A stretch of DNA of 64,000 bases from Gammaproteobacteria bacterium (GCA_045107005.1 JBGCFP010000032.1:15525-79524); one strand, 5' to 3'. Positions 1-64,000 are shown, numbered from the stretch's first letter. A program made the numbers and translations. The notes: a model not told the origin generated them from the sequence alone.

Positions 1-2550
1 CGCGGGTTCAAGGAAGATTTCGTCGGGTCAACGCTGAACGGTCGCGAGCTGGTGGGCATTGGCGACAACCGCGGTGTCGAATACGATCTTTATCCGTCTG
101 AGATTGTCAGCGGTGTCATCGTGCACAAAACAGCGGACGCTACGCTGCCGTTCCAGGGCATCGGCGGTGGCGTCGATTTGCGCACCACCCGGCCGCTGGA
201 AGCCGACCCAACGCTGGCCGTCAACGGGGTGCTCGAGCAAAACGACTTGTCGACCGGTAACCCGGATTTCGACGACAACGGTCATCGACTGTCGCTGAAT
301 TTCTCCGACAAATTCGCGAACGATACCATCGGTCTGGCGCTGGCCATTGCGACCACCGAATCGCCCAGCCAGGAAGAACAGTTTCGCGGTTGGGGCTACG
401 CCACCGTGAATCCGGGCGGCGCGACTGCCGGACCGGGCATCACTCTCGACGGCAGTGAAGCCGTGCTGGGTGGTCACGATTCATTCGTACGCTCCGCGGT
501 GCTCGAGCGCGACACCGTGGCGGGGGTGCTGCAGTTTGAACCCAACGACAGCCTGAGCGTGACGCTCGACGCGCTGTACATCGACTTCCAGGAAGACAAA
601 GTGTTTCGCGGGGTCGAGGAAGGGGGCGCCGAGTGGGGCACCGGCAGCTACACGGTGACCGAGCTGGAAAACGGACTGGTGACTGCTGGCAACATCGACG
701 GCGGTTTCAATTCGGTGATTCGCAATGATGCGGAGCGCGAGAAAGGCGAACTCACCACCGGTGGATTAAACGTTGCGTACGCGCTCAACGACGCGTGGAC
801 GCTGAAATTCGACGGCGCTTACAGCGACGTCAGCAAAGAGATCACGAATGTTGAGAGCTACGCTGGTGTGGGCCGTGCTGGCTCCGCCACGCAAGGTGGC
901 CCCACAATCCGCTCATTCCGGATGACCGGCAACGGCGCCATGTATCTCGATCACCCGACGGCTACGCCGACTGATCTGACGGATTTCAATCAGGTTCGCC
1001 TGGCCGGACCGCAATCCTGGGGTGGCGCGTTGTCGCCCGTGCAGCGCTGGCAGGAGACGGCGGCTGCGCCAGGCATCGGCCCCTCGCAGGCGCAGGACGG
1101 GTTCGTCAACAATCCAACTTTTGACGAGCAGCTCACGACCTTGCGTCTCGACGCAGACTGGGCGATCAACGCAGGCATTGTGAGCGGCGCGCAGTTCGGG
1201 ATTAACTTTTCTCAGCGCGAGAAAACCAAGGTCAACCGCGGCGCGTTTTTGACGGCGCCGAGCTGGCCTTCGGACGGCGCCGTACCGGAGGCGTTCCGGG
1301 TGGGTACCGCGGACCTCGGATTTGTTGGCATCCCCGGTGTCGTCGCGTATGACAGTTTGGGTCTATTCAACTCGGGCTTCTACACGCAGACGGACGCCGG
1401 CCAGCTGGAAACCGGGCGCGCCGGTGACACCTACGTGGTTGAAGAAGACGTGACGACGCTTTTCGGCAAAGTCGAATTCGCCACCGAAGTCGGTGGCCGT
1501 GCACTCTTTGGAAACCTGGGTTTACAGCTCATCGATTCAGATCAAAAGGCATCCGGCTTTAGCTCGCTGACCGGTCCCGACGGCTTCGTTGACGCAACGC
1601 CAGTGTCCGGTGGTGACAGCTACACCGACGTACTGCCCAGCCTGAATCTGAACTATCAGCTGGCCGATGATCATCTGCTGCGCTTCGCGTATTCGACCAC
1701 AATCAGTCGCGCGCGCATCGACGATCTGCGTCCAAACAACCAGGTGACGTTCCTGTTCAACGCGAACAACGTGGCTGAGACCACAGATGTTGGAAACAGC
1801 CCGTGGCAGGGCAGTGCTGGCAATCCACTGCTCAAGCCACTGGAATCGGACAACCTCGATCTGAGCTACGAATGGTATTTCGCCAACGACGGATTCCTTT
1901 CCGTTGCGTACTTCTACAAGGATCTGGTGAACTGGCATCGCGAAGGTCTTGCGGTGGCAGATTTCACGCCTTTCTATATCCCCGGCTATCATCAGGTTGA
2001 TGACGGTGGAACGATCATCACGCCGCAGTTGTTCGAGGGCATCGTCACGTTCCGCGAAGACGGCCTTACCGGCTCAGTGAACGGTTTCGAGCTGCAGGCA
2101 ACGGTGCCGTTCGGCCTGTTTTTCGACGCGCTGGATGGTTTGGGGTTCTCCGGCTCGGTGGCGTTTAACGACGGCGATCTGGACGATGGGTCTCCCGTGC
2201 CCGGACTGTCCGACGAAATCTATCAGGCCACGTTGTTCTACGAACGCGGCGGCTTTGCCGCCCGCCTCTCGGGCACGAAACGTTCGAAGTTTCAGACCGA
2301 AGATCGTGGTCTGAGCCTTGCGCTGGTCCCGGTGGAAGATCAGGGCGCTGAGCTGCTTGACGCCCAGATTAGCTACGATTTCGGGCTAGGTGGCGTGGAA
2401 AGACTCGACGGCCTGTTTATTGCGCTCCAGGCGCAAAACCTGACTGACGAAGATACAACGCTGACCAATCCCGGAGACTCACGCCAGGTGACGCGGTTCC
2501 AGACGTTTGGCAGTAACTTCCTGCTCAACGCAATCTACCGATTTAAATGA
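1..2550 (+). CDS. TonB-dependent receptor, sugar-uptake (MalA-like) type; 5' end outside window
   Basis: Frame open from base 1 (RGFKEDFVGSTLNGRE...VEYDLYPSE plug motif); beta-barrel motifs LPSLNL, GNPLLKP, QNLTDE; C-terminal YRFK. Confidence 0.93.
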   Translation, partial: RGFKEDFVGSTLNGRELVGIGDNRGVEYDLYPSEIVSGVIVHKTADATLPFQGIGGGVDLRTTRPLEADPTLAVNGVLEQNDLSTGNPDFDDNGHRLSLNFSDKFANDTIGLALAIATTESPSQEEQFRGWGYATVNPGGATAGPGITLDGSEAVLGGHDSFVRSAVLERDTVAGVLQFEPNDSLSVTLDALYIDFQEDKVFRGVEEGGAEWGTGSYTVTELENGLVTAGNIDGGFNSVIRNDAEREKGELTTGGLNVAYALNDAWTLKFDGAYSDVSKEITNVESYAGVGRAGSATQGGPTIRSFRMTGNGAMYLDHPTATPTDLTDFNQVRLAGPQSWGGALSPVQRWQETAAAPGIGPSQAQDGFVNNPTFDEQLTTLRLDADWAINAGIVSGAQFGINFSQREKTKVNRGAFLTAPSWPSDGAVPEAFRVGTADLGFVGIPGVVAYDSLGLFNSGFYTQTDAGQLETGRAGDTYVVEEDVTTLFGKVEFATEVGGRALFGNLGLQLIDSDQKASGFSSLTGPDGFVDATPVSGGDSYTDVLPSLNLNYQLADDHLLRFAYSTTISRARIDDLRPNNQVTFLFNANNVAETTDVGNSPWQGSAGNPLLKPLESDNLDLSYEWYFANDGFLSVAYFYKDLVNWHREGLAVADFTPFYIPGYHQVDDGGTIITPQLFEGIVTFREDGLTGSVNGFELQATVPFGLFFDALDGLGFSGSVAFNDGDLDDGSPVPGLSDEIYQATLFYERGGFAARLSGTKRSKFQTEDRGLSLALVPVEDQGAELLDAQISYDFGLGGVERLDGLFIALQAQNLTDEDTTLTNPGDSRQVTRFQTFGSNFLLNAIYRFK

Positions 2551-2569
2551 TTGTCGGCTGCTAGACTTG

Positions 2570-2607
2570 GACCCCGTCCGCCGATCGGCGGACGGGGTCT
2601 TTTTTTT
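2570..2607 (+). terminator. Rho-independent terminator after the receptor gene
   Basis: Perfect 30-bp palindrome gaccccgtccgccgatcggcggacggggtc followed by T8. Confidence 0.9.
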
Positions 2608-2651
2608 GCCTGCGCGGGCTAACAGCAGACGACAGAACGGGGCGCACGACC

Positions 2652-4145
2652 ATGCATGCACCCATTCGGAAAATTGTGATCGTCGGTGGCGGTACCGCCG
2701 GTTGGATGAGTGCCGCATTGTTCAGCAAAGTGCTGGGCAAGCAGGTGACCGTGGAACTGGTCGAGTCAGAGCAAATCGGCATCGTGGGTGTCGGGGAGGC
2801 GACCATTCCGCCCATCCATCATGTCAACCAGGTGCTGGGGATTGACGAGGCGGAGTTTCTGCGCGCAACCAAAGCGACCATCAAGCTCGCCATTCGGTTC
2901 GAGAACTGGCGCGAGCGCGGCGAAAGCTACTATCACACTTTTGGCGCGCCGGGTCGCAGCCAGGCGTTTTGCCATTTCCATCATTTCTGGACGCGGGCCA
3001 GACTCGACGGCCACTCGACCAACTTGTGGGACTATGATTTCAACTACCTCGCGTGCGAGGAGGGCAAGTTCGCTCGCATGGAGGTCAAAGACCCAATTTG
3101 GGAATTGCCCTACGCCTATCACTTCGATTCCTCGCTCTATGGACAGTACCTGAGGGCTTACAGCGAGAAGCGCGGCGTCAAACGCACCGAGGGTTTAGTT
3201 GACGACGTTGACGTCGATGCGCAGTCGGGCCATGTGACCGGCCTGAAGCTGCGCGGTGGCGGACAGGTCACCGGCGATTTTTTTATCGATTGTTCCGGCG
3301 GTCGCGCACTGTTGATTGGCAAGGCGCTTGGCACCGGTTTCGAAGACTGGAGTCACTGGTTGCCGTGCAATCGAGCAATGGCGGTTCCTTCAAAGCGGTT
3401 TGACCAGACGCTGCCCTTTACACGTGCTATCGCGCACGGTGCTGGCTGGCAGTGGCGCATTCCGCTGCAGCATCGCAACGGCAACGGCCTGGTCTACAGC
3501 GATCGATTCTTAAGTGATGATCAGGCCGCAGACATTCTTCTCAATAATCTGGATTCAGAGCCCGACGGCGACCCGCGCGTTATTCCCTTTCGAACCGGTC
3601 GCGTGCGCCGACAGTGGAATCGAAACGTCGTGGCGGTCGGATTGTCCAGCGGGTTTCTCGAGCCGCTGGAATCCACCAGCATTTATCTGATCCAGTCAGC
3701 CATTGTCCGTCTGCTGCATTTGTTTCCGCACGCGGGCGTCACGCCAGAACTGCAGGCGGAATATAACCGTCAGTCGCAGATTGAAATTGAGCACATTCGC
3801 GACTTCATCATTCTTCATTACCACCGCAACGATCGCGAAGACACGCAGTTTTGGCGTGATCTGCGCCACATGAGCATTCCGGACCGACTCCGTGACAAGA
3901 TTCAGATGTTTCGCTCGGACGGACGGCTCACAGCCGATCAATACGACATTTTTCTCGAACCCTCGTGGCTGCAGGTACTGGTGGGTCAGGGCGTGGTGCC
4001 GAACGATTATCACCCGCTCGCTGATGCGCTGACCGATGCGCAGTTGCACGAAAAACTGACCAGTATGGCCGCGGTGAAACGTGAGCCGCTGGCGCAAATG
4101 CCGAGCCATGACCAGTTCCTTGAGCTGTTCACGACTGGCCAGTGA
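2652..4145 (+). CDS. Flavin-dependent halogenase, tryptophan halogenase family
   Basis: GGGTAGW FAD motif, GVGEATIP, ATIKLAI catalytic-Lys region, GWQWRIP (WxWxIP), FLEPLESTSI. Confidence 0.92.
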   Translation: MHAPIRKIVIVGGGTAGWMSAALFSKVLGKQVTVELVESEQIGIVGVGEATIPPIHHVNQVLGIDEAEFLRATKATIKLAIRFENWRERGESYYHTFGAPGRSQAFCHFHHFWTRARLDGHSTNLWDYDFNYLACEEGKFARMEVKDPIWELPYAYHFDSSLYGQYLRAYSEKRGVKRTEGLVDDVDVDAQSGHVTGLKLRGGGQVTGDFFIDCSGGRALLIGKALGTGFEDWSHWLPCNRAMAVPSKRFDQTLPFTRAIAHGAGWQWRIPLQHRNGNGLVYSDRFLSDDQAADILLNNLDSEPDGDPRVIPFRTGRVRRQWNRNVVAVGLSSGFLEPLESTSIYLIQSAIVRLLHLFPHAGVTPELQAEYNRQSQIEIEHIRDFIILHYHRNDREDTQFWRDLRHMSIPDRLRDKIQMFRSDGRLTADQYDIFLEPSWLQVLVGQGVVPNDYHPLADALTDAQLHEKLTSMAAVKREPLAQMPSHDQFLELFTTGQ

Positions 4146-4203
4146 TGGCGTTGCTGCGCTTTCCATCAGTCCGCATTGATTGCGCCCAAGAGCGTTTGGC
4201 CGG

Positions 4204-5679
4204 GTGAGCAATCAGCGCCACATCGTTGTTGTCGGTGGTGGCACGGCGGGCTGGATGGCGGCTAACCTGTTGGTTCGGCGCTGGCCGTCCGACCAGGTTA
4301 AAGTCACGCTCGTTGAGTCACCGAAGATCGGTACGATTGGTGTCGGTGAAGGGAGCACGCCGGCAATGCGGCGGTTTTTCGAACTGATCGATGTCGCGGA
4401 CTCCGACTGGATGCCACAGTGCAAAGCGACCTACAAAGTGGGTATTCGGTTTGATGGCTGGAGCCGCGAGGGTGGCGTTGCGCAATATCGACATCCCTTT
4501 TTCTCGCAGCCCGATACGTTCGCGCATCGCGCGTTTTTGACCAACTGCCGAACACGGCGCCTGGGCCTGTCGGTCAAGACACAGCCGGATGCGTTTTTTC
4601 TCAACGCGCAGTTGGCGAAAGATCGACTTGCACCAATAACGCCACCCAACTTCCCCTTCCACGTCGACTACGGGTACCACTTTGACGCGGGACGCCTCGG
4701 CCGTTTCCTAAGCGAGTTGGGCGTTAGCCGCGGTGTCAATCATGTCCGCGCAAACATTCTCGAGGCTCGGCGGGACGCGCACGGCGACATCGCAGAACTC
4801 GTGACCGATATTGACGAACCGATCACCGGTGATTTTTTCATCGACTGCAGTGGCTTTGCCGCTGTGTTGATGCACAAGACGCTCGGTGTCGGTTTCGAGA
4901 GTTTTGCCGACGGTTTGTTCAATGATGCAGCCGTCGTGCTGCCCGGCCCGGCGCAGGAAGCGCCGGTGACAGAGACCGTATCCACCGCACTGTCGGCGGG
5001 CTGGCGCTGGCGTATTCCCCTTACTCATCGCTACGGCAACGGGTATGTCTACAGCAGTCAGTTTTTGTCCGCGGACCAGGCCGAGACGGAGTTGCGCAGC
5101 GCGCTGGGCGACACCGACGGCCGGCACGAAGCGCGGCACTTGAAAATGCGCATCGGACAGTCCGCCAAGCACTGGCACAAGAACTGTCTGGCGCTTGGTT
5201 TGTCACAGGGTTTCCTGGAACCGCTGGAGGCGACGGCGCTGTTGTTGGTGCAGGTAACCCTGGAACGCTTTATGGCGCACTACGAGAGTACCGACATGCA
5301 GTGCGCGCGGCACGGCGAGTTCAACGCGGACATTCGCCAGCGCTTTGACGGCGTGCGTGATTACATCGTGGCGCATTACAAATTGAATACCCGGACCGAC
5401 AGCGACTACTGGATCGCCGCGCGTGACAACCCAAGTCTATCTGATGCGCTGCGTGAGCTGCTCGAAGCCTGGTATCGCCGAGAAGACATCAGTCCGATTG
5501 TTGAGCGTCACTACGCTACTTCGCATTTCAATACCTTGTCGTGGCACTGCCTGCTGGCGGGGTACGGCGCGTTTCCACCGCTGGCCGACGATCAGCCGGG
5601 TCGCGGCGATCTGTTTGTCGATCAAAACGTGGCAGCCTTTATGCAAGGGTGCGCGCTGAATTTTAGCCCGCCGGCGTAG
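4204..5679 (+). CDS. Second flavin-dependent halogenase, tryptophan halogenase family
   Basis: GGGTAGW, GVGEGSTP, ATYKVGI, GWRWRIP, FLEPLEAT; GTG 4204 preferred to track start 4180. Confidence 0.9.
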   Translation: MSNQRHIVVVGGGTAGWMAANLLVRRWPSDQVKVTLVESPKIGTIGVGEGSTPAMRRFFELIDVADSDWMPQCKATYKVGIRFDGWSREGGVAQYRHPFFSQPDTFAHRAFLTNCRTRRLGLSVKTQPDAFFLNAQLAKDRLAPITPPNFPFHVDYGYHFDAGRLGRFLSELGVSRGVNHVRANILEARRDAHGDIAELVTDIDEPITGDFFIDCSGFAAVLMHKTLGVGFESFADGLFNDAAVVLPGPAQEAPVTETVSTALSAGWRWRIPLTHRYGNGYVYSSQFLSADQAETELRSALGDTDGRHEARHLKMRIGQSAKHWHKNCLALGLSQGFLEPLEATALLLVQVTLERFMAHYESTDMQCARHGEFNADIRQRFDGVRDYIVAHYKLNTRTDSDYWIAARDNPSLSDALRELLEAWYRREDISPIVERHYATSHFNTLSWHCLLAGYGAFPPLADDQPGRGDLFVDQNVAAFMQGCALNFSPPA

Positions 5680-6700
5680 CGCCGCAGGATTCGCGAATCG
5701 CCAGTGACGGTTTGATCAAGCCTGACTCAACCGCATCGCCACTAATCGACCTGATCAGGTTGGCGACCAGCAATTCGCCCGCGGCTTCCGTGTTTTGATG
5801 CACTGTCGTGAGCGAAGGCGTGACGTAAGACGCCGCCGGAATGTCGTCAAAACCGACGACCGCGATGTCGTCGGGCACGCCATAGCCTTTGAGCTGCAGG
5901 GCTTTGATGGCGCCAATGGCCATCAAGTCGCTCGCCGCGACGATGGCGTCAAACGATTGTTCGCGTGAGAGCAGCGATTGCGTGGCGTCGAACCCTGCGG
6001 ATTCGTGATTATCCGCCGCGCAGTAAAGCTGCGGGCACACTTCGAGGTTCGCCGCTTCGAGCGCAGACCGATAACCCAGATGGCGCAGCGCAAATTCCGG
6101 GCAGTGTTCGGTGGCTTCGCCAACAAAGGCGATGCGCTGTCTGCCCAGCCCTATCAGATGTTCGGTAACCAATCGTGCACCGAGCTGGTTGTCACAGCCC
6201 ACCGAGTTCCCGGGTTGGCCCTCCACCGTCGGGCCCCAGATTACGAAGTGCGCACCCGCGTCGTCGAGTGCGTGCAGGCGTTCGCCGTAGCTTACGTAGT
6301 CGCCGTAGCCCAGCAAGATGATGCCGTCGGCACGATTGGCCGCTTCGTAGCGAAGGTGCCAATGTTCGCTCAACTGTTGAAACGACACGAGCAAGTCGTA
6401 ACCGTGTTTGGCCGCCGAGCGTGTAATGCTGCTGAGCATCGACAAAAAGAACGGGTTGATCTGGGATTCGTCAGACGTGGCGTCTTCAAAAATCAACAGC
6501 GCCAGCGTCTGGCTCTGTCGGCTGCGCAGCCCCGCCGCGCTGCGATCGACCCGGTAGTTGAGCTCGCGTGCGATTTCACGAATTCGCTGCCTCGTCTCAG
6601 GGCGCACGAGCGGGCTGTCCCGCAGCGCGCGTGACACCGTGGCTTGCGAAACACCCGCCCGGTCGGCGATATCGCGAGAGGTGGTCTTATCCATGGGCAT
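5663..6700 (-). CDS. LacI-family transcriptional regulator (MalR-like)
   Basis: HTH TSRDIADRAGVSQATVSRAL plus effector domain with VGFDDIP...PSLTTVHQ; 17-bp convergent overlap with the halogenase. Confidence 0.93.
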   Translation of the reverse strand: MPMDKTTSRDIADRAGVSQATVSRALRDSPLVRPETRQRIREIARELNYRVDRSAAGLRSRQSQTLALLIFEDATSDESQINPFFLSMLSSITRSAAKHGYDLLVSFQQLSEHWHLRYEAANRADGIILLGYGDYVSYGERLHALDDAGAHFVIWGPTVEGQPGNSVGCDNQLGARLVTEHLIGLGRQRIAFVGEATEHCPEFALRHLGYRSALEAANLEVCPQLYCAADNHESAGFDATQSLLSREQSFDAIVAASDLMAIGAIKALQLKGYGVPDDIAVVGFDDIPAASYVTPSLTTVHQNTEAAGELLVANLIRSISGDAVESGLIKPSLAIRESCGATPAG

Positions 6701-7039
6701 GGCCGGATTTTAGCGCCGAACCCCGTGTAGCAACCAGCACAATCTGCCGGTTCGTCTGGCAGCCGGTAACAAAAAGGCCGCTAAACACCGAAAAACTGAC
6801 GGTTCAGGGCCTGCCTGAGTGGCCGACGAGGACACGTTGACGCCGGATCGGCGCCAATCGACTCCACATGCGATGGCTCGGCATCCGCCGTGGAGAGCTG
6901 GGTATATCGCGACGAGTGCATCAAAAGAGGGCCGATCGCGCACTAAAACAGCGCGCTAAATTGCACTTTGTCAGCCCACTCACGATGCTGCATCATCGGC
7001 CAGGTGCGTCACACAAAATCCCTAACCGCCGATGCCATC

Positions 7040-7855
7040 GTGCAACCTTTTGTGGTGTTCACCGACCTCGACGGCACGCTGCTTGATCACGATACCTACG
7101 ACTGGCGACCGGCTGAGTCGACGCTGCAACAGTTGAAGCGCCGCGAAATCCCCGTCGTTTTGATCAGCAGCAAAACGCTCGCCGAGTTGGCGGTGTATCG
7201 CCAAGACATCGGGTTTCAGGATCCGGTGGTTGCCGAAAACGGGGCGGCGATCGACGTGCCGCCCGATTACTTCACACTGCCGTGCGACTTTCACAAGACG
7301 GTGGTCAGCCGCGATGCCTTGCAGCGAGAATTTGTTGAACTGCGTCGCGAGTGCGACGTGTCATGCAGCGCATTTTTTGAACTGGGTACAGAAGGGATTG
7401 TGCGAGCCACCGGATTGACTCCTGCTCAGGCCGAGCTGGCAAACCAACGCGATGCGTCCGAGCCGGTGCTCTGGCAGGACACGCCCGAGGCATTGACGAC
7501 GTTTTGCGACCGGGCAGAGCAGGCGGGCCTGCGCTGCCTGCGCGGCGGGCGCTTCGTGCATTTAATGGGCCAGACCGACAAAGTGGATGCGATGACAAGT
7601 TTGCTGGCGGCCTATCGGCAGGAGTGGTCGTCAAACAGCGTGACCAGCGTCGCGCTGGGCGACAGCCCCAATGATCTTGGCATGCTGCAGGCGGCAGACA
7701 TTGCCGTGGTGATTCCGGCGCATCATGATGTGGCGATGGATCTTCCCGGTCATGCCAACGTGCTGCGGCCGTCACAGCGCGGGCCCGAAGGCTGGCGCAC
7801 CGCCATGCAGACCATTCTTTCAACGCTTGATACGGAGACCGAAAACCTTGGGTGA
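7040..7855 (+). CDS. gpgP: Glucosyl/mannosyl-3-phosphoglycerate phosphatase (HAD-IIB)
   Basis: FTDLDGTLLD, SSKT, AENG, GGRFVH, LGDSPND motifs; operon context; GTG 7040 preferred (track 6968). Confidence 0.85.
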   Translation: MQPFVVFTDLDGTLLDHDTYDWRPAESTLQQLKRREIPVVLISSKTLAELAVYRQDIGFQDPVVAENGAAIDVPPDYFTLPCDFHKTVVSRDALQREFVELRRECDVSCSAFFELGTEGIVRATGLTPAQAELANQRDASEPVLWQDTPEALTTFCDRAEQAGLRCLRGGRFVHLMGQTDKVDAMTSLLAAYRQEWSSNSVTSVALGDSPNDLGMLQAADIAVVIPAHHDVAMDLPGHANVLRPSQRGPEGWRTAMQTILSTLDTETENLG

Positions 7856-9077
7856 TTTTCATCAGAACGGCATCATCGCCACGATGCACAATCTCTCGCG
7901 ACGATCGACCACTGATCTGGAACGCGAGCTCATCGATTTTTCACGTCAGCGGCTCATGGGTTTGATTCTTCCCTCGCTGTATTCGGAGCTCGAGACGCCC
8001 GCTCTTGAGAACATCGTCCGTGAATTGAGCCGGGTGCCGTATCTTAATGAGATCATCGTGGGTCTGGATCGCGCTGACGAAGCGCAGTATCGCCACGCGC
8101 TGACGTTTTTTGATCGCCTGCCACAGCATCATCGAGTGCTGTGGCACGACGGCCCACGGTTACGTGCGCTGGACGCTCTTCTGGACAAGCACGGCCTGGC
8201 ACCGGGCGCGCCGGGCGAAGGCCGCAACGTGTGGTACTGCTACGGCTACGCGCTGGCGACCGGTCGTGCTGACGCCATCGCGCTGCACGATTGTGACATC
8301 AAAACCTACAAGCGTGATTTGTTGGCAAGGCTCATTTATCCGGTTGCCAATCCGAGCTTCAACTTCGAATTTAGCAAGGGCTTCTACCCGCGCTTTACCG
8401 ATTCGTCGCTGGGCGGCCGCGTCACGCGATTGCTGGTGACACCGTTGATTCTGGCGATGCGCACCGTGTGCGGCCGCAGCGAGTATCTGGATTTTCTGAA
8501 CAGTTTTCGCTACCCGCTGGCCGGTGAGTTTGCGATACGTCGCAACATGATTACCGATCTTCGCATCCCCACCGACTGGGGGTTGGAAATGGGCATGCTC
8601 AGCGAGATGCACCGCAGCTTGACCAACAACCGAATCTGCCAGGTGGACATTGCGGATCGCTATGACCACAAGCACCAAGTGCTCAGCCCGGAAGATGCCA
8701 CGCGCGGATTGTCGAAAATGAGTGTCGACATTTCCAAAGCAATGTTTCGCAAGCTGGCGATCCAGGGCGAGACGTTCTCGCAAGAGCGAATTCGCACAGT
8801 CAAAGCCACGTACTATCGGATTGCGCTGGATCTGGTGGAAACCTTCGAAGCGGATGCCAGCATGAACGGTATCAACTATGACAGTCATGCCGAAGAGCAG
8901 GCAGTCGAACTGTTTGCCGCCAACGTCGTTTCCGCGGGCACGGACTTTCTGGAGAACCCGATGGACACCCCGTTTTTGTCGCCGTGGAAACGAGTGGTCA
9001 GCGCGGTACCAGAGATCTTCGAGGAACTTCGCGGCGCCGTGGAAGCGGACGTGGATGAATTCAAAGCGTCGGCATGA
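7848..9077 (+). CDS. gpgS: Glucosyl-3-phosphoglycerate synthase-like GT-A glycosyltransferase
   Basis: MGDFHQNG start (TTG 7848 overlapping upstream stop), HDCDI (DxD), GRVTRLLV, YPLAGE, YDHKHQ; context. Confidence 0.82.
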   Translation: MGDFHQNGIIATMHNLSRRSTTDLERELIDFSRQRLMGLILPSLYSELETPALENIVRELSRVPYLNEIIVGLDRADEAQYRHALTFFDRLPQHHRVLWHDGPRLRALDALLDKHGLAPGAPGEGRNVWYCYGYALATGRADAIALHDCDIKTYKRDLLARLIYPVANPSFNFEFSKGFYPRFTDSSLGGRVTRLLVTPLILAMRTVCGRSEYLDFLNSFRYPLAGEFAIRRNMITDLRIPTDWGLEMGMLSEMHRSLTNNRICQVDIADRYDHKHQVLSPEDATRGLSKMSVDISKAMFRKLAIQGETFSQERIRTVKATYYRIALDLVETFEADASMNGINYDSHAEEQAVELFAANVVSAGTDFLENPMDTPFLSPWKRVVSAVPEIFEELRGAVEADVDEFKASA

Positions 9078-10825
9078 GCGCATCGGACAAAAGTGCGCGG
9101 CGACTGCGTGCCAGATTGAGTGCGCACCTTGAGGTGATTTACGGCGAGTCCGCCACGGAATCGCTGGTGACGCAGTTGGTCGACGCCATGCGCTATCCTG
9201 AACAAATCAAGGAGCCGGTGCCCTACCAGAACTACTGGGATCAGGCGGACTGCTGGTTGATCGCCTACGCCACTTCCATCCGCGAATCGGGCGAGATGGG
9301 CTTGCCCACGCTGCGCGCGTTTTGCGATCAACATCTGGCACCGGTGATCAACGGTATTCACGTGCTGCCGTTTTACCCATTCAGCTCCGACGATGGTTTC
9401 GCGGTCATCGACTATCTCGCCGTCGACGATGCCGCTGGTACCTGGGAGCACGTCGACGATCTGGCCTCGAGTTACCGCTTAATGGCGGATTTGGTGATCA
9501 ACCACGCGTCGAGCCAGTCGCAGTGGTTTCAAAACTTTATCGCGAGAAAAGACCCGGGCCAGCACTACTTCAAAGAGGTTATGCCGCAAGACGATCTGAG
9601 TCAGGTCGTACGGCCGCGCTCGACGCCGTTGCGCCAGCAGGTGGCCACTGCCGACGGCGAACGCTGGGTGTGGTGCACGTTCGGGCCCGATCAGGTGGAT
9701 CTGGATTTTGGCAATACAGACGTGCTGCTGCGGTTTGTCGAGATCATTCGGTTTTACCTTGAACACGGTGTTCGCGTGCTGCGTCTCGACGCGGTGGCGT
9801 TTTTGTGGAAAGAGCCCGGCACAACGTCGTTGCACGATCAAAAGACCCACGAGGTCATCAAGCTTCTGCGTACGTTGATCGAGTTTTACGATCCGTCGGT
9901 CATGCTTATCACCGAAACCAACGTACCCAATCGGGACAACATTACCTACTTTGGGAACTCGAATGAAGCGCACGCGATTTACAATTTCTCTTTGCCGCCG
10001 CTGCTGATTTACACGCTGTTGACCGGCAACTGCAAACACCTGAAAACCTGGTTGATGAGTATGCCTCCGGCGCGTCTGGGTACCGCCTACCTCAATTTCA
10101 TCGCGTCGCACGATGGCATCGGACTGCGTCCTGTCGACGGCTTGCTCTCGGTCTCTGAACGAGCCGAGCTGTTGGATACACTGACCGGGTTCGGCGGGAA
10201 AATCTCGCTGCGAACCGGCCCCGACGGCGCGCCGCACCCGTATGAAGTTAATATTAGTTTGATTGATGCGCTGGCAGGCACGGTTGCGGGCGGTGCGGAT
10301 GAGCTGGCGATCCCGCGACTCCTGTGCGCTCATGCGATCATGCTGGCGCTGGAAGGCATTCCGGCCATCTACATTCACAGCTTGTTGGGGACGCCCAACG
10401 ATGTTGAGGGTGTCGCGCGGACCGGTCAGTATCGGTCGATCAATCGGCGCGTCTGGGAGCGCAGCGACATTGAAGCGCTGCTGGACGACCCGTCCAGTAC
10501 TCAGGCGAAAGCGTTGGGCGGTCTTCGCGCGCTTTTGGAGATCCGCCGCAGGCAAGCGGCCTTTCACCCCAACGCCATTCAGTTCACGCTGCAGCTTGGC
10601 CTGGAAATTTTCGGCGTGTGGCGTCAGTCCATGGATCGACAGCAGGATATCTTCTGTATCAACAACGTCAGTGACGAGCCTCGGTCCGTCGAATTGGAGA
10701 ATATCAACCTCGTCAGTACATCGGTCTGGCGGGATCTGATCAGCGGTGCAGTGATCGAAGACGGGCAGGCTCATCTCGAGCTCGCGCCTTACCAAAGCGC
10801 ATGGCTGACCAATTCGACGAACTGA
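9074..10825 (+). CDS. GH13_18 sugar phosphorylase, probably glucosylglycerate phosphorylase
   Basis: SSDDGF, RLDAVAFLWK, TETN, ASHDGIG catalytic motifs and YEVN loop; lies between gpgS and a glycerate kinase; ATGA overlap. Confidence 0.85.
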   Translation: MSASDKSARRLRARLSAHLEVIYGESATESLVTQLVDAMRYPEQIKEPVPYQNYWDQADCWLIAYATSIRESGEMGLPTLRAFCDQHLAPVINGIHVLPFYPFSSDDGFAVIDYLAVDDAAGTWEHVDDLASSYRLMADLVINHASSQSQWFQNFIARKDPGQHYFKEVMPQDDLSQVVRPRSTPLRQQVATADGERWVWCTFGPDQVDLDFGNTDVLLRFVEIIRFYLEHGVRVLRLDAVAFLWKEPGTTSLHDQKTHEVIKLLRTLIEFYDPSVMLITETNVPNRDNITYFGNSNEAHAIYNFSLPPLLIYTLLTGNCKHLKTWLMSMPPARLGTAYLNFIASHDGIGLRPVDGLLSVSERAELLDTLTGFGGKISLRTGPDGAPHPYEVNISLIDALAGTVAGGADELAIPRLLCAHAIMLALEGIPAIYIHSLLGTPNDVEGVARTGQYRSINRRVWERSDIEALLDDPSSTQAKALGGLRALLEIRRRQAAFHPNAIQFTLQLGLEIFGVWRQSMDRQQDIFCINNVSDEPRSVELENINLVSTSVWRDLISGAVIEDGQAHLELAPYQSAWLTNSTN

Positions 10826-11700
10826 GTGCCTTCATGGCACGTCACCGCCTGCCGGCGTCGTTCGCGATCACCGCGAATGAGTATTTCGCGCCGTTGGGCC
10901 AGTGGCTGGAAAAGCGTTGCGCGCCGAAAGGTGGCGCCACGATGGTGCTGGGCATTAACGGCGCGCAAGGCACGGGCAAATCCACGCTGTCGAACTTTCT
11001 CGCCGAGTATCTGGCACGCCAGTTTGGCCGCAACGTGGTGGAGCTGTCCATCGATGACATTTACCTGACGCGTGCCGAGCGACAGAATCTTGCTCGAGAT
11101 GTTCATCCGCTTCTTGTCACACGTGGCGTGCCGGGTACTCACGATCTGGCGCTGGGTTGTTCGGTGATTGACGCTTTGCAATGTCTGGAATCAGGGCAGT
11201 CTTTGCCGGTGCCGCGATTTGATAAGTCCACTGACGATCGCGTGCCAAAGCGTGACTGGCCGCTGGCGGCCGGGCCGGTCGACGTCATTATTCTCGAAGG
11301 GTGGTGCGTGGGTTCGAAAGCGCAGTCCGACAGTGCCGTGGCGGAGCCGATGAATGAACTGGAGGCGGACGAGGATGCGGATGGCGTCTGGCGCCGTTTC
11401 GTCAACGACCAACTCGCCGATCACTATCCAGCGCTGTTCGGCCGCCTGGACGCGTTGGTGTATCTCGAGGCACCGGGCTTCGAATCCGTGCGCACGTGGC
11501 GGACCGAGCAGGAAGCGAAACTGCGTGCCGTGACCTCGGCGTCGGCACAGGGTTTGCTCAGCGACCGGGAGGTCCTGCGTTTTGTGGCGCACTTTGAGCG
11601 CGTGACGCGCGACAATTTCGAACGATTGCCAAAATCCGCCGATGCGGTAATCAGCCTGGGCACCGATCACGGCGCGACCGGCATTCGTTTTCGACTCTGA
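10801..11700 (+). CDS. D-glycerate 3-kinase-like P-loop kinase
   Basis: GAQGTGKST, SIDDIYL, RGVPGTHD, PRFDKSTDDR, LEGWCVG. Confidence 0.82.
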   Translation: MADQFDELSAFMARHRLPASFAITANEYFAPLGQWLEKRCAPKGGATMVLGINGAQGTGKSTLSNFLAEYLARQFGRNVVELSIDDIYLTRAERQNLARDVHPLLVTRGVPGTHDLALGCSVIDALQCLESGQSLPVPRFDKSTDDRVPKRDWPLAAGPVDVIILEGWCVGSKAQSDSAVAEPMNELEADEDADGVWRRFVNDQLADHYPALFGRLDALVYLEAPGFESVRTWRTEQEAKLRAVTSASAQGLLSDREVLRFVAHFERVTRDNFERLPKSADAVISLGTDHGATGIRFRL

Positions 11701-11849
11701 GTTCGCGCGGGCGGTGCGCGCAATGGCGGTAGAAATCGACGTTCGCGGCAGGTGCCACGTATGGGCCTCTCGAAAACCCCCATGCGATCCAAAACACCAG
11801 TAAAATACCGGCTGGGCAAACTCGCCTGTCGCTTTTAGGTGTCAACACC

Positions 11850-12308
11850 ATGCAACTGAACATCAACGGAACGCTGCACGATCTCGATGTCGAAGACGAC
11901 ATGCCGTTACTTTGGGCGCTGCGTGACGAGCTTGGCTACACCGGCACCAAATACGGCTGCGGCATCGCGCAGTGTGGAGCGTGCACCGTGCACATTAACG
12001 GCCAGGCGGTGCGGTCCTGCCAGATTGCCGTGGGCGAAGTGGCGGGCGCGGTGACGACCATCGAAGGTCTTGGGACGCCTGACGCGCCGCACCCGGTTCA
12101 GCAGGCGTGGATTGATCATCAGGTTGCGCAGTGTGGGTACTGTCAGTCCGGTCAGATTATGCAGGCAGCGGCGCTGCTGTCCCGTCATCCCGATCCGTCG
12201 GATGACGTCGTTGATCGGGTGATGAGCGGGAATCTGTGTCGCTGTGGCACCTACCCGCGCATTCGCGAGGCGATCAAAGGTGCGGCGCGCAAAACGGGCG
12301 GCGTCTGA
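11850..12308 (+). CDS. iorA: [2Fe-2S] small subunit of IorAB-type molybdoenzyme
   Basis: [26 protein letters not shown]. Confidence 0.9.
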
Positions 12309-12309
12309 G

Positions 12310-14553
12310 ATGGGCACGCTACGGACCGTCGCCAGACGGTCGTTTCTGATCGGTTCTGCGGCGCTGGCAGGCGGTGTCGCTTTTGGTCTTTACGCTGTGC
12401 GTCGACCCCACGACAATCCACTGGCCGAGTCGCTGCAGCCCGACGAGGTCACGTTTAATCCGTGGGTAAAAATCAGCCCGACCGGCATCACGCTCATCGC
12501 CCCGCATACCGATCTTGGACAAGGTGCACGGTCTGTTCAGGCGGCGCTGATTGCCGAAGAGATGGATCTTTCGTTCGAGCAGTTCGATGTGGACGTCGGT
12601 GTGCCCGCGCCCGCCTACTGGAACGGTGCAGCGGTGGACGATGCAGTACCGTTTGTTCGCAGCGACCAGAGTCTGGTGGCCGAGTCGGCACGTGGCATCG
12701 TGAGCGCCGTACTGAAACTCATGGGCACCCAGGTGACCGGCGGCTCTGCGACCGTCGCGGATTCCTACATCAAACTGCGTACGGCTGGCGCGATCGCGCG
12801 CGAGACCCTCAAAGCCGCGGCGGCAAAACGGACCGGTGTTCCCGTAGCGCAACTCAGTACTAAGGACGGCGCGGTGCGTTTGCCGGACGGGACAAGTATT
12901 GCTTACACCGATCTGGCGAGCGAGGCCGCGGCGACCAAACCGGTCAGTGACGTGACATTGCGCGACCCGTCGCAGTGGAAGTTGTTGGGTAAGGACATGC
13001 GCCGTCTGGACGTCATTGGCAAGTCGACCGGAACGTCGGGCTTTGGCATCGATCTGACCATGGAAGGCATGGTCAATGCGACGGTGCGGTTCAATCCGCG
13101 GCAGGGCGGGACGATACTCGGTTATGACGCGACGGCTGCGCGCAAGATGCCGGGCGTGGTGTCTGTTCTGGAAGTCACCAACGGTGTGGCGGTGGTGGCT
13201 AACAACACGTGGCGTGCTTTCAAAGCGGCGGATGCGATTACTTTTGATTGGGGGCCGGCGCCTTATCCCGCAGAAATGGCCGACCACTGGGCAGCGGTGT
13301 CGGCGTCGTTCGTGCCCGAGCGGCTGGACAAGCAGTGGCGCCACGATGGTGACGTGCCCGCCGCGCTTGAGAGCGAGGCCGAGCCGGTAAGTGCCGAGTA
13401 TCGGGCGCCCTACCTGGCGCACGCGCCGCTGGAGCCAATCAGTGCTTTGGTACTGGTGACCGATCAGCGCGCCGACATTTGGGTGGCGCATCAGTTTCCG
13501 CGCTTTGCGCAACAGCTGGTGGCTGACATTACCGGGCTCGACGTCGACGCGGTACACCTGCACAACCAGTATTGCGGCGGCAGCTTTGGACACCGACTGG
13601 AGTTTGAGAATGTGCGCTACGCGACCGAGGTCGCGATGCAGATGAAAGGCACGCCAGTTAAATTGACGTTTAGTCGAGAAGAGGATTTTGCGCACGATTA
13701 CGTGCGTCAAATTGGCATCAGTCGGGCGCGGGGCGTGGCCAAAAACGGACGAATCGAGACGCTGGATATTTCTGTCGCGTCGCCCGCCGTGATCGCATCG
13801 CAGTTTGGCCGCGTGGGTTTGCCCGTGGCTGGCCCGGATGCGCAGCTGCCCGCGGGCATTTGGAACGCTCCTTACGCGATACCGAACATGCGTGTGCGTG
13901 CCTATCGCGTGCCGGGTCTCGCCCCCGTCAGTTCGTGGCGTTCGGTCGGCGCGTCAACGGGTGGGTTTTTTCTCGAGTCGGCCATCGACGAGCTCATCAT
14001 TGCGGCCGGTGGCGACCCGCTGGAAGAGCGTCTGCGCTTGTGCAAAGACAACGTCACGCGTCAGGTTCTCGAGGTGGCTGCCAAGCTATCCGGTTGGGGT
14101 GAGCCGCTCCTGCCCGACCAGGGGCGAGGCGTGGCGTTGGTCGAGTCGTTCGGCGTGCCCGTGGCTGAGGTTATTGAAGTCACCAACACACCGCGCGGCA
14201 TTCGCATCGATAAGGTTTACGTGGTGGCGGACGTGGGCCGTGTCATCGATCCGGTTAACTTCGATAACCAGGTCAAAGGTGGCGTCGTCTGGGGCTTGGG
14301 CCACGCCATGAATTGCGAAATCACTTACTCTGACGGCATGGCTCAGCAGACCAATTACCACGCGTTCGAGGCGATGCGTTTGCATCAGTGCCCTGACATC
14401 GTCGTCAAAGGCCTGGAAAACGGCAGCGCTATCACCGGCATCGGAGAGCCCCCGGTACCACCGGCAGCACCGGCACTCGCCAATGCGATTTTCGCCGCCA
14501 CCGGGCAGCGCTTGCGCGAAATGCCGTTCAACAAGTGGGTGACCTTCGCATGA
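12310..14553 (+). CDS. iorB: Molybdopterin-binding large subunit, isoquinoline 1-oxidoreductase beta family
   Basis: ARRSFL Tat-like leader, LGQG, TGGS, GGSFG, WRSVG, GIGEPPVPP; ATG 12310 (track 12244). Confidence 0.88.
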   Translation: MGTLRTVARRSFLIGSAALAGGVAFGLYAVRRPHDNPLAESLQPDEVTFNPWVKISPTGITLIAPHTDLGQGARSVQAALIAEEMDLSFEQFDVDVGVPAPAYWNGAAVDDAVPFVRSDQSLVAESARGIVSAVLKLMGTQVTGGSATVADSYIKLRTAGAIARETLKAAAAKRTGVPVAQLSTKDGAVRLPDGTSIAYTDLASEAAATKPVSDVTLRDPSQWKLLGKDMRRLDVIGKSTGTSGFGIDLTMEGMVNATVRFNPRQGGTILGYDATAARKMPGVVSVLEVTNGVAVVANNTWRAFKAADAITFDWGPAPYPAEMADHWAAVSASFVPERLDKQWRHDGDVPAALESEAEPVSAEYRAPYLAHAPLEPISALVLVTDQRADIWVAHQFPRFAQQLVADITGLDVDAVHLHNQYCGGSFGHRLEFENVRYATEVAMQMKGTPVKLTFSREEDFAHDYVRQIGISRARGVAKNGRIETLDISVASPAVIASQFGRVGLPVAGPDAQLPAGIWNAPYAIPNMRVRAYRVPGLAPVSSWRSVGASTGGFFLESAIDELIIAAGGDPLEERLRLCKDNVTRQVLEVAAKLSGWGEPLLPDQGRGVALVESFGVPVAEVIEVTNTPRGIRIDKVYVVADVGRVIDPVNFDNQVKGGVVWGLGHAMNCEITYSDGMAQQTNYHAFEAMRLHQCPDIVVKGLENGSAITGIGEPPVPPAAPALANAIFAATGQRLREMPFNKWVTFA

Positions 14554-15194
14554 AAACAGTGATGAACCTGAGTCTGCTCGCATTGAGTACATTGCTCGTC
14601 GCAATGACTGTTTCGACGTTGGCGAACGAGACCGAGGTTGACGCCGCGGCAACGGAGCAAAGCCCGCCGAGCGTTGAGTCCGGGCTTGCTGCATGGGCGC
14701 GAATCTATGAAGTGGCGTCCCATCCCCGTTGTTCCAACTGTCACGTCGGCGCTGATAATTTGCCGATGTGGTCCGGCCCAAGCTATGGCGAGACGCGGCC
14801 ACACGGCATGAACATCGATGCCGGGCAAAGCCGCATTGGTGCCGAATACGTATTGTGCTCAACGTGTCATGTGAACAGCGCCGCTACCCAGCGTGGCAAT
14901 GCGCAACCCCACGCGGCGCCGCGTGTGGCGACGTTGTGGCGTCTGGCCCCGGTCGAGGCCGAGTGGTTCGGCAAAAGTTCGCAAGAGGTGTGCAACCAGC
15001 TGCGCGATCCAAAGCGCAACGGTGGTCGTAGCTATCAGGAGCTCGCCAACCATCTCGGGCACGATGTCATTCTGCACTGGGCGTGGCAACCGGGTGGGAC
15101 GCGGGAGCCGGCACCTTACAGTTTGCGCGAGCACATGGACGACATACTGGAATGGGGCGCCGCCGGGCTGCCCTGCGATGGTGACGAAGGCTGA
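14550..15194 (+). CDS. Exported c-type cytochrome-like accessory protein of the IorAB pair
   Basis: Signal peptide, two CxxCH motifs (CSNCH, CSTCH), ATGA overlap with the large subunit. Confidence 0.75.
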   Translation: MKTVMNLSLLALSTLLVAMTVSTLANETEVDAAATEQSPPSVESGLAAWARIYEVASHPRCSNCHVGADNLPMWSGPSYGETRPHGMNIDAGQSRIGAEYVLCSTCHVNSAATQRGNAQPHAAPRVATLWRLAPVEAEWFGKSSQEVCNQLRDPKRNGGRSYQELANHLGHDVILHWAWQPGGTREPAPYSLREHMDDILEWGAAGLPCDGDEG

Positions 15195-15209
15195 GCGAGC
15201 GTACTTAGC

Positions 15210-17876
15210 TTAACCACTAACAGCGAGAGGTGGCTCCCGCGTCAGCGTTTTCCCGATTGCCTGCTCAAGCTCGTTGACCGAGAACGGTTTGCGCAAGAAC
15301 GTGCACGTCGGATCAACGGATCTTGAATAGCCGGACATCAACAGAATGGGGAGGCGCGCGTCGTGCTCGCGTAATCGTGCGGCGAGCTCAAGCCCGTCGA
15401 GCTTTCCGGGCATGACAATGTCGGAGATCAGCAGATCTGGCGTGCCATCGCGTGCGACGGCTGCCAGCGCCTCTTCAGCGTTGACAGCCGTCGACACCTG
15501 CATTCCCATCTGCTCGAGCGTTTCCTTGAGCATGTGCAACAGTAATTCGCGATCTTCAACGGCGAGCACGCGGAGCCCGTGAGTCACTGGGCTGCTCGGT
15601 AGCGCTGCGACAGCCGCGTCTTCGTCGGCAGCCAGCATGAGCGGCAGTGAGAGCGTCACGGCGGTGCCGTCACCCGGACCGGAGTCAATGAGAATATCGC
15701 CGCCGGACTGGTGCGCGAAGCCGTACACCATGGACAAACCAAGCCCGGTGCCTTCGCCCGATTTCTTGGTGGTGAAAAAAGGGTCGAACGCGCGTTGACG
15801 AATTTCCTCGGGCATCCCCGTGCCGTTGTCACGGACCTCAATAAACGCCCGGTCATCGGTCGCGCGAATCGCAATAGTCACCGCGCCGCCGGCAGGCATG
15901 GCTTCACGCGCGTTGAGCAGCAGGTTGAGCAAAGACGTTGTCAGCTGCGCCTTGTCGACCAGGGCTCGGCAAGGCTCGAGCTGAGTTTTCAGCTCGATGC
16001 GCTCACCGAGCGTGTTGCGAAAAATCGGCAACGCATCGTGTACGAACGTGTCGAGATCGAGCGATTCTGGTTTCAGCGGTTGTTTGCGCACGTAGGCCAG
16101 CAAGCCACGCGTAATCTTGGCGCCGGTGTCGGCCGCTTCCAGAATGTGATTGAGCGTGTCGCGAGACTGCGTGTCGTTCGGTCTTTCGATCCGCGATTTT
16201 AGCTGCTCCGCGCCCAGTGTGACGACCGACATCAAGTTATTAAAGTCGTGGGCGACGCCCGCCGTTAGCTGACCGATCGCGCGCATTTTTTCGCCGTCGG
16301 AGAGCTTTTCTGTCAACTTGCGGCGCTCGACTTCCATGCACATGCGCTTGGCCATTTCCTCTTCCATTTCGTTGGTGCGTTTCGCTACCAGCTCTTCGAG
16401 GCGTTCGTTGGCTGCGCGTTCCGTTACGGCCACTCGCTTTTGCATGCGTCGCGAGTGAAACAGGATCAAAACAAGAAGAAACAGTGCGCCCAGCAGCCAG
16501 GTCAAGCGTCTCAGCGTGGATTCCCGCTCCACTTGCTGGCGGGCGACGTCCAGTTCGGTTTTGCGGCGATCCAGCTCCAGTGACGTGCTCAAGCGCGCCA
16601 CCTGGTACTGAAAGCTCGCGTCCCACAGTTTCATTTCAAGGCGCACCGCCTCTTCCAGTGTCTCTCGTGCGCTCTCATGATCGTTCGCCGCCTTCTGCGT
16701 CAGCGCCAGCCCGTTCATGGCGTCGACCAGCAGTTGGTCTGGTTCCTTACCTGACGTATTGGCAATGACGGACTCAAGCAGCTGCCGCGATGCGTCGATC
16801 TTGCCGGTCTTGCGCAAGGCTTCGGCGTACGGCACGACTATGAGTTGAATGCGCGGGTGATGCAGACCGGTGTCAAAATTCTGACCGGTTATTTCGAGCA
16901 CTCGATCAAACGTGGTCAATGCGTCAGCGGCGCGATTCGATGCCAACTGCACCAAGCCCAAACCGGTGTAGCCAAACGTCATGCCGTCAGGCAGTACCGA
17001 ATCTTTGAGTTGGTCCATAACCGCCAGCAGCACGCTTTCGGTATCGCCAATCTCGCCGCTGGCCACGCGGGCTTGGGTGATCATCGATTGCACGACCAAC
17101 TGGCGTGTAGGGTACAGGTTGACGACCGGTGTGGCCCGCGCCTCCTGCAGCAGTTGCAGTGCTTCACGAGCTCGCCCCAGATAGGTGTAGCTCGACGCGA
17201 GGTTCAGTTGAATCAGCGCTTTGAATTCGGGGTAAGCCAACCGTCTGGCATGTTTCAACGCGACCTCGAAATGCGCGAGGGACATGCGCGGTCGCAACTG
17301 TGTCCCAAAGTGCAGGCCGACCATATTGTTGGATGCAGCCAGCAGCCCATCGTCTTCGATTGTTGTGGCGAGCTCGAGTGTGCGCTCGGCTTCCTCAAGT
17401 GAGCGCGGGTGATGCCCTTCGCGATAGTGAATGTAAGCCAGCGTCGCGTGACGAAACGCTTGTACGAACGGGTTGCCGGACAACGCGCCGCCGTTCTTGA
17501 CCTCGGCACAGGAGGTTTCTGCGGCGGCTAAGCGCTGCCGATGGTCAAGTTGGCAGCGAGTGATTTGCGCGATGTCTTTGGCATCGCCGGCGGACGTGAT
17601 TTCTGATTCCGCCCTCTCAAGGTAGGCTCGAGCGGTCGGCACAGACTGGTTGATTGCATGATCGGCGAGAGTGAGGTTAGCGCGGATACGTGTGCGTCGA
17701 GATTCTGCGTCGGTAGTTTCTGCGATCGCCAGCAGCGCCATTTTGTCCAGCGCCCGTGTCTCCCGCCAGAGCGTGCCGTCCACTGCGTCACTGCCAGGTG
17801 CTGACAGTGCAAGCGTGAGCGCGATGCAGCACGGAGGCCAGGTCAATCGCAATTTCCACTTTCGTGTAGCAATCAT
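15210..17876 (-). CDS. Hybrid histidine kinase/receiver with TPR-like periplasmic sensor
   Basis: Signal peptide, helical repeats, TM, AHDFNN H-box, NLLLNAREA, PFFTTK, GTGLGL, receiver SDIVMP...KPF. Confidence 0.92.
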   Translation of the reverse strand: MIATRKWKLRLTWPPCCIALTLALSAPGSDAVDGTLWRETRALDKMALLAIAETTDAESRRTRIRANLTLADHAINQSVPTARAYLERAESEITSAGDAKDIAQITRCQLDHRQRLAAAETSCAEVKNGGALSGNPFVQAFRHATLAYIHYREGHHPRSLEEAERTLELATTIEDDGLLAASNNMVGLHFGTQLRPRMSLAHFEVALKHARRLAYPEFKALIQLNLASSYTYLGRAREALQLLQEARATPVVNLYPTRQLVVQSMITQARVASGEIGDTESVLLAVMDQLKDSVLPDGMTFGYTGLGLVQLASNRAADALTTFDRVLEITGQNFDTGLHHPRIQLIVVPYAEALRKTGKIDASRQLLESVIANTSGKEPDQLLVDAMNGLALTQKAANDHESARETLEEAVRLEMKLWDASFQYQVARLSTSLELDRRKTELDVARQQVERESTLRRLTWLLGALFLLVLILFHSRRMQKRVAVTERAANERLEELVAKRTNEMEEEMAKRMCMEVERRKLTEKLSDGEKMRAIGQLTAGVAHDFNNLMSVVTLGAEQLKSRIERPNDTQSRDTLNHILEAADTGAKITRGLLAYVRKQPLKPESLDLDTFVHDALPIFRNTLGERIELKTQLEPCRALVDKAQLTTSLLNLLLNAREAMPAGGAVTIAIRATDDRAFIEVRDNGTGMPEEIRQRAFDPFFTTKKSGEGTGLGLSMVYGFAHQSGGDILIDSGPGDGTAVTLSLPLMLAADEDAAVAALPSSPVTHGLRVLAVEDRELLLHMLKETLEQMGMQVSTAVNAEEALAAVARDGTPDLLISDIVMPGKLDGLELAARLREHDARLPILLMSGYSRSVDPTCTFLRKPFSVNELEQAIGKTLTREPPLAVSG

Positions 17877-17964
17877 TACTTTACTAGTTTAGCGCATGCG
17901 ACAGATTAGTGGCGTGGCGTATCCTGTCCGGGCCCCGGCCTTCGAGACTGCTACACTAAATTTG

Positions 17965-18954
17965 ATGAAGAACAAGACGATATTTCTGAGCTACCGACGC
18001 GACGACAGTCCAGGCTATGTGAGCAAACTGGAAGCGGATCTGGAGGCCGCGTTCGGCGTGGGCAGAGTGTTTCGCGACACGCAGGACATTCCTGGCGGGA
18101 CGCAGTGGAAAAAAGTAATCGATGAAAACCTGCGCGCGGCGGGCGCACTGCTGCTGATTATTGGCCCGAGGTGGCAGTCCATTTGGGAGGCGCGTCAGGG
18201 CGCCCCGGTGGACTACGTCGCGCTGGAGCTCGAGGAGGCACGCCGACTCGGGGTGCCGGTTTTTCCGATCACGCTTGACGGTGTCACGCTGTCACCGACG
18301 CTGGACCTCGGCGTTGTCAGTTGGCTGCGTGAACGTCAGTTTTACGATTTGTCAGATCGACAGTCCCGGTGGGAAGGGGATTTCGCCCGTCTGGTCACGC
18401 TTCTCGAGAGTGCCGATGGCATCGGTAAGGCGCAGCCCGCGGCTGCAAAACCCAAGCGTCGTATCGTGCCTGTAGTGGTTGCCTTGGGTGTGTTGATCGC
18501 GCTTGGTGCGCTGGCATTGTCATATCTGACCGTTGACGATCCCACCATCGAAGCGGTTCCGGTCGATACGCCTCGGCTGGTTCCGCAGCCGCAGCAGGAA
18601 TCCGACCGCCTGGTGAAACCGGTTGCGACGACAGCGCCCGTTGCTTCGCCTGTGCAAGAGCGAGCCATCGAATCCTGGCCAGCTGAACTCCCCATCGTTC
18701 GTGGCAACTGGCGTGGCAGGGACGGCGAGGTTTTCGCCTTGACGCAAGACGCGAGCGGCGCGGTGACGCTGGACAGTGCCAGTCTCGGTGCGTTGCCGGG
18801 TCAGTTTTCCGATCGACGACCGCGACTGTTCACGCTGGATAACGGTCGGGGCATCAGCGGCGAGTTTGCCGTATCCGCAAGCGACGACCGGATGATCGGT
18901 TTCCTGATTGTTAACGGTCGCAAGCAGTATGAGACGTTGGTGCCGGCCAACTAG
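17965..18954 (+). CDS. Membrane-anchored TIR-domain protein
   Basis: IFLSYRRDDS, VFRD...IPGG, DYVALEL; basic patch + TM helix; Pro-rich linker and beta-rich C-terminal domain; ATG 17965 (track 17896). Confidence 0.85.
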   Translation: MKNKTIFLSYRRDDSPGYVSKLEADLEAAFGVGRVFRDTQDIPGGTQWKKVIDENLRAAGALLLIIGPRWQSIWEARQGAPVDYVALELEEARRLGVPVFPITLDGVTLSPTLDLGVVSWLRERQFYDLSDRQSRWEGDFARLVTLLESADGIGKAQPAAAKPKRRIVPVVVALGVLIALGALALSYLTVDDPTIEAVPVDTPRLVPQPQQESDRLVKPVATTAPVASPVQERAIESWPAELPIVRGNWRGRDGEVFALTQDASGAVTLDSASLGALPGQFSDRRPRLFTLDNGRGISGEFAVSASDDRMIGFLIVNGRKQYETLVPAN

Positions 18955-19212
18955 CCTCCGCTCACCCCGTCGTTAATGGATGGGCAATGGTTTCGTTGGT
19001 CAGTGTGCGATCGACAGGCTGCGGCGAGTTTGCGATGAAGCGAGTGGCAGGCCCGATGAATGGATGGTCCCGTCTTGATTCAGTCCGCACCGGTGGCGAT
19101 ACTCGACTCGCCATGTCCATTCCGTTTACCGAGCGTTGCCCCTTGCCGCCCTGCGCGAGCGCGTCGTTATGCTCGGCGTTTGGCATCGCGGTGTTTTTGC
19201 GGTGATGCGGGC

Positions 19213-21240
19213 ATGATGCGCTGGCAGGTGGGCGATTACGATTTTGACGCCGATACCAGGCGCTTGCTCGGCGAAGGGCGCGACGTGTTGCTCGAACCCA
19301 AAGCCGCCGCGCTGCTCGCTTATTTTTGTCAGCACCCGGGTCGCAGCATTGCCCGCGATGAGCTGCTGGCCAAGGTGTGGTACGGGCAGATCGTTTCGGA
19401 CAACTCGATCAATCGGGTGATCGTGCTGCTGCGCAAGGCGCTGCAGGACGAGGGCAAGGCCAGGCGCTACATTGCCACCGTGCCGAAGCTCGGCTATCGA
19501 ATGATCGCGGATGTGGCAGCGGTCGATGGCGCCGAGGCCAGCAACGCGACCGCTCACGGCCGCGGGTCACGAATTGCCGCTTCCCGTTTGCGTGTGGTGG
19601 GCGGCGTTATCGCAATGGCCGCCGTCGTGGCCTATTTTTTGGTGGGGCGAGAATCGCCATCTGTGATCGCGCAAAGCCCGTCGATCGTGCCGCTGTCGCG
19701 CCTGGCCGATACGCAATTCAACGCTGATCTTGGTAGCGATGGCCAAACCTTGCTGTTCACCGCCAGCAACGGTGAGCGCAACGCGATCTTCCGGGTGTCC
19801 GGATCGGGTGATCAGCCGGTGGTAGTCAGCGCGCCCGGCGGCGACGCCAATTTTGCAACCTGGGCCCACGGCGACGCGTTTGCGGTGTATCAGTTTGTTG
19901 ACGATGGGCGCTGCGAGTTTCACCGCATAGAACGCGAATCAGACGCCACGCGATCGGCCTCAGTGCTTTATCAATGTGTGCCCGAGAGCTACACCGAGCT
20001 GTCGTTATCGCTGGACAATTCGACGCTCTATTTTGTCGAGCGCGCGTCGCCATTTTCGCCCTATGCCGTCTACGCGCTGGATATCGAACAGCGCAGCAAG
20101 CGCCGACTGTCGCAACCGGTCGCTCGCGGCTACGGTAACCACTTTGTCGATGTGCATCCAAAGACCGGTGCGCTGCTGCTGCTGAGCGATCACGCACCCG
20201 GCAAGACCTCCGTGTTCGAGCTGGATCCGCTCAGTGACAGCTTCGCGTTGCGCAAGACGTTCGATTTTAGTCTCGATAGCGCGATCTGGAGCCATCGTGA
20301 TCGGGCCATCGTGCACCCGTCCAAACACCCATCGTATCAACTGCTGGAAACGTCTCTGGACGACGACATCAGTTCGGTGGTGGTGTCAGACAGCCGACGC
20401 ATTAGCAGTCCTAAGCGCATTTCCAGTCCCGACATGACAGATCGCGACTACTTATTTACGTCCTATTTGTTTAACCGGGACATCGCCGTGTCGTCGTTTG
20501 AAGGTGCCGATTTTAACTCCGGCGTGATGGATTATTTGCCGGTGATTTCAAACAGCGGTCAGCAGCTGGCGTTTATTTCCAAGCGCTCGGGTTACAGCCA
20601 GATCTGGATCAAGGATTTTCGCAGTGGCGAACTGGCTGCGATCGAGCCGCTCGATACGGGGCGCCGGTTTTTTGATCTGGCCTGGTCCGCGGATGACGGC
20701 CGCCTGCTGGCCAGCACCAATACCGGCTTGTTCGTCTACTCCCTCGTTGAGAGCGCGTATGAACACGACATTGCTCTGCCGCTGCCGGCTCATGCGGTGC
20801 GCTGGCACGACGCTGAAACGCTGTCGTTCAGTCACTACGAGAATCAGCATTGGCACGCGTTTTTGTATGACCTGGCGAGCTTGCAGACAGTGGCGCTGGA
20901 CGAGCGCTGGGCGTTTTCCATGCGCAATGAGCAACAGCAAATCTTCATTGATCAGGACTTGAGGGCATTTCGTGACGGTCGCGAACTGACCGCGCTGCAA
21001 GCCTGCGCACAACCCGTATGGCGCCATCAACTCCGCTATCAGCTCGACGGTCGCAACGTTTACTGTCACGCCGACGATGCGCGCGCCGATGTGCTGCGTT
21101 TTGATGGCGACATGTCCATGACGCGGTTGGCAGATAAAGTGCCGCGCTACGAGTTTTACAGCGTGCGCGGCGGACAGTTTGCCAAGACCACGGTGGCGAG
21201 CTCGTACAGCGATATCATGCGTACGCTTCACCCGGAGTAA
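19213..21240 (+). CDS. CadC/ToxR-like regulator: winged helix + TM + TolB-like beta-propeller
   Basis: LEPK..LL...RDELLAKVW...LRKAL...IATVPKLGYR; TM; PD40-like PVISNSGQQLAFISKRSGYSQIW; ATG 19213 (track 19060). Confidence 0.88.
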   Translation: MMRWQVGDYDFDADTRRLLGEGRDVLLEPKAAALLAYFCQHPGRSIARDELLAKVWYGQIVSDNSINRVIVLLRKALQDEGKARRYIATVPKLGYRMIADVAAVDGAEASNATAHGRGSRIAASRLRVVGGVIAMAAVVAYFLVGRESPSVIAQSPSIVPLSRLADTQFNADLGSDGQTLLFTASNGERNAIFRVSGSGDQPVVVSAPGGDANFATWAHGDAFAVYQFVDDGRCEFHRIERESDATRSASVLYQCVPESYTELSLSLDNSTLYFVERASPFSPYAVYALDIEQRSKRRLSQPVARGYGNHFVDVHPKTGALLLLSDHAPGKTSVFELDPLSDSFALRKTFDFSLDSAIWSHRDRAIVHPSKHPSYQLLETSLDDDISSVVVSDSRRISSPKRISSPDMTDRDYLFTSYLFNRDIAVSSFEGADFNSGVMDYLPVISNSGQQLAFISKRSGYSQIWIKDFRSGELAAIEPLDTGRRFFDLAWSADDGRLLASTNTGLFVYSLVESAYEHDIALPLPAHAVRWHDAETLSFSHYENQHWHAFLYDLASLQTVALDERWAFSMRNEQQQIFIDQDLRAFRDGRELTALQACAQPVWRHQLRYQLDGRNVYCHADDARADVLRFDGDMSMTRLADKVPRYEFYSVRGGQFAKTTVASSYSDIMRTLHPE

Positions 21241-21315
21241 GCACGCCCTGAGTGGTTCGACGACGCCCGGTGCCGCATGGGCGGTGGGCCGGGCGTCGGT
21301 CGCGGCGTGCTTACT
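21236..21315. repeat. Nested inverted repeat filling a convergent intergenic gap; possible bidirectional terminator
   Basis: 12-bp perfect outer arms agtaagcacgcc/ggcgtgcttact and inner arms cgacgcccgg/ccgggcgtcg. Confidence 0.7.
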
Positions 21316-21736
21316 GCTGGTTGGTGACCCGTCCCCAGGCGACGTTGGTGATGCGCCAGCCGTCAGCCAGCTTAAACAGCACAATATTTTTGACATAGGT
21401 ATTGCGCGGCGACTCGGGTTGGTAACGATGCAGAGACGTCACCACTGCCATATCGTTATAGATATCGATGTCCAGCAGGTTGTGAATGACAGCCTCGGCG
21501 CCTTTGCCGTCTTCCTTGTCCAGTTGTGGCGTGCCGTGTGAATGCTGACCGTTTTCGTCAATGCGATGATAGAGGACGGTATCTGAGATGCATTTTGATG
21601 AATGCTCTTTGCCACCGTAGAGGTCCCACTGGTAGAAGCACTCCATGGCCGCTTTGATTTGTTCGCGGTCGGACTGCGCGTAGGCGGTTGGCGCGAACAG
21701 AGCAAGGGCCAATACTGCGGTCGTAAAAATTTTCAT
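21311..21736 (-). CDS. Exported NTF2-like (putative lumazine-binding) protein
   Basis: Signal peptide; SDREQIKAA, IDIYNDMAVV, LFKLADGWRITN pattern. Confidence 0.7.
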   Translation of the reverse strand: MKIFTTAVLALALFAPTAYAQSDREQIKAAMECFYQWDLYGGKEHSSKCISDTVLYHRIDENGQHSHGTPQLDKEDGKGAEAVIHNLLDIDIYNDMAVVTSLHRYQPESPRNTYVKNIVLFKLADGWRITNVAWGRVTNQQ

Positions 21737-21748
21737 GATATCTCCGAT

Positions 21749-22501
21749 TTAGCGTTGATTAAGAGTGGTAGGTGCGGGGTGGTCGGCGTTGATCACTTTG
21801 AGTAGCGCGAAAGCCAGCGGTCCGGCGGACGCCGGGTTCTGGCCGGTGAGCAAGTTGCCGTCCCGCACCACCCACGGCTCGTAGGGTGGCGCGGCGCTGA
21901 ACTGCGACGACACTTGCTTGAGCTTGTCCTCCAGAAGAAACGGGTAGTTGGCTCTGGCCCACTCACCCTCTTCAGCGTTCGATTTGGCGGTGAGCTTCTT
22001 GCCTTTGATCATGAGCTCGCCATCACTCAGGCGTACCGCCGCGAAGGCGGCAGGACCGTGACAATCCGCGGCCACCGGTTTGCCGCTTTCGTACATGACG
22101 GCAGTGATACGGTTCACTTCGGGATGATCAAACAGATCAAACATAGGGCCGGCGCCGCCAGGGACATACAGCGCCACGTAGTCGCCGGGACGTACATCGC
22201 GAAGCTTGAGCGGTTTGGCCAGCACGTCGGTCAGGCCAGCCAGCGTGCGCTTTTCCTGATCGCTCATCATGTCCGAGCCAGCCTGCACACCGGGGTGGCC
22301 GGCAGGGCTCGCGAAATCCACATCAAGCCCGGCCTCGGTCAGAATTCGATAAGGCGTGAGGACCTCGGGCAACCAGTAGCCGTGCTCGTGGGCAGACAGC
22401 ACGAACAGGATTTTCGGTTCCTTGACGGTGTGGGCCTGTGCGGCTTGGGCGAAGCCAAACACACACCAGCTGATCAGAAGTAACAGGGCTCTTGGTTGCA
22501 T
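21749..22501 (-). CDS. DJ-1/PfpI family (type 1 GATase-like) protein with signal peptide
   Basis: GYWLPE, VPGGAGPMFD, DCHGP nucleophile, LTGQNPAS; start 22501 or 22513. Confidence 0.88.
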   Translation of the reverse strand: MQPRALLLLISWCVFGFAQAAQAHTVKEPKILFVLSAHEHGYWLPEVLTPYRILTEAGLDVDFASPAGHPGVQAGSDMMSDQEKRTLAGLTDVLAKPLKLRDVRPGDYVALYVPGGAGPMFDLFDHPEVNRITAVMYESGKPVAADCHGPAAFAAVRLSDGELMIKGKKLTAKSNAEEGEWARANYPFLLEDKLKQVSSQFSAAPPYEPWVVRDGNLLTGQNPASAGPLAFALLKVINADHPAPTTLNQR

Positions 22502-22567
22502 CGGCGTTTCCACAGGGTGAATGAGGGTTGCAGCATGCGAGTGGAGCGGGCTTCAGGTCGTTGGAAT

Positions 22568-22618
22568 TTGGTGATTATTGGTGATGATTTATGATTATCA
22601 ATAAAAATCAGTGTATTA
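22568..22618. promoter_or_regulatory. Three 10-bp direct repeats plus IHF-consensus site upstream of the DJ-1/NTF2 operon
   Basis: ttggtgatta ttggtgatga tttatgatta (22568-22597); aatcagtgtatta (22606-22618) fits WATCARNNNNTTR. Confidence 0.55.
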
Positions 22619-22761
22619 GGGCTTCTCGAAAGAGCACCTGATGCGGTCAGGCCAAGCAGCGGTCACTGGATCGGACCGCCGGATTGACAGCCCTGTCGAT
22701 TGACCTGACCATGCACGCCTCGACGTGCGCGCGTGCGACGCGGCTTAGCAGCGGTAAAGCG

Positions 22762-24321
22762 ATGACCAACAACACCCGATTCACCGTAACCACAGCATTG
22801 ATTGTTGCGCTTGGCGGGTTTTTGATGGGCTTCGATGCGTCGGTGATTTCTGGCGTTGTCGGGTTTATCGAGCTCGAATACGAGCTGACCAAGATTCAGC
22901 TGGGGTGGGCGGTCGCGTCGCTCACACTGACCGCCACGCTGGCCATGATGGTGGCGGGGCCTCTGAGCGATCGACTGGGGCGGCGTCCCGTTCTAAAGCT
23001 GGCGGCCGCGTTGTTCGCCGTGTCCGCCGTGGCGTCAGCCGTCGCGCCCAACTTTTTGACCCTCGTTATCGCCCGCATGCTGGGTGGTTTTGGCGTCGGG
23101 GCGGCGCTGATTATCGCGCCCATGTACATCGCGGAAATTGCCCCGGCGTCCATGCGTGGGCGCTTGGTATCCATTAACCAGCTCAACATCGTTGTTGGTA
23201 TATCCGCAGCGTTCTTCAGCAACTATCTGATCCTGTCGCTGGGTCAGTCCGAGTTAGCCTGGGCGCAATCGCTGGGCCTTGGTGAGTGGGGCTGGCGCTG
23301 GATGCTCGGGATTGAAGCGTTGCCGGCCGTGCTCTATTTCTTCGCGTTGTTTGCTGTGCCAGAAAGCCCGCGATGGCTGTTGCTGCGAGGACGCGATGCG
23401 CAGGCGCAGAAAGTGATGGAGCGCGTTTGCGGTGAGCAGCAGGCACACGATGTGCTCAACGAAGTGCGCGCGACGCTCACCGCCGATGCTGCCCCGCGAG
23501 GTGGCCTCAAAGATCTGTTCAAACCGGCCATGCGATGGGTGCTCACCATTGGTCTGACGGTCGCGATCTTGCAGCAGATAACCGGTATCAATTCCGTGTT
23601 CTTTTACGCGCCCATGATTTTCGAACAGTCCGGTATCGGCACTGATGCCTCGTTCATGCAGGCCGTTCTGGTTGGATTGGTCAATCTTGTGTTCACGGTC
23701 ATTGCCATGCTGCTGATCGACAGGATCGGTCGCCGCCCGCTGCTGGGTGTCGGCCTGGCCGGCATCACCATTTGCATGTTCACCCTGGCTTATGGGTTCG
23801 GTTCGGCGACGTACACGTTGACGGCGGACGCCGCCGCCGCATTGCCCGATGCGATCGACCGGCAAGACATCGCCAGCGTGGTGGGCACAACCTTTGAAAG
23901 CGATGTGGCGTTTCGCGCAAATGTTTCGCAGGCACTTGGCCCGGACGTGTATCGCGCGTTCGAATCGGCACTGGTCAGTGCTTCCATTGCCATGAATCCT
24001 GCGCTGATTTTGCTCGGCATTCTCGGCTTTGTTGCCAGCTTTGCGGTGTCGCTCGGCCCGGTGATGTGGGTGTTGTTCTCTGAGCTGTTTCCCAACGCAT
24101 TGCGTGGCATTGCCATTTCGTTTGTCGGACTGGTCAATTCCGGAGTCAGTTTTGGCGTACAGCTGGTGTTCCCGTGGGAGCTTGTAAACCTGGGTAACGC
24201 GCTGACTTTCGGCATTTACGGAGTCTTCGCCCTGGTCGGGCTGGTGGTGGTCATGAAGATCATGCCGGAGACCAAGAATCAGTCGCTCGAAGCGCTCGAA
24301 GCCCGCTTGGTCCGGCGCTAG
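22762..24321 (+). CDS. Sugar porter family MFS transporter
   Basis: GGFLMGFD, DRLGRR, MYIAEIAP, PESPRW, QQITGIN, PETK; ATG 22762 (track 22684). Confidence 0.94.
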   Translation: MTNNTRFTVTTALIVALGGFLMGFDASVISGVVGFIELEYELTKIQLGWAVASLTLTATLAMMVAGPLSDRLGRRPVLKLAAALFAVSAVASAVAPNFLTLVIARMLGGFGVGAALIIAPMYIAEIAPASMRGRLVSINQLNIVVGISAAFFSNYLILSLGQSELAWAQSLGLGEWGWRWMLGIEALPAVLYFFALFAVPESPRWLLLRGRDAQAQKVMERVCGEQQAHDVLNEVRATLTADAAPRGGLKDLFKPAMRWVLTIGLTVAILQQITGINSVFFYAPMIFEQSGIGTDASFMQAVLVGLVNLVFTVIAMLLIDRIGRRPLLGVGLAGITICMFTLAYGFGSATYTLTADAAAALPDAIDRQDIASVVGTTFESDVAFRANVSQALGPDVYRAFESALVSASIAMNPALILLGILGFVASFAVSLGPVMWVLFSELFPNALRGIAISFVGLVNSGVSFGVQLVFPWELVNLGNALTFGIYGVFALVGLVVVMKIMPETKNQSLEALEARLVRR

Positions 24322-24354
24322 TTTTCGAGCAGTTTGCCGTTATGAGGAATTAAC

Positions 24355-24846
24355 GTGGATCTATTCGCCGCACCGACATCCGGGTTTGAAATTGGCCGCG
24401 TGATTCAGCTTGCGATCACACCGGTGTTTACCGTGGCGGCGATCGCCGGGATCCTGGGCGTGTTGTCCACGCGTCTGGCGCGCATTATTGACCGTGCACG
24501 AGATATCGAAAAACGCATTCCGCGTGCACGCGGCGAAGAACAAAGCCAACTGTTGTGCGTCGAGGCCAAGTCAAACTGGTACCGCATTCGCGTGATCAAT
24601 CGCGCGATTCAGTTGAGCGTCAGTGGCGCTTTGATGATTTGCCTGGTGATCGTGTCGCTGTTTGTCGGGCAGTTCACGACGATCAACTTATCGGCATTCA
24701 TCGCGGCGTTGTTCATCCTTGCGATGCTGCTGGTGATCGGTGGACTGATTTGTCTGCTGATTGAGATTGCCCACGCGACCCGGCGCATGCAGCTGGGGAT
24801 CGAATCTGACATGGACGTGAACGCCAACGAGCCACCAGCCTCATGA
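24355..24846 (+). CDS. DUF2721-like membrane protein
   Basis: IQLAITPVF...RLARIIDRAR pattern with three hydrophobic segments. Confidence 0.75.
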   Translation: MDLFAAPTSGFEIGRVIQLAITPVFTVAAIAGILGVLSTRLARIIDRARDIEKRIPRARGEEQSQLLCVEAKSNWYRIRVINRAIQLSVSGALMICLVIVSLFVGQFTTINLSAFIAALFILAMLLVIGGLICLLIEIAHATRRMQLGIESDMDVNANEPPAS

Positions 24847-24857
24847 GCCGCGACGCG

Positions 24858-25811
24858 TCAGGACGTCAGGACACCACTACCCAACTCACCCATAACCAGC
24901 TTGGGTAAACGATCCACGGTAAACAAACCCCAGTGCTTTTCGGGTTCCAGCGGATCGGGCGAGCCTTTCCACGGTTCGTCGAATGCCTCGAACAAAAACG
25001 TCAGCAAGCGTTCCTGTCTGCTCCACGTCACCAGTTCGCAGCAGTACCGTGCCTGGAACGCCTGTGACGCGTTATCGGGCTGTATGCCGCGGCCGTTGGA
25101 ATTGGTGGTCCAGCCCGCTTCGGTAATCACCACAGGCATGTCGGGATAGCGATCGGTCACCCGCCGTACGTTCTCGCGCGTGTAGTCCATGGCCGTTTCG
25201 ACCGTGTGGTATTCCCAGACCGGATACGTGTGTAGTGAGATAAAGTCGAGGACTTCTACCAGTGGCTCAAGCTTGTCTGTCCACGGCACGTAGTTCTCGC
25301 AAAACGTGACCGGCTGCTTGATGTGACTCTTGATGCGTAAAACGTGCACGATCAGTCGCTCGACCGGCACCAGGTGATCGGTCCAGTCCACGGTCGCTTC
25401 ATTACCCACCGACACGGCGAAGGCTGCCTCGGGGTACTGACTGGCCAGAGCGATCAGTTTGTCGATTTCGGCATCGTTTGCGCTTCTATTCTCGGCCAGC
25501 TGCTCGTCCGAAAATTCGGCGCCCCACGGGCAGTTGGGGTTTGACACCTCGGCGCGCATGTCGGCGCCCAGCATGACGCGGAAATTCAAACTCTCGCGAT
25601 CAATGACCTCCAGCACCCGCTCGGCGTGCGTGCTGCAGTCGTAAAGTCGCAAATACTTCCACTGACCCTCGAGCAGCCGCAGATCTTCGAGAATCTCGTC
25701 GTAAGATGGATACGTGCCGTCGATTGGAGACTGGCCGTCGCGGTAGCCGGAATAGCAAATAGCGTTGCCAAAGTCGACGTCCAGACGGCCGGTAAGTGCT
25801 GCGTCAGACAT
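24858..25811 (-). CDS. Glycoside hydrolase family 17 (beta-1,3-glucan active)
   Basis: AICYSGYR, LRLY, SVGNE, ITEAGW, FEAFDEPWK, EKHWG. Confidence 0.88.
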   Translation of the reverse strand: MSDAALTGRLDVDFGNAICYSGYRDGQSPIDGTYPSYDEILEDLRLLEGQWKYLRLYDCSTHAERVLEVIDRESLNFRVMLGADMRAEVSNPNCPWGAEFSDEQLAENRSANDAEIDKLIALASQYPEAAFAVSVGNEATVDWTDHLVPVERLIVHVLRIKSHIKQPVTFCENYVPWTDKLEPLVEVLDFISLHTYPVWEYHTVETAMDYTRENVRRVTDRYPDMPVVITEAGWTTNSNGRGIQPDNASQAFQARYCCELVTWSRQERLLTFLFEAFDEPWKGSPDPLEPEKHWGLFTVDRLPKLVMGELGSGVLTS

Positions 25812-26757
25812 ACTTCAATTGCCCTTTGGTATCCCATAAACCCCAGTACGCGCCGACGTCGCCCTCATCACCCACTTTCCACGATTCGTCGAACGACGAA
25901 AAATAGAACACGTCGACCTCGTCTTGCTCCGCCCATTGATACGTCTTGATGAAATATTCCAGCGCGTTTTCAAACGAGGGCACAGCGGCGCCAAACGGCG
26001 TACCGACCGTCGGCCAACCGGTTTCCGAAACGATCACCGGCTTGCCGTTCGCGACGGACTGCGCGCGGCGATACATGTCCTTCATGTAAAGCACAGCGAA
26101 CTCAGCCGGGCAGCTCTCCCAAAACGGGTAGCAGTTAACGAGCAGGACGTCGCAGGCATCGGCAACGCGCGGGTGGTTTTCAAACAGAAAATACGCGTCG
26201 ACGTAGCTGACCGGCACGCCGGGTACCGCTGCCTTGGCGCGTTCGATGTAGTCGATCAGCTGGTCTTCGGTCAAATCTTCGCGCAGCAGGATTTCGTTGC
26301 CGACGGCGAGAATGTCGGCGTGGCCAGCCCTGGCAATTTCGATACCGGCAGCCAGTTCCATTTCGTTCTTTTCCAGGTCATCGGTGAGCCCGACACCAAC
26401 CATGGTCTTCAGGCCCATCTCGTGGGCTATCTGCGGTGCCAGTTCGTTGCCCTCGACAGTGGAGAACGTGCGCACCCAGTTAGTGAAAGGCGCGATGATG
26501 CTCATGCGCTCACGAATCTGCTCGGCGCTAATTTGAATGCCCGGCTCCTGTCCGTCCATATACGGGCTGAAGGAAATTCCGTGGACTTTTTTTTCCAGAA
26601 TCCCCCGCAGCAGCTGGATCTTGTCGGCGGTCGACACGCCGCTGAAGTCGGTGCCCAGTAGCTGCGGATGCCCGGGCGTCTGATAGCCCGAGCGCCGCAG
26701 CGCAACGGCGCCGCTGGACCGTGTAAAGGTAGAAGGGTCTGGATTGTGTTCAGTCAT
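25804..26757 (-). CDS. Glycoside hydrolase family 17 (beta-1,3-glucan active)
   Basis: FSPY, WVRTF, AVGNE, VSETGWP, FSSFDESWK, YWGLWD; 8-bp overlap with the paralogue. Confidence 0.88.
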   Translation of the reverse strand: MTEHNPDPSTFTRSSGAVALRRSGYQTPGHPQLLGTDFSGVSTADKIQLLRGILEKKVHGISFSPYMDGQEPGIQISAEQIRERMSIIAPFTNWVRTFSTVEGNELAPQIAHEMGLKTMVGVGLTDDLEKNEMELAAGIEIARAGHADILAVGNEILLREDLTEDQLIDYIERAKAAVPGVPVSYVDAYFLFENHPRVADACDVLLVNCYPFWESCPAEFAVLYMKDMYRRAQSVANGKPVIVSETGWPTVGTPFGAAVPSFENALEYFIKTYQWAEQDEVDVFYFSSFDESWKVGDEGDVGAYWGLWDTKGQLKYV

Positions 26758-27027
26758 TATGGGTCGCGATCTCGAGGTTCAACCATTGCGGAGGCGAACG
26801 ATACAGCATGTGCCGAAGTCCGTGGACCTTGCGGCGCACAATAATTGGGCAAACTCAAGACAGCGACCTGTGCAAAAGTTCGGGCCGATCGATGAGTTTT
26901 TTTCATCCGAAAGGGTATTTTTTCTCGTTTGTGGGCACTTCGCCGACCCTCTAACGTTTCGGTAACCCCAAAACAGATGATGGGGAGCAAGCCGAATGAT
27001 TCGGTCTGCGACACAGGAGCCTGGACA

Positions 27028-27213
27028 ATGCAAAACACGAGGATACCGCGGCCGGAAGCCCTGATCGTGCACAAATACGGTCTGACCACGATCGCGCCTT
27101 ACATGGCCATGCCGATCGTGCCGGTCGACAAATTCCATACTTCACCGACGCCGCGACGTGCGCGTCGGTCTTTGCGCGCTCGTTTGCGCGCCATTCTGAC
27201 GAGGACTGCCTGA
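27028..27213 (+). CDS. Small basic hypothetical protein
   Basis: caggag RBS before ATG 27028; stop overlaps next start (TGATG); Arg-rich C-terminus. Confidence 0.5.
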   Translation: MQNTRIPRPEALIVHKYGLTTIAPYMAMPIVPVDKFHTSPTPRRARRSLRARLRAILTRTA

Positions 27214-27452
27214 TGCCAAATCAACTTGTGGAAACCACTAGCACGCGACCAACGATCGGCGACGTCGCTCAAGCGGCGGGCGTGTCCACCAAGACCGTTT
27301 CGCGGGTGTTCAATGGTGAGCCCAACGTGCGCGAGAGTACGCGCGAACGCGTACAAAAAGTGATCGATACTCTGGATTACGAGCCAAACCCGTATGCTCA
27401 GTATCTCGGTTCCATGCGCGCGCTGAAGGCGGCCGGCGGCGCCAACGCCTGA
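27213..27452 (+). CDS. Stand-alone LacI-type DNA-binding domain (no effector domain)
   Basis: TIGDVAQAAGVSTKTVSRVFN...YEPNPYAQYL HTH and hinge, stop at 79 aa. Confidence 0.8.
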   Translation: MPNQLVETTSTRPTIGDVAQAAGVSTKTVSRVFNGEPNVRESTRERVQKVIDTLDYEPNPYAQYLGSMRALKAAGGANA

Positions 27453-27817
27453 TGCCCTGGTCGGCGAGCGGCGTCCGGATAATCGGGCTGCTCAACGTTG
27501 CTTTGTGCAGATGCTGCCTGGCGCTCGCACGAATGTTCGTAGCGCGTCTGACGCTGTACCTGCCCGAGGTGCGATTTAAATGACGCTCGCATTTCGAATG
27601 ACGCTGTCACCAAGCTGGCCATGATGCGGTGCCTTGGGCAACGGCCAGTTCGATGCCATCGCCGGCAGCAGTGCGGCGCAAACGGCGGTGATTCTCAGCG
27701 CACGTTTCTTTAGCGTTTTCATACCATCCGAAACAGGGTGTACATGCGTATACTTGTCTCCAGACCAACTCGAGTCTCGGCGACGGGACCAGAGTGCTCA
27801 AACGAGGTGCTTACGCC

Positions 27818-28363
27818 GTGCTACTCGAAACACCCGACGTTCAACTTGGCTGGCAAGCTCAGCCGTTCACGCTGGCCGATCCGGACGGCAACTCGTGGTC
27901 GCTGGCTCAGCGGCAAGACGGAAAGCCGTTTCTTATCGCTTTTATCTGTAATCACTGTCCGTACGTTAAAGCCATCGCGGACCGATTGGCGACAGATGCC
28001 AGGCAGCTTCAGTCCGAGGGCGTAGGCGTTGTGGCCATTAACGCCAATGACTACGTTTCGTATCCGGCAGACAGCCCGCCCAGGATGAAAGAGTTTGCCG
28101 CTCAGCATAACTTTCCGTTCGCGTACCTGATCGACGAAGACCAGTCGGTCGGCCGGGCTTACGACGCCGTGTGCACGCCGGATTTCTTTGGCTTTAACGC
28201 GCGCGGTGAGCTGCAGTATCGTGGGCGCATCGACGATGCGCGTATGGGCGACGCCAGCGGGCGCACGGCGGAATTGGTCGACGCGATGCGGCAGATCGCC
28301 AGCACGGGCGTTGGGCCTGCACAACAACACGCGAGCATTGGTTGCTCGATCAAATGGCGTTGA
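27818..28363 (+). CDS. AhpC/TSA thioredoxin-family protein
   Basis: [36 protein letters not shown]; gaggt RBS before GTG 27818. Confidence 0.9.
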
Positions 28364-28388
28364 TACCGAACCGTTTCAGGAGAAGAAC

Positions 28389-29399
28389 ATGAAAGCCATT
28401 GGTTACCAAGCGGCAGGTCCGATTACCGCTGAAAACTCGTTGATCGCGTTCGATGCGCCAGCGCCGCAGATTGGGCCGCGCGATTTGCTGGTCGACGTGC
28501 GCGCCGTTTCCGTTAACCCGGTCGATACCAAAGTGCGGGCCAATATGGCACCTGAGTCCGGCACCAAAATCATTGGTTACGACGCCGCCGGTACCGTCCT
28601 CGCGGTTGGCAGTGACGTCTGCTTGTTCAGTGTTGGGGACGAGGTTTTTTACGCCGGTGATCTGACACGACCGGGCACCAACAGCGCGCAACACGCCGTC
28701 GATGAGCGCATTGTTGGCAAGAAACCCGCGACATTGGGATTTGCGGATGCCGCGGCGCTGCCGCTGACCGCGATCACAGCTTGGGAGATGCTGTTCGATT
28801 CGTTTGGCCTGGCCGAAGGGGCTGGCGATGGGGAGTCCATTCTGGTGATCGGCGGCGCAGGCGGTGTGGGGTCTATTATGATCCAACTGGCTAGCCACTT
28901 GACCAAACTCGACGTTATTGCCACGGCGTCGCGTCCGGACACCGTTGAGTGGGCGAAAAAGATGGGTGCGGATCACGTCATCAATCATCACGCTCCGCTT
29001 GGCGAGCAGCTGAGTGCTTTGGGCGCAGTGCCGCGCTACGTCGCCTGCCTGACGGCTACCGACCAACACTTCGACTCGGTGGTCGGCTTGATCGCGCCGC
29101 GTGGCCACATTGCGGTGATCGATGACCCGGCGTCGCTCGACATTCTGCCGCTTAAACGCAAGGCGCTGTCGGTGAGCTGGGAGTTCATGTTTACCCGTTC
29201 GATGTTTCAGACCGATGACATGATCAAGCAGCACGAACTGCTCGACCGGGTTTCAACTCTGGTGGATGCCGGCGCGTTGCAGACCACCGCGACGCAGAAT
29301 CTCGGTCAGCTTGGTGTGGCGTCATTGAAGGCGGCGCATACGCTTCAGGAAAGCGGTCGCGCCATCGGCAAGACTGTCCTTGAGGGTTTCGCAAACTGA
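28389..29399 (+). CDS. MDR-family quinone oxidoreductase-like protein
   Basis: [36 protein letters not shown]; ATG 28389 (track 28188). Confidence 0.9.
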
Positions 29400-29615
29400 C
29401 AACACGTCGCAGGGCGCTGAATATTGGTGCGTTGTTGCCCCGTTGTTATGCAAAATTTGGTTTCTTTTGGGCGACGGTAGCGCCACAATGAGGGGAAATC
29501 GCCGTTCAGATCGCTGATTCATTTGCGACTCTGAAAAAAAGACGATGCCCGACTACCTGCTGCGGAGACCAACACGATGCCACAGAACAAATCCGCCTCA
29601 CGGCGCGGTGATGCT

Positions 29616-31280
29616 ATGAATACCACCGCTACCTCGCGCCGCGATTTCTTGAAATCCACAGCCGGTGTGTCGGCGGTCGGCGCGCTGTCCGGTACCGGTC
29701 TGGTCGCCACGAAAACGGTGGGCGCGCAGTCAATCGGTGATATTGATCCACTTAGTACCGACTCGGCGATTCGCGCGAAGGCGGCAGCGGTCCAGAAAAT
29801 TAGTGCCGCGCAACAGCAGATGCGCGAGACGCTGGCGCTTGAGCCGCAGCGCCGTAACGCCGATGAGCGGCGTTACAAAGGGCAGAATTTTTACGCCAGT
29901 TTTCACAAGTCACTGCCTCAGGATGAGTACGGCGAAGTCAAACCTTCGGCGTTTCGTCAACTAAGACGCGCCCTGCGCAACGGTGACCCAGACGAATTCG
30001 AGCGCATCGACCTGGACGCTGTCGCGGACCGACCGCTCGCCAACCCGCAGGGAGCGCTGTCGTTTCAAGCCGCAGGTCTGGACAGTCACGCGACTCGTAT
30101 GGACCGTGCGCCCGCCTTTGGCAGTGCGCGCACCGCGGCGGAAATGGGCGAAGTGTATTGGCAAGGTCTGACGCGAGACGTCCCGTTCGTCGATTTCGCG
30201 TTTGACGCCCGGATCAACGCCGCAGTGACCGATCTCAACGCGTTCTCGGAGACCGTTGGTCCAACGTCGGGTGGTTTCGTTACGCCCGACACGCTGTTTC
30301 GCGGTGAGTCGATCGGCGACTTGGACGGGCCGTTCATCAGTCAGTTCCTGCTCAAGGATATCCCTTACGGGCCCAGCACCATCGAACAACGTTACGCGGT
30401 GCCGCTGGCCGGGCAGGATTTCATGCTCGACGCTGACAGCTGGTTAGCCGTGCAGCGCGGCGCAATGCCGGCATCCGGTCTGCAGTTCGACCCGGATAAA
30501 CGCTACTTGTACAACAACCGCGCTCTTGGCGAATACGTCCACACTGACGTGTTGTTCCAGGCTTACTTCAACGCGGCATTGATCTTGCTCAAGGAGGGCG
30601 CCGGCGCTTTAGACACGCGCCATCCATACCTCGCGATCGACAACCAGGGCGCGTTTACCAGTTTTGGCGGGCCGTGGTTGCTTCAACTGTTAACCTTCGC
30701 CGCCAATCTGGCGCTGTCCGGCGCGTGGTATCAGAAGTGGCGGGTGCATCGTCGATTGCGCCCTGAAGCGTTTGGGGGGCGAGCACATTTTCTGAAAACG
30801 GCTCAGCGCGAGTACGACATTCACTCGGATATTCTGGACAGCGCCGCGCTCGCGCAAACCTTTTCACGCAACGGCAGCTTTTTCTTGCCGATGGCCTACC
30901 CTGAAGGCTCGCCGTGTCATCCGGCTTACCCGGCCGGTCACGCTACGGTCGCCGGCGCGTGCTGTACCGTGCTCAAGGCTTTCTTTGACGAGGATTACGT
31001 GTTGAGAAATACGGTCCAGGCGGACGCAACCGGTCACTCGCTGATTCCCTATGCCGATGCGCCACTGACGTTGGGCGGTGAAGTGAACAAGTTGGCCAGC
31101 AACATCTCTTTGGGGCGTGACGCGGCTGGCGTACACTACCGATCCGACGGTATTCACGGTCTGGATGTCGGCGAACAGCAGGCGATTTCGTTGTTGCGCG
31201 ACTGTGTGCGCACCTGCAATGAGCCGTTTGAAGGGTTCAAGCTGACCAAATTCGACGGTACGCGCATCACGATTCGATAG
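29616..31280 (+). CDS. Tat-exported vanadium-dependent haloperoxidase (bromoperoxidase-like)
   Basis: SRRDFLK Tat motif; QKWRVHRRLRPE, HPAYPAGHATVAGAC, GRDAAGVHYRSD vanadate motifs; start 29616 or 29577. Confidence 0.9.
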   Translation: MNTTATSRRDFLKSTAGVSAVGALSGTGLVATKTVGAQSIGDIDPLSTDSAIRAKAAAVQKISAAQQQMRETLALEPQRRNADERRYKGQNFYASFHKSLPQDEYGEVKPSAFRQLRRALRNGDPDEFERIDLDAVADRPLANPQGALSFQAAGLDSHATRMDRAPAFGSARTAAEMGEVYWQGLTRDVPFVDFAFDARINAAVTDLNAFSETVGPTSGGFVTPDTLFRGESIGDLDGPFISQFLLKDIPYGPSTIEQRYAVPLAGQDFMLDADSWLAVQRGAMPASGLQFDPDKRYLYNNRALGEYVHTDVLFQAYFNAALILLKEGAGALDTRHPYLAIDNQGAFTSFGGPWLLQLLTFAANLALSGAWYQKWRVHRRLRPEAFGGRAHFLKTAQREYDIHSDILDSAALAQTFSRNGSFFLPMAYPEGSPCHPAYPAGHATVAGACCTVLKAFFDEDYVLRNTVQADATGHSLIPYADAPLTLGGEVNKLASNISLGRDAAGVHYRSDGIHGLDVGEQQAISLLRDCVRTCNEPFEGFKLTKFDGTRITIR

Positions 31281-31302
31281 CGGCATCGGCGCGGGCCAGC
31301 GC

Positions 31303-32565
31303 TCAGTCGGTCGTGTCTTCTTTGGGTTTGCGTAAGCGATCAAACAGTGCCTTGGCACCCTCTTTGAGGGTCTTACCGGTTTCCGTCGCCTCTTCGTTGC
31401 TGACGCCGATCTTCTCCAGCACGCCTTTCGCTGCATCGCCGACGGCCGACCACAGACCGGCTGCGGCGGCAGAAGACGCATACTCGAACTGGTCTTCGTT
31501 AATCACCATCTCGAACGCAAGCGGAAATTCACCGTCGAGTCGATTGATGTAGGCCGTCACGGGTTTAGAGGCCAGGCGCGTAAATGCGCCGCTGCCCGGT
31601 GGCGGATTGACCGCGACGTCGTGGAAATTCAGCTGCCACTTCAGCGCGATGTCGAGCGCGCCGTCTCGCTGCCATTGGTCGTCTACATTGACGTCCACGA
31701 CGCCGTCGCTGAACCACGACAGCGGTCCGCCCGTTAACGCCCCAAGACTGGCGACCGGTACGTTCTGCGCGCGCCATGCCGTCGTACGGCCCTCGGGCAA
31801 TCGTTGTGTCGAAATATCGAACGGCGCGCCCGCGATCGACCCTCGTGCGTTGGACCGAAACAAAATGTCGAACAGCGCCAAGCCTGAGCGCAAGGGCGAG
31901 CTGTGTAACTCATCGACGACGATCTGAATTTCAAACGGGTTATCGTCGGGGTTAGTCCCGGTGATGGTCAGGTTGATATCCGACACGTCAAGCTGCTCAA
32001 TGTCGAATGCGCGTCTGGGTTTGATCTTGTGTTCGTCGGACTCTGGCTCTGATGAGGCAGGTCGGTGTCGTGTCGCCCAACCGTTTACCCCGGCGACGTT
32101 CACCGATTCAATGTCGGTCGTGCCAATGAGCGACAGGAGCGATACATCCACAAACAAGTGGGTAACGGTCAGATCAAACGTTGATGCATCATGCGTGCTG
32201 CGCCGGATGCTGCAGTCGCGCAAATCAATCTTGCCGAAAAACAGAGACCCGTCGATGTCCCGGCAAGCCGTCGAGATGCCGCTGCGATTCTCCACGGTTG
32301 TCAGTACTCGACGTACTGCATCGGAGAAGAAAAACTGGTTGACGATGAAAATCGTTAGGAAAATCAGGACAGCCAATCCCAGCGCAACGACACTGACCGT
32401 GCGCGCGGTCCCGCCGGTCGCCCCTTGATTTTCGCTGCGGCGACGCCCTGAAATCGTCGACCAGATAATGCCGACGACAACGCCAACGGCGTCGATGATC
32501 ACCATTACCAATGGTGCCAGCGCGGCGAAGATTAACTCGCCGATGATGATCGCAATGGCTTCCAC
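31303..32565 (-). CDS. Membrane-anchored hypothetical protein, AsmA-like beta-rich domain
   Basis: N-terminal TM helices then amphipathic beta pattern (IDGSLFFGKIDLRD, VDVSLLSL). Confidence 0.55.
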   Translation of the reverse strand: MEAIAIIIGELIFAALAPLVMVIIDAVGVVVGIIWSTISGRRRSENQGATGGTARTVSVVALGLAVLIFLTIFIVNQFFFSDAVRRVLTTVENRSGISTACRDIDGSLFFGKIDLRDCSIRRSTHDASTFDLTVTHLFVDVSLLSLIGTTDIESVNVAGVNGWATRHRPASSEPESDEHKIKPRRAFDIEQLDVSDINLTITGTNPDDNPFEIQIVVDELHSSPLRSGLALFDILFRSNARGSIAGAPFDISTQRLPEGRTTAWRAQNVPVASLGALTGGPLSWFSDGVVDVNVDDQWQRDGALDIALKWQLNFHDVAVNPPPGSGAFTRLASKPVTAYINRLDGEFPLAFEMVINEDQFEYASSAAAAGLWSAVGDAAKGVLEKIGVSNEEATETGKTLKEGAKALFDRLRKPKEDTTD

Positions 32566-32573
32566 GAGACCGT

Positions 32574-33002
32574 CTAGCCGGAGATGTAGCTTTCCAGTTG
32601 TTCGATCGTGAACTGCTGCTCGGCGATGACCACTTTAACCAGATCGCCCAGTGCCACGACACCGATGACTTTGCGGTCCTCAACCACCGGCATGTGTCGG
32701 AACTTGCCGTTCATCATGATCGCCATGCATTCTTCAACCTGTTGTGACTGGCGCGCGCAGATCACTTTTGAGGTCATGATTTCCTCGACCAGTGTGTTGC
32801 GCGATGAGCGGTCCTTCAAAATAATCTTGCGCGCGTAGTCGCGCTCACTAAAGATGCCGACCAGCTTCTCGTCTTCCAGAACCACCACCGCACCGATCTG
32901 CTTTTCGGCCATCAGCGTGATGGCATCGAACACCGATGTTTTTGGCGCGACGGACCACACGTGTCCACCCTTTTTCTCGAGCAGCGTCTTGATGGATCTC
33001 AT
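32574..33002 (-). CDS. CBS-domain protein
   Basis: LVGIFSERDYARK, FRHMPVV; caggag RBS before ATG 33002. Confidence 0.92.
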   Translation of the reverse strand: MRSIKTLLEKKGGHVWSVAPKTSVFDAITLMAEKQIGAVVVLEDEKLVGIFSERDYARKIILKDRSSRNTLVEEIMTSKVICARQSQQVEECMAIMMNGKFRHMPVVEDRKVIGVVALGDLVKVVIAEQQFTIEQLESYISG

Positions 33003-33122
33003 GGCAATCTCTCCTGATTTCTTGAGGTACGTTCCAGGTTGCGAGTATAGACGCGTCACGCTGGACCGTCACCGGGGCCTCTGCACCTTGTGCAGCACAC
33101 AAACTGCCCCCATCGTAGACAG

Positions 33123-33998
33123 ATGTCTGAAGCCAGCCATATTGTTTTTGCGGCAGCGAGCGCGCAGCAGAGCGCCGAGCGGGCGTTGGTGCTGCGCACG
33201 CAGGGTATCGGCGCCGAATCCGTTTTTCTCGACGGTCGCCACGTTGTTTTGGTGTCAGCGGCGGACAGCGCACGCGCGGCGGCGGAATTAGCGGACTACG
33301 AGCGCGAAAACGCCGAATGGAAGCCGCGACCTGCGCCGTTTCGTCATGAGCGACACGGCGCGTGGCCGGGCGTTGCGGCTTACGTCTTTGTGGTTGTGCT
33401 GCTCGCGTTATTTGGTCCCGCCCAGCCGGGCGGTGAATGGTTTAGCGCGGGTAAAGTGGATGCGGGTCTGGTTCGCGAAGGGCAATGGTGGCGCACGGTC
33501 ACTGCGCTGACGTTGCATGTGGACATCGCGCATCTGTCAGCCAATCTCGTGTTCGGTGGGGTGCTTGGCTATCTCGTCGGGCAGTTTTTCGGCAGCGGTA
33601 TCGCGTGGTTTTCCATCGTGCTCGCCGGCGCACTCGGTAACGCTCTTAACAGCGTGTTGATGGCGCCGACGCACACGTCCGTAGGTGCATCCACGGCAAT
33701 CTTCGCCGCGCTGGGCTTGCTTGCCGCGTATTCCTGGAAGCGCAAATACTATCCGCAGGATCGATGGGCGTATCGACTGGGCCCGATCATTGCGGGCATT
33801 GCGCTGCTGGCCTATACCGGAACCGGTGGTGAGCGAACGGACGTCAGCGCGCACATTACGGGCTTTCTCGCAGGCGGTGGCGCGGGCATCGTGCTGGCGA
33901 TGGTATTCGACCGACTGCGCCGCGACGAATCGGCGCAGTGGGTCTACGGGGGCATCACCATTGGTCTCGTTACGGCGAGCTGGATTTTCGCGCTCTAG
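33123..33998 (+). CDS. Rhomboid-family intramembrane serine protease
   Basis: WWR, HLSAN, GASTA catalytic Ser, AHITG catalytic His. Confidence 0.9.
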   Translation: MSEASHIVFAAASAQQSAERALVLRTQGIGAESVFLDGRHVVLVSAADSARAAAELADYERENAEWKPRPAPFRHERHGAWPGVAAYVFVVVLLALFGPAQPGGEWFSAGKVDAGLVREGQWWRTVTALTLHVDIAHLSANLVFGGVLGYLVGQFFGSGIAWFSIVLAGALGNALNSVLMAPTHTSVGASTAIFAALGLLAAYSWKRKYYPQDRWAYRLGPIIAGIALLAYTGTGGERTDVSAHITGFLAGGGAGIVLAMVFDRLRRDESAQWVYGGITIGLVTASWIFAL

Positions 33999-35467
33999 CG
34001 TCGGGCCAGGATTTTTTCAATCAGAAGGTCGAGCATGGTATCGCCGTCGGTGGGTACGATCGGCGATTCGATGGGCAGGTCGGGCGTCACACCGTCGGAG
34101 CGTCTCTCGCCGGAGGGTCGAACGATATGCGCTTTGGGGAAGCCAACTTTCATACCGGTGCCTGCCAGCGTGAAGGTCTCCATGGCGCCGTAGGTTGTCG
34201 CCATGTCGGCCGTCTTTTCGCCGGCGATCAGCCCCAGCTTGTAGTCCTGAACAATGGCCGCGACGTTGACGCTGTTGGAATAAGAGTGGCGATCGACCAG
34301 CACGTAAACATCGCCGGTGAATCGTTGGTCTTCGCGAGGCGTCACCAGCGGAATATCGAATTCGAAGTTCTCGCCGCGCGGAACCTTCGCGTACTGCTGC
34401 GCAAACTGTCCGGAAACGCCCGCCACTGCGGCCGGGTTATTGTCCAGGCGCTCCTGATTGGAAGCGGCCGCTTCGTCGCTCGAGCGAATGGTAAATGACG
34501 AACAAAAACGGAAAGGCCCACTGGCGATCCACGCGAGCATTGGGTCGCTAAACGAATTGTCGCCGCCGGGATTTTGTCGCAGATCGATAATCAGTTGCCC
34601 TGCTTGCGCTTTGATGAACTGCCCGAATGCCTCATCGATGAACGTGACGAACGCGGCATTGCTCCATATGTTGTTGGGGTCTTCGAAGTGATAGAACGGG
34701 CCGGGACGCAAGTAAGCGATGTTGTCTTCGAGCACGCGGGCAATACGCTCGTTGGACTGCAGGGTGAAGTGCGTGGCTTGCTCGCTGGCGATGGCGCGCT
34801 GCTCTTCGCGTGTCGAGGCGTTGACGTTGACGTCGAGTGTCTTGCCATCGAGATTCCGAATCCGCAGAGCAAACCGTTCCACTTCACCGAGCTCGACCCA
34901 GACGTAACGCGGGAACGTAAACTCGAGCAGCGAATGGGCGATGTAGGGTGTGTCGGCCGACACGTGGGCCGCCGCGCGCTCCAGCCAGCGCGCCATCGGC
35001 AACTCGTCAAGCGCCAGAATCTCGTCGCCGGTGCGCAAGCCCTGATGCCCCGAGTAGTTCTCGCCAACGTAAGCGCGACCGTCGACGATCCGCAGATAGA
35101 TCGGCAGCGTGCGCCCGCCGCGGTCGCGAAACGCGTCGAACGCGTCGTCCGGGAAGGCGATACTGGCGTGGGCGACGTTGCCGTAAGCGACGAATTTCTG
35201 GAAATACACCTGCGCATCGAATGGCGTCATGGGCTTTGACAGTCCGCCAAGCATGTCGTGGAAGCGCGCGTCGTAGTCCGCGCGGTCGCGGTGGACGAAC
35301 AAATCGGCGTGCGCACTTTGCAAGCGTTGATATAACGTCGCAAAATCGGCGCGCAGCGTATCGACCGAAATCGTGGCTGGCGTTGGCGGGGCAGGGCGGT
35401 TGGCCTGGCAAGCGGAAGCAAGCAGCAGCAGACAGCCAATCCACAGGTATGTTGTGATGCGAATCAT
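33995..35467 (-). CDS. S41-family peptidase, lipoprotein
   Basis: LASAC lipobox, IIDLRQNPGG, VYVLVD..SYS, GEKT, GVTPD; ATG 35467 (track 35557). Confidence 0.87.
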   Translation of the reverse strand: MIRITTYLWIGCLLLLASACQANRPAPPTPATISVDTLRADFATLYQRLQSAHADLFVHRDRADYDARFHDMLGGLSKPMTPFDAQVYFQKFVAYGNVAHASIAFPDDAFDAFRDRGGRTLPIYLRIVDGRAYVGENYSGHQGLRTGDEILALDELPMARWLERAAAHVSADTPYIAHSLLEFTFPRYVWVELGEVERFALRIRNLDGKTLDVNVNASTREEQRAIASEQATHFTLQSNERIARVLEDNIAYLRPGPFYHFEDPNNIWSNAAFVTFIDEAFGQFIKAQAGQLIIDLRQNPGGDNSFSDPMLAWIASGPFRFCSSFTIRSSDEAAASNQERLDNNPAAVAGVSGQFAQQYAKVPRGENFEFDIPLVTPREDQRFTGDVYVLVDRHSYSNSVNVAAIVQDYKLGLIAGEKTADMATTYGAMETFTLAGTGMKVGFPKAHIVRPSGERRSDGVTPDLPIESPIVPTDGDTMLDLLIEKILARR

Positions 35468-35548
35468 GCACAGTATCCTGATCGAGTGGGGGGTCTCAAA
35501 GTGAAGCGCATTTGCGCATTGCCGACCATGGCGGCGCGCTCCTTTTGT

Positions 35549-35576
35549 CCTGACCAAACCCTGACATGCGTCTAAG
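35549..35576. promoter_or_regulatory. 11-bp-period direct repeats between the S41 peptidase and its divergent regulator
   Basis: cctgac 35549, cctgac 35560, tctaag 35571. Confidence 0.4.
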
Positions 35577-35601
35577 TATATGTCGTTGAAAGAGAAGTCT
35601 A

Positions 35602-36873
35602 GTGAGCCTGGCTGACGCAGCGGATCCGAAAAAAACCCGTATCGAGCTCGAACAGCCGTTCGAATTGGGCGCCTGGCACGTCGAGCCGCAAACCGGACGG
35701 CTCCGTCGGGCGGACGAAACCGTGTCGCTGGAGCCCAAGCTTATGTCGCTTCTGGTGCTGCTGGCGAGCGAACCGGGACGCGTGTTTTCCCGCGCCGACC
35801 TTGAGCTGCGCCTGTGGGGTGACGTGGTCGTCGGCGAAGATACGGTCGCGCGCACGGTCTCGCGCTTGCGCCGCGCTCTGGGTGATTCCGCACAAGCACC
35901 CTCGTACATCGAAACTTTGGCCAGGCGAGGCTATCGGGTGATTGCCCCGGTTACGCAAAAGCGGAATGCACCGCGCGTCAGCGGCGGCAAGGCCAGGTTT
36001 ATTGCGTTGGCCGCTGTGCTGTGCGGCGTGTTCGCGGTGTTCTATTGGCTCATCGGCGAGCGCACGATCGCGCCATTACCCCTGCCGGCCGATGTATTGA
36101 CCAGCCGGGCGAACGATCAGTACATGCGTTTCACGCGCGCCGACAACGAAGCGGCCATTGCGCTGTATGAGCGTGCGCTAAGTCAGGATCCGGATCACAC
36201 CGGCGCGCAGGCAGGTCTTGCCAACGCGCTGGTACAGCGTGTGATTCGCTGGCCGCATCAGCCGGGCAGCGCAAACGCCGGCGCCAGTTCGTTGGCCGAC
36301 GCGCTGGATCGCGGTCTGACGCAAACGAGCAACGCCCAAAACGTACTCGGTCGCGCATCGTCCATGGCTGAGCGCGCAGTTCGTATTGCGCCGCAAAATG
36401 CGGACGCGCTCAAGGCACTGGCGTTTGCTTACACGGCGCAGGGCAAAACGGACCGTGCCGTGCAGCTGTATCAGCAAGCGATCGATCGTGATCCGGACGC
36501 GTGGGAATCGATGATCAACCTCGGTGAAATCTACCTGATGCAGCAGCGACCGCCGGATGCGATACGCGTGTTCGAACGCGCTTACGCAGCGATGGATCGG
36601 GCCTACGCGACAGAGCCGCAACGCGTCGGTCCCTGGCAAGCGGCGCTGGGCGTCGCCATTGGTCAAAATCACGAAACCGTTGGACAGCTGACCGATGCGG
36701 AAATCTGGTACCGCCGCGTGCTTGATCAAACCCCGCTGCAACCGGATGCGACGGCGCGTCTTGCGCAGTTGTTGCGCGGCGCGGGCGACGTCGAGCAGGC
36801 TGTACGCCTGTGCGAGGCGTTGCGCGCCAAGGTTGGGGTTCGCGACGACTGCCTCGGCGCCGTGGACGATTAG
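35602..36873 (+). CDS. CadC-like regulator: winged helix + TM + TPR
   Basis: LEPKLMSLL...VSRLRRALGD...YIETLARRGYR; TM; TPR helices. Confidence 0.88.
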   Translation: MSLADAADPKKTRIELEQPFELGAWHVEPQTGRLRRADETVSLEPKLMSLLVLLASEPGRVFSRADLELRLWGDVVVGEDTVARTVSRLRRALGDSAQAPSYIETLARRGYRVIAPVTQKRNAPRVSGGKARFIALAAVLCGVFAVFYWLIGERTIAPLPLPADVLTSRANDQYMRFTRADNEAAIALYERALSQDPDHTGAQAGLANALVQRVIRWPHQPGSANAGASSLADALDRGLTQTSNAQNVLGRASSMAERAVRIAPQNADALKALAFAYTAQGKTDRAVQLYQQAIDRDPDAWESMINLGEIYLMQQRPPDAIRVFERAYAAMDRAYATEPQRVGPWQAALGVAIGQNHETVGQLTDAEIWYRRVLDQTPLQPDATARLAQLLRGAGDVEQAVRLCEALRAKVGVRDDCLGAVDD

Positions 36874-36901
36874 CGGTAATAATAAGAACGGAGTCCCCAG
36901 C

Positions 36902-37591
36902 GTGCTCACGCAGATTGATCAAGACATTTGGACGATGGACGGCCCCGACGTGGTCTTTGCCAGCGTCCCGGTGCCAACCCGATCGACCATCGTTCGACTG
37001 GCGTCCGGGGCGCTTTGGGTACATTCGCCGATTGCCCTTGATGCCGAGGTTAAGCGAGCGCTTGAGAAACTGGGCGGCAACGTCGCGGCGATTGTCGCAC
37101 CCAACAAATTTCACTATCTATCCGTGCAGGCTTGGCGGGACGCCTGTCCCGCGGCGAGCGTTTTCGCCGAGCCAGATCTGATGCAAAAAAAACCGGCGCT
37201 GCGCGATGCCATTGCGCTGACTGAGACCGTACCCACGTTGTACGCCGACGACATTGACCAGGTGCGGGTGGCCGGCAATCGCTATTTCAACGAAGTGGTG
37301 TTTTTGCATCGTCAGAGTCGATCGCTGATCGTCACCGATTTGATGATGAATCTGCACACAGACCATCAGGGATATCTGGCCAGACTTCTGCTCCGTTTCG
37401 AAGGCGTTGCGTTCCCGAACGGTGGAGTCTCGCGCTTGTACCGCTGGCTTACTCGCGACAAAGTCGCTGCGCGCGCGGCGGTGGAAACCCTGATTAAGTG
37501 GTCGCCGACGCGCATTTTGCTGTGTCACGGTGAAGCGTTTACCGACGACATTCCGTCGCTACTGCAAAAAGAGTTTTCCTACCTGCGTTGA
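36902..37591 (+). CDS. DUF4336-like protein (metallo-beta-lactamase-like)
   Basis: RSTIVRL...LWVHSP, APNKFH, EVVFLH...LIVTD, LCHG; ggag RBS before GTG 36902. Confidence 0.8.
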   Translation: MLTQIDQDIWTMDGPDVVFASVPVPTRSTIVRLASGALWVHSPIALDAEVKRALEKLGGNVAAIVAPNKFHYLSVQAWRDACPAASVFAEPDLMQKKPALRDAIALTETVPTLYADDIDQVRVAGNRYFNEVVFLHRQSRSLIVTDLMMNLHTDHQGYLARLLLRFEGVAFPNGGVSRLYRWLTRDKVAARAAVETLIKWSPTRILLCHGEAFTDDIPSLLQKEFSYLR

Positions 37592-37686
37592 GGGAGCCCG
37601 AGTCCCGGTGTCGTTATCAAGACACGCGCAAAACGCAACGGCGCCGGGTGCTTCACAATGTCTGCCGATGACGATACGGGCTTAGT

Positions 37687-39426
37687 CTAGCGCCCGTAAA
37701 TCACTTTTCCATCCACAATGGTCAGAGAAATCTCGCCGTCAAGCAGGTCACCGATTGACGCCGGAGCTAGCGCAAACGGATCGATGTCCATGACGGTCAG
37801 ATCCGCCCACTTGCCAACCGCGATGGTGCCGGTTTGAGTTTCGCGGAAACCGGCGAACGCGGACCACGACGTATAGGCGCGGATCGCCTCTTCCATCGTG
37901 ACGCCTTCATCGGGGTACCACCCGGAAACCGGCTGGCCGGTCTTGTCACGTCGCGCAACGGCGCTGTGCAAGCCGTAAAAAATGCGATGATCCGAGCCGG
38001 GATTGTCCGCGTTGAACGTGATGCTGGCACCGGATTCGCGCAGCGAGCGCCACGCGTAGGCACCTTTGATTCGCGACGGACCCAGGCGATCTTCTGCCCA
38101 GGTTTTGTCTTCCATGGCGTGCGGCGGTTCCATCGACGCGATCACGTCGAGCGCGGCGAGCCTCGGCAGATCATCAGGATGTAAAACCTGCGCGTGTTCG
38201 ATGCGATGGCGACCGGCGCGAAGGGCAGGGTTCGCGGTAACGACGCCTTCAAAAAAATCCAGCACTTCGCGATTGCCGGCATCGCCGATCGCGTGCACAC
38301 CCACTTGGAAGCCCGCCCGCATCGCTTCTGCGACGAGGGCCTCATCAAACCCGTATTCGTCGCCACTGACGCCGCGGTGCCCCGGCAGATCGCTATAGTC
38401 CTCAAGCAAACGAGCGCCGCGGGATCCGAGCGCGCCGTCGTAGTAGGCCTTCACCGAACGAGTGACCAGAAAACCGTTCGGGTCCGTGTCGGGTCCGCGC
38501 TCGATCCAACGTCGCATCAGCGCTTCGTCGCGCGCAGACAGCATCGCAAAGACTCGAATGGGCAGCGCGTTGGCCGCCGCCAGCTCAGCCAGCGCTTGCA
38601 TGTGCGCCGACGACAGCCCGGCGTCGTGCACCGTTACGTATCCGTCGCGCGCCATTTGCGTCAGGCCGTTCATTGCGTAGCGCTTGAGTTGTGCAAGCGT
38701 TGCCGCGGGAATGGCGGCTTCGATCAGGTCGACGCCATTGTTCAGAAACAAGCCGTTCGGTTGTCCGTCTTCGCCCAGCCGCATTTCGCCGCCGGAAGGT
38801 ACAGGAGTGTCAGCACTGATGCCGGCCACATCGAGCGCGTTTTGATTCGCCCAGCCGGCGAAACTGTGCAGACTGGCCATAAAGACGGGGTGATCAGGCA
38901 CCGCGGCACTCAACTTGTCCTTATCCGGATAGCGATCGGCCCATGCGCCTTCATCCCAGCCGTCGCCGATAATCCATTCGCCCTTTGGCGTAGTGCGCGC
39001 GCGTTGCACGACCTGGGCAATCGCTTCGTCTTCGGTGTCGATGCCGCGCAGCTGCACACGTTCCAGCGACGCGCCGAGCTCGAAAAAGTGCGTGTGGGTA
39101 TCAACGAGGCCGGGCAGAACGGTCGCGCCGTTGAGATCAATCGTGCGCGCGGCATTGGCATAGCGTGCGCTCGCCTCGGCGTCTGCGCCGACAAACTCAA
39201 TGTGACCGTCTCGGATCGCAATGGCGGTGGCGTCCGGCGTCCATTGCCCGTTGACAACTGGCGCGCGAGCGGACGCTTGACCAGCCAGTGAGGGATCGGG
39301 CCAGTCCAGCGTGTACACCCGCGCGTTGAGCAACAGCAGGTCCGGTGCAGGCGATGGCGGCGCGGGCGCGCAACCGATAAGACACGCGAAAAAAAAGAGC
39401 GGCGAAATGCGAAACGAAGTGGGCAT
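37687..39426 (-). CDS. YtcJ-like amidohydrolase, lipoprotein
   Basis: LIGC lipobox, PGLVDTHTH, KAYYDGALGSRGA, HAIGD, RIEHAQ, GKWAD; ATG 39426 (track 39582). Confidence 0.9.
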   Translation of the reverse strand: MPTSFRISPLFFFACLIGCAPAPPSPAPDLLLLNARVYTLDWPDPSLAGQASARAPVVNGQWTPDATAIAIRDGHIEFVGADAEASARYANAARTIDLNGATVLPGLVDTHTHFFELGASLERVQLRGIDTEDEAIAQVVQRARTTPKGEWIIGDGWDEGAWADRYPDKDKLSAAVPDHPVFMASLHSFAGWANQNALDVAGISADTPVPSGGEMRLGEDGQPNGLFLNNGVDLIEAAIPAATLAQLKRYAMNGLTQMARDGYVTVHDAGLSSAHMQALAELAAANALPIRVFAMLSARDEALMRRWIERGPDTDPNGFLVTRSVKAYYDGALGSRGARLLEDYSDLPGHRGVSGDEYGFDEALVAEAMRAGFQVGVHAIGDAGNREVLDFFEGVVTANPALRAGRHRIEHAQVLHPDDLPRLAALDVIASMEPPHAMEDKTWAEDRLGPSRIKGAYAWRSLRESGASITFNADNPGSDHRIFYGLHSAVARRDKTGQPVSGWYPDEGVTMEEAIRAYTSWSAFAGFRETQTGTIAVGKWADLTVMDIDPFALAPASIGDLLDGEISLTIVDGKVIYGR

Positions 39427-39582
39427 ACTGTGAACTCGGCGTCGACCTGCGGTGCACTGACCATAGCGCGGGCTTTGAACAGGCCGCAACTGACACCGGG
39501 AGCTGCGAACGAGGTAGCCGGTTGTGATGTGTGTCGCAGACGTTGAGAAAAGCGCCCGGATTACCCTCCGGGCGCGCTTCAC

Positions 39583-41841
39583 TCAGCTCAAGCGGATCGG
39601 CAGATCTCGAATCCGCCGGCCCGTCGCCGCAAACACGGCATTGCCGATCGCCGGCGCCACCGCGATCAACGGCGGCTCACCCAATCCGACTGGCGCTTCC
39701 ACGCTCGGCATAAAACTCAGATCCAGCTCCGGTACATCTGCCATCCTAAGCGGCGTGTAACTGTTGAGATTGCGATCTTTCACTTGTCCCTGCTCGAACG
39801 CTGTGCCTTCGTGCAGAGCCAGGCTAACGCCCCACAACGTCGCCCCTTCGGCCTGCGCCATCGCGCCGTCAGGGTGTACCACCGTCCCGCAATCAATGGT
39901 CTGCCAGATCTTGCGCACCTTCACGTCCTGACCATCGACAGCCACGTGCGCAATGCACGCTGTCCAGGTGGGCATGGTCCGTTCCTGCCCCGCAGCGATC
40001 GCCACGCCGAATCCTTCGCCCGGTGGCAAGTCTCGCCCCCAGCCCGCTCGCTGCGCCACATCCTCGAGCACCGCGGCCAATCGAGCCGCTCCACCGACCG
40101 ACTCCGGCGCCTTGCCAGCGTTTTTGCCTGCACCGTCCAGATGCGCCAAACGAAACGCAACGGGATCCGCCCCCGCCTTTTCCGCCAGCTCATCCATAAA
40201 CGACTCGACGCTCCAGCTAATCCAGCCCGGTCCGACCGCGCGCAAGTAACCGGGCAAAAACGTTTTCTGTGCCAACTCGTTGTTCACCGCACGTACGCGA
40301 TGCGCCGGCAATGTGTACCAGTGCTCGGCCCCGCTAATGGCAAACGGGTCAAACTTTCCACCGTCTACGCCGTCGCCTAAAAATGCCGGCACCATGCTAA
40401 GCGTTGGCCAGCCAGCCGCCGCTGCGTGATCCACGGCGGTCAGCGCCCCGTCTTGATCAAACGCGGCACTTAAGGTCGCCACTGACGGCGAACGAACGCA
40501 ATCAAACCGACTGTCCTCGTCGCGTTGGAACACCACTTTGACCGGTTTGCCCAGCGCTTTGGCGGCGAGCGCCGCCGGCACCATTGGATCGCCGTAGAGC
40601 CGTCGTCCGAACCCTCCACCCAGATAATATTGATGAATAATAATGTCCGTTTCTTCCATTCCCAACGCTTTGGACAGCACCGGCAAAATCAACGACTGCC
40701 ACTGATTGCCCGAATGGATGTGGCACTTGCCATCGACAAATTCGACCAGCGCGTTGGCAGGTTCGAGCGTAAAATGCAGTGCCGTGTGGGTTTGATACGT
40801 CGCACTTAGCGTGTCGGCCGCGGCCGATCGTGCCGCGTCCACGTCTCCGTCATCGACGACCAAAGTACCGTTACTTGCGTCCGCAATCGCCGCAACGCCT
40901 GCTTGCAACAGCGCCTCTTCATCAACCGCCGCCGTCGGCCCGGGTGTCCAGTTCACTTTGACAGCGCCAGCGGCTTTCATCGCCGCCCCAAACGTATCGG
41001 CAATGACCAGCGCCCAGCCCTGAAGCGTCTCGCTTGGGTCATCCAGCGTTAGCGTTTGCTGATAACCCGCAATCTCTTTCGCCGCGCTGTCATCAATACT
41101 ATCAATGCTGCTGCCGTAACGAGTGGGCGGCATCAGTGGGTGCGCGAACACCATGTTGGGCAGCTCAACGTCAAGACCGTATACGGCCTCACCCCGAGAC
41201 TTCTCGGGAATATCCTGTGCCTTAACCGGTTTGCCGATGAGTTGTCGCTCAGCCGCCGGTTTGATCGGCAGCGCCTCGAGCTCCTCGTCACTAAATGCTC
41301 GGCTGACGTCGCCGCGCCGCACGATGTCGCCAAAATCGATCCGCTGGTCACCCGATACCACCGCGCCGTCGACGGCCCGGCAGCTTTGCGGGTCGACACC
41401 CAGTAACGTGGCTGCCGCGTCGATCAGCACCTCTCTACCTGCCGCGCCTGCGCGCGACAACATGGCGAACGTGGTAAACACCGACCACGAGCCGCCCGTG
41501 ACCATGTAACCCCATTTCGGATCCGTGTCGACGTGCACCAGCGATATCTTGTCCCACGCGGCGCCCAGCTCCTCGGCAACAATGCGGGCCAGCGCAGTTC
41601 CGACGTGTTGACCCATTTCCGCCTTAGCGATGTTAACTTTTACATCGCCACTGGCGTTCATCTCAAACCATACGGCGGGCGCAAACACATTGCCGGGGTT
41701 GCCCTGATCAATGGCGGTGACGGCTTGCTCCTGACTGCATCCGGGCATCAATGTGCCAAGACCCATGACCAACCCTGTGCTGGCGGTGCCTGCCACAAAA
41801 GTGCGGCGTGTTATCGCCACGGGTTTTTTCACCACGCTCAC
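39583..41841 (-). CDS. iorB: Second IorB-type molybdopterin large subunit
   Basis: TRRTF Tat-like leader followed by PGC, EMGQ, TGGS, GGGFGRR, LRAVG, GLGEPP. Confidence 0.87.
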   Translation of the reverse strand: MSVVKKPVAITRRTFVAGTASTGLVMGLGTLMPGCSQEQAVTAIDQGNPGNVFAPAVWFEMNASGDVKVNIAKAEMGQHVGTALARIVAEELGAAWDKISLVHVDTDPKWGYMVTGGSWSVFTTFAMLSRAGAAGREVLIDAAATLLGVDPQSCRAVDGAVVSGDQRIDFGDIVRRGDVSRAFSDEELEALPIKPAAERQLIGKPVKAQDIPEKSRGEAVYGLDVELPNMVFAHPLMPPTRYGSSIDSIDDSAAKEIAGYQQTLTLDDPSETLQGWALVIADTFGAAMKAAGAVKVNWTPGPTAAVDEEALLQAGVAAIADASNGTLVVDDGDVDAARSAAADTLSATYQTHTALHFTLEPANALVEFVDGKCHIHSGNQWQSLILPVLSKALGMEETDIIIHQYYLGGGFGRRLYGDPMVPAALAAKALGKPVKVVFQRDEDSRFDCVRSPSVATLSAAFDQDGALTAVDHAAAAGWPTLSMVPAFLGDGVDGGKFDPFAISGAEHWYTLPAHRVRAVNNELAQKTFLPGYLRAVGPGWISWSVESFMDELAEKAGADPVAFRLAHLDGAGKNAGKAPESVGGAARLAAVLEDVAQRAGWGRDLPPGEGFGVAIAAGQERTMPTWTACIAHVAVDGQDVKVRKIWQTIDCGTVVHPDGAMAQAEGATLWGVSLALHEGTAFEQGQVKDRNLNSYTPLRMADVPELDLSFMPSVEAPVGLGEPPLIAVAPAIGNAVFAATGRRIRDLPIRLS

Positions 41842-42302
41842 GAGTCACCTCCCGTACGATCCGCTGCCGACTTGATGGCTCGGCGAATTCGCGTGTAGGC
41901 CATGCAGCGACACAGGTTGCCGTTCATGGCCGCGTTGATATCCTCATCACTGGGATTGGCGTTTCCGCCAAGCAAATCCGCCGCCTGCATGATCTGCCCG
42001 GACTGACAGTAGCCGCACTGCGGGACCTGTTCGTCGACCCACGCTTCCTGCAAAGCCTTGCCGGCTTCGCTCGCCAGCCCTTCGATTGTCGTGATGTTTT
42101 TGTCGGCAACGGCGATCAGTGGCGTGACGCACGAACGTTTGGCTTCGCCGTCGATGTGCACGGTACAGGCGCCACACTGCGCAATTCCGCAGCCAAACTT
42201 TGTGCCTTTGAGTCCCATCTCGTCGCGCACGATCCACAGTAGCGGCGTATCGTCGGGGCTGTCGGACGTGACCGACTTACCATTGAGGTTGAATTTGGTC
42301 AT
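41838..42302 (-). CDS. iorA: Second IorA-type [2Fe-2S] subunit
   Basis: [23 protein letters not shown]; GTGA overlap. Confidence 0.9.
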   Translation of the reverse strand: MTKFNLNGKSVTSDSPDDTPLLWIVRDEMGLKGTKFGCGIAQCGACTVHIDGEAKRSCVTPLIAVADKNITTIEGLASEAGKALQEAWVDEQVPQCGYCQSGQIMQAADLLGGNANPSDEDINAAMNGNLCRCMAYTRIRRAIKSAADRTGGDS

Positions 42303-42385
42303 CCGTGCTCTCCTGCGGCGTCATTGAATTGACCATAATATACCGTCTGGCCGGACCACCGCACAAAATCCTGTATCGTCGGCGC

Positions 42386-43495
42386 ATGAACGAGCTACCA
42401 CAAATCCTGCCGCTCGATGGTGTTGGTGATGAAGCGGCATGGCAGTGGTTTGCACGGCAGATCGAAGCCCAATCGGCCGATCTGGGCGCACCAACGGCAT
42501 TCGCTCACATGGATCCGCCGACACCCGATCTGGCGTCGCGTCTGGTAGGCCTGAACGCGCGCTACAACCAGAATCTGCTGCACCCTGACTTGAGCCCGTT
42601 TGCCAGCCGTGCCGAAGCGCGCGTCATCGACTGGTTGGCGCCTGCGTTCGGGATGCAGGGCGGACACATGTGCTCGGGCTCGACGCTCGCCAACCTCACC
42701 GCTCTGTGGTGCGCGCGCGAGTCGGGCGCCAAACGCGTCATTAGCTCGATCGATGCGCATATCTCGATCGCCAAGAGCGCGCATCTTCTGGGCTTACCCT
42801 ACGAGCCTATGCCGGTGACCAAGCACGGCAGGTTGGATCGACAACACCTTGGCGTCACTGACGACGCCGTTGTCGTACTCAACGCCGGGACGACGGGCCG
42901 TGGCGTTATCGATGAGCTGGCGCTGGTGGACTGCGCGTGGACCCACGTGGATGCAGCCTGGGCCGGGCCGCTGCGCTTCACGCGGTACGCGCAACGACTG
43001 GACGGCATCGAAGCGTGTGACAGCGTCGCGATCTCTGCGCACAAATGGTTGTACCAGCCCAAAGATTCGGCGCTGATTCTGTTTGCGGATACGGCCGCTC
43101 AGGAACACGTCACTTTTGGCAGCAGTTATCTCGCAACCGCTAACGTCGGAGTACAGGGTTCGCGCAGCGCTGCCGGCGTTGCGCTACTGGCGACATTGCT
43201 CGCCTGGGGTCAACACGGGCTCGCCTCTCGCATCGAGAAAAACATGGACGATGCGCAGGCGCTCGCGACGCGACTCGCCAATGACGCGCGCGTTGAACTC
43301 AAGCAGGTGCCTGAAACCGGCGTTGTGAACTGGCGACCTATCCATTCGAGCACTGAGACGATGGTCGCGTGTTTAGGCGACTCGGCGTCCAGCGTAGAGA
43401 TTGACGGGGCGTGCTGGTTGCGTCATGTCGCCGCTAACCTGCACGTCGATATCGATCAGCTCTGGGCCCGGATCAGTCGCGCGCTCGACGCGTGA
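42386..43495 (+). CDS. Group II PLP-dependent decarboxylase family protein
   Basis: GSTLANLTAL, AHISI, AGTT, HVDAAWAG, SAHKW; ATG 42386 (track 42305). Confidence 0.85.
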   Translation: MNELPQILPLDGVGDEAAWQWFARQIEAQSADLGAPTAFAHMDPPTPDLASRLVGLNARYNQNLLHPDLSPFASRAEARVIDWLAPAFGMQGGHMCSGSTLANLTALWCARESGAKRVISSIDAHISIAKSAHLLGLPYEPMPVTKHGRLDRQHLGVTDDAVVVLNAGTTGRGVIDELALVDCAWTHVDAAWAGPLRFTRYAQRLDGIEACDSVAISAHKWLYQPKDSALILFADTAAQEHVTFGSSYLATANVGVQGSRSAAGVALLATLLAWGQHGLASRIEKNMDDAQALATRLANDARVELKQVPETGVVNWRPIHSSTETMVACLGDSASSVEIDGACWLRHVAANLHVDIDQLWARISRALDA

Positions 43496-43654
43496 CGCGC
43501 ATTGGTACGACATAACCTAACCGAATTCTACGCGTGCGCCGATTTGCCGGCGCGCGACAGAAAAATCATCAAAGGCTAACAACTAACGATTTGCCTGGCG
43601 CACGGTGGCCGTTAAACTGAAAGCCCTCAGAACAACAAGCCTGGATTCAGTCCA

Positions 43655-45625
43655 ATGCTATTGATAAAAAGACGCTCGTCCCACGTCACCCATCGCTCGA
43701 CCCTCGTCGGTTTGGTTTTACTCGTCGTGGCCTGCACCCAAATGCCGGCTTACGCCTTGTCGCCGTCTGACTACGGCGAGCTGGCAAAATTACGCTCGGT
43801 CTCCATTTCGCCCAACGGCAAGTTGCTCGCGTTCATCCAATCCACGCCCGAAGGTGACACCTTTGTCATTCGCGACATCGCCGCCAAAAAGGTCATCGGT
43901 GGAGCGCGGGCCGGCAAGGTCAAGGCACGCAGCATACATTTTGCGACCGACGATCACGTCATCATCAAAGGCTCGAAAACCGTGAGCTCGGTGCGTGTCC
44001 GGGGCAAGTGGGAAAACAGCACGGCGCTGGTTTACAACCTGAAAAACGACAAGCTCCACACCATGCTGCGCAGCACCGAGGATCTCTACCCGGCGCAGGG
44101 CGGTCTGGGTCGCATCATTGGCTACAATTTCAAAAAGAAAGTCGCCCTGATGCCGGCCTACATCGGTGCCGGTCCCTCGCCCAGCTACAATCTTATGCAG
44201 GTCAAACTCGACACCGGTCGCGGCAAGCGATTCGAGCGAGGTAACCCGGACACGATCGACTGGTTCGTCGATCAGAATGGCACGGTGGTGGCGCGCGAAG
44301 ATTTCGATAATCGGGCGAATGAGCATCGCGTGTATTCGAAGCTGTCGGGCAAATGGAAGAAAGTCTTCGAGCGCGAATCGGATCGCCCGACCATCAACAT
44401 CCAGGCGGTAACGCCCGATGGCAAAAGTTTGGTGTACAGCGCTTTCAATGAAGACAATCTGGCGCTGTACCACCTGTCGTTGGAAGACGGCTCGCGCAGC
44501 GGCCCGTTTCACGAGCAGCCCGACAGAGACATTGATCGGGTTCTGAAATCGGACGAGAACCGCACTTTTGGCGGCCTTCTGTACAGTGGCTTGCTGCCGG
44601 AGTACGTCTACAGCGATGACGCTTCCAACACGTTGATCGCTCAGATTGTCGGTCTGTTCCCGAACAGCGGCGTGCATCTGCTTTCGACCACCGAAGATCT
44701 CAGCAAAGCGATTGTGTTCGTGTCCGGTCCCGAAGCCGCCGACACGTATTTCTTGTTCGACGCAAGCGATCTTACGCTCGCGACGCTCGGCTCGGGTTAT
44801 CCAAACGTGGCGGTGGAACAGATCGCCGATGTCAAAGTTGTGCGCTATCGCGCGCGTGATGATCTGCCTATTCTTGCGGTGCTTACCTGGCCGGTCGGCG
44901 TCGCCAAGGAGGCACGCAAAGATCTGCCTCTGCTGGTGTTCCCGCACGGTGGCCCGGAAAGCTACGACAGTGTCCAGTTTGACTGGTGGGCCCAGTATTT
45001 TGCACGCCAGGGCTACATGGTGATGCAGCCAAACTTTCGCGGTTCGACCGGGTTTGGTTTGTCGTTTCGCGACGCCGGCCGCGGCAAATGGGGCAAGGAA
45101 ATGCAGGACGACATCACCGATGGCGTCAAGGCCATGGTCAAAGCGGGTTACGCAGACGCGGACCGCGTGTGCATCATGGGTGCCAGCTACGGTGGTTACG
45201 CTGCGCTTGCCGGTGGCGCGTTTACCCCCGATATGTATCGCTGTGTCGTGTCGGTCGCGGGTGTTAGCGATCTTCCGAAAATGCTGACGACAGAGAAGTC
45301 CCAGTACGGGAGTCGTCATTGGGTGGTGAGTTACTGGGAAGAGCTGCTGGGCGATTCGCGCGAAGCACGCGAAGCGCTCAAAGCCGTTTCCCCGGCCAAC
45401 TTCGCGGATGCGTTTACCGCGCCCGTGTTGCTCGTGCACGGTCGCGACGACACGGTCGTGCCGTTGGCGCAAAGCAAACGCATGGAGCGCGCGCTGCGCA
45501 AAGCCGATAAATCGGTAGAGCTGGTGACGCTCAACGGCGAAGATCACTGGCTGTCGACCAGCGCCACGCGTCTGGAATTGCTGAAACAAATTGACGCTTT
45601 CCTGAAAGTTAATAATCCGCTGTGA
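43655..45625 (+). CDS. Exported S9-family peptidase
   Basis: Signal peptide, PHGGP, NFRGSTG, GASYGG, HGRDD, EDH triad. Confidence 0.92.
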   Translation: MLLIKRRSSHVTHRSTLVGLVLLVVACTQMPAYALSPSDYGELAKLRSVSISPNGKLLAFIQSTPEGDTFVIRDIAAKKVIGGARAGKVKARSIHFATDDHVIIKGSKTVSSVRVRGKWENSTALVYNLKNDKLHTMLRSTEDLYPAQGGLGRIIGYNFKKKVALMPAYIGAGPSPSYNLMQVKLDTGRGKRFERGNPDTIDWFVDQNGTVVAREDFDNRANEHRVYSKLSGKWKKVFERESDRPTINIQAVTPDGKSLVYSAFNEDNLALYHLSLEDGSRSGPFHEQPDRDIDRVLKSDENRTFGGLLYSGLLPEYVYSDDASNTLIAQIVGLFPNSGVHLLSTTEDLSKAIVFVSGPEAADTYFLFDASDLTLATLGSGYPNVAVEQIADVKVVRYRARDDLPILAVLTWPVGVAKEARKDLPLLVFPHGGPESYDSVQFDWWAQYFARQGYMVMQPNFRGSTGFGLSFRDAGRGKWGKEMQDDITDGVKAMVKAGYADADRVCIMGASYGGYAALAGGAFTPDMYRCVVSVAGVSDLPKMLTTEKSQYGSRHWVVSYWEELLGDSREAREALKAVSPANFADAFTAPVLLVHGRDDTVVPLAQSKRMERALRKADKSVELVTLNGEDHWLSTSATRLELLKQIDAFLKVNNPL

Positions 45626-45647
45626 GTGAGCGGCAGGTACCGGGCAG

Positions 45648-46337
45648 TTGGAGCTAAACGCCGATTTTTCCCAGCGTGTCGTCGTGCACGCGGCGCAGTT
45701 GCCCTGGCAATCATCACCCATGGCGGGCGTGATGCGTCGCATGCTCGATCGCGTGGGCGATGAAGTCGCGCGCGCTACCAGTGTCGTGCGCTACGCACCG
45801 GGCAGCCGATTTTCGCCGCACGTACACACCGGTGGCGAAGAATTTTTCGTGCTCGACGGCGTGTTTCAGGACGAGCACGGCGACTACCCCGCAGGCACCT
45901 ACGTACGCAACCCGCCGCAATCGAGTCACACCCCTGGCGCTGCCGACGGTTGCGTTATCTTCGTGAAGCTCTGGCAGTTTGATTCGGCCGATCGCACTAC
46001 TGTGGTGAAAGCCATGGACCCTGCGCAGGCGGTGGCAAAAGCGTCGCGACCTGGCGTCAGCGTGTTGCCACTGCATCACGATTCACGCGAAGAGGTGCGC
46101 ATGGAAGTCTGGGGTGCCAACGCGCAGGTGGCATGGCACGCGGAAGGTGGCGCCGAACTGTTTGTGCTTGACGGCGAGTGCCGCGAAGGGAACGACACGC
46201 TTTCACGCCACTCATGGCTGCGCGTTCCGCCAGGAGGTGAGCTGCGTGCCACGGCCGGGTCGTCGGGTGCGCGTGTCTGGACAAAAATCGGCGGTTTGCG
46301 CAACGTCGACGTACCGCCGCAGCCCACGACACCTTAG
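45648..46337 (+). CDS. ChrR-like double cupin
   Basis: ARATSVVRY, HVHTGGEE, YVRNP, FVKLWQF. Confidence 0.87.
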   Translation: MELNADFSQRVVVHAAQLPWQSSPMAGVMRRMLDRVGDEVARATSVVRYAPGSRFSPHVHTGGEEFFVLDGVFQDEHGDYPAGTYVRNPPQSSHTPGAADGCVIFVKLWQFDSADRTTVVKAMDPAQAVAKASRPGVSVLPLHHDSREEVRMEVWGANAQVAWHAEGGAELFVLDGECREGNDTLSRHSWLRVPPGGELRATAGSSGARVWTKIGGLRNVDVPPQPTTP

Positions 46338-46459
46338 TCCAAACTGGTTTTGCGCTGGTCGGGCGGCGGTTGATGCCAGCGCACGGTACGCTCGCGATGT
46401 TCGCAAGCTCTAATCCTGATAGCCTGTCTTTAGACACTGCGATACAGGAGCGCCAGAGC

Positions 46460-47317
46460 GTGATTGAGCTCGTATTGAGACCAAAAATTCGGGATCTGGG
46501 CGAGTTTGAGGTGCGACGCGTCTTGCCGGACCGAGCACGGCGGACGGTTGGTCCGTTCGTCTTCTTTGATCACATGGGTCCGGCGCAATTTCCGCCCGGT
46601 TCAGGTATCGCAGTACGGCCACACCCGCACATTGGCCTGGCGACCATTACCTATTTGTTCGACGGCCAGATTCTGCATCGTGACAGTTTGGGCGAGGTGC
46701 AGACGATCTACCCGGGCGCCGTGAATCTGATGACAGCCGGGCGAGGCATCGTGCACTCGGAACGGGCTGGCGATGATCTTGATGAGGTCTCGACACTGCA
46801 CGGCATTCAGTCATGGATGGCGTTGCCCGACCAGGCGCAGGAAATCGCCCCGTCGTTTGATCACTATCCCGCTGGCATGCTGCCGCAACTGCAAATCGAT
46901 GAAGCGGTGGTACGCGTCATCATGGGCACCGCATTTGGTCAGACCTCGCCCGTGACACAATACAGCGCGACGCTCTATCTCGAATGCCAGTTGCCCGCCG
47001 GCAATACGCTTGATCTGCCAATCGACTATGCCGAGTTAGCGGTTTATGTGGTCAGCGGTGAAATCAAAATCGCGAATGAAACCTATGGCGAAGGTGCCAT
47101 GGCCGTGGCCAGCGAGCGGGCACACATCACGCTATCGGCAACCCGCGACGCGCGGGTCATGGTGATTGGTGGTGATAACCCGGGTCCGCGGCATCTGTGG
47201 TGGAATTTTGTCTCCAATTCCAAAGCGCGTATCGAGCAGGCAAAAGCGGATTGGCGCAACGGCGATTTCGATATGGTCCCGGGCGACGACGAGTTTATTC
47301 CGCTCCCGGAGGGCTAA
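46460..47317 (+). CDS. Pirin-family protein
   Basis: GPFVFFDH, HPHIG, HRDSLG, MTAGRGIVHSE, WWNFVS; caggag RBS before GTG 46460. Confidence 0.92.
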   Translation: MIELVLRPKIRDLGEFEVRRVLPDRARRTVGPFVFFDHMGPAQFPPGSGIAVRPHPHIGLATITYLFDGQILHRDSLGEVQTIYPGAVNLMTAGRGIVHSERAGDDLDEVSTLHGIQSWMALPDQAQEIAPSFDHYPAGMLPQLQIDEAVVRVIMGTAFGQTSPVTQYSATLYLECQLPAGNTLDLPIDYAELAVYVVSGEIKIANETYGEGAMAVASERAHITLSATRDARVMVIGGDNPGPRHLWWNFVSNSKARIEQAKADWRNGDFDMVPGDDEFIPLPEG

Positions 47318-47346
47318 AAAAACGGGTCGCAAGCGACCCGTTTCTT
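47316..47346. terminator. Bidirectional terminator between pirin and the TonB receptor
   Basis: aaacgggtcgc-aa-gcgacccgttt hairpin flanked by A- and T-rich runs. Confidence 0.85.
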
Positions 47347-47372
47347 CGTTAGCTCAGGTTGACGACTCGCTG

Positions 47373-49625
47373 TCAGAACGTCTTGTTAAACGTCAGCGAC
47401 CACGTCATGGGATCCTGTACGTACAAGAAACCCGCCAGCAGCGCTACCACCTGATCCCGGTCCGTGCAGTTTTTGCACGATGCCGTCAGTGACCAGTTTT
47501 GCGCTGTGTTCGTCAACGCCACGCCGGCGTTCAAGACCGTGTACGGGTCGATGAGCGCAATATCCTGACCGGCCGTGCTGACGTTGTGATCACCGTAACG
47601 TACTGCTGTGGCACGTGGCGTAATGATGGTGTCCGAACCAATGTCGAAATCAAACCAGCCGCCGACCGAGATCTGGGTGTCGGGTGCACGCGTCGGGTCA
47701 GCAATGTCTCCGTTAGTATCGACGATACTCTGCGCGCAGCTCGTGCCCAGGGTTCGGCATTCGGTTTGCTGGGCGACAATGCTTGGATCCAGATTGGTGT
47801 ATTCACTGTCGAGAAATCCAATGTTGGCGAACACCGTCAAGTTGTCTGTCGGTAGCGCGAGAATTTCAAACTCGGCTCCGGCGACTTCCAGATCGGCGGA
47901 GTTTTGCGTGATAAACGTAATCGAACCGTTGTCCGGGTCAGTGAACGCTGAGGGCAGCTGAAAATCCGAGACGTCGGTGAAAAACACGTTGGCGTTGAAG
48001 CGCAAGCTGTTGTCCAGAAATTCACTGCGCAAACCGCCCTCGTAGTTCCAGACTCTCTCGGCCGAGAAGGGCTGCAGCGTGGAGGTGACAGTGCCGCGCG
48101 CGTTCCAGCCGCCGGACTTGAAGCCGCGGGTGGCGGAGGCGTAAGCCATGATGTCGTCGGTAAACTGATACTCAAACGCGATGCGCGGCGTCAGAATTGA
48201 TTCCGTCTGCACCAGTGGGATGCCCGCCGCAACGAGGTCTGCGCTGTTGATGACGGCGCCTGCGGCGGGGTTGCCGTTATCGCGCAAGCCGATGTCCTTT
48301 TCCTCGTCGGTGTAGCGCAAGCCCAGCGTCAGGGTTGCCTGTTCGTTGAAGTGCCAGTCAGCCTGCGCGTACAGCGCCCACGAATCTACGGTGTTGTCGA
48401 GAATCCGATCGTATTGAATCAGCGGCAGACCGACCGGTGGTGGTGCCAGCCCGATGGCGCCCAGGTTGAAGATCTGAGCCAGATCGGTTTCGTTGTCTTC
48501 GGTGAAGTAGAACACGCCCGCGACGTAATCGAGCTGGTCGTCGAACAGGGTGCCCGTCAGCTTGGCTTCCAAAGAGAACTGATCGTGCTCCCCGGCGTTG
48601 GCGATGGTAAATCCGCCAGAGTTAAACGCGCCGTCGAAAAAATCGAGCAGGAAATCCTGATCCAGTGCGAGGTAGCTCGCCATGACGGTGAGCTCTGCGT
48701 TGTTCAGGTCGAACGTCAGGTCGGTGGTCAGGTGCGCAGAGTCCGTTTCATTACCCAGTGGAAAGCTCTGCTTATCACCAACGATCTGCCCCGAAAGCGG
48801 GCTGCCTTCCTGCACCAGGCCGGTATTCGAAATACGACCGTTCCCTTCGATCGAGTTGAAGATGTTGGCGTGGTCGGAGCGCACAACCGTGGCCGAGCCG
48901 TCCCAGGTGACGGTTGGCGAAATGTCCCACTGCACGTGTGCGCGGACACCGAAGTTGTCTTCCCGGTTCAGGTCATTTTCGCCTGTCGTTGGGTTGTCGA
49001 CGAACCCGTTGTCTTCCACGTAGTAGGCGGAGACTTTGGTGCGGAACGTGTCAGCAATCGGATAGTCGATGCTGCCGCGAATCTGGGTGCGGCCAAAACG
49101 CCCCGCGCCGACTTCCAGATAGCCGCCGAATTCCGGTGCCGGATCGTTCAGGATCATGCGGACGGCCCCACCGGTTGTGTTACGGCCAAACAAGGTGCCT
49201 TGTGGTCCCCGCAGCACTTCGACACGGTTGATGTCGAACAGGGCGTAGTTGTTCGCGTTCTGGCGCTGGATGAAATAGTCGCCGACGTAAGTGCCAACGG
49301 GCGGATCAAACGTCGCGATACTCTCGGTGTTGTTCAGTCCGCGAATGGCGTAAGTATTCGCCGTGCCCAAGCCGGTGTTGTTGTGCGCGACGAAGTTCGG
49401 CACGATCTTGGCGATGTCGAGTGCTTCGGTGACGCCGGCTTTTTGCAGCGTGTCGGCGGAGAACGCCGAAACCGCGACCGGAATGTTCTGCACGCCTTCT
49501 TCGCGTCGCTGAGCTGTCACCACGACTTCTTCAAGCTGCTGTGCAAGCACCTCGGGAACCGCGGCCAACACACCTAATGTGACGATGCCCAAGACGACCT
49601 GTGTCGATTTGGCACTACTTCCCAT
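47373..49625 (-). CDS. TonB-dependent receptor
   Basis: Signal peptide, LEEVVVTAQRRE TonB box, VEVLRGPQGTLFGRN, GFKSGG, C-terminal F. Confidence 0.94.
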   Translation of the reverse strand: MGSSAKSTQVVLGIVTLGVLAAVPEVLAQQLEEVVVTAQRREEGVQNIPVAVSAFSADTLQKAGVTEALDIAKIVPNFVAHNNTGLGTANTYAIRGLNNTESIATFDPPVGTYVGDYFIQRQNANNYALFDINRVEVLRGPQGTLFGRNTTGGAVRMILNDPAPEFGGYLEVGAGRFGRTQIRGSIDYPIADTFRTKVSAYYVEDNGFVDNPTTGENDLNREDNFGVRAHVQWDISPTVTWDGSATVVRSDHANIFNSIEGNGRISNTGLVQEGSPLSGQIVGDKQSFPLGNETDSAHLTTDLTFDLNNAELTVMASYLALDQDFLLDFFDGAFNSGGFTIANAGEHDQFSLEAKLTGTLFDDQLDYVAGVFYFTEDNETDLAQIFNLGAIGLAPPPVGLPLIQYDRILDNTVDSWALYAQADWHFNEQATLTLGLRYTDEEKDIGLRDNGNPAAGAVINSADLVAAGIPLVQTESILTPRIAFEYQFTDDIMAYASATRGFKSGGWNARGTVTSTLQPFSAERVWNYEGGLRSEFLDNSLRFNANVFFTDVSDFQLPSAFTDPDNGSITFITQNSADLEVAGAEFEILALPTDNLTVFANIGFLDSEYTNLDPSIVAQQTECRTLGTSCAQSIVDTNGDIADPTRAPDTQISVGGWFDFDIGSDTIITPRATAVRYGDHNVSTAGQDIALIDPYTVLNAGVALTNTAQNWSLTASCKNCTDRDQVVALLAGFLYVQDPMTWSLTFNKTF

Positions 49626-49661
49626 GGCAGCTCCTCTGGCCTTTTACGGCGGCAATCGAAA

Positions 49662-49683
49662 AATGTTATAAGAACATAACATT
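49662..49683. promoter_or_regulatory. Palindromic operator AATGTTAT-N6-ATAACATT, copy 1
   Basis: aatgttat aagaac ataacatt between divergent receptor and NTF2 genes; same arms at 55586. Confidence 0.8.
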
Positions 49684-49733
49684 AGGCTAATTGATCTGTA
49701 AACTGACTCTATGGTGAGATTCTGAACAAACTG

Positions 49734-50216
49734 ATGTCCTGTGTGCCGCGTTACTTACTGGCGCTGGCGCTGTTCGCTTTGGGCACTTTGCCCGTTCAGG
49801 CGGACGAACAAACGCGAGCCGTTTTCCAAGAAATTGGCGGGCGCTGGATCGACCGATACCTGGCGGAAGACCTGGACGGTCTAATGGATTTGTACACCGA
49901 AGACGCCATGGTCATGCTGCACGGCAAGCCGATGATGCGTGGCAAACCCGCCATTCGTGCTTTTTTCGCCGACAGTCTGGGTAAGGCCAGTGTGACGTTC
50001 GAGATTGACGTCGAGCGCGCCGAAATTCACGGCGCCATGGCCTATCTGATCAGCAAGTACTGGATGTCGATTCGGCCCCATGGTAGCGATAACACCGTCA
50101 CCGATGTTGGACGCTCGCTGTTGATTTACAAGAAAGGGTCAGACGGCGAATGGAGAATTCACGCCGACATCGATCAGGCGACTCCCGATGTCACGTGGCC
50201 GCCACCGGAGTCTTGA
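49734..50216 (+). CDS. Exported NTF2/SnoaL-like (DUF4440-type) protein
   Basis: Signal peptide; DLYTEDA...RGKPAIRAFF...YKKGSDGEWRI. Confidence 0.8.
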   Translation: MSCVPRYLLALALFALGTLPVQADEQTRAVFQEIGGRWIDRYLAEDLDGLMDLYTEDAMVMLHGKPMMRGKPAIRAFFADSLGKASVTFEIDVERAEIHGAMAYLISKYWMSIRPHGSDNTVTDVGRSLLIYKKGSDGEWRIHADIDQATPDVTWPPPES

Positions 50217-50219
50217 GTT

Positions 50220-51053
50220 TCAGTGCATTTCCTCGCCGCCGCTGACGTTAATGGCGTCGCCATTGATGTAGCACGCTTCGTCGGAACACAAAAAGGCAAC
50301 GGCATTGGCGGTGTCGCTTACCAGGCCAACGCGACCTAACGGGTTGCGCGCGCGAATATCCGCGCGGTATTCCTCGACCGTCTTGCCGCGAAACTTTGCG
50401 AAGTATTCATTTTGCTCGGCGCCCAGGCCCGTCGTGACGTGGTTCGGACAGACCGCGTTGACGGTAATATTGTGCGCGCCCAATTCCAGCGCGCTAGTGC
50501 GCGTCAGACCGATCATGCCGTGTTTCGACGCGATGTAAGCGGCCAGATGGGGGAAGCCGGTCTTGGCACCCTGGCTGGCAATATTGACAACGCGACCGCC
50601 ATCGCCCTGTTCGATCATGACTTTGGCCGCATGCTTGGTGGTCAGAAACGACCCCATCAAATTCACGTCGAGGACGGCTTGCCACTCGGAGCGCGACACG
50701 TCCACCAGAGGCTTGAGCACGTAGCCGATGCCCGCGTTGTTAATTAGCATATCGATGCGACCGAGTTGATCGCGTGTGATCGCCATCATCTGGGCGACTT
50801 GATCTTCATCCCGCACGTCGCAGGCCACCGGGATCGCGTTCACGCCGGTGTCGCGCGATATGGCGTCGGCGATGCTCGTGATCTCGCGCGTCGTGCCCAC
50901 CTTGTTTTCCGGCATGTGCTCGGCCGCTTGCCCGATGTCGCTGATCACGACGTCGCAGCCGCTCTGGGCCAGTCGTCGCGCGATGCCTTGACCCAAACCC
51001 TGCTTGCGCCCCGCGCCGGTAATGATCGCGACTTTCCCTTTTAAACTGCTCAT
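50220..51053 (-). CDS. Short-chain dehydrogenase/reductase
   Basis: TGAG...GLG, NNAG, NIAS, YIASK, VNAVCP. Confidence 0.93.
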   Translation of the reverse strand: MSSLKGKVAIITGAGRKQGLGQGIARRLAQSGCDVVISDIGQAAEHMPENKVGTTREITSIADAISRDTGVNAIPVACDVRDEDQVAQMMAITRDQLGRIDMLINNAGIGYVLKPLVDVSRSEWQAVLDVNLMGSFLTTKHAAKVMIEQGDGGRVVNIASQGAKTGFPHLAAYIASKHGMIGLTRTSALELGAHNITVNAVCPNHVTTGLGAEQNEYFAKFRGKTVEEYRADIRARNPLGRVGLVSDTANAVAFLCSDEACYINGDAINVSGGEEMH

Positions 51054-51063
51054 GCTGATCGCC

Positions 51064-51375
51064 TCACTCGATGTCGCTGATCAGAATAAACTGCGGCTGG
51101 TCGGCATAGCCCTGGAACGCCTTGACCACCGCCTGCATTTCATCCGTCTGGGCGTCGGCGCCAAGTTCGGGCACGCTGCTCACTTCGAGCCATTCGGCGT
51201 ATTGATAGGGTGGCGCGTCCTCGGAGCCCATGAGACCGTCAGCGCGATATACGTCGAAGCGCGACACGGCGTTCAGGCCCCGAGCGGTCGGCAGATCCTT
51301 CTCGCGTGCCCAGGTTTCGTACTCGGCAATGTCAACGCCGTCTTTAAGATTGAACAGGACCAGTATTTTTTGCAT
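51064..51375 (-). CDS. HapK/RedY-like (EthD-like dimeric barrel) protein
   Basis: VLFNLKDGVD..EYE.WA...DLP, PYQY.E pattern, 103 aa. Confidence 0.7.
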   Translation of the reverse strand: MQKILVLFNLKDGVDIAEYETWAREKDLPTARGLNAVSRFDVYRADGLMGSEDAPPYQYAEWLEVSSVPELGADAQTDEMQAVVKAFQGYADQPQFILISDIE

Positions 51376-51387
51376 TCGCTTGCTCCA

Positions 51388-53364
51388 TTAAAGTGTGTTG
51401 CCGACCGAATGGCCCATGGCCGTGGCCGCCAGTAACGTGTCGGGGGTGTGGCAATCGCCGACGCGCTTAACCGTTGCACCCGCTGCGAGCAGCGGCTCGG
51501 CGAGCTGATCGTCCGGTCGACGCGGCGTTGAGTAAGTGACCAGCGCCACGTCATCAATGGGCGTCTCGTTGCCGGTGTACAGATTGCGCGCCATCGCGAC
51601 GCCGTCTTCAAGTCCGCCGATGTCGCCAAACTCACAGAACGGCAGAATCTCGATGCCGCGCTCGTTCAGTCGCCGATAAATGCCCTGGCGCATGACCAGC
51701 GCTTCTTGCTGGGCGACGGTTTCGCGCGGCGTCATCAGCACGACGCGATCAAACAGAGCGCTCAGGCGCTCGGCCGCCATGTAAGTGCCGTGCGTGTGAT
51801 CCTGGTCAAACAGAACGGCCGTGCCACCCTGAGGTTCGTTGTAGTCGAGCAGTTCGCGCATCAGCGAACGCAAATCCATGATGAAACCCTCTTCGCGAAG
51901 CGCATCAGGGAGCTGGCGCGGCCACATCATGCTGGCGCCGGTGGCGAGCACCACGGTCTCGGGGGTTAGGTCCAGCACGTCGTGTTCGCTCACTTGGCCA
52001 CGTACCTGCAGTTCCAGCCCGGCGCGCTGCGCGGCTTGCAGCTGGTAGTCGTAAACGCTGCTCAGGTTCTCGCCGCCGGGCAGCAGCGCTTGCAGTGACG
52101 TTTTTCCGCCGACTTGCTCGCTGCGAGCGAGCAGCGTGACCTCGTGCCCGCGGGCGGCCGCAATCCAGGCGGCTTCCATGCCGGCGACGCCGCTGCCGAC
52201 AACAACGACGCGCTTGGTTTGTTTGGTTGGTGCCGGCCACCAGTCGGCCTCAATGGTCATCCCGACGCGCGGGTTGTTGTCGCAGGCAATCGGCAAGCCG
52301 TCACGAATGATGGTGGCCCAGCAGGTGTTGCACGACACGCAGTAGCGAATCTCCGCGGCGCGACCGGCGCGCGCTTTGTTGGGCCACGCCGGGTCGGTGA
52401 CCAGTGGGCGACCCAGACCAACGAGTTCGGCATCGCCCTCTTCAATCAGCCGCTCTGCCTCAGCCGGGTCGGTGATCAGACCGAGCGCCATCAGCGGAAC
52501 GTCGCCGGCGCTTTGGCGCATGGCGCGGGTAATGTCGGCGAAAGGCACGCGGGGGCCGTGCATGTCCGGCACGTGACGATCAAGCCATGGCGAGTGTGAG
52601 CCCTGCGCGTGACAGAAATAGGAAAACAGTTCGGGCTTCGCCAGCTCGGCCGTAAAACGCTGCGCTTCCTCTATATCAATGCTGCCCGGTACGCTGTCGA
52701 CGCCCGGCAACTTCAATCCGATAATGAAGTTCTCGCCACAGCGCGCACGAATGCGCGTGCCCAGTTCGGTGATGACGCGCGTGCGCCGCGCGACGTCGCC
52801 GCCCCAGTCGTCGTCGCGCAGATTGCACCACGGTGACAGGAACTGGTGAAACAGATGGCCATGACCGGCCGACAGTTCCACGCCGCTGAAGCCGGCGTCT
52901 TGCAGGGCATCAGCCGCTTTCGCAAAACGCTCGATCAGATCGTCGATGGCTTCGCTGGCAAGAGCGCGCGGGACGGTCCAGCTCAGATCGTCGGGCAATA
53001 CCGACGGAGCGATCGCGTAAGGATGCTTGCCGGCTTCATGTCGGCCGCGACCGGAATCCTGGAGCTGGCCGAGGATTCGACAGCCCGCGTCCTCGACCAC
53101 GCTCGCCCATCGCTTGAGGCCGCTGCTGTCCTTGAATACGTTCACTTTGTACGGCTGGTGATGCCAGGGCTGCACCGCAAGCGGCTCCGTGACGATCAGG
53201 CCAGCGCCGCCTTCGGCGCGGTTGCGATGGTAGTTGATCAGCGACTCGGAAACCGCCTGATTGCGTCCCATCTTGGTGGTCATCGACGCGTGGGCCACTC
53301 GGTTGCGCACGCGCACACCGTGCAGATCCAGCGGCGCAAACAGCGCCTCGCAGGGCGTACTCAC
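51388..53364 (-). CDS. NADH:flavin oxidoreductase (OYE barrel + 4Fe-4S + FAD domain; FadH/BaiCD architecture)
   Basis: VRNRV, RAEGGAGLI, GHGHLFHQFLSP..N.R.D.WGG, CVSCNTC, GSGVAG; GTG 53364 overlaps upstream stop. Confidence 0.9.
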   Translation of the reverse strand: MSTPCEALFAPLDLHGVRVRNRVAHASMTTKMGRNQAVSESLINYHRNRAEGGAGLIVTEPLAVQPWHHQPYKVNVFKDSSGLKRWASVVEDAGCRILGQLQDSGRGRHEAGKHPYAIAPSVLPDDLSWTVPRALASEAIDDLIERFAKAADALQDAGFSGVELSAGHGHLFHQFLSPWCNLRDDDWGGDVARRTRVITELGTRIRARCGENFIIGLKLPGVDSVPGSIDIEEAQRFTAELAKPELFSYFCHAQGSHSPWLDRHVPDMHGPRVPFADITRAMRQSAGDVPLMALGLITDPAEAERLIEEGDAELVGLGRPLVTDPAWPNKARAGRAAEIRYCVSCNTCWATIIRDGLPIACDNNPRVGMTIEADWWPAPTKQTKRVVVVGSGVAGMEAAWIAAARGHEVTLLARSEQVGGKTSLQALLPGGENLSSVYDYQLQAAQRAGLELQVRGQVSEHDVLDLTPETVVLATGASMMWPRQLPDALREEGFIMDLRSLMRELLDYNEPQGGTAVLFDQDHTHGTYMAAERLSALFDRVVLMTPRETVAQQEALVMRQGIYRRLNERGIEILPFCEFGDIGGLEDGVAMARNLYTGNETPIDDVALVTYSTPRRPDDQLAEPLLAAGATVKRVGDCHTPDTLLAATAMGHSVGNTL

Positions 53365-54014
53365 GCGGGTTTGACGACACCAAAGTAGGTGGCCATCAAT
53401 ACGCAAATATAGATGCCGATGACCCACCAGTAGACCGGCGCAATCGCTTTGCTGTACAACGCGTCGCGCTCGGGCGTCGCGCCGTTGGTCATGATGTCAG
53501 TGAACGCGATGACGGCGGGTTTGAACGTGATGTCCAGCGCGATGCCGCACACGAGCACCAGCGCGATCGCAACGATTTTCATGCTCAACCACAACGGCGC
53601 CGTGCCCCACAGCGTGAACGCCGCGTAGCCAAGCGCGAGCACCAGAATAATGTGCAGCGCGAAATTCACCTTGTGCGACAACGCCTCGACGGCGGATTGC
53701 GGTTTGAGAAAGCCTGCCCACATGATGGCGGCCCACACCAACGCGGCAGCCCAAATGCCGAGCAGCGCGCCGCTGCCCAGTGACACCATGCCCAGGTTGT
53801 TTGCGAGCGTGAAGCCGCTCGGCAATATCAGGATCACGGCTGTACGGGGCAGTCGATCGAGCACCATGCCCAACTGCATCAGCGACCCGCGCGTCTCGAC
53901 GCTCAGCTCGCCGCGCTCCGACATTTTTGCCGCGAGAAAAACGCCCAGGTCTGTGCCCAGCCAGAACACCAGCAACAGAATGTGAAAAAGAACCATGTAA
54001 GAATGCGTAGCCAT
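53361..54014 (-). CDS. Integral membrane hypothetical protein (~6 TM)
   Basis: Multiple hydrophobic segments, ggag RBS, coupled to the OYE gene. Confidence 0.75.
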   Translation of the reverse strand: MATHSYMVLFHILLLVFWLGTDLGVFLAAKMSERGELSVETRGSLMQLGMVLDRLPRTAVILILPSGFTLANNLGMVSLGSGALLGIWAAALVWAAIMWAGFLKPQSAVEALSHKVNFALHIILVLALGYAAFTLWGTAPLWLSMKIVAIALVLVCGIALDITFKPAVIAFTDIMTNGATPERDALYSKAIAPVYWWVIGIYICVLMATYFGVVKPA

Positions 54015-54053
54015 GCAAAAGCTCCGGAAATGAAAGGGGAAGCGGCTCGTCGA

Positions 54054-54332
54054 CTATTTGGTGATGTTCTGGCCTGCTTCGAGTACGCGCCGAATCAGTT
54101 TATCTCGTTGCGCGTCCCAGTCCGCTTCAAGTTCCGGTGTTGGCTCAAAGTTGTCAATGTCTTCCGTGGTCAGAATGTTGCGCTCGGTCAGTAAAGCTTC
54201 AATGGTCAGCAGGCGTTCCTTAACGGCCCAGTGTTCCGCCATCAGACGTGCCATTCGGGCGAGCAAGCGATCGAGTTCCGGATCGGAGTAGAACCCTTTG
54301 CGACCGCCTTTGACTTCTCTGCTCAGCGCCAT
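54054..54332 (-). CDS. Small helical hypothetical protein
   Basis: 92-aa ORF 3 bp downstream of the methyltransferase, same strand. Confidence 0.72.
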   Translation of the reverse strand: MALSREVKGGRKGFYSDPELDRLLARMARLMAEHWAVKERLLTIEALLTERNILTTEDIDNFEPTPELEADWDAQRDKLIRRVLEAGQNITK

Positions 54333-54335
54333 GTC

Positions 54336-55532
54336 TTAACCCTTTGCCTTGCGCGCGCCGAAGCCGTACCACTGGATGCTGTCGGCCAGCCGCCCGGTGT
54401 TTTCATCAAACTCGACCGGACCGGACACGGCCTGCACGAAGGTCTCTTCGTCGATGTAGGTATAGCGCGGCATGACGGCTTCAAAAAAGGTGTCAGCGTC
54501 GAAGCCCGCGTCCAGGCACAGTGCGCGGTAACTCTGGTCACGAAACCCTTTATAGAAAGGTTCGTTGTTGTAGTAGCAGTCCCAGTCCAGATAAAACGCG
54601 TCGTACGGGCCGAGGTTTTCGTTCGGCGGCAATTCCATGTTGAGCATGACGCCGCCTGGCTTTAGGATGCGGCGCGCTTCGCGCATGTATGCGTCGATGG
54701 CGTCCTTGGGCAGCTCGTGCAGGAACATCGAGCTGAACACGATATCGGCGCTGTTGTCGTCGAAGTTCAGCATCTCGGCTTTCGCCTGATGGAAGTGCAC
54801 GGTGACGCCCATCGCCTGTGCTCGCGCATGAGCGTAACGTACGCAGGACGCGGCCACGTCGACGCCGTGCACCTCGGCGTCGGGATAGGTTTGCTTCCAC
54901 GGCAGTGTGTTGTGACCGATGGAGCAACCGACGTCGACAATGACTTGTGGCTTGTCGTTCGGGTTGCGCGCCTGGTAATACTTGGCCATGGACCAGCCGA
55001 TGTCGTTCAGGCGACGACCCATCATGCCAAACGCGAACACGTTCAAGCCCTGATCGTACACAGCACCGGCGCTCAGCGAGTCGTCGCTGCCGCCGTAATT
55101 GCCCGGCATCAAATGCACGTCAACCGCGTTGACGTAGGCGGGAATATCCAACTCCGGATCCAGTGACAGCGTGCCTTGGGCGCGTGACTGATCCGACGTC
55201 ATTTGTTCAAACTTGGCATCCAGCGTGTCGCCATGCTGCTCGATGTTGTCCATCACCGTGTCCCACACCAGTTCCTGGGTGGCACAGCGCAAACTGCTGT
55301 AGCGCTTGAAGGTGTCGCTGTCGCGGATGGCCCGATGCACAGCCCAACCATCTTTGGGCGTCGTGGCGTCGTCCTTGGTGAGTTCGGGTTCTATGTTCTG
55401 CTCGTAGTCGGTACGCATCTGCGTGGCCACGTCCGTTAGCACATAGGCACGCAGCCCCGATACAAAACGAGCCCGAGCCAGATCGTCGCGACTTTTTGGC
55501 AGGTCCATATCGTGATGCAAGCTTTTTTCCAT
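54336..55532 (-). CDS. Class I SAM-dependent methyltransferase-fold protein with long N-terminal extension
   Basis: VDVGCSIG motif I, HGVDV, DIVFSSMFLHE, ILKPGG; gagg RBS before ATG 55532. Confidence 0.87.
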   Translation of the reverse strand: MEKSLHHDMDLPKSRDDLARARFVSGLRAYVLTDVATQMRTDYEQNIEPELTKDDATTPKDGWAVHRAIRDSDTFKRYSSLRCATQELVWDTVMDNIEQHGDTLDAKFEQMTSDQSRAQGTLSLDPELDIPAYVNAVDVHLMPGNYGGSDDSLSAGAVYDQGLNVFAFGMMGRRLNDIGWSMAKYYQARNPNDKPQVIVDVGCSIGHNTLPWKQTYPDAEVHGVDVAASCVRYAHARAQAMGVTVHFHQAKAEMLNFDDNSADIVFSSMFLHELPKDAIDAYMREARRILKPGGVMLNMELPPNENLGPYDAFYLDWDCYYNNEPFYKGFRDQSYRALCLDAGFDADTFFEAVMPRYTYIDEETFVQAVSGPVEFDENTGRLADSIQWYGFGARKAKG

Positions 55533-55585
55533 GATCCTCACTCTTCAAATGCTGCCGGCAGGGTGCACGCCGCGCTCTGTTCGTA

Positions 55586-55607
55586 AATGTTATAGCACTA
55601 TAACATT
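55586..55607. promoter_or_regulatory. Palindromic operator AATGTTAT-N6-ATAACATT, copy 2
   Basis: aatgttatag ca ctataacatt (10-bp perfect arms) about 55 bp upstream of the methyltransferase operon. Confidence 0.8.
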
Positions 55608-55826
55608 CAGATCGCGAAACACGGCGCTACGGATGAGCGGAAGGTGGACCTTCTTGTTGTCGCTGCACGCCCGATCCGGGCGTTAACGGTTCGCTTGACA
55701 TAACTTGGAATCAGTCTAGCCGGTATTCCGCGCCACGGTCGATGCGAATTGGCCACCGGCTGATTCGCTGATTACACTTTGGCATTACCAACGTGTCGCG
55801 TCTAAATTCAGTTCGTTAGGGAAACG

Positions 55827-56537
55827 ATGCACGAGTCTGCCGAGCTTTTGGTCTATGACGAAGTCGGTCCGTGTCCGTATCTCGCGGGTCGAGAAGCGCG
55901 CATGCCTCTGCGCCAACCGGTCGCCAGGCTAACCGGCGAGCAGTTCGATCAGCGCCTCGCGGCGGGCGATCGGCGAACCGGTCCGTTCTTGTATCGCACC
56001 ACCTGTCCAAGCTGCCAGGCTTGCGTGCCCATGCGCGTGCCGGTAACAGATTTCCAGCCGAACCGTTCTCAGCGTCGCGCCTTGCGCCGTGGCGATCAGG
56101 AAATTGTCATACAGGTGCGCCGGCCCATCGCCGATGCGCGTCGCGCCGAACTCTACAATCGGCACAGTCATGAACGCGGGTTGGGCGTGGGGCAGTTGCC
56201 CGTATCCGTCGACGACTATCGAAAATTTCTGGTCAGTTCGTGTTGCGATACGGTCGAGTTGAGCTACTTGGTTGATGGAACGCTGGTCGCGGTGGCCATA
56301 GTGGATCGCGGTGCGGCCGCAATCTCGGCCGTGTACTGCTGCTTCGATCCGGACTACTCGAAATTCAGCTTGGGCGTGTATTCGATTTTGACCCAGATTC
56401 GTTTGGCGCAGCGATGGCGGATGGACTACGTGTATTTGGGGTTGTACATCGAGCAGTCGCCGCACATGAATTACAAGGCCCTCTATCGGCCGCATGAGTT
56501 TTTGATTGACGGGCAGTGGCGTCGTTCGGATGACTAA
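55827..56537 (+). CDS. bpt: Arginyl-tRNA-protein transferase family (bacterial Asp/Glu leucyltransferase)
   Basis: CPYL, GDRRTG..YR..C..C..C.P.R, SAVY..FDPD, SLG, YVYLG, MNYK..YRP. Confidence 0.87.
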   Translation: MHESAELLVYDEVGPCPYLAGREARMPLRQPVARLTGEQFDQRLAAGDRRTGPFLYRTTCPSCQACVPMRVPVTDFQPNRSQRRALRRGDQEIVIQVRRPIADARRAELYNRHSHERGLGVGQLPVSVDDYRKFLVSSCCDTVELSYLVDGTLVAVAIVDRGAAAISAVYCCFDPDYSKFSLGVYSILTQIRLAQRWRMDYVYLGLYIEQSPHMNYKALYRPHEFLIDGQWRRSDD

Positions 56538-56575
56538 AACGAAAAATGCCCCACGACGCTGAGCGTCGTGGGGCA
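56536..56575 (-). terminator. Terminator for the VPLPA-CTERM gene
   Basis: tgccccacgacgct-g-agcgtcgtggggca hairpin preceded on + strand by aaaacgaaaaa. Confidence 0.85.
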
Positions 56576-56599
56576 CTGTTTACCCGTTGCGAGCTGTGA

Positions 56600-57526
56600 T
56601 CAGACGGCTTTGCGACGTCGACCAAACAGACCAAGTGCGGTCAAACCAGTCAGCAGCAGCGGCAGTGCTGCAGGCACAGGGACTGGCGTAAAGGCTTCGA
56701 TAAAGCGGGCGCTAACGCCGTCACGCACGACGGTGTTGGTGCAAGTCGCCATGTCGATGGAGGTCACGCCACTGCCGTTGGTGGCCAGCACTTGACCGTT
56801 GCCAAGGCCGTAGACGCCGCGAGCACCGCTCAATCCGCACTCGCTGACAATGTTGCCCATCATGTCGAATTCGCGCACCGCGTTGAGCAGGAAATCGGCG
56901 TAGATCATGTTGCCGTTGTCCAGCTGCTCAATTTGTTCCGGAAACGGTGTGCCGGTCAGAACGTTGCGCACAAACGAGCCGTTCTCGTCGAACAGGGCGA
57001 TGTTGTCTGAGTTGATGCCGCCAACCAGCGCTTCGCCGGTGTCGAGGAAAAAGATATCGAACGGGCTTTCCAGATTGCCGACGTTTGGTTCGATGAAATT
57101 GCCGAGAAAGGCTCCGGTCGCCGGATCGAATCTGGCAATCGCACTGCCGTTACTGCCGCCGCCAACCGTGGCAAACAGCACGCCGTCGCGAAACGTGATG
57201 CCGCGGACGTTATCCAGCACGTTCGTGTCGGTTGGATTTGGAAAGCTACGCAACAGGTCGCCTGACTGGCTGAACACCGAGATGTCGTCGCCAATCTGAT
57301 CCGATACGTAAATGTTGCCATCGTCACCCTGCACCGCATTGATTGGTGTGGACAGCGAGGCTTGCGGCCCGATTAGATCGCCCATGTAGCTGCCGTCGAG
57401 CGCTGAGTACATACCGACGGTGTCATTGGACGATTCCGGAATAAGCAGAACGGTCGCGGCTTGCGCGGTGGCTGAGCCTAACAGGCATACGGCCAACGCA
57501 GCCTTTATTGCAATGTTTTTGAACAT
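56600..57526 (-). CDS. VPLPA-CTERM (PEP-CTERM-type) surface protein with beta-propeller-like repeats
   Basis: Signal peptide; DGNIYVSD-type repeats; C-terminal VPVPAALPLL...GRRRKAV sorting signal. Confidence 0.87.
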   Translation of the reverse strand: MFKNIAIKAALAVCLLGSATAQAATVLLIPESSNDTVGMYSALDGSYMGDLIGPQASLSTPINAVQGDDGNIYVSDQIGDDISVFSQSGDLLRSFPNPTDTNVLDNVRGITFRDGVLFATVGGGSNGSAIARFDPATGAFLGNFIEPNVGNLESPFDIFFLDTGEALVGGINSDNIALFDENGSFVRNVLTGTPFPEQIEQLDNGNMIYADFLLNAVREFDMMGNIVSECGLSGARGVYGLGNGQVLATNGSGVTSIDMATCTNTVVRDGVSARFIEAFTPVPVPAALPLLLTGLTALGLFGRRRKAV

Positions 57527-57747
57527 GCAGATCTCCCTAAATTATTTTTATCCCCGAAATGAGTCTACCAACTGGGGAGAGCTTGGCAAATTGACGGGTG
57601 CAGGGAACGCATTGGGCCACCAAGGTAAGCGCTGTCATTGGTTCAGCCTGAGGCTTTAGAGTGAAACCAGAGTCGCTGTTGCTTGGCTTGGGTTGCGCGG
57701 TATGCATTGGCCGGCGCCACCAGATGATCCGGTGGGCGTGCCTTGTT

Positions 57748-58386
57748 TTAAACGCTGCCTTCGGATTCGATCACCAAAACCCGCGCTTCGCCCACCGGAT
57801 GCGCGACGTGTTCGGTGCCCACGGTTGCAAAGAAAATATCGCCGACCTGCATGCGTTTCACTTTCTCAATTTTTTCTTCCCGGTAGTGCATGTCGACGGC
57901 GCCGTCGAGAACCACGAACACCTCTTCGCCATCATTTGCTTTGTATTGAGACTCTACGTACTCAAACACATGATTCTGAAAAAAAGCGAGATGCTCATGA
58001 GCCCTTCCCGTGGCGTGCTTGTAGTCCGTTCCCGTGTATTTGTTGGGCATGTAGTCTCGCATGCGACTTTGTTGTATCGGTATGCCCGTGTCCCAGGAAA
58101 CGCCCACGAGTATTGCGTCGCTGATCAGATATTCAATCGAGCCTGAAATGATCTCGATGTGCCAACGTGCATCCGCGATGTAGATCACCGGATGGGTCTT
58201 GTCGCCGTCGGGCGCGTAGTCTTCCGGTAGCTTTATATAGAGTTCGTATTCACGGCCGGTTGCTTTGTCTTCAACTGGCACAACCTGAATTGCGGGGATT
58301 TGAAACGGTTTGGCTTGTGCCATTGCGCCGCAGGACGCACACAATGACATCAACACCGCGAACAATACGTATTGCCTGATAGTCAT
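57748..58386 (-). pseudogene. Chimeric ORF: 5' half of an IroE-like esterase fused in frame to the 3' part of a small cupin
   Basis: REYELYIKLPEDY...HPVIY..DA...RMRDY.P stops before GxSxG, then NDGEEVFVVLDG...EHVAHP. Confidence 0.65.
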
Positions 58387-58420
58387 GCACCATATTCCGA
58401 TAATGAGTTGTTCTCGTCTG

Positions 58421-58642
58421 ATGCGCGATGAAGTGGACGTCGAGCCTGGCGATCAGGTTGAATGCGGTGATCGTCTGGGTTTGATCGCCAGCTCTGGCCG
58501 ATCGTCCGCGCCCCATTTGCATTTTGACGTTACGCGCGAGGGTTTGGACGCGTGGGTCGATCCGTTTGACGCGGGTTCCGGTGAATCACTGTGGGTTGAG
58601 CCGTCGCTTCCCGGGCTTCTGCCTGGAGCGGTCTGCGAGTAG
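58421..58642 (+). pseudogene. C-terminal fragment of an M23 peptidase
   Basis: V.PGDQV..G..LG...SSGRSSAPHLHF...VDP; HxxxD motif absent. Confidence 0.65.
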
Positions 58643-58744
58643 GTTACGCGTTTCAAAGTGCCGGGCGCAAAATGAGCCGAGCATTGGTCCGGGTGATGCC
58701 TTTACTGGAGTCGTCGTCGGGGCAGCATCCAGTTTGTGTCCGGA

Positions 58745-59122
58745 CTACGCATCACCGTGACTTTCATCTCGAGCCTGCTTCTGTCCAAGCTCCTCGACGC
58801 GACGTACCAGGGCTTCATCACGACGTGTCTCATCAATGCGTCGCTGCTCAGTTTGGATGCGCCCGGTATCCAGCTCAAAAAATCGATTTGGGCCCAAACC
58901 AATCAAATTGGCAACCCCGCTTGCGAGTACCTTGATCAAGGTATGCAGTACGATCCAAAGCCAGAAGAAACTCAGGCCGACTTCCAATGTGACGGGGAGT
59001 GGAGGCGGAAAGTCTAACCACCGAAGACCCACATCCAGGCTAAGGATGATCGATATAAGAACTACCAGCTTGTTCGAGAACGCACTCAACCGCAAATACG
59101 GGTGTACCTTCGAATTATCCAT
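58745..59122 (-). CDS. Hypothetical membrane protein, cassette-like, possibly 3'-rearranged
   Basis: Two TM segments; ATG about 12 nt after a GTT core-like site; abrupt switch to a charged tail. Confidence 0.45.
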   Translation of the reverse strand: MDNSKVHPYLRLSAFSNKLVVLISIILSLDVGLRWLDFPPPLPVTLEVGLSFFWLWIVLHTLIKVLASGVANLIGLGPNRFFELDTGRIQTEQRRIDETRRDEALVRRVEELGQKQARDESHGDA

Positions 59123-59133
59123 GGCGCGTCTGC

Positions 59134-59162
59134 CAATAACGCCCAGCCGTAACCGGGGCAGG
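59134..59162 (-). mobile_element. Partial attC-like site (L'/R' arm only)
   Basis: Minus strand cctgccccggttacggctgggcGTTATTG just before the next ATG; partner arm not found. Confidence 0.35.
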
Positions 59163-59208
59163 TCTGATGTTTTTTGGTGACGTTTTTTTCATGTGAGTCT
59201 TTTGATAT

Positions 59209-59568
59209 CTAGCTGGCTTGCGCGGCTGCCAGCGCCAAAGGAAGGTAGTCCGCGAGATTCTTGGTTTCAATATCAAAAACAGAATTTAGCTTCAAATGTC
59301 TACGGCCCTTGCCTTTGCCTTCGAGGTGGCCAAGCGAATCCAGAATTTTCGCTCCGTGGCCAAACTCCACGGATACGTGTTTCTTGTAGGCGAAAACACC
59401 GCAAAACGGCACCTCTGATGAGAAGAGTATGCCGCCGTATTTGACCTCTTCCGAAATCGGCGAGATGACTTCCTTGACCAGTTCGCGCACGCGCTCAACC
59501 AGTAAGAATTGTTCTAAACCCAGAAGGCGGATGTCATCGAGTAGCGCTTGAACCGATTTCGTCGTCAT
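59209..59568 (-). CDS. DUF1801 (YdhG-like) protein
   Basis: EEVKYGGI.F...FCGVFAYK.HVSVEF..GA...LEGKGKGRRHLK; aggag RBS; start 59568 (track 59850). Confidence 0.8.
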   Translation of the reverse strand: MTTKSVQALLDDIRLLGLEQFLLVERVRELVKEVISPISEEVKYGGILFSSEVPFCGVFAYKKHVSVEFGHGAKILDSLGHLEGKGKGRRHLKLNSVFDIETKNLADYLPLALAAAQAS

Positions 59569-59629
59569 TGGTCTGATTGTCTCCTTCGACCTGGTCTCTC
59601 GAATGCCGTTTGGCAATCCAGCGGCAACG

Positions 59630-60112
59630 TCAGGCTTCGTCGCCCGGTCGATCGTTGTCAGCTGGCCAGTCCGGGTTGTCACCTGATGCATCGTCTTCAG
59701 GGAACAGTGTGACCGAAACGACTTTACCGTCACAGACCCAAATCGACAGTTCGTAGTCTGAACACTCGTAATCGCGCATGCCGATGTCGTCGAAGTCATC
59801 CGCCAGGACGATCTTTGGCACGCCTGCCGCGTCGAGCGCCTGGAGCGCATCCGCCTCGGTCATGCCAACGGGCTCGACGCCATGAATGTTCGCTTTTTGA
59901 AGCGTGAGAGCGCCGAGTCGCCAGCTCTCGTCGCTGTAGAACGTGGCGCGAATCTCGCTCTCTTCGTAGAGCCAGTCTTCGGTGACCGTGTCGTCCGACC
60001 AGACCTCTTCTTCGCGATCGTCGGGTTCGCCCAGACACGCTGTCACTGCCTCACGGGACATCCCAAAGCGCAAGCGGCCTGCGCCGATCTTCGGCAAAAC
60101 TTTCAGCGCCAT
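59630..60112 (-). CDS. Acidic hypothetical protein
   Basis: P..GAG.LRFGMSRE.V...LGEPD pattern; start overlaps upstream gene end. Confidence 0.65.
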   Translation of the reverse strand: MALKVLPKIGAGRLRFGMSREAVTACLGEPDDREEEVWSDDTVTEDWLYEESEIRATFYSDESWRLGALTLQKANIHGVEPVGMTEADALQALDAAGVPKIVLADDFDDIGMRDYECSDYELSIWVCDGKVVSVTLFPEDDASGDNPDWPADNDRPGDEA

Positions 60113-60606
60113 GCCGAGCCGCCCCATCGAATCGTGCTTGAGCGATCCAGTTCGCCGCCATCGAGCCAAATTCGGTCGCACGAGACGCACGAGTCAATAA
60201 CAAAGTCCCCCGGTCCAAAATACGGATGAGCCTTCATCGGTGTTTCGCAACTGGGACAGTCGAGCACACGGGTCAGTGCTGACGCATCAATGGCGTCAGG
60301 CTTTCGATCCGTTACGACGGATTGTTCGCGTGAGTAGACAATGATGTTGAGCAGATCCTGTCGCGACACCAGCAAACCGCGGCACTCGGAGCAAACCAGC
60401 AGGTGCCACTCGTTGATCTTTCCGTGCGATAAGGGCTCAGAGCACAAAGGGCATTGATCTTCGGATTGAACGTTCGACGCGAGATCGATCCCCAGTTCCT
60501 CGCGCAAACAAGGCACATGAATCGTGTCGCAGTAGCCGCACTTCAGTCGATTATCGAGGAATTCGAAACTCAGCGTTGCGCCGCAATTTTTACAGTTTGT
60601 GTCCAT
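60103..60606 (-). CDS. Multi-zinc-ribbon (zf-TFIIB-like) protein
   Basis: Six CxxC pairs; ID.C..C..IWLD.GEL. Confidence 0.8.
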   Translation of the reverse strand: MDTNCKNCGATLSFEFLDNRLKCGYCDTIHVPCLREELGIDLASNVQSEDQCPLCSEPLSHGKINEWHLLVCSECRGLLVSRQDLLNIIVYSREQSVVTDRKPDAIDASALTRVLDCPSCETPMKAHPYFGPGDFVIDSCVSCDRIWLDGGELDRSSTIRWGGSAWR

Positions 60607-60898
60607 CAGGTTGAGACCACTGTTATTGATGACTTGAAATCAGGCTCGGTCGTGATCGAGTTTCTCGTGGTGGCGGCAACAATCGGAACGACTAAGTGAT
60701 CAGGCCGAGAGTATCCGAAGCCGAGTTGAGATTGTCTTTAGGCCAACACGCGGTCTTATCCTCGGTTGGCGTCAACTGGCACAAACGTGAGTGTACCAAA
60801 ACTCGATGAGGCTCCGTCAGAATCGGCGACCGCGCACACTGAGCATTCTCGGCGCTATACTGACTGTCGTTCGACGTGTAAAAAAAGGGGACACCGGC

Positions 60899-62173
60899 AT
60901 GCGACTATTTTGGGTGAGCGCGCTGTTCGCCATTTGGCTGTCCGGCTGCTCAAGCAGCAACACTGGGCAGATCCAAAACGCGAAAGAGGTGTCAACGGCA
61001 TGCACCGTCGGCATTTACGGATCGACTGCGTCGTTTGTAGCAATCATGAACAGACAAGGCGTTGACCGCTATTCGCGCAGCGATGGTCGGGCAGGGCGAG
61101 TGGCTGAAGACGATCGCGTTGCGTGCCATGGCAACACGCTAAAGATCGATGGTGCAACCGTCCTGGAACGACGTGCCATTCGCACGACAAACTCGCGTTT
61201 CGATGTCGCCGGTGCTGTCCTCGCCGGACAGCTGATGGAGCCGGAAGAGGTTGGGCCGAATACGCCACTAGTCGTTTACGCTCATGGCTCGGAAAGACTT
61301 GGATGGATCGAATCGGCTACCGACCCTTATCAAATGGTCGGTCGCGGCGTGTCGGTTTTCGTCTATGACAAACGCGGCACTGGAGAATCAACCGGCACCT
61401 ACTCGCAAAACTTCCCCGAGCTGGCTGACGATCTGGTGGCCGCGGCGGGCGAAGCAAAGCGCCTGGCGGCCGGGAGATTCGGGCGGTTTGGCTTGTTCGG
61501 ATTGAGTCAGGGAGGCTGGATCGCGCCGCTGGCGGCGAAACGGGCAAATGCGGATTTTCTCGGCATCGGCTACGGGTTGGTGGTGGACATCCTTGAGGAA
61601 GACGCCGCTCAAGTCGAACTGGAGTTGACCGAAGCGGGCTACGGCAAAGCGGTTCTGGCCAAAGCGCGGGAACTGACCGACGTCACGGCCCGCCTCGCCG
61701 TTTCCCACTACACCGACGGCTTGGACGATCTCGATACACTGCGCGCACGCTATCGCGATCAGCCGTGGTATTCGATTGTCCGCGGCGGCTTCACTGGGGT
61801 GATCCTCGGCATTTCTTCGAACGAGCTACGCACCAAAGGCATTCCGATGTTTGACGAGCTAAACATCGATTGGTCTCTGGATCCCATGGCGATTCTGCGC
61901 GACGTCGAAACGCCGCAGCTCTGGGTTCTGGCGGAGGATGATCGCGAGGCACCTTTTGCCAAGACGCTGGGGCGTTTGCAGACCATTCGCCGTGAAGGCA
62001 GAGATATTACGATCCACGTTTTCCCGCGTACGGATCACGGCATGTGGGAATACGATCAAGCGGCAGACGGCACGCGGGAATACACTCAGGTGACCGACGG
62101 GTTTTACCGGCTCATGAGTGACTGGGCTAAAGGGGTCTTTGCTGGGCCGTACGGCATGAGTCGTCTGGAGTAA
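60899..62173 (+). CDS. Alpha/beta hydrolase lipoprotein
   Basis: LSGC lipobox, HGS, YDKRGTGES, GLSQGG, EDDRE, DH; ATG 60899 (track 60791). Confidence 0.87.
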   Translation: MRLFWVSALFAIWLSGCSSSNTGQIQNAKEVSTACTVGIYGSTASFVAIMNRQGVDRYSRSDGRAGRVAEDDRVACHGNTLKIDGATVLERRAIRTTNSRFDVAGAVLAGQLMEPEEVGPNTPLVVYAHGSERLGWIESATDPYQMVGRGVSVFVYDKRGTGESTGTYSQNFPELADDLVAAAGEAKRLAAGRFGRFGLFGLSQGGWIAPLAAKRANADFLGIGYGLVVDILEEDAAQVELELTEAGYGKAVLAKARELTDVTARLAVSHYTDGLDDLDTLRARYRDQPWYSIVRGGFTGVILGISSNELRTKGIPMFDELNIDWSLDPMAILRDVETPQLWVLAEDDREAPFAKTLGRLQTIRREGRDITIHVFPRTDHGMWEYDQAADGTREYTQVTDGFYRLMSDWAKGVFAGPYGMSRLE

Positions 62174-62248
62174 GGTCTTCGGGTTGTACGCGCTCCGTTT
62201 CCACGTCGAATGCCTGGTGAAGACGAGGCCAGCGCGCGTGTGCGGTAC

Positions 62249-62575
62249 TCATGTCTTGACCAGGTATCGGGTGACCTTTCTCTTTAGCCGTTTCACTAAC
62301 GCCGCGTCCATGTAATCGTAGTCGTCGGGTATATCCAGAGTGATGACCCGGGAATTCTTGAGATACGGTTTGAAATCTTTCGACAACTTGCTCTTGTGCC
62401 GGCGCTCCATCACAAAAATGATGTCAGCCCAACCTATCAGCTCGCCAGATACCGGATTATCGGCCCCCCTGTTCAGCCCTGCCGACTCAGCGTCGACGCC
62501 GGGGTACTCGCAAAATACGGCTTCCGCGGTTGGACTGCGCAGGCGATTTTGACTGCATAAAAACAGGACTTTCAT
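62249..62575 (-). CDS. Low-molecular-weight protein-tyrosine-phosphatase-like protein
   Basis: FLCSQNRLRSPTAE (CX5R), WADIIFVME, LDIPDDY. Confidence 0.87.
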   Translation of the reverse strand: MKVLFLCSQNRLRSPTAEAVFCEYPGVDAESAGLNRGADNPVSGELIGWADIIFVMERRHKSKLSKDFKPYLKNSRVITLDIPDDYDYMDAALVKRLKRKVTRYLVKT

Positions 62576-62682
62576 TGCAAGAACGCGCTTGGGCAAGTGC
62601 GGATTGCTATAGGCGGCTTCTTGTCCAAGGCTGCACCATCTTCGGAGTCCATATGTTACCTACCGCGGCATCTTTCGCCGAT

Positions 62683-63468
62683 TCAACGCGGCGGCCAGAC
62701 GGAGTTCAGTATCTCAGTGGCCGTAGATTCTCTGTCTGCTTTTTTCGCTGCTTCCGCCCATTCAGGCGGTACTGGCGGCTCGAACGCGGGTTGCTCGCCA
62801 AGCACTGCCGGAAACTGCCTCGATATGGCGAATGCAAGCACGCCGCCTCGGATAGTTGGCGGCGTTTGGCTTTCAAGCTCACTCACTAGCGACTGAAAAT
62901 CGTCGGGCGTGTAATGATCCGGATGCAATAGCCAAATTTTCGACTCGCCGGGCCTAAGGGCAACGACAACATGAAAGAAGCCTTCGTGGCTTTGAGCAAG
63001 AGAAGCAATCAAACTTAGTTCAAGTTTCGCGAGGTAAGACATGGTTTCGTGCTCGCTACCCACGAATTGCTCGTACTCCTCCTGCGACTGATAAAGCAGA
63101 ACATTCGTGGGTCCTACATCTGGATTCTTTTCCGCCGACACATCTGAGTAGTCTTCGTCCGACGAGAACAAAAATGGAAGGTTCGCGCTTGCCAACACCT
63201 TAAGGACTTCCTCTGCCTTCGGTAGCTCTTGCATGTCTGGACTTTCCAAGTAAATCCACGCGACGGCGCCGTCAGCGGCTGCACTCGTCAGCGGCTCGGA
63301 GAGCTGCTCGATCGACATATCCTCATTGTTCAGTGTCAACCGTCCGTCGACATAAAGGCGAATCTTGAAAAGACTCAGATCATCTGGCATTTCGCGCCGA
63401 GCAGTATCAGAAGCCGCAGCGAAACTTGGAACGAGTGCCGCGAGTAGCGCGGCGATTTTACGCAACAT
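62683..63468 (-). CDS. Exported two-domain hypothetical protein
   Basis: Signal peptide from ATG 63468; ExbD-like first domain by pattern; PVPPEW near C-terminus. Confidence 0.6.
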   Translation of the reverse strand: MLRKIAALLAALVPSFAAASDTARREMPDDLSLFKIRLYVDGRLTLNNEDMSIEQLSEPLTSAAADGAVAWIYLESPDMQELPKAEEVLKVLASANLPFLFSSDEDYSDVSAEKNPDVGPTNVLLYQSQEEYEQFVGSEHETMSYLAKLELSLIASLAQSHEGFFHVVVALRPGESKIWLLHPDHYTPDDFQSLVSELESQTPPTIRGGVLAFAISRQFPAVLGEQPAFEPPVPPEWAEAAKKADRESTATEILNSVWPPR

Positions 63469-63697
63469 TTCGGTCACCCTGTCTGCAGCTGCCTTTAAAC
63501 TTAGTCCGATACCACGACCGGTATTGGCGCACACCTGTTCCTTAATGTAGACGAATTTTTGGCATCGAGCCGCGTGCTCAGCAAATGGCGCGTGTAATGA
63601 GGTGCCCAGCGACAGAGCTTGTAACCTACGCCAACAAACCGGGCGCGCCCGCCACGCGCGGCAAGGACTGTCAGTGGAAGTCCAAGGGTACGAGCAT

Positions 63698-63785
63698 CGC
63701 CAACGCTAGCCAGCTGAGCGGCCACTTTTGGGCTTTTGCAAGTTGTGATGCATCTTGCGTCAATTAATGGCCGCGAGGTTGGTGT
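63698..63785 (-). mobile_element. Degenerate attC-like inverted repeat
   Basis: Minus strand: stop codon then aCACCAAC ctcgcggcca ... tggccgctcag ctggctagc GTTGGCG. Confidence 0.35.
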
Positions 63786-63986
63786 TCATTCTTGCTTATC
63801 CCTTTCGTAATTCGCCTTTTGATAGGGAAGGTGCCCTTGCGTAAGGAAATAGATTGAGCCAGAAAAATACAGAAGAAGCAGCGAAACGCTACCATTCACG
63901 TCGGCGCCTTCGATCAGCCATTGATACGCTACCCAGAGACTAAAGCCCAGTATCGCGATAGCGATTAAGTAGTTGCCGATTTGCAA
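63786..63986 (-). CDS. Small two-TM hypothetical protein; start may lie further upstream
   Basis: Two hydrophobic segments, lower GC, stop abuts the attC-like repeat. Confidence 0.5.
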   Translation of the reverse strand: MQIGNYLIAIAILGFSLWVAYQWLIEGADVNGSVSLLLLYFSGSIYFLTQGHLPYQKANYERDKQE

Positions 63987-64000
63987 AATGGGGTTGCGCG

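Follow-up and report, generated by a model that had tools for sequence, protein, structure and literature searches.

A candidate GntR/UTRA-controlled catabolic regulon with a conserved methyltransferase core in a gammaproteobacterium

Gene organization and operator sites of the locus

The locus lies in a window of 64,000 nucleotides, the whole stretch of gammaproteobacterial DNA analysed, and comprises a six-gene minus-strand operon together with a divergent pair encoding a TonB-dependent receptor and an exported NTF2-like protein (Table 1). The eight genes and two palindrome copies listed in the initial annotation were all recovered in place and their families confirmed. The ORF coordinates of the operon leave gaps of 3 and 39 nt, an overlap, and then gaps of 12 and 10 nt. 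With the start of the flavoenzyme (OYE) suggested by orthologue alignments, its 67-nt overlap with the membrane protein gene would be an artefact of choosing the longest ORF. The NTF2-like protein carries a Sec-type signal peptide, read by eye in the translation, and the receptor reached no specific NCBIfam subfamily.

Table 1. Genes and operator copies of the locus, in window coordinates
Feature	Coordinates	Strand	Remarks
TonB-dependent outer-membrane receptor, 750 aa	47373-49625	-	Plug and TonB_dep_Rec_b-barrel domains; divergent from the NTF2-like gene
Operator copy 1, AATGTTATAAGAACATAACATT	49662-49683		36 nt upstream of the receptor start, 50 nt upstream of the NTF2-like start
Exported SnoaL/DUF4440 (NTF2-fold) protein, 160 aa	49734-50216	+	DUF4440, SnoaL_2, SgcJ/EcaC subfamily
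Short-chain dehydrogenase/reductase (SDR), last operon gene	50220-51053	-	adh_short_C2 at 2e-58
HapK/RedY-like (EthD-like) protein, 103 aa	51064-51375	-	PF11639, 45.6 bits, cutoff 25
FadH-type Fe-S flavoenzyme (OYE)	51388-53427	-	Oxidored_FMN and Pyr_redox_2; true start probably near 53364
Membrane protein, 217 aa, six predicted helices	53361-54014	-	No Pfam/NCBIfam match; unnamed family
92-aa helical partner protein of the methyltransferase	54054-54332	-	No family match
Class I SAM-dependent methyltransferase, first operon gene	54336-55541	-	Methyltransf_25/11; start most likely ATG at 55532, from orthologue alignments
Operator copy 2, AATGTTATAGCACTATAACATT	55586-55607		53 nt upstream of the likely methyltransferase start

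Both copies of the palindrome ATGTTAT-N6-ATAACAT were confirmed before the two transcription units and are identical at 19 of 23 positions. With at most one mismatch allowed, the pattern ATGTTATNNNNNNATAACAT matched twice in the window, whereas 100 shuffles gave 0.00 matches on average. In the whole 5.05-Mb genome, exact TGTTAT and ATAACA half-sites at 6-nt spacing occur at only four sites, each of them in an intergenic region at a distance of 36-83 nt from a start codon. The -10 hexamer of a promoter-like sequence on the minus strand (49702-49673) falls within operator copy 1, in a promoter scan that as a whole did not exceed chance (3 sites against 2.0 expected). The four operator-linked places are the TonB receptor with the exported NTF2-like protein; the operon encoding the methyltransferase, the 92-aa partner, the membrane protein, the FadH-type ene-reductase, the HapK-like protein and the SDR; a CoA-transferase III/glyoxalase/hydrolase/CMD/FAD-oxidase operon divergent from an HMG-CoA-lyase-like gene and an MFS transporter; and a second TonB receptor. 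The window genes probably form one part of a larger, jointly switched gene set of this uncultured bacterium.

Conserved core, accessory genes and structural models

Gene presence was compared across ten orthologous loci, an SDR orthologue being defined by at least 50% identity. The 92-aa gene lies directly downstream of the methyltransferase in all ten and also adjoins several methyltransferase paralogues. It is followed by the membrane protein gene in nine, and a TonB receptor orthologue adjoins the methyltransferase cluster in seven, the other three loci ending too early to show one. The SDR orthologue is found within the operon in five of the ten loci, HapK in four, the OYE in three, all of one genus, and the NTF2-like orthologue in a single cluster (G276). 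The core shared across genera is thus formed by the methyltransferase, the 92-aa protein and the membrane protein, usually with the TonB receptor, while the OYE, HapK and NTF2-like proteins are accessory; the view of all eight genes as one conserved unit did not hold. Because these accessory genes are not kept with the core, the pathway may differ between genomes. A paralogous cluster from another family (L030, in G021) contains a methyltransferase, a partner-like ORF, the OYE, HapK, an SDR and a TonB receptor together, and other methyltransferase paralogues occur in operons with monooxygenases, hydrolases and LysR regulators. At the heart of the conserved set stands a methyltransferase not studied so far, accompanied by its small partner and the membrane protein.

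The AF2 model of the methyltransferase (pLDDT 88) features an N-terminal helical domain of about 190 residues. Among solved structures, the folds closest to it are those of generic small-molecule O-, C- and N-methyltransferases, and two genomes of the order each contain at least 30 matches to its family. Prediction of its complex with the 92-aa partner gave an ipSAE of 0.62 (runs 0.58-0.64) against 0.00 for the best of three controls; among reference cases, 58 of 80 solved complexes but just 2 of 110 mismatched pairs attain this mark, counts that apply only roughly here, as our own alignments went into the prediction. The runs have at least 94% of contacts in common, with a partner pLDDT of at least 85. 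The predicted interface includes the conserved partner residues G9, F14, D21, E33 and R40 and the conserved methyltransferase residues R23, S82, P146 and G147. This prediction supports binding between the two proteins.

A class I methyltransferase with a dedicated small partner, here of about 90 residues, encoded by the adjacent gene and predicted to bind, is reminiscent of Trm112 with Trm9, Trm11, Mtq2 and Bud23. However, the partner is modelled as all-helical, a fold that would differ from that of Trm112, and is predicted to sit against the methyltransferase's N-terminal helical domain and along the rim of its predicted substrate pocket. The contexts here are catabolic operons and not translation, and the closest solved methyltransferases act on small molecules.

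The membrane protein model (pLDDT 93.4) consists of six long helices. It matches 763 cluster representatives at E<=0.001. Foldseek returned no match at E<=0.001, the best VIA-align Z of 12.5 lay within helical-bundle noise, giving no clear solved structural relative, and profile comparison did not relate it to the HemJ family of the same genome (hhalign probability 0.2%). A role as transporter, enzyme or anchor is conceivable.

The OYE carries a 4Fe-4S cluster motif, C363-x2-C366-x2-C369-x12-C382 (residues 363-382), and its best solved relative is E. coli FadH, the 2,4-dienoyl-CoA reductase 1ps9 (E 9e-61). It has the domain order (OYE, 4Fe-4S, FAD/NAD(P)H) of the FadH family, which includes BaiCD/BaiH, histamine and trimethylamine dehydrogenases and BilR, but its genome context is without beta-oxidation or bile-acid genes. 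It reaches no equivalog cutoff, with 413 of 793 bits for mycofactocin OYE_2, 260 of 825 for BaiCD and 225 of 750 for the long BilR model. For the HapK-like protein, the only PDB sequence match is the RedY-like 2jdj (E 3.4e-6), and the EthD model TIGR02118 stayed below its cutoff. The small HapK family has no assigned function, and its member here lies outside any prodigiosin context.

Operator conservation and the candidate regulator

The operator is conserved in five genera of four families. It stands upstream of the orthologous cluster at a place equivalent to that of copy 2 in G001, G003 and G004, and between the methyltransferase and the receptor in G014, G276, G280 and G177; none was found upstream of the methyltransferase at the G048 orthologous locus. 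Allowing at most two mismatches, G276 has 9 sites against 2 for a reversed-pattern control, and G177 has 5 against 0 at no more than one mismatch.

The candidate regulator P0004, a protein with GntR and UTRA domains encoded on another contig (G000:C1:68049-68819), gives full-length alignments to two HutC-type repressors, YvoA/NagR (E 2e-26) and DasR (E 7e-20). An orthologue (E<=1e-30) is present in all ten tested site-bearing genomes (G000, G001, G003, G004, G014, G276, G280, G177, G048 and G009), and all six tested genomes without one (G002, G024, G040, G056, G070 and G167) also lack sites above control; the compared genomes are kin and five of the negative ones belong to one genus, so these counts overstate independence. 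The orthologue gene lies about 1.2 kb from an operator site in G276 and G177, and the regulator gene and operator sites share a contig in G000, G003, G004, G014 and G048. G011 encodes a 38%-identical P0004 homologue, yet has no operator site at one mismatch or fewer. Inspection by eye of the sequence preceding the regulator's operon in G000 revealed no more than a weak half-site. The operator thus appears only in genomes with a HutC-type GntR/UTRA regulator, of which P0004 is the probable repressor. The co-regulation by one operator proposed in the initial annotation is strengthened, at the sequence level, by this conservation in other genera and by the co-occurrence with one regulator.

HutC-type repressors bind a palindromic operator near catabolic or uptake promoters and are released by a metabolite. 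P0004 has the same GntR winged helix and UTRA domain as the repressors of this subfamily (YvoA/NagR of B. subtilis, DasR of Streptomyces, HutC and PhnF), but its best NCBIfam model, HutC, scores 95.8 bits against a cutoff of 220. As P0004 falls below every NCBIfam equivalog cutoff, it would represent a separate, unnamed branch of these regulators. The putative operator TGTTATA-N4-TATAACA and the proposed targets are also unlike the histidine, phosphonate or amino-sugar regulons of HutC-type repressors.

Catabolic content, proposed pathway and alternatives

Genes adjoining operator sites encode CoA-transferase III, Amidohydro_2, AMP-ligase, glyoxalase, aldehyde dehydrogenase, MFS transporter and TonB receptor proteins, to which the regulons of relatives add LeuCD-like, CurA-like enone reductase, glyoxalase and lactonase-like genes. 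The HMG-CoA-lyase-like gene scored 286 bits on NF004283 (cutoff 246) and the LeuC-like gene 698 bits on NF009116 (cutoff 531), both by operator sites. The regulon CoA-transferase fell far below the mesaconate and glutarate equivalog cutoffs (208/700 and 264/750). The sole CurA-like reductase scored, the G000 copy, reached 341 bits against a cutoff of 440, and its gene has just a weak half-site upstream. In G014, a flavocytochrome-c/KstD-like enzyme, for which no operator site of its own was found, lies beside the orthologous operon. Ccl, the lyase of the itaconate pathway considered below, belongs to another fold family than HMG-CoA-lyase-like proteins.

The co-regulated CoA-transferase III, HMG-CoA-lyase-like and LeuCD-like genes point to branched acyl-CoA chemistry, with nothing specific to pyrroles, and the gene content of the regulon suggests that it serves to break down a carboxylate or lactone that is unsaturated and probably branched, a substrate class read from family names only. 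An import and transformation role, proposed earlier, agrees with the TonB receptors and catabolic enzymes found under the common putative operator. A conjugated substrate is plausible, given the FadH-type ene-reductase and CurA-like enone reductase in the regulon and the KstD-like enzyme beside the G014 operon, and our searches likewise found no characterised pathway with this gene set. Overall, the earlier interpretation is partly supported.

In P. aeruginosa, PA0878-PA0886 is a cluster for degradation of a branched short-chain dicarboxylate, itaconate (PMC9875883, excerpted account). Both systems combine a class III CoA-transferase with a subsequent lyase cleaving a hydroxy-branched acyl-CoA, a step proposed here, and both include a glyoxalase-fold protein, PA0880 being a 2-hydroxyparaconate lactonase; the MmgE/PrpD protein of PA0878-PA0886 is paralleled by an MmgE/PrpD gene beside the G014 cluster (PMC9875883). 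In contrast, the lyase here is HMG-CoA-lyase-like, and the TonB receptors, methyltransferase, OYE and SDR have no counterpart in PA0878-PA0886 as given in that excerpt (PMC9875883). Neither an Ich-type hydratase nor a methylsuccinyl-CoA dehydrogenase turned up beside the operator sites.

On balance, and with little more than even confidence, we interpret the region as contributing uptake and the early steps to a catabolic regulon that a HutC-type GntR/UTRA repressor dedicated to it, P0004, would keep switched off. A P0004 dimer would bind the operators 36-83 nt upstream of start codons and be released when a pathway compound occupies its UTRA domain. The substrate would be an unsaturated carboxylate or lactone, probably methyl-branched, that crosses the outer membrane via the TonB receptors and is methylated by the methyltransferase-partner heterodimer, possibly at or with the membrane protein. 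The ene-reductases and the SDR would then reduce the methylated substrate, and the CoA-transferase and lyase would finally cleave its CoA ester. Catabolic pathways do not usually include methylation, and what it would achieve chemically here is a guess. The computation itself shows the genes, the operator with its conservation and its co-occurrence with the regulator, and the predicted methyltransferase-partner interface, whereas repression, the regulator's identity, the sequence of steps, the part played by the membrane protein and the class of substrate are inferred.

The same enzymes could instead form a stress or detoxification response, not for growth, to reactive electrophiles (enals, enones, quinones, e.g. 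algal or plant oxylipins and polyunsaturated aldehydes), in which toxic compounds would be rendered harmless by the OYE, CurA-like reductase, glyoxalases, AhpD-like CMD, aldehyde dehydrogenase and methyltransferase. The operator-linked genes do include families typical of electrophile regulons, namely FadH/OYE, CurA/leukotriene-B4-dehydrogenase-like enone reductase, glyoxalase/VOC (with several members), CMD/AhpD-like, aldehyde dehydrogenase and F420_oxidored-type NADPH reductase, and an OsmC-like gene lies nearby in G276. We nevertheless consider this response unlikely, since two to several TonB-dependent receptors and MFS importers with the same operator argue for deliberate uptake, and the CoA-transferase, the HMG-CoA-lyase-like protein above its NCBIfam cutoff, the LeuCD-like proteins and the acyl-CoA ligase for carbon assimilation. 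These importers and the CoA-transferase/lyase divergon also make it improbable that the cluster is biosynthetic, with the methyltransferase, reductases and HapK tailoring a secreted molecule (e.g. a metallophore or signal) re-imported by the TonB receptor. TonB receptors beside tailoring enzymes do resemble siderophore loci, HapK/RedY homologues occur in the prodigiosin biosynthetic cluster according to the Pfam description and the initial annotation, and an NRPS-like condensation-thioesterase gene and an AMP-ligase are divergent from the regulator's operon on C1. However, a scaffold-forming enzyme is absent in or beside the cluster at all ten loci, and the operons of the methyltransferase paralogues are typical of breakdown pathways.

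The initial annotation had speculated about import and transformation of a linear tetrapyrrole or some other product of pigment breakdown; in such a reductive module the OYE would be akin to bilirubin reductase and HapK would handle pyrroles. The OYE does belong with BilR to the FadH-type superfamily, HapK/RedY membership is real, several ene-reductases suggest a conjugated substrate, and ring fragments of the substituted maleate type might, in principle, be processed by the LeuCD-like and CoA-transferase/lyase gene products. This pigment idea came from family names only and is very improbable, as the long bilirubin-reductase model ranks below mycofactocin-type OYE and BaiCD, the OYE and HapK are missing from seven and six of the ten orthologous clusters, the neighbours scanned include no haem oxygenase, bilin-binding or chlorophyll-catabolic family, and the membrane protein is unlike the genome's HemJ family. 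A zinc-starvation response, with the palindrome as a Zur box, is already largely refuted and hardly credible. The half-sites ATGTTAT/ATAACAT do resemble proteobacterial Zur boxes, the genome has four Fur-family genes and no ZnuA, and Zur regulons often include TonB receptors, such as the Zur-controlled ZnuK/L/M of Caulobacter (PMC4176598). The operator spacer is, however, three bases longer than in the GTTA-N5-TAAC spacing published there (PMC4176598), being GTTA-N8-TAAC here, and the N8 sites stand at catabolic genes and track the GntR regulator. Canonically spaced boxes, within one mismatch of TGTTAT-N3-ATAACA, are found at zinc-uptake genes instead: those at C138:17501 and C138:21723 adjoin ZrgA, DUF3299, ABC/FtsX transporter and CobW (COG0523) genes.

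Gene content of the cluster and its palindrome

All eight genes that the initial annotation had joined into one import and transformation pathway were found, as a six-gene minus-strand operon and a divergent pair, and their families were confirmed. Along the operon, the intergenic gaps are 3 nt, 39 nt, an overlap, 12 nt and 10 nt. Comparison with aligned orthologues suggests that the true methyltransferase start is the ATG at 55532 and that the OYE enzyme starts near 53364, in which case the apparent 67-nt overlap would stem from the choice of the longest ORF. No transcription-factor gene lies inside or adjoining the cluster.

Coordinates of the cluster genes, operator sites and other loci discussed (positions in the window unless a contig or extracted locus is named)
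Location	Strand	Feature	Remark
47373-49625	minus	TonB-dependent receptor	divergent pair; PF07715 and PF00593
49734-50216	plus	exported SnoaL/DUF4440 NTF2-fold protein	divergent pair
50220-51053	minus	SDR	operon gene
51064-51375	minus	HapK/RedY-like protein	operon gene
51388-53427	minus	FadH-type OYE flavoenzyme	operon gene
53361-54014	minus	217-aa membrane protein	operon gene; no family
54054-54332	minus	92-aa protein	operon gene; no family
54336-55541	minus	class I SAM methyltransferase (predicted)	operon gene
49662-49683		operator copy 1	receptor/NTF2 spacer
55586-55607		operator copy 2	upstream of the methyltransferase operon
C1:81245		exact operator site	
C159:39298		exact operator site	
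C1:68049-68819		P0004	proposed repressor
C1:59236-65610 (L055:1237-7611)		NRPS-like gene set	
C138:17501 (L057:5502)		palindrome with canonical Zur spacing	
C138:21723 (L057:9724)		palindrome with canonical Zur spacing	
C138 (L057:3612-4707)		RES-domain protein and Xre-like antitoxin genes	
45648-47317		double ChrR-type cupin protein and pirin	
55827-56537		arginyl/leucyl-tRNA-protein transferase (ATE_N/ATE_C)	
22684-26757		transporter, DUF2721 and GH17-like genes	
L024:12681-13544		pirin orthologue	genome G015
L035:5003-6910		paralogous module	genome G005
L036:3654-5534		paralogous module	genome G028

The receptor carries a Plug domain followed by a 22-strand barrel domain. The flavoenzyme has the FadH-type arrangement, with Oxidored_FMN at residues 29-358, a four-cysteine 4Fe-4S motif (CxxCxxCx12C, residues 363-382) and Pyr_redox_2 from residue 406, and its nearest solved relative is the E. 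coli 2,4-dienoyl-CoA reductase (1ps9, E 9e-61). The HapK-like protein scores 45.6 bits against PF11639, for which the Pfam gathering cutoff is 25, and matches PDB 2jdj (E 3.4e-6). A prodiginine-cluster setting for this gene was rejected, since pyrrole-biosynthetic families are absent among its neighbours, both in the window and in ten orthologous loci.

The double cupin protein and the pirin are encoded directly next to the receptor gene, and in G015, a relative's genome, a methyltransferase paralogue has a pirin orthologue (57% identity) at a distance of 2 kb. On the other side of the cluster, the ATE_N/ATE_C gene is divergent from the methyltransferase operon across a 285-nt spacer, with the operator on the methyltransferase side. 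Elsewhere in the window, genes for a sugar-type MFS transporter and a DUF2721 protein accompany two tandem genes with weak GH17 (beta-1,3-glucanase-like) matches.

As the initial annotation had stated, both promoter regions carry the same palindrome, the two copies being identical at 19 of 23 positions. With at most one mismatch allowed, the pattern ATGTTAT-N6-ATAACAT has two matches in the window, while 100 shuffled sequences averaged 0.00. Exact TGTTAT and ATAACA half-sites at 6-nt spacing occur at only four places in the 5.05-Mb source genome (G000): the two window copies and one site each on contigs C1 and C159, all of them intergenic and 36-83 nt from start codons. A promoter scan, which overall did not rise above chance, placed a -10 element within operator copy 1. 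Four weaker matches (C7:25003, C59:26757, C203:17191 and C74:38963) were removed from the regulon. These near-identical sequences of about 24 nt partly mimic the operator, but they have flanking letters in common, and one of them sits immediately next to an rve integrase gene where its contig ends; they look like the ends of an insertion sequence, probably its terminal repeats. No description of the gene set or of the operator was found in the searchable collection of full-text literature.

A conserved methyltransferase core

The Methyltransf_25 profile (9.7e-23), together with conservation of the glycine-rich motif I and of the acidic residue after strand 2, assigns the first operon product to the class I SAM-dependent methyltransferases, with predicted SAM binding. 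Across 25 sequences, D203, G205, G209 and D228 are invariant or nearly so, and H143, P146, G147, H275, E276, N325 and E327 are invariant residues specific to the family. The structural model (pLDDT 88) displays an N-terminal helical domain ahead of a standard Rossmann-like core, and among solved structures it comes nearest in fold to generic small-molecule O-, C- and N-methyltransferases. Matches at E<=1e-20 number at least 30 in each of G015 and G006, 22 in G060, 17 in G056 and 3 in the source genome. Tandem copies are common, the operons also encoding flavin monooxygenases, hydrolases, LysR regulators, TonB receptors and transporters, and a small ORF resembling the 92-aa gene lies 3' of many paralogues.

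Complex prediction supports binding of the methyltransferase to its 92-aa partner, with an ipSAE of 0.62 (0.58-0.64 over three runs) against 0.00 for the best of three controls; 58 of 80 solved complexes and 2 of 110 mismatched pairs attained this ipSAE mark, a rough calibration since our own alignments were used. The runs have at least 94% of contacts in common, with a partner pLDDT of at least 85. In the predicted interface, partner residues 1-43 lie on the methyltransferase helices 18-30 and 78-101 and on residues 138-148 and 323-326, adjoining family-invariant residues, and conserved residues are present on both sides. In two paralogous modules (L035 and L036), the membrane gene directly follows the methyltransferase gene with no 92-aa gene between them, so the partner is not obligatory in every branch of the family.

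The 217-aa membrane protein was modelled as six long helices (pLDDT 93.4), with H11, D22, R42, D53, R57 and K146 invariant in its family. This family comprises 763 representatives at E<=0.001 in a library clustered at 50%, nearly all of about 220 aa, and was found, often in multiple copies, in 126 of the 301 genomes sampled from the order. Searches at E<=10 over 44 members gave no consistent Pfam relation, DUF2269 being touched by three of them at E>=0.09. Foldseek returned no match to the model at E<=0.001, and the best hit of a wide VIA-align search (Z 12.5, designed bundles and GPCRs) falls within the stated noise for helical bundles. A cluster of language-model look-alikes is automatically named 'CopD domain-containing' (score 0.96), and atlas look-ups yielded generic names only. 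Profile comparison gave no sign of similarity to HemJ (UPF0093), hhalign of the two alignments yielding a probability of 0.2%; a PF03653 search of the source genome matched only HemJ on contig C47. A related-locus search with the membrane protein retrieved only two MAG contigs, of the same genus. The 456-aa library protein P0154 matches the membrane-protein profile over two stretches and, from these matches, appears to be a tandem duplication or fusion of this otherwise stand-alone family of about 220 aa.

The co-conservation expected of a single pathway was borne out for one part of the cluster but not for the other, on comparison of ten orthologous loci (G001, G003, G004, G048, G024, G056, G014, G040, G276 and G280; methyltransferase identity 57-81%). 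The 92-aa gene lies directly 3' of the methyltransferase gene at all ten, the membrane gene is in the cluster at nine (one contig ends), and a TonB receptor is adjacent at seven, the other three ending too early to tell. By contrast, HapK is in the cluster at four loci, the OYE enzyme at three, all of the same genus, and the NTF2-like gene at one; an SDR orthologue (>=50% identity) was found at five. These counts define a core of methyltransferase, partner and membrane protein, with the receptor; the redox genes recur as accessories that can be exchanged. Genus g21 has a CoA-transferase III gene between receptor and methyltransferase, and next in line are genes for a glutathione transferase, an enoyl-CoA hydratase, a second methyltransferase, an SDR and an alcohol dehydrogenase. 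The paralogous cluster L030 of G021, from another family, combines HapK, OYE, methyltransferase, a partner-like ORF, an MFS transporter, an SDR and a TonB receptor.

Operator-linked genes and a candidate repressor

Regulon membership was judged by site position alone, and gene calls in other genomes simply took the longest ORF. In the source genome, the C1 site occupies the spacer of two divergent units, one encoding a class III CoA-transferase, a glyoxalase-fold protein, an alpha/beta hydrolase, a CMD/AhpD-like protein and a FAD_binding_4 oxidase, the other an HMG-CoA-lyase-like protein and then an MFS transporter; the C159 site lies upstream of a second TonB receptor (819 aa). Sites with at most two mismatches in the relatives G003, G004, G014, G276 and G280 are nearly always just 5' of genes. 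They mark the same CoA-transferase/HMG-CoA-lyase-like divergon, there with Amidohydro_2 and acyl-CoA ligase genes, as well as LeuC/LeuD-like dehydratase subunits, CurA-like NADPH enone reductases, additional glyoxalase-fold proteins, an F420_oxidored-type reductase, an aldehyde dehydrogenase, MFS transporters, a DUF1838 protein and additional TonB receptors. Against NCBIfam models, the source-genome lyase passes an HMG-CoA-lyase subfamily cutoff (286 bits vs 246) and the LeuC-like protein of G014 a LeuC subfamily cutoff (698 vs 531), while the CoA-transferase and the CurA-like protein of the source genome fall under every equivalog cutoff.

A candidate regulator emerged from G276, where roughly 1.2 kb separate an operator site from a GntR/UTRA gene of the HutC type. 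The orthologue of this gene in the source genome, P0004 (65% identity), lies 13 kb away from the C1 site and closes an operon that also encodes a CurA-like reductase and a YCII protein. P0004 has the HutC-type domain pair, an N-terminal GntR winged helix (PF00392 at 4.7e-20) and a C-terminal UTRA domain (PF07702 at 2.4e-20), and its alignment with the repressors YvoA/NagR and DasR spans the whole protein; only a weak half-site is seen upstream of its own operon. Divergent from this operon is an NRPS-like set encoding an AMP-ligase, an acyl-CoA dehydrogenase, a HupE/UreJ_2 membrane protein and an 820-aa condensation-thioesterase protein.

Orthologues of P0004 (E<=1e-30) are present in all ten site-bearing genomes tested (G000, G001, G003, G004, G014, G276, G280, G177, G048 and G009), and in many cases share a contig with sites; G177 has four sites no more than 25 kb from the regulator gene. 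Six tested genomes devoid of an orthologue (G002, G024, G040, G056, G070 and G167, five of them from one genus) had no sites above the reversed-pattern control, and all but G002 do have the orthologous methyltransferase-partner-membrane cluster. G011 encodes a regulator homologue of 38% identity, yet has no site within one mismatch. The orthologous locus of G048 shows no operator 5' of the methyltransferase gene, and this genome carries the regulator and two perfect sites elsewhere. From co-occurrence and proximity, we infer that P0004 binds the operator and represses. The co-regulation by one operator that had been put forward from the window is thus strengthened by ten genomes with both elements and six with neither, a pattern that is supportive rather than statistical proof because the genomes are kin.

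The half-sites of the operator are similar to proteobacterial Zur boxes, but the spacing differs: both window sites and the two other source-genome sites read GTTA-N8-TAAC, whereas the Zur motif given in a Caulobacter study is GTTA-N5-TAAC (PMC4176598). Palindromes with canonical spacing (at most one mismatch to TGTTAT-N3-ATAACA) occur twice on contig C138, between a zinc-uptake operon for ZrgA, a DUF3299 protein, an ABC ATPase and FtsX and a divergent CobW (COG0523) gene, with a MerC-like gene adjoining; these sites and genes look like the zinc-starvation regulon of the organism, in whose genome ZnuA had no match. The N8 sites are placed at catabolic and receptor genes, not at zinc-acquisition genes. 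The operator was therefore rejected as a Zur box: zinc genes use the usual Zur spacing, which leaves the longer palindrome to a different regulator. On contig C138, the adjacent RES-domain and Xre-like genes form a toxin-antitoxin pair adjoining a TonB receptor.

Proposed pathway and probable nature of the substrate

A substrate-inducible catabolic regulon governed by a HutC-type repressor best accounts for these observations. The substrate would enter through the TonB receptors and MFS transporters. Early steps would comprise methylation by the methyltransferase-partner pair, C=C reduction by the FadH-type enzyme, with CurA-like reductases taking this role elsewhere, and an SDR-catalysed oxidoreduction. 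In the lower pathway, CoA transfer would activate a carboxylate and the HMG-CoA-lyase-like enzyme would cleave a 3-hydroxy-3-alkyl acyl-CoA, while LeuCD-like hydratases, lactonase-like hydrolases and glyoxalase-fold enzymes may process related intermediates. Taken together, the proposed uptake, reductive and lower-pathway enzymes suggest an unsaturated, probably methyl-branched, carboxylate or lactone as substrate.

Isoprenoid-derived acids, oxylipins and pigment ring fragments are all compatible with such chemistry, and none is singled out. The initial annotation had speculated on a linear tetrapyrrole or other algal pigment catabolite, and we consider a bilin or chlorophyll catabolite as substrate very improbable. 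The OYE enzyme scores far under the cutoffs of both bilirubin-reductase (BilR) models, long-form and N-domain (NF045599, 225 bits vs 750; NF045592, 120.2 vs 425), it is with HapK among the least conserved parts of the cluster, and no tetrapyrrole-related family was seen among the neighbours scanned. For the lower part of the proposed pathway, the closest characterised parallel is the branched dicarboxylate (itaconate) cluster of P. aeruginosa (PMC9875883), but the defining enzymes described there differ. The Ict/Ich/Ccl pathway was rejected, as the family III CoA-transferase falls far under the equivalog cutoffs and the lyase is HMG-CoA-lyase-like; no MaoC-type hydratase adjoins the operator sites scanned.

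Regulons in which a repressor controls both TonB receptors and catabolic enzymes are well known. The conserved core of the present one is a three-gene unit named in no database (methyltransferase, partner and membrane protein), which recurs in many uncultured Proteobacteria, with dozens of copies in some genomes. This core is now tied to a defined operator, a candidate regulator and co-controlled downstream enzymes that narrow the chemistry to the unsaturated, probably branched, carboxylates or lactones, so that the question of its substrate becomes testable; if the proposal is true, the GntR/operator pair would offer a direct reporter for finding that substrate.

A bolder and rather unlikely reading would make the trio of methyltransferase, helical partner and six-helix membrane protein an undescribed membrane-associated methyl-transfer unit serving breakdown, not biosynthesis. 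Speculatively, masking of a carboxylate as its methyl ester could let polycarboxylated or unsaturated dissolved organic compounds move and be processed, hydrolases later stripping the ester as in the logic of BioC/BioH. If so, the growth of the methyltransferase family to at least 30 members in certain genomes would be the sign of a general degradative strategy for these compounds.
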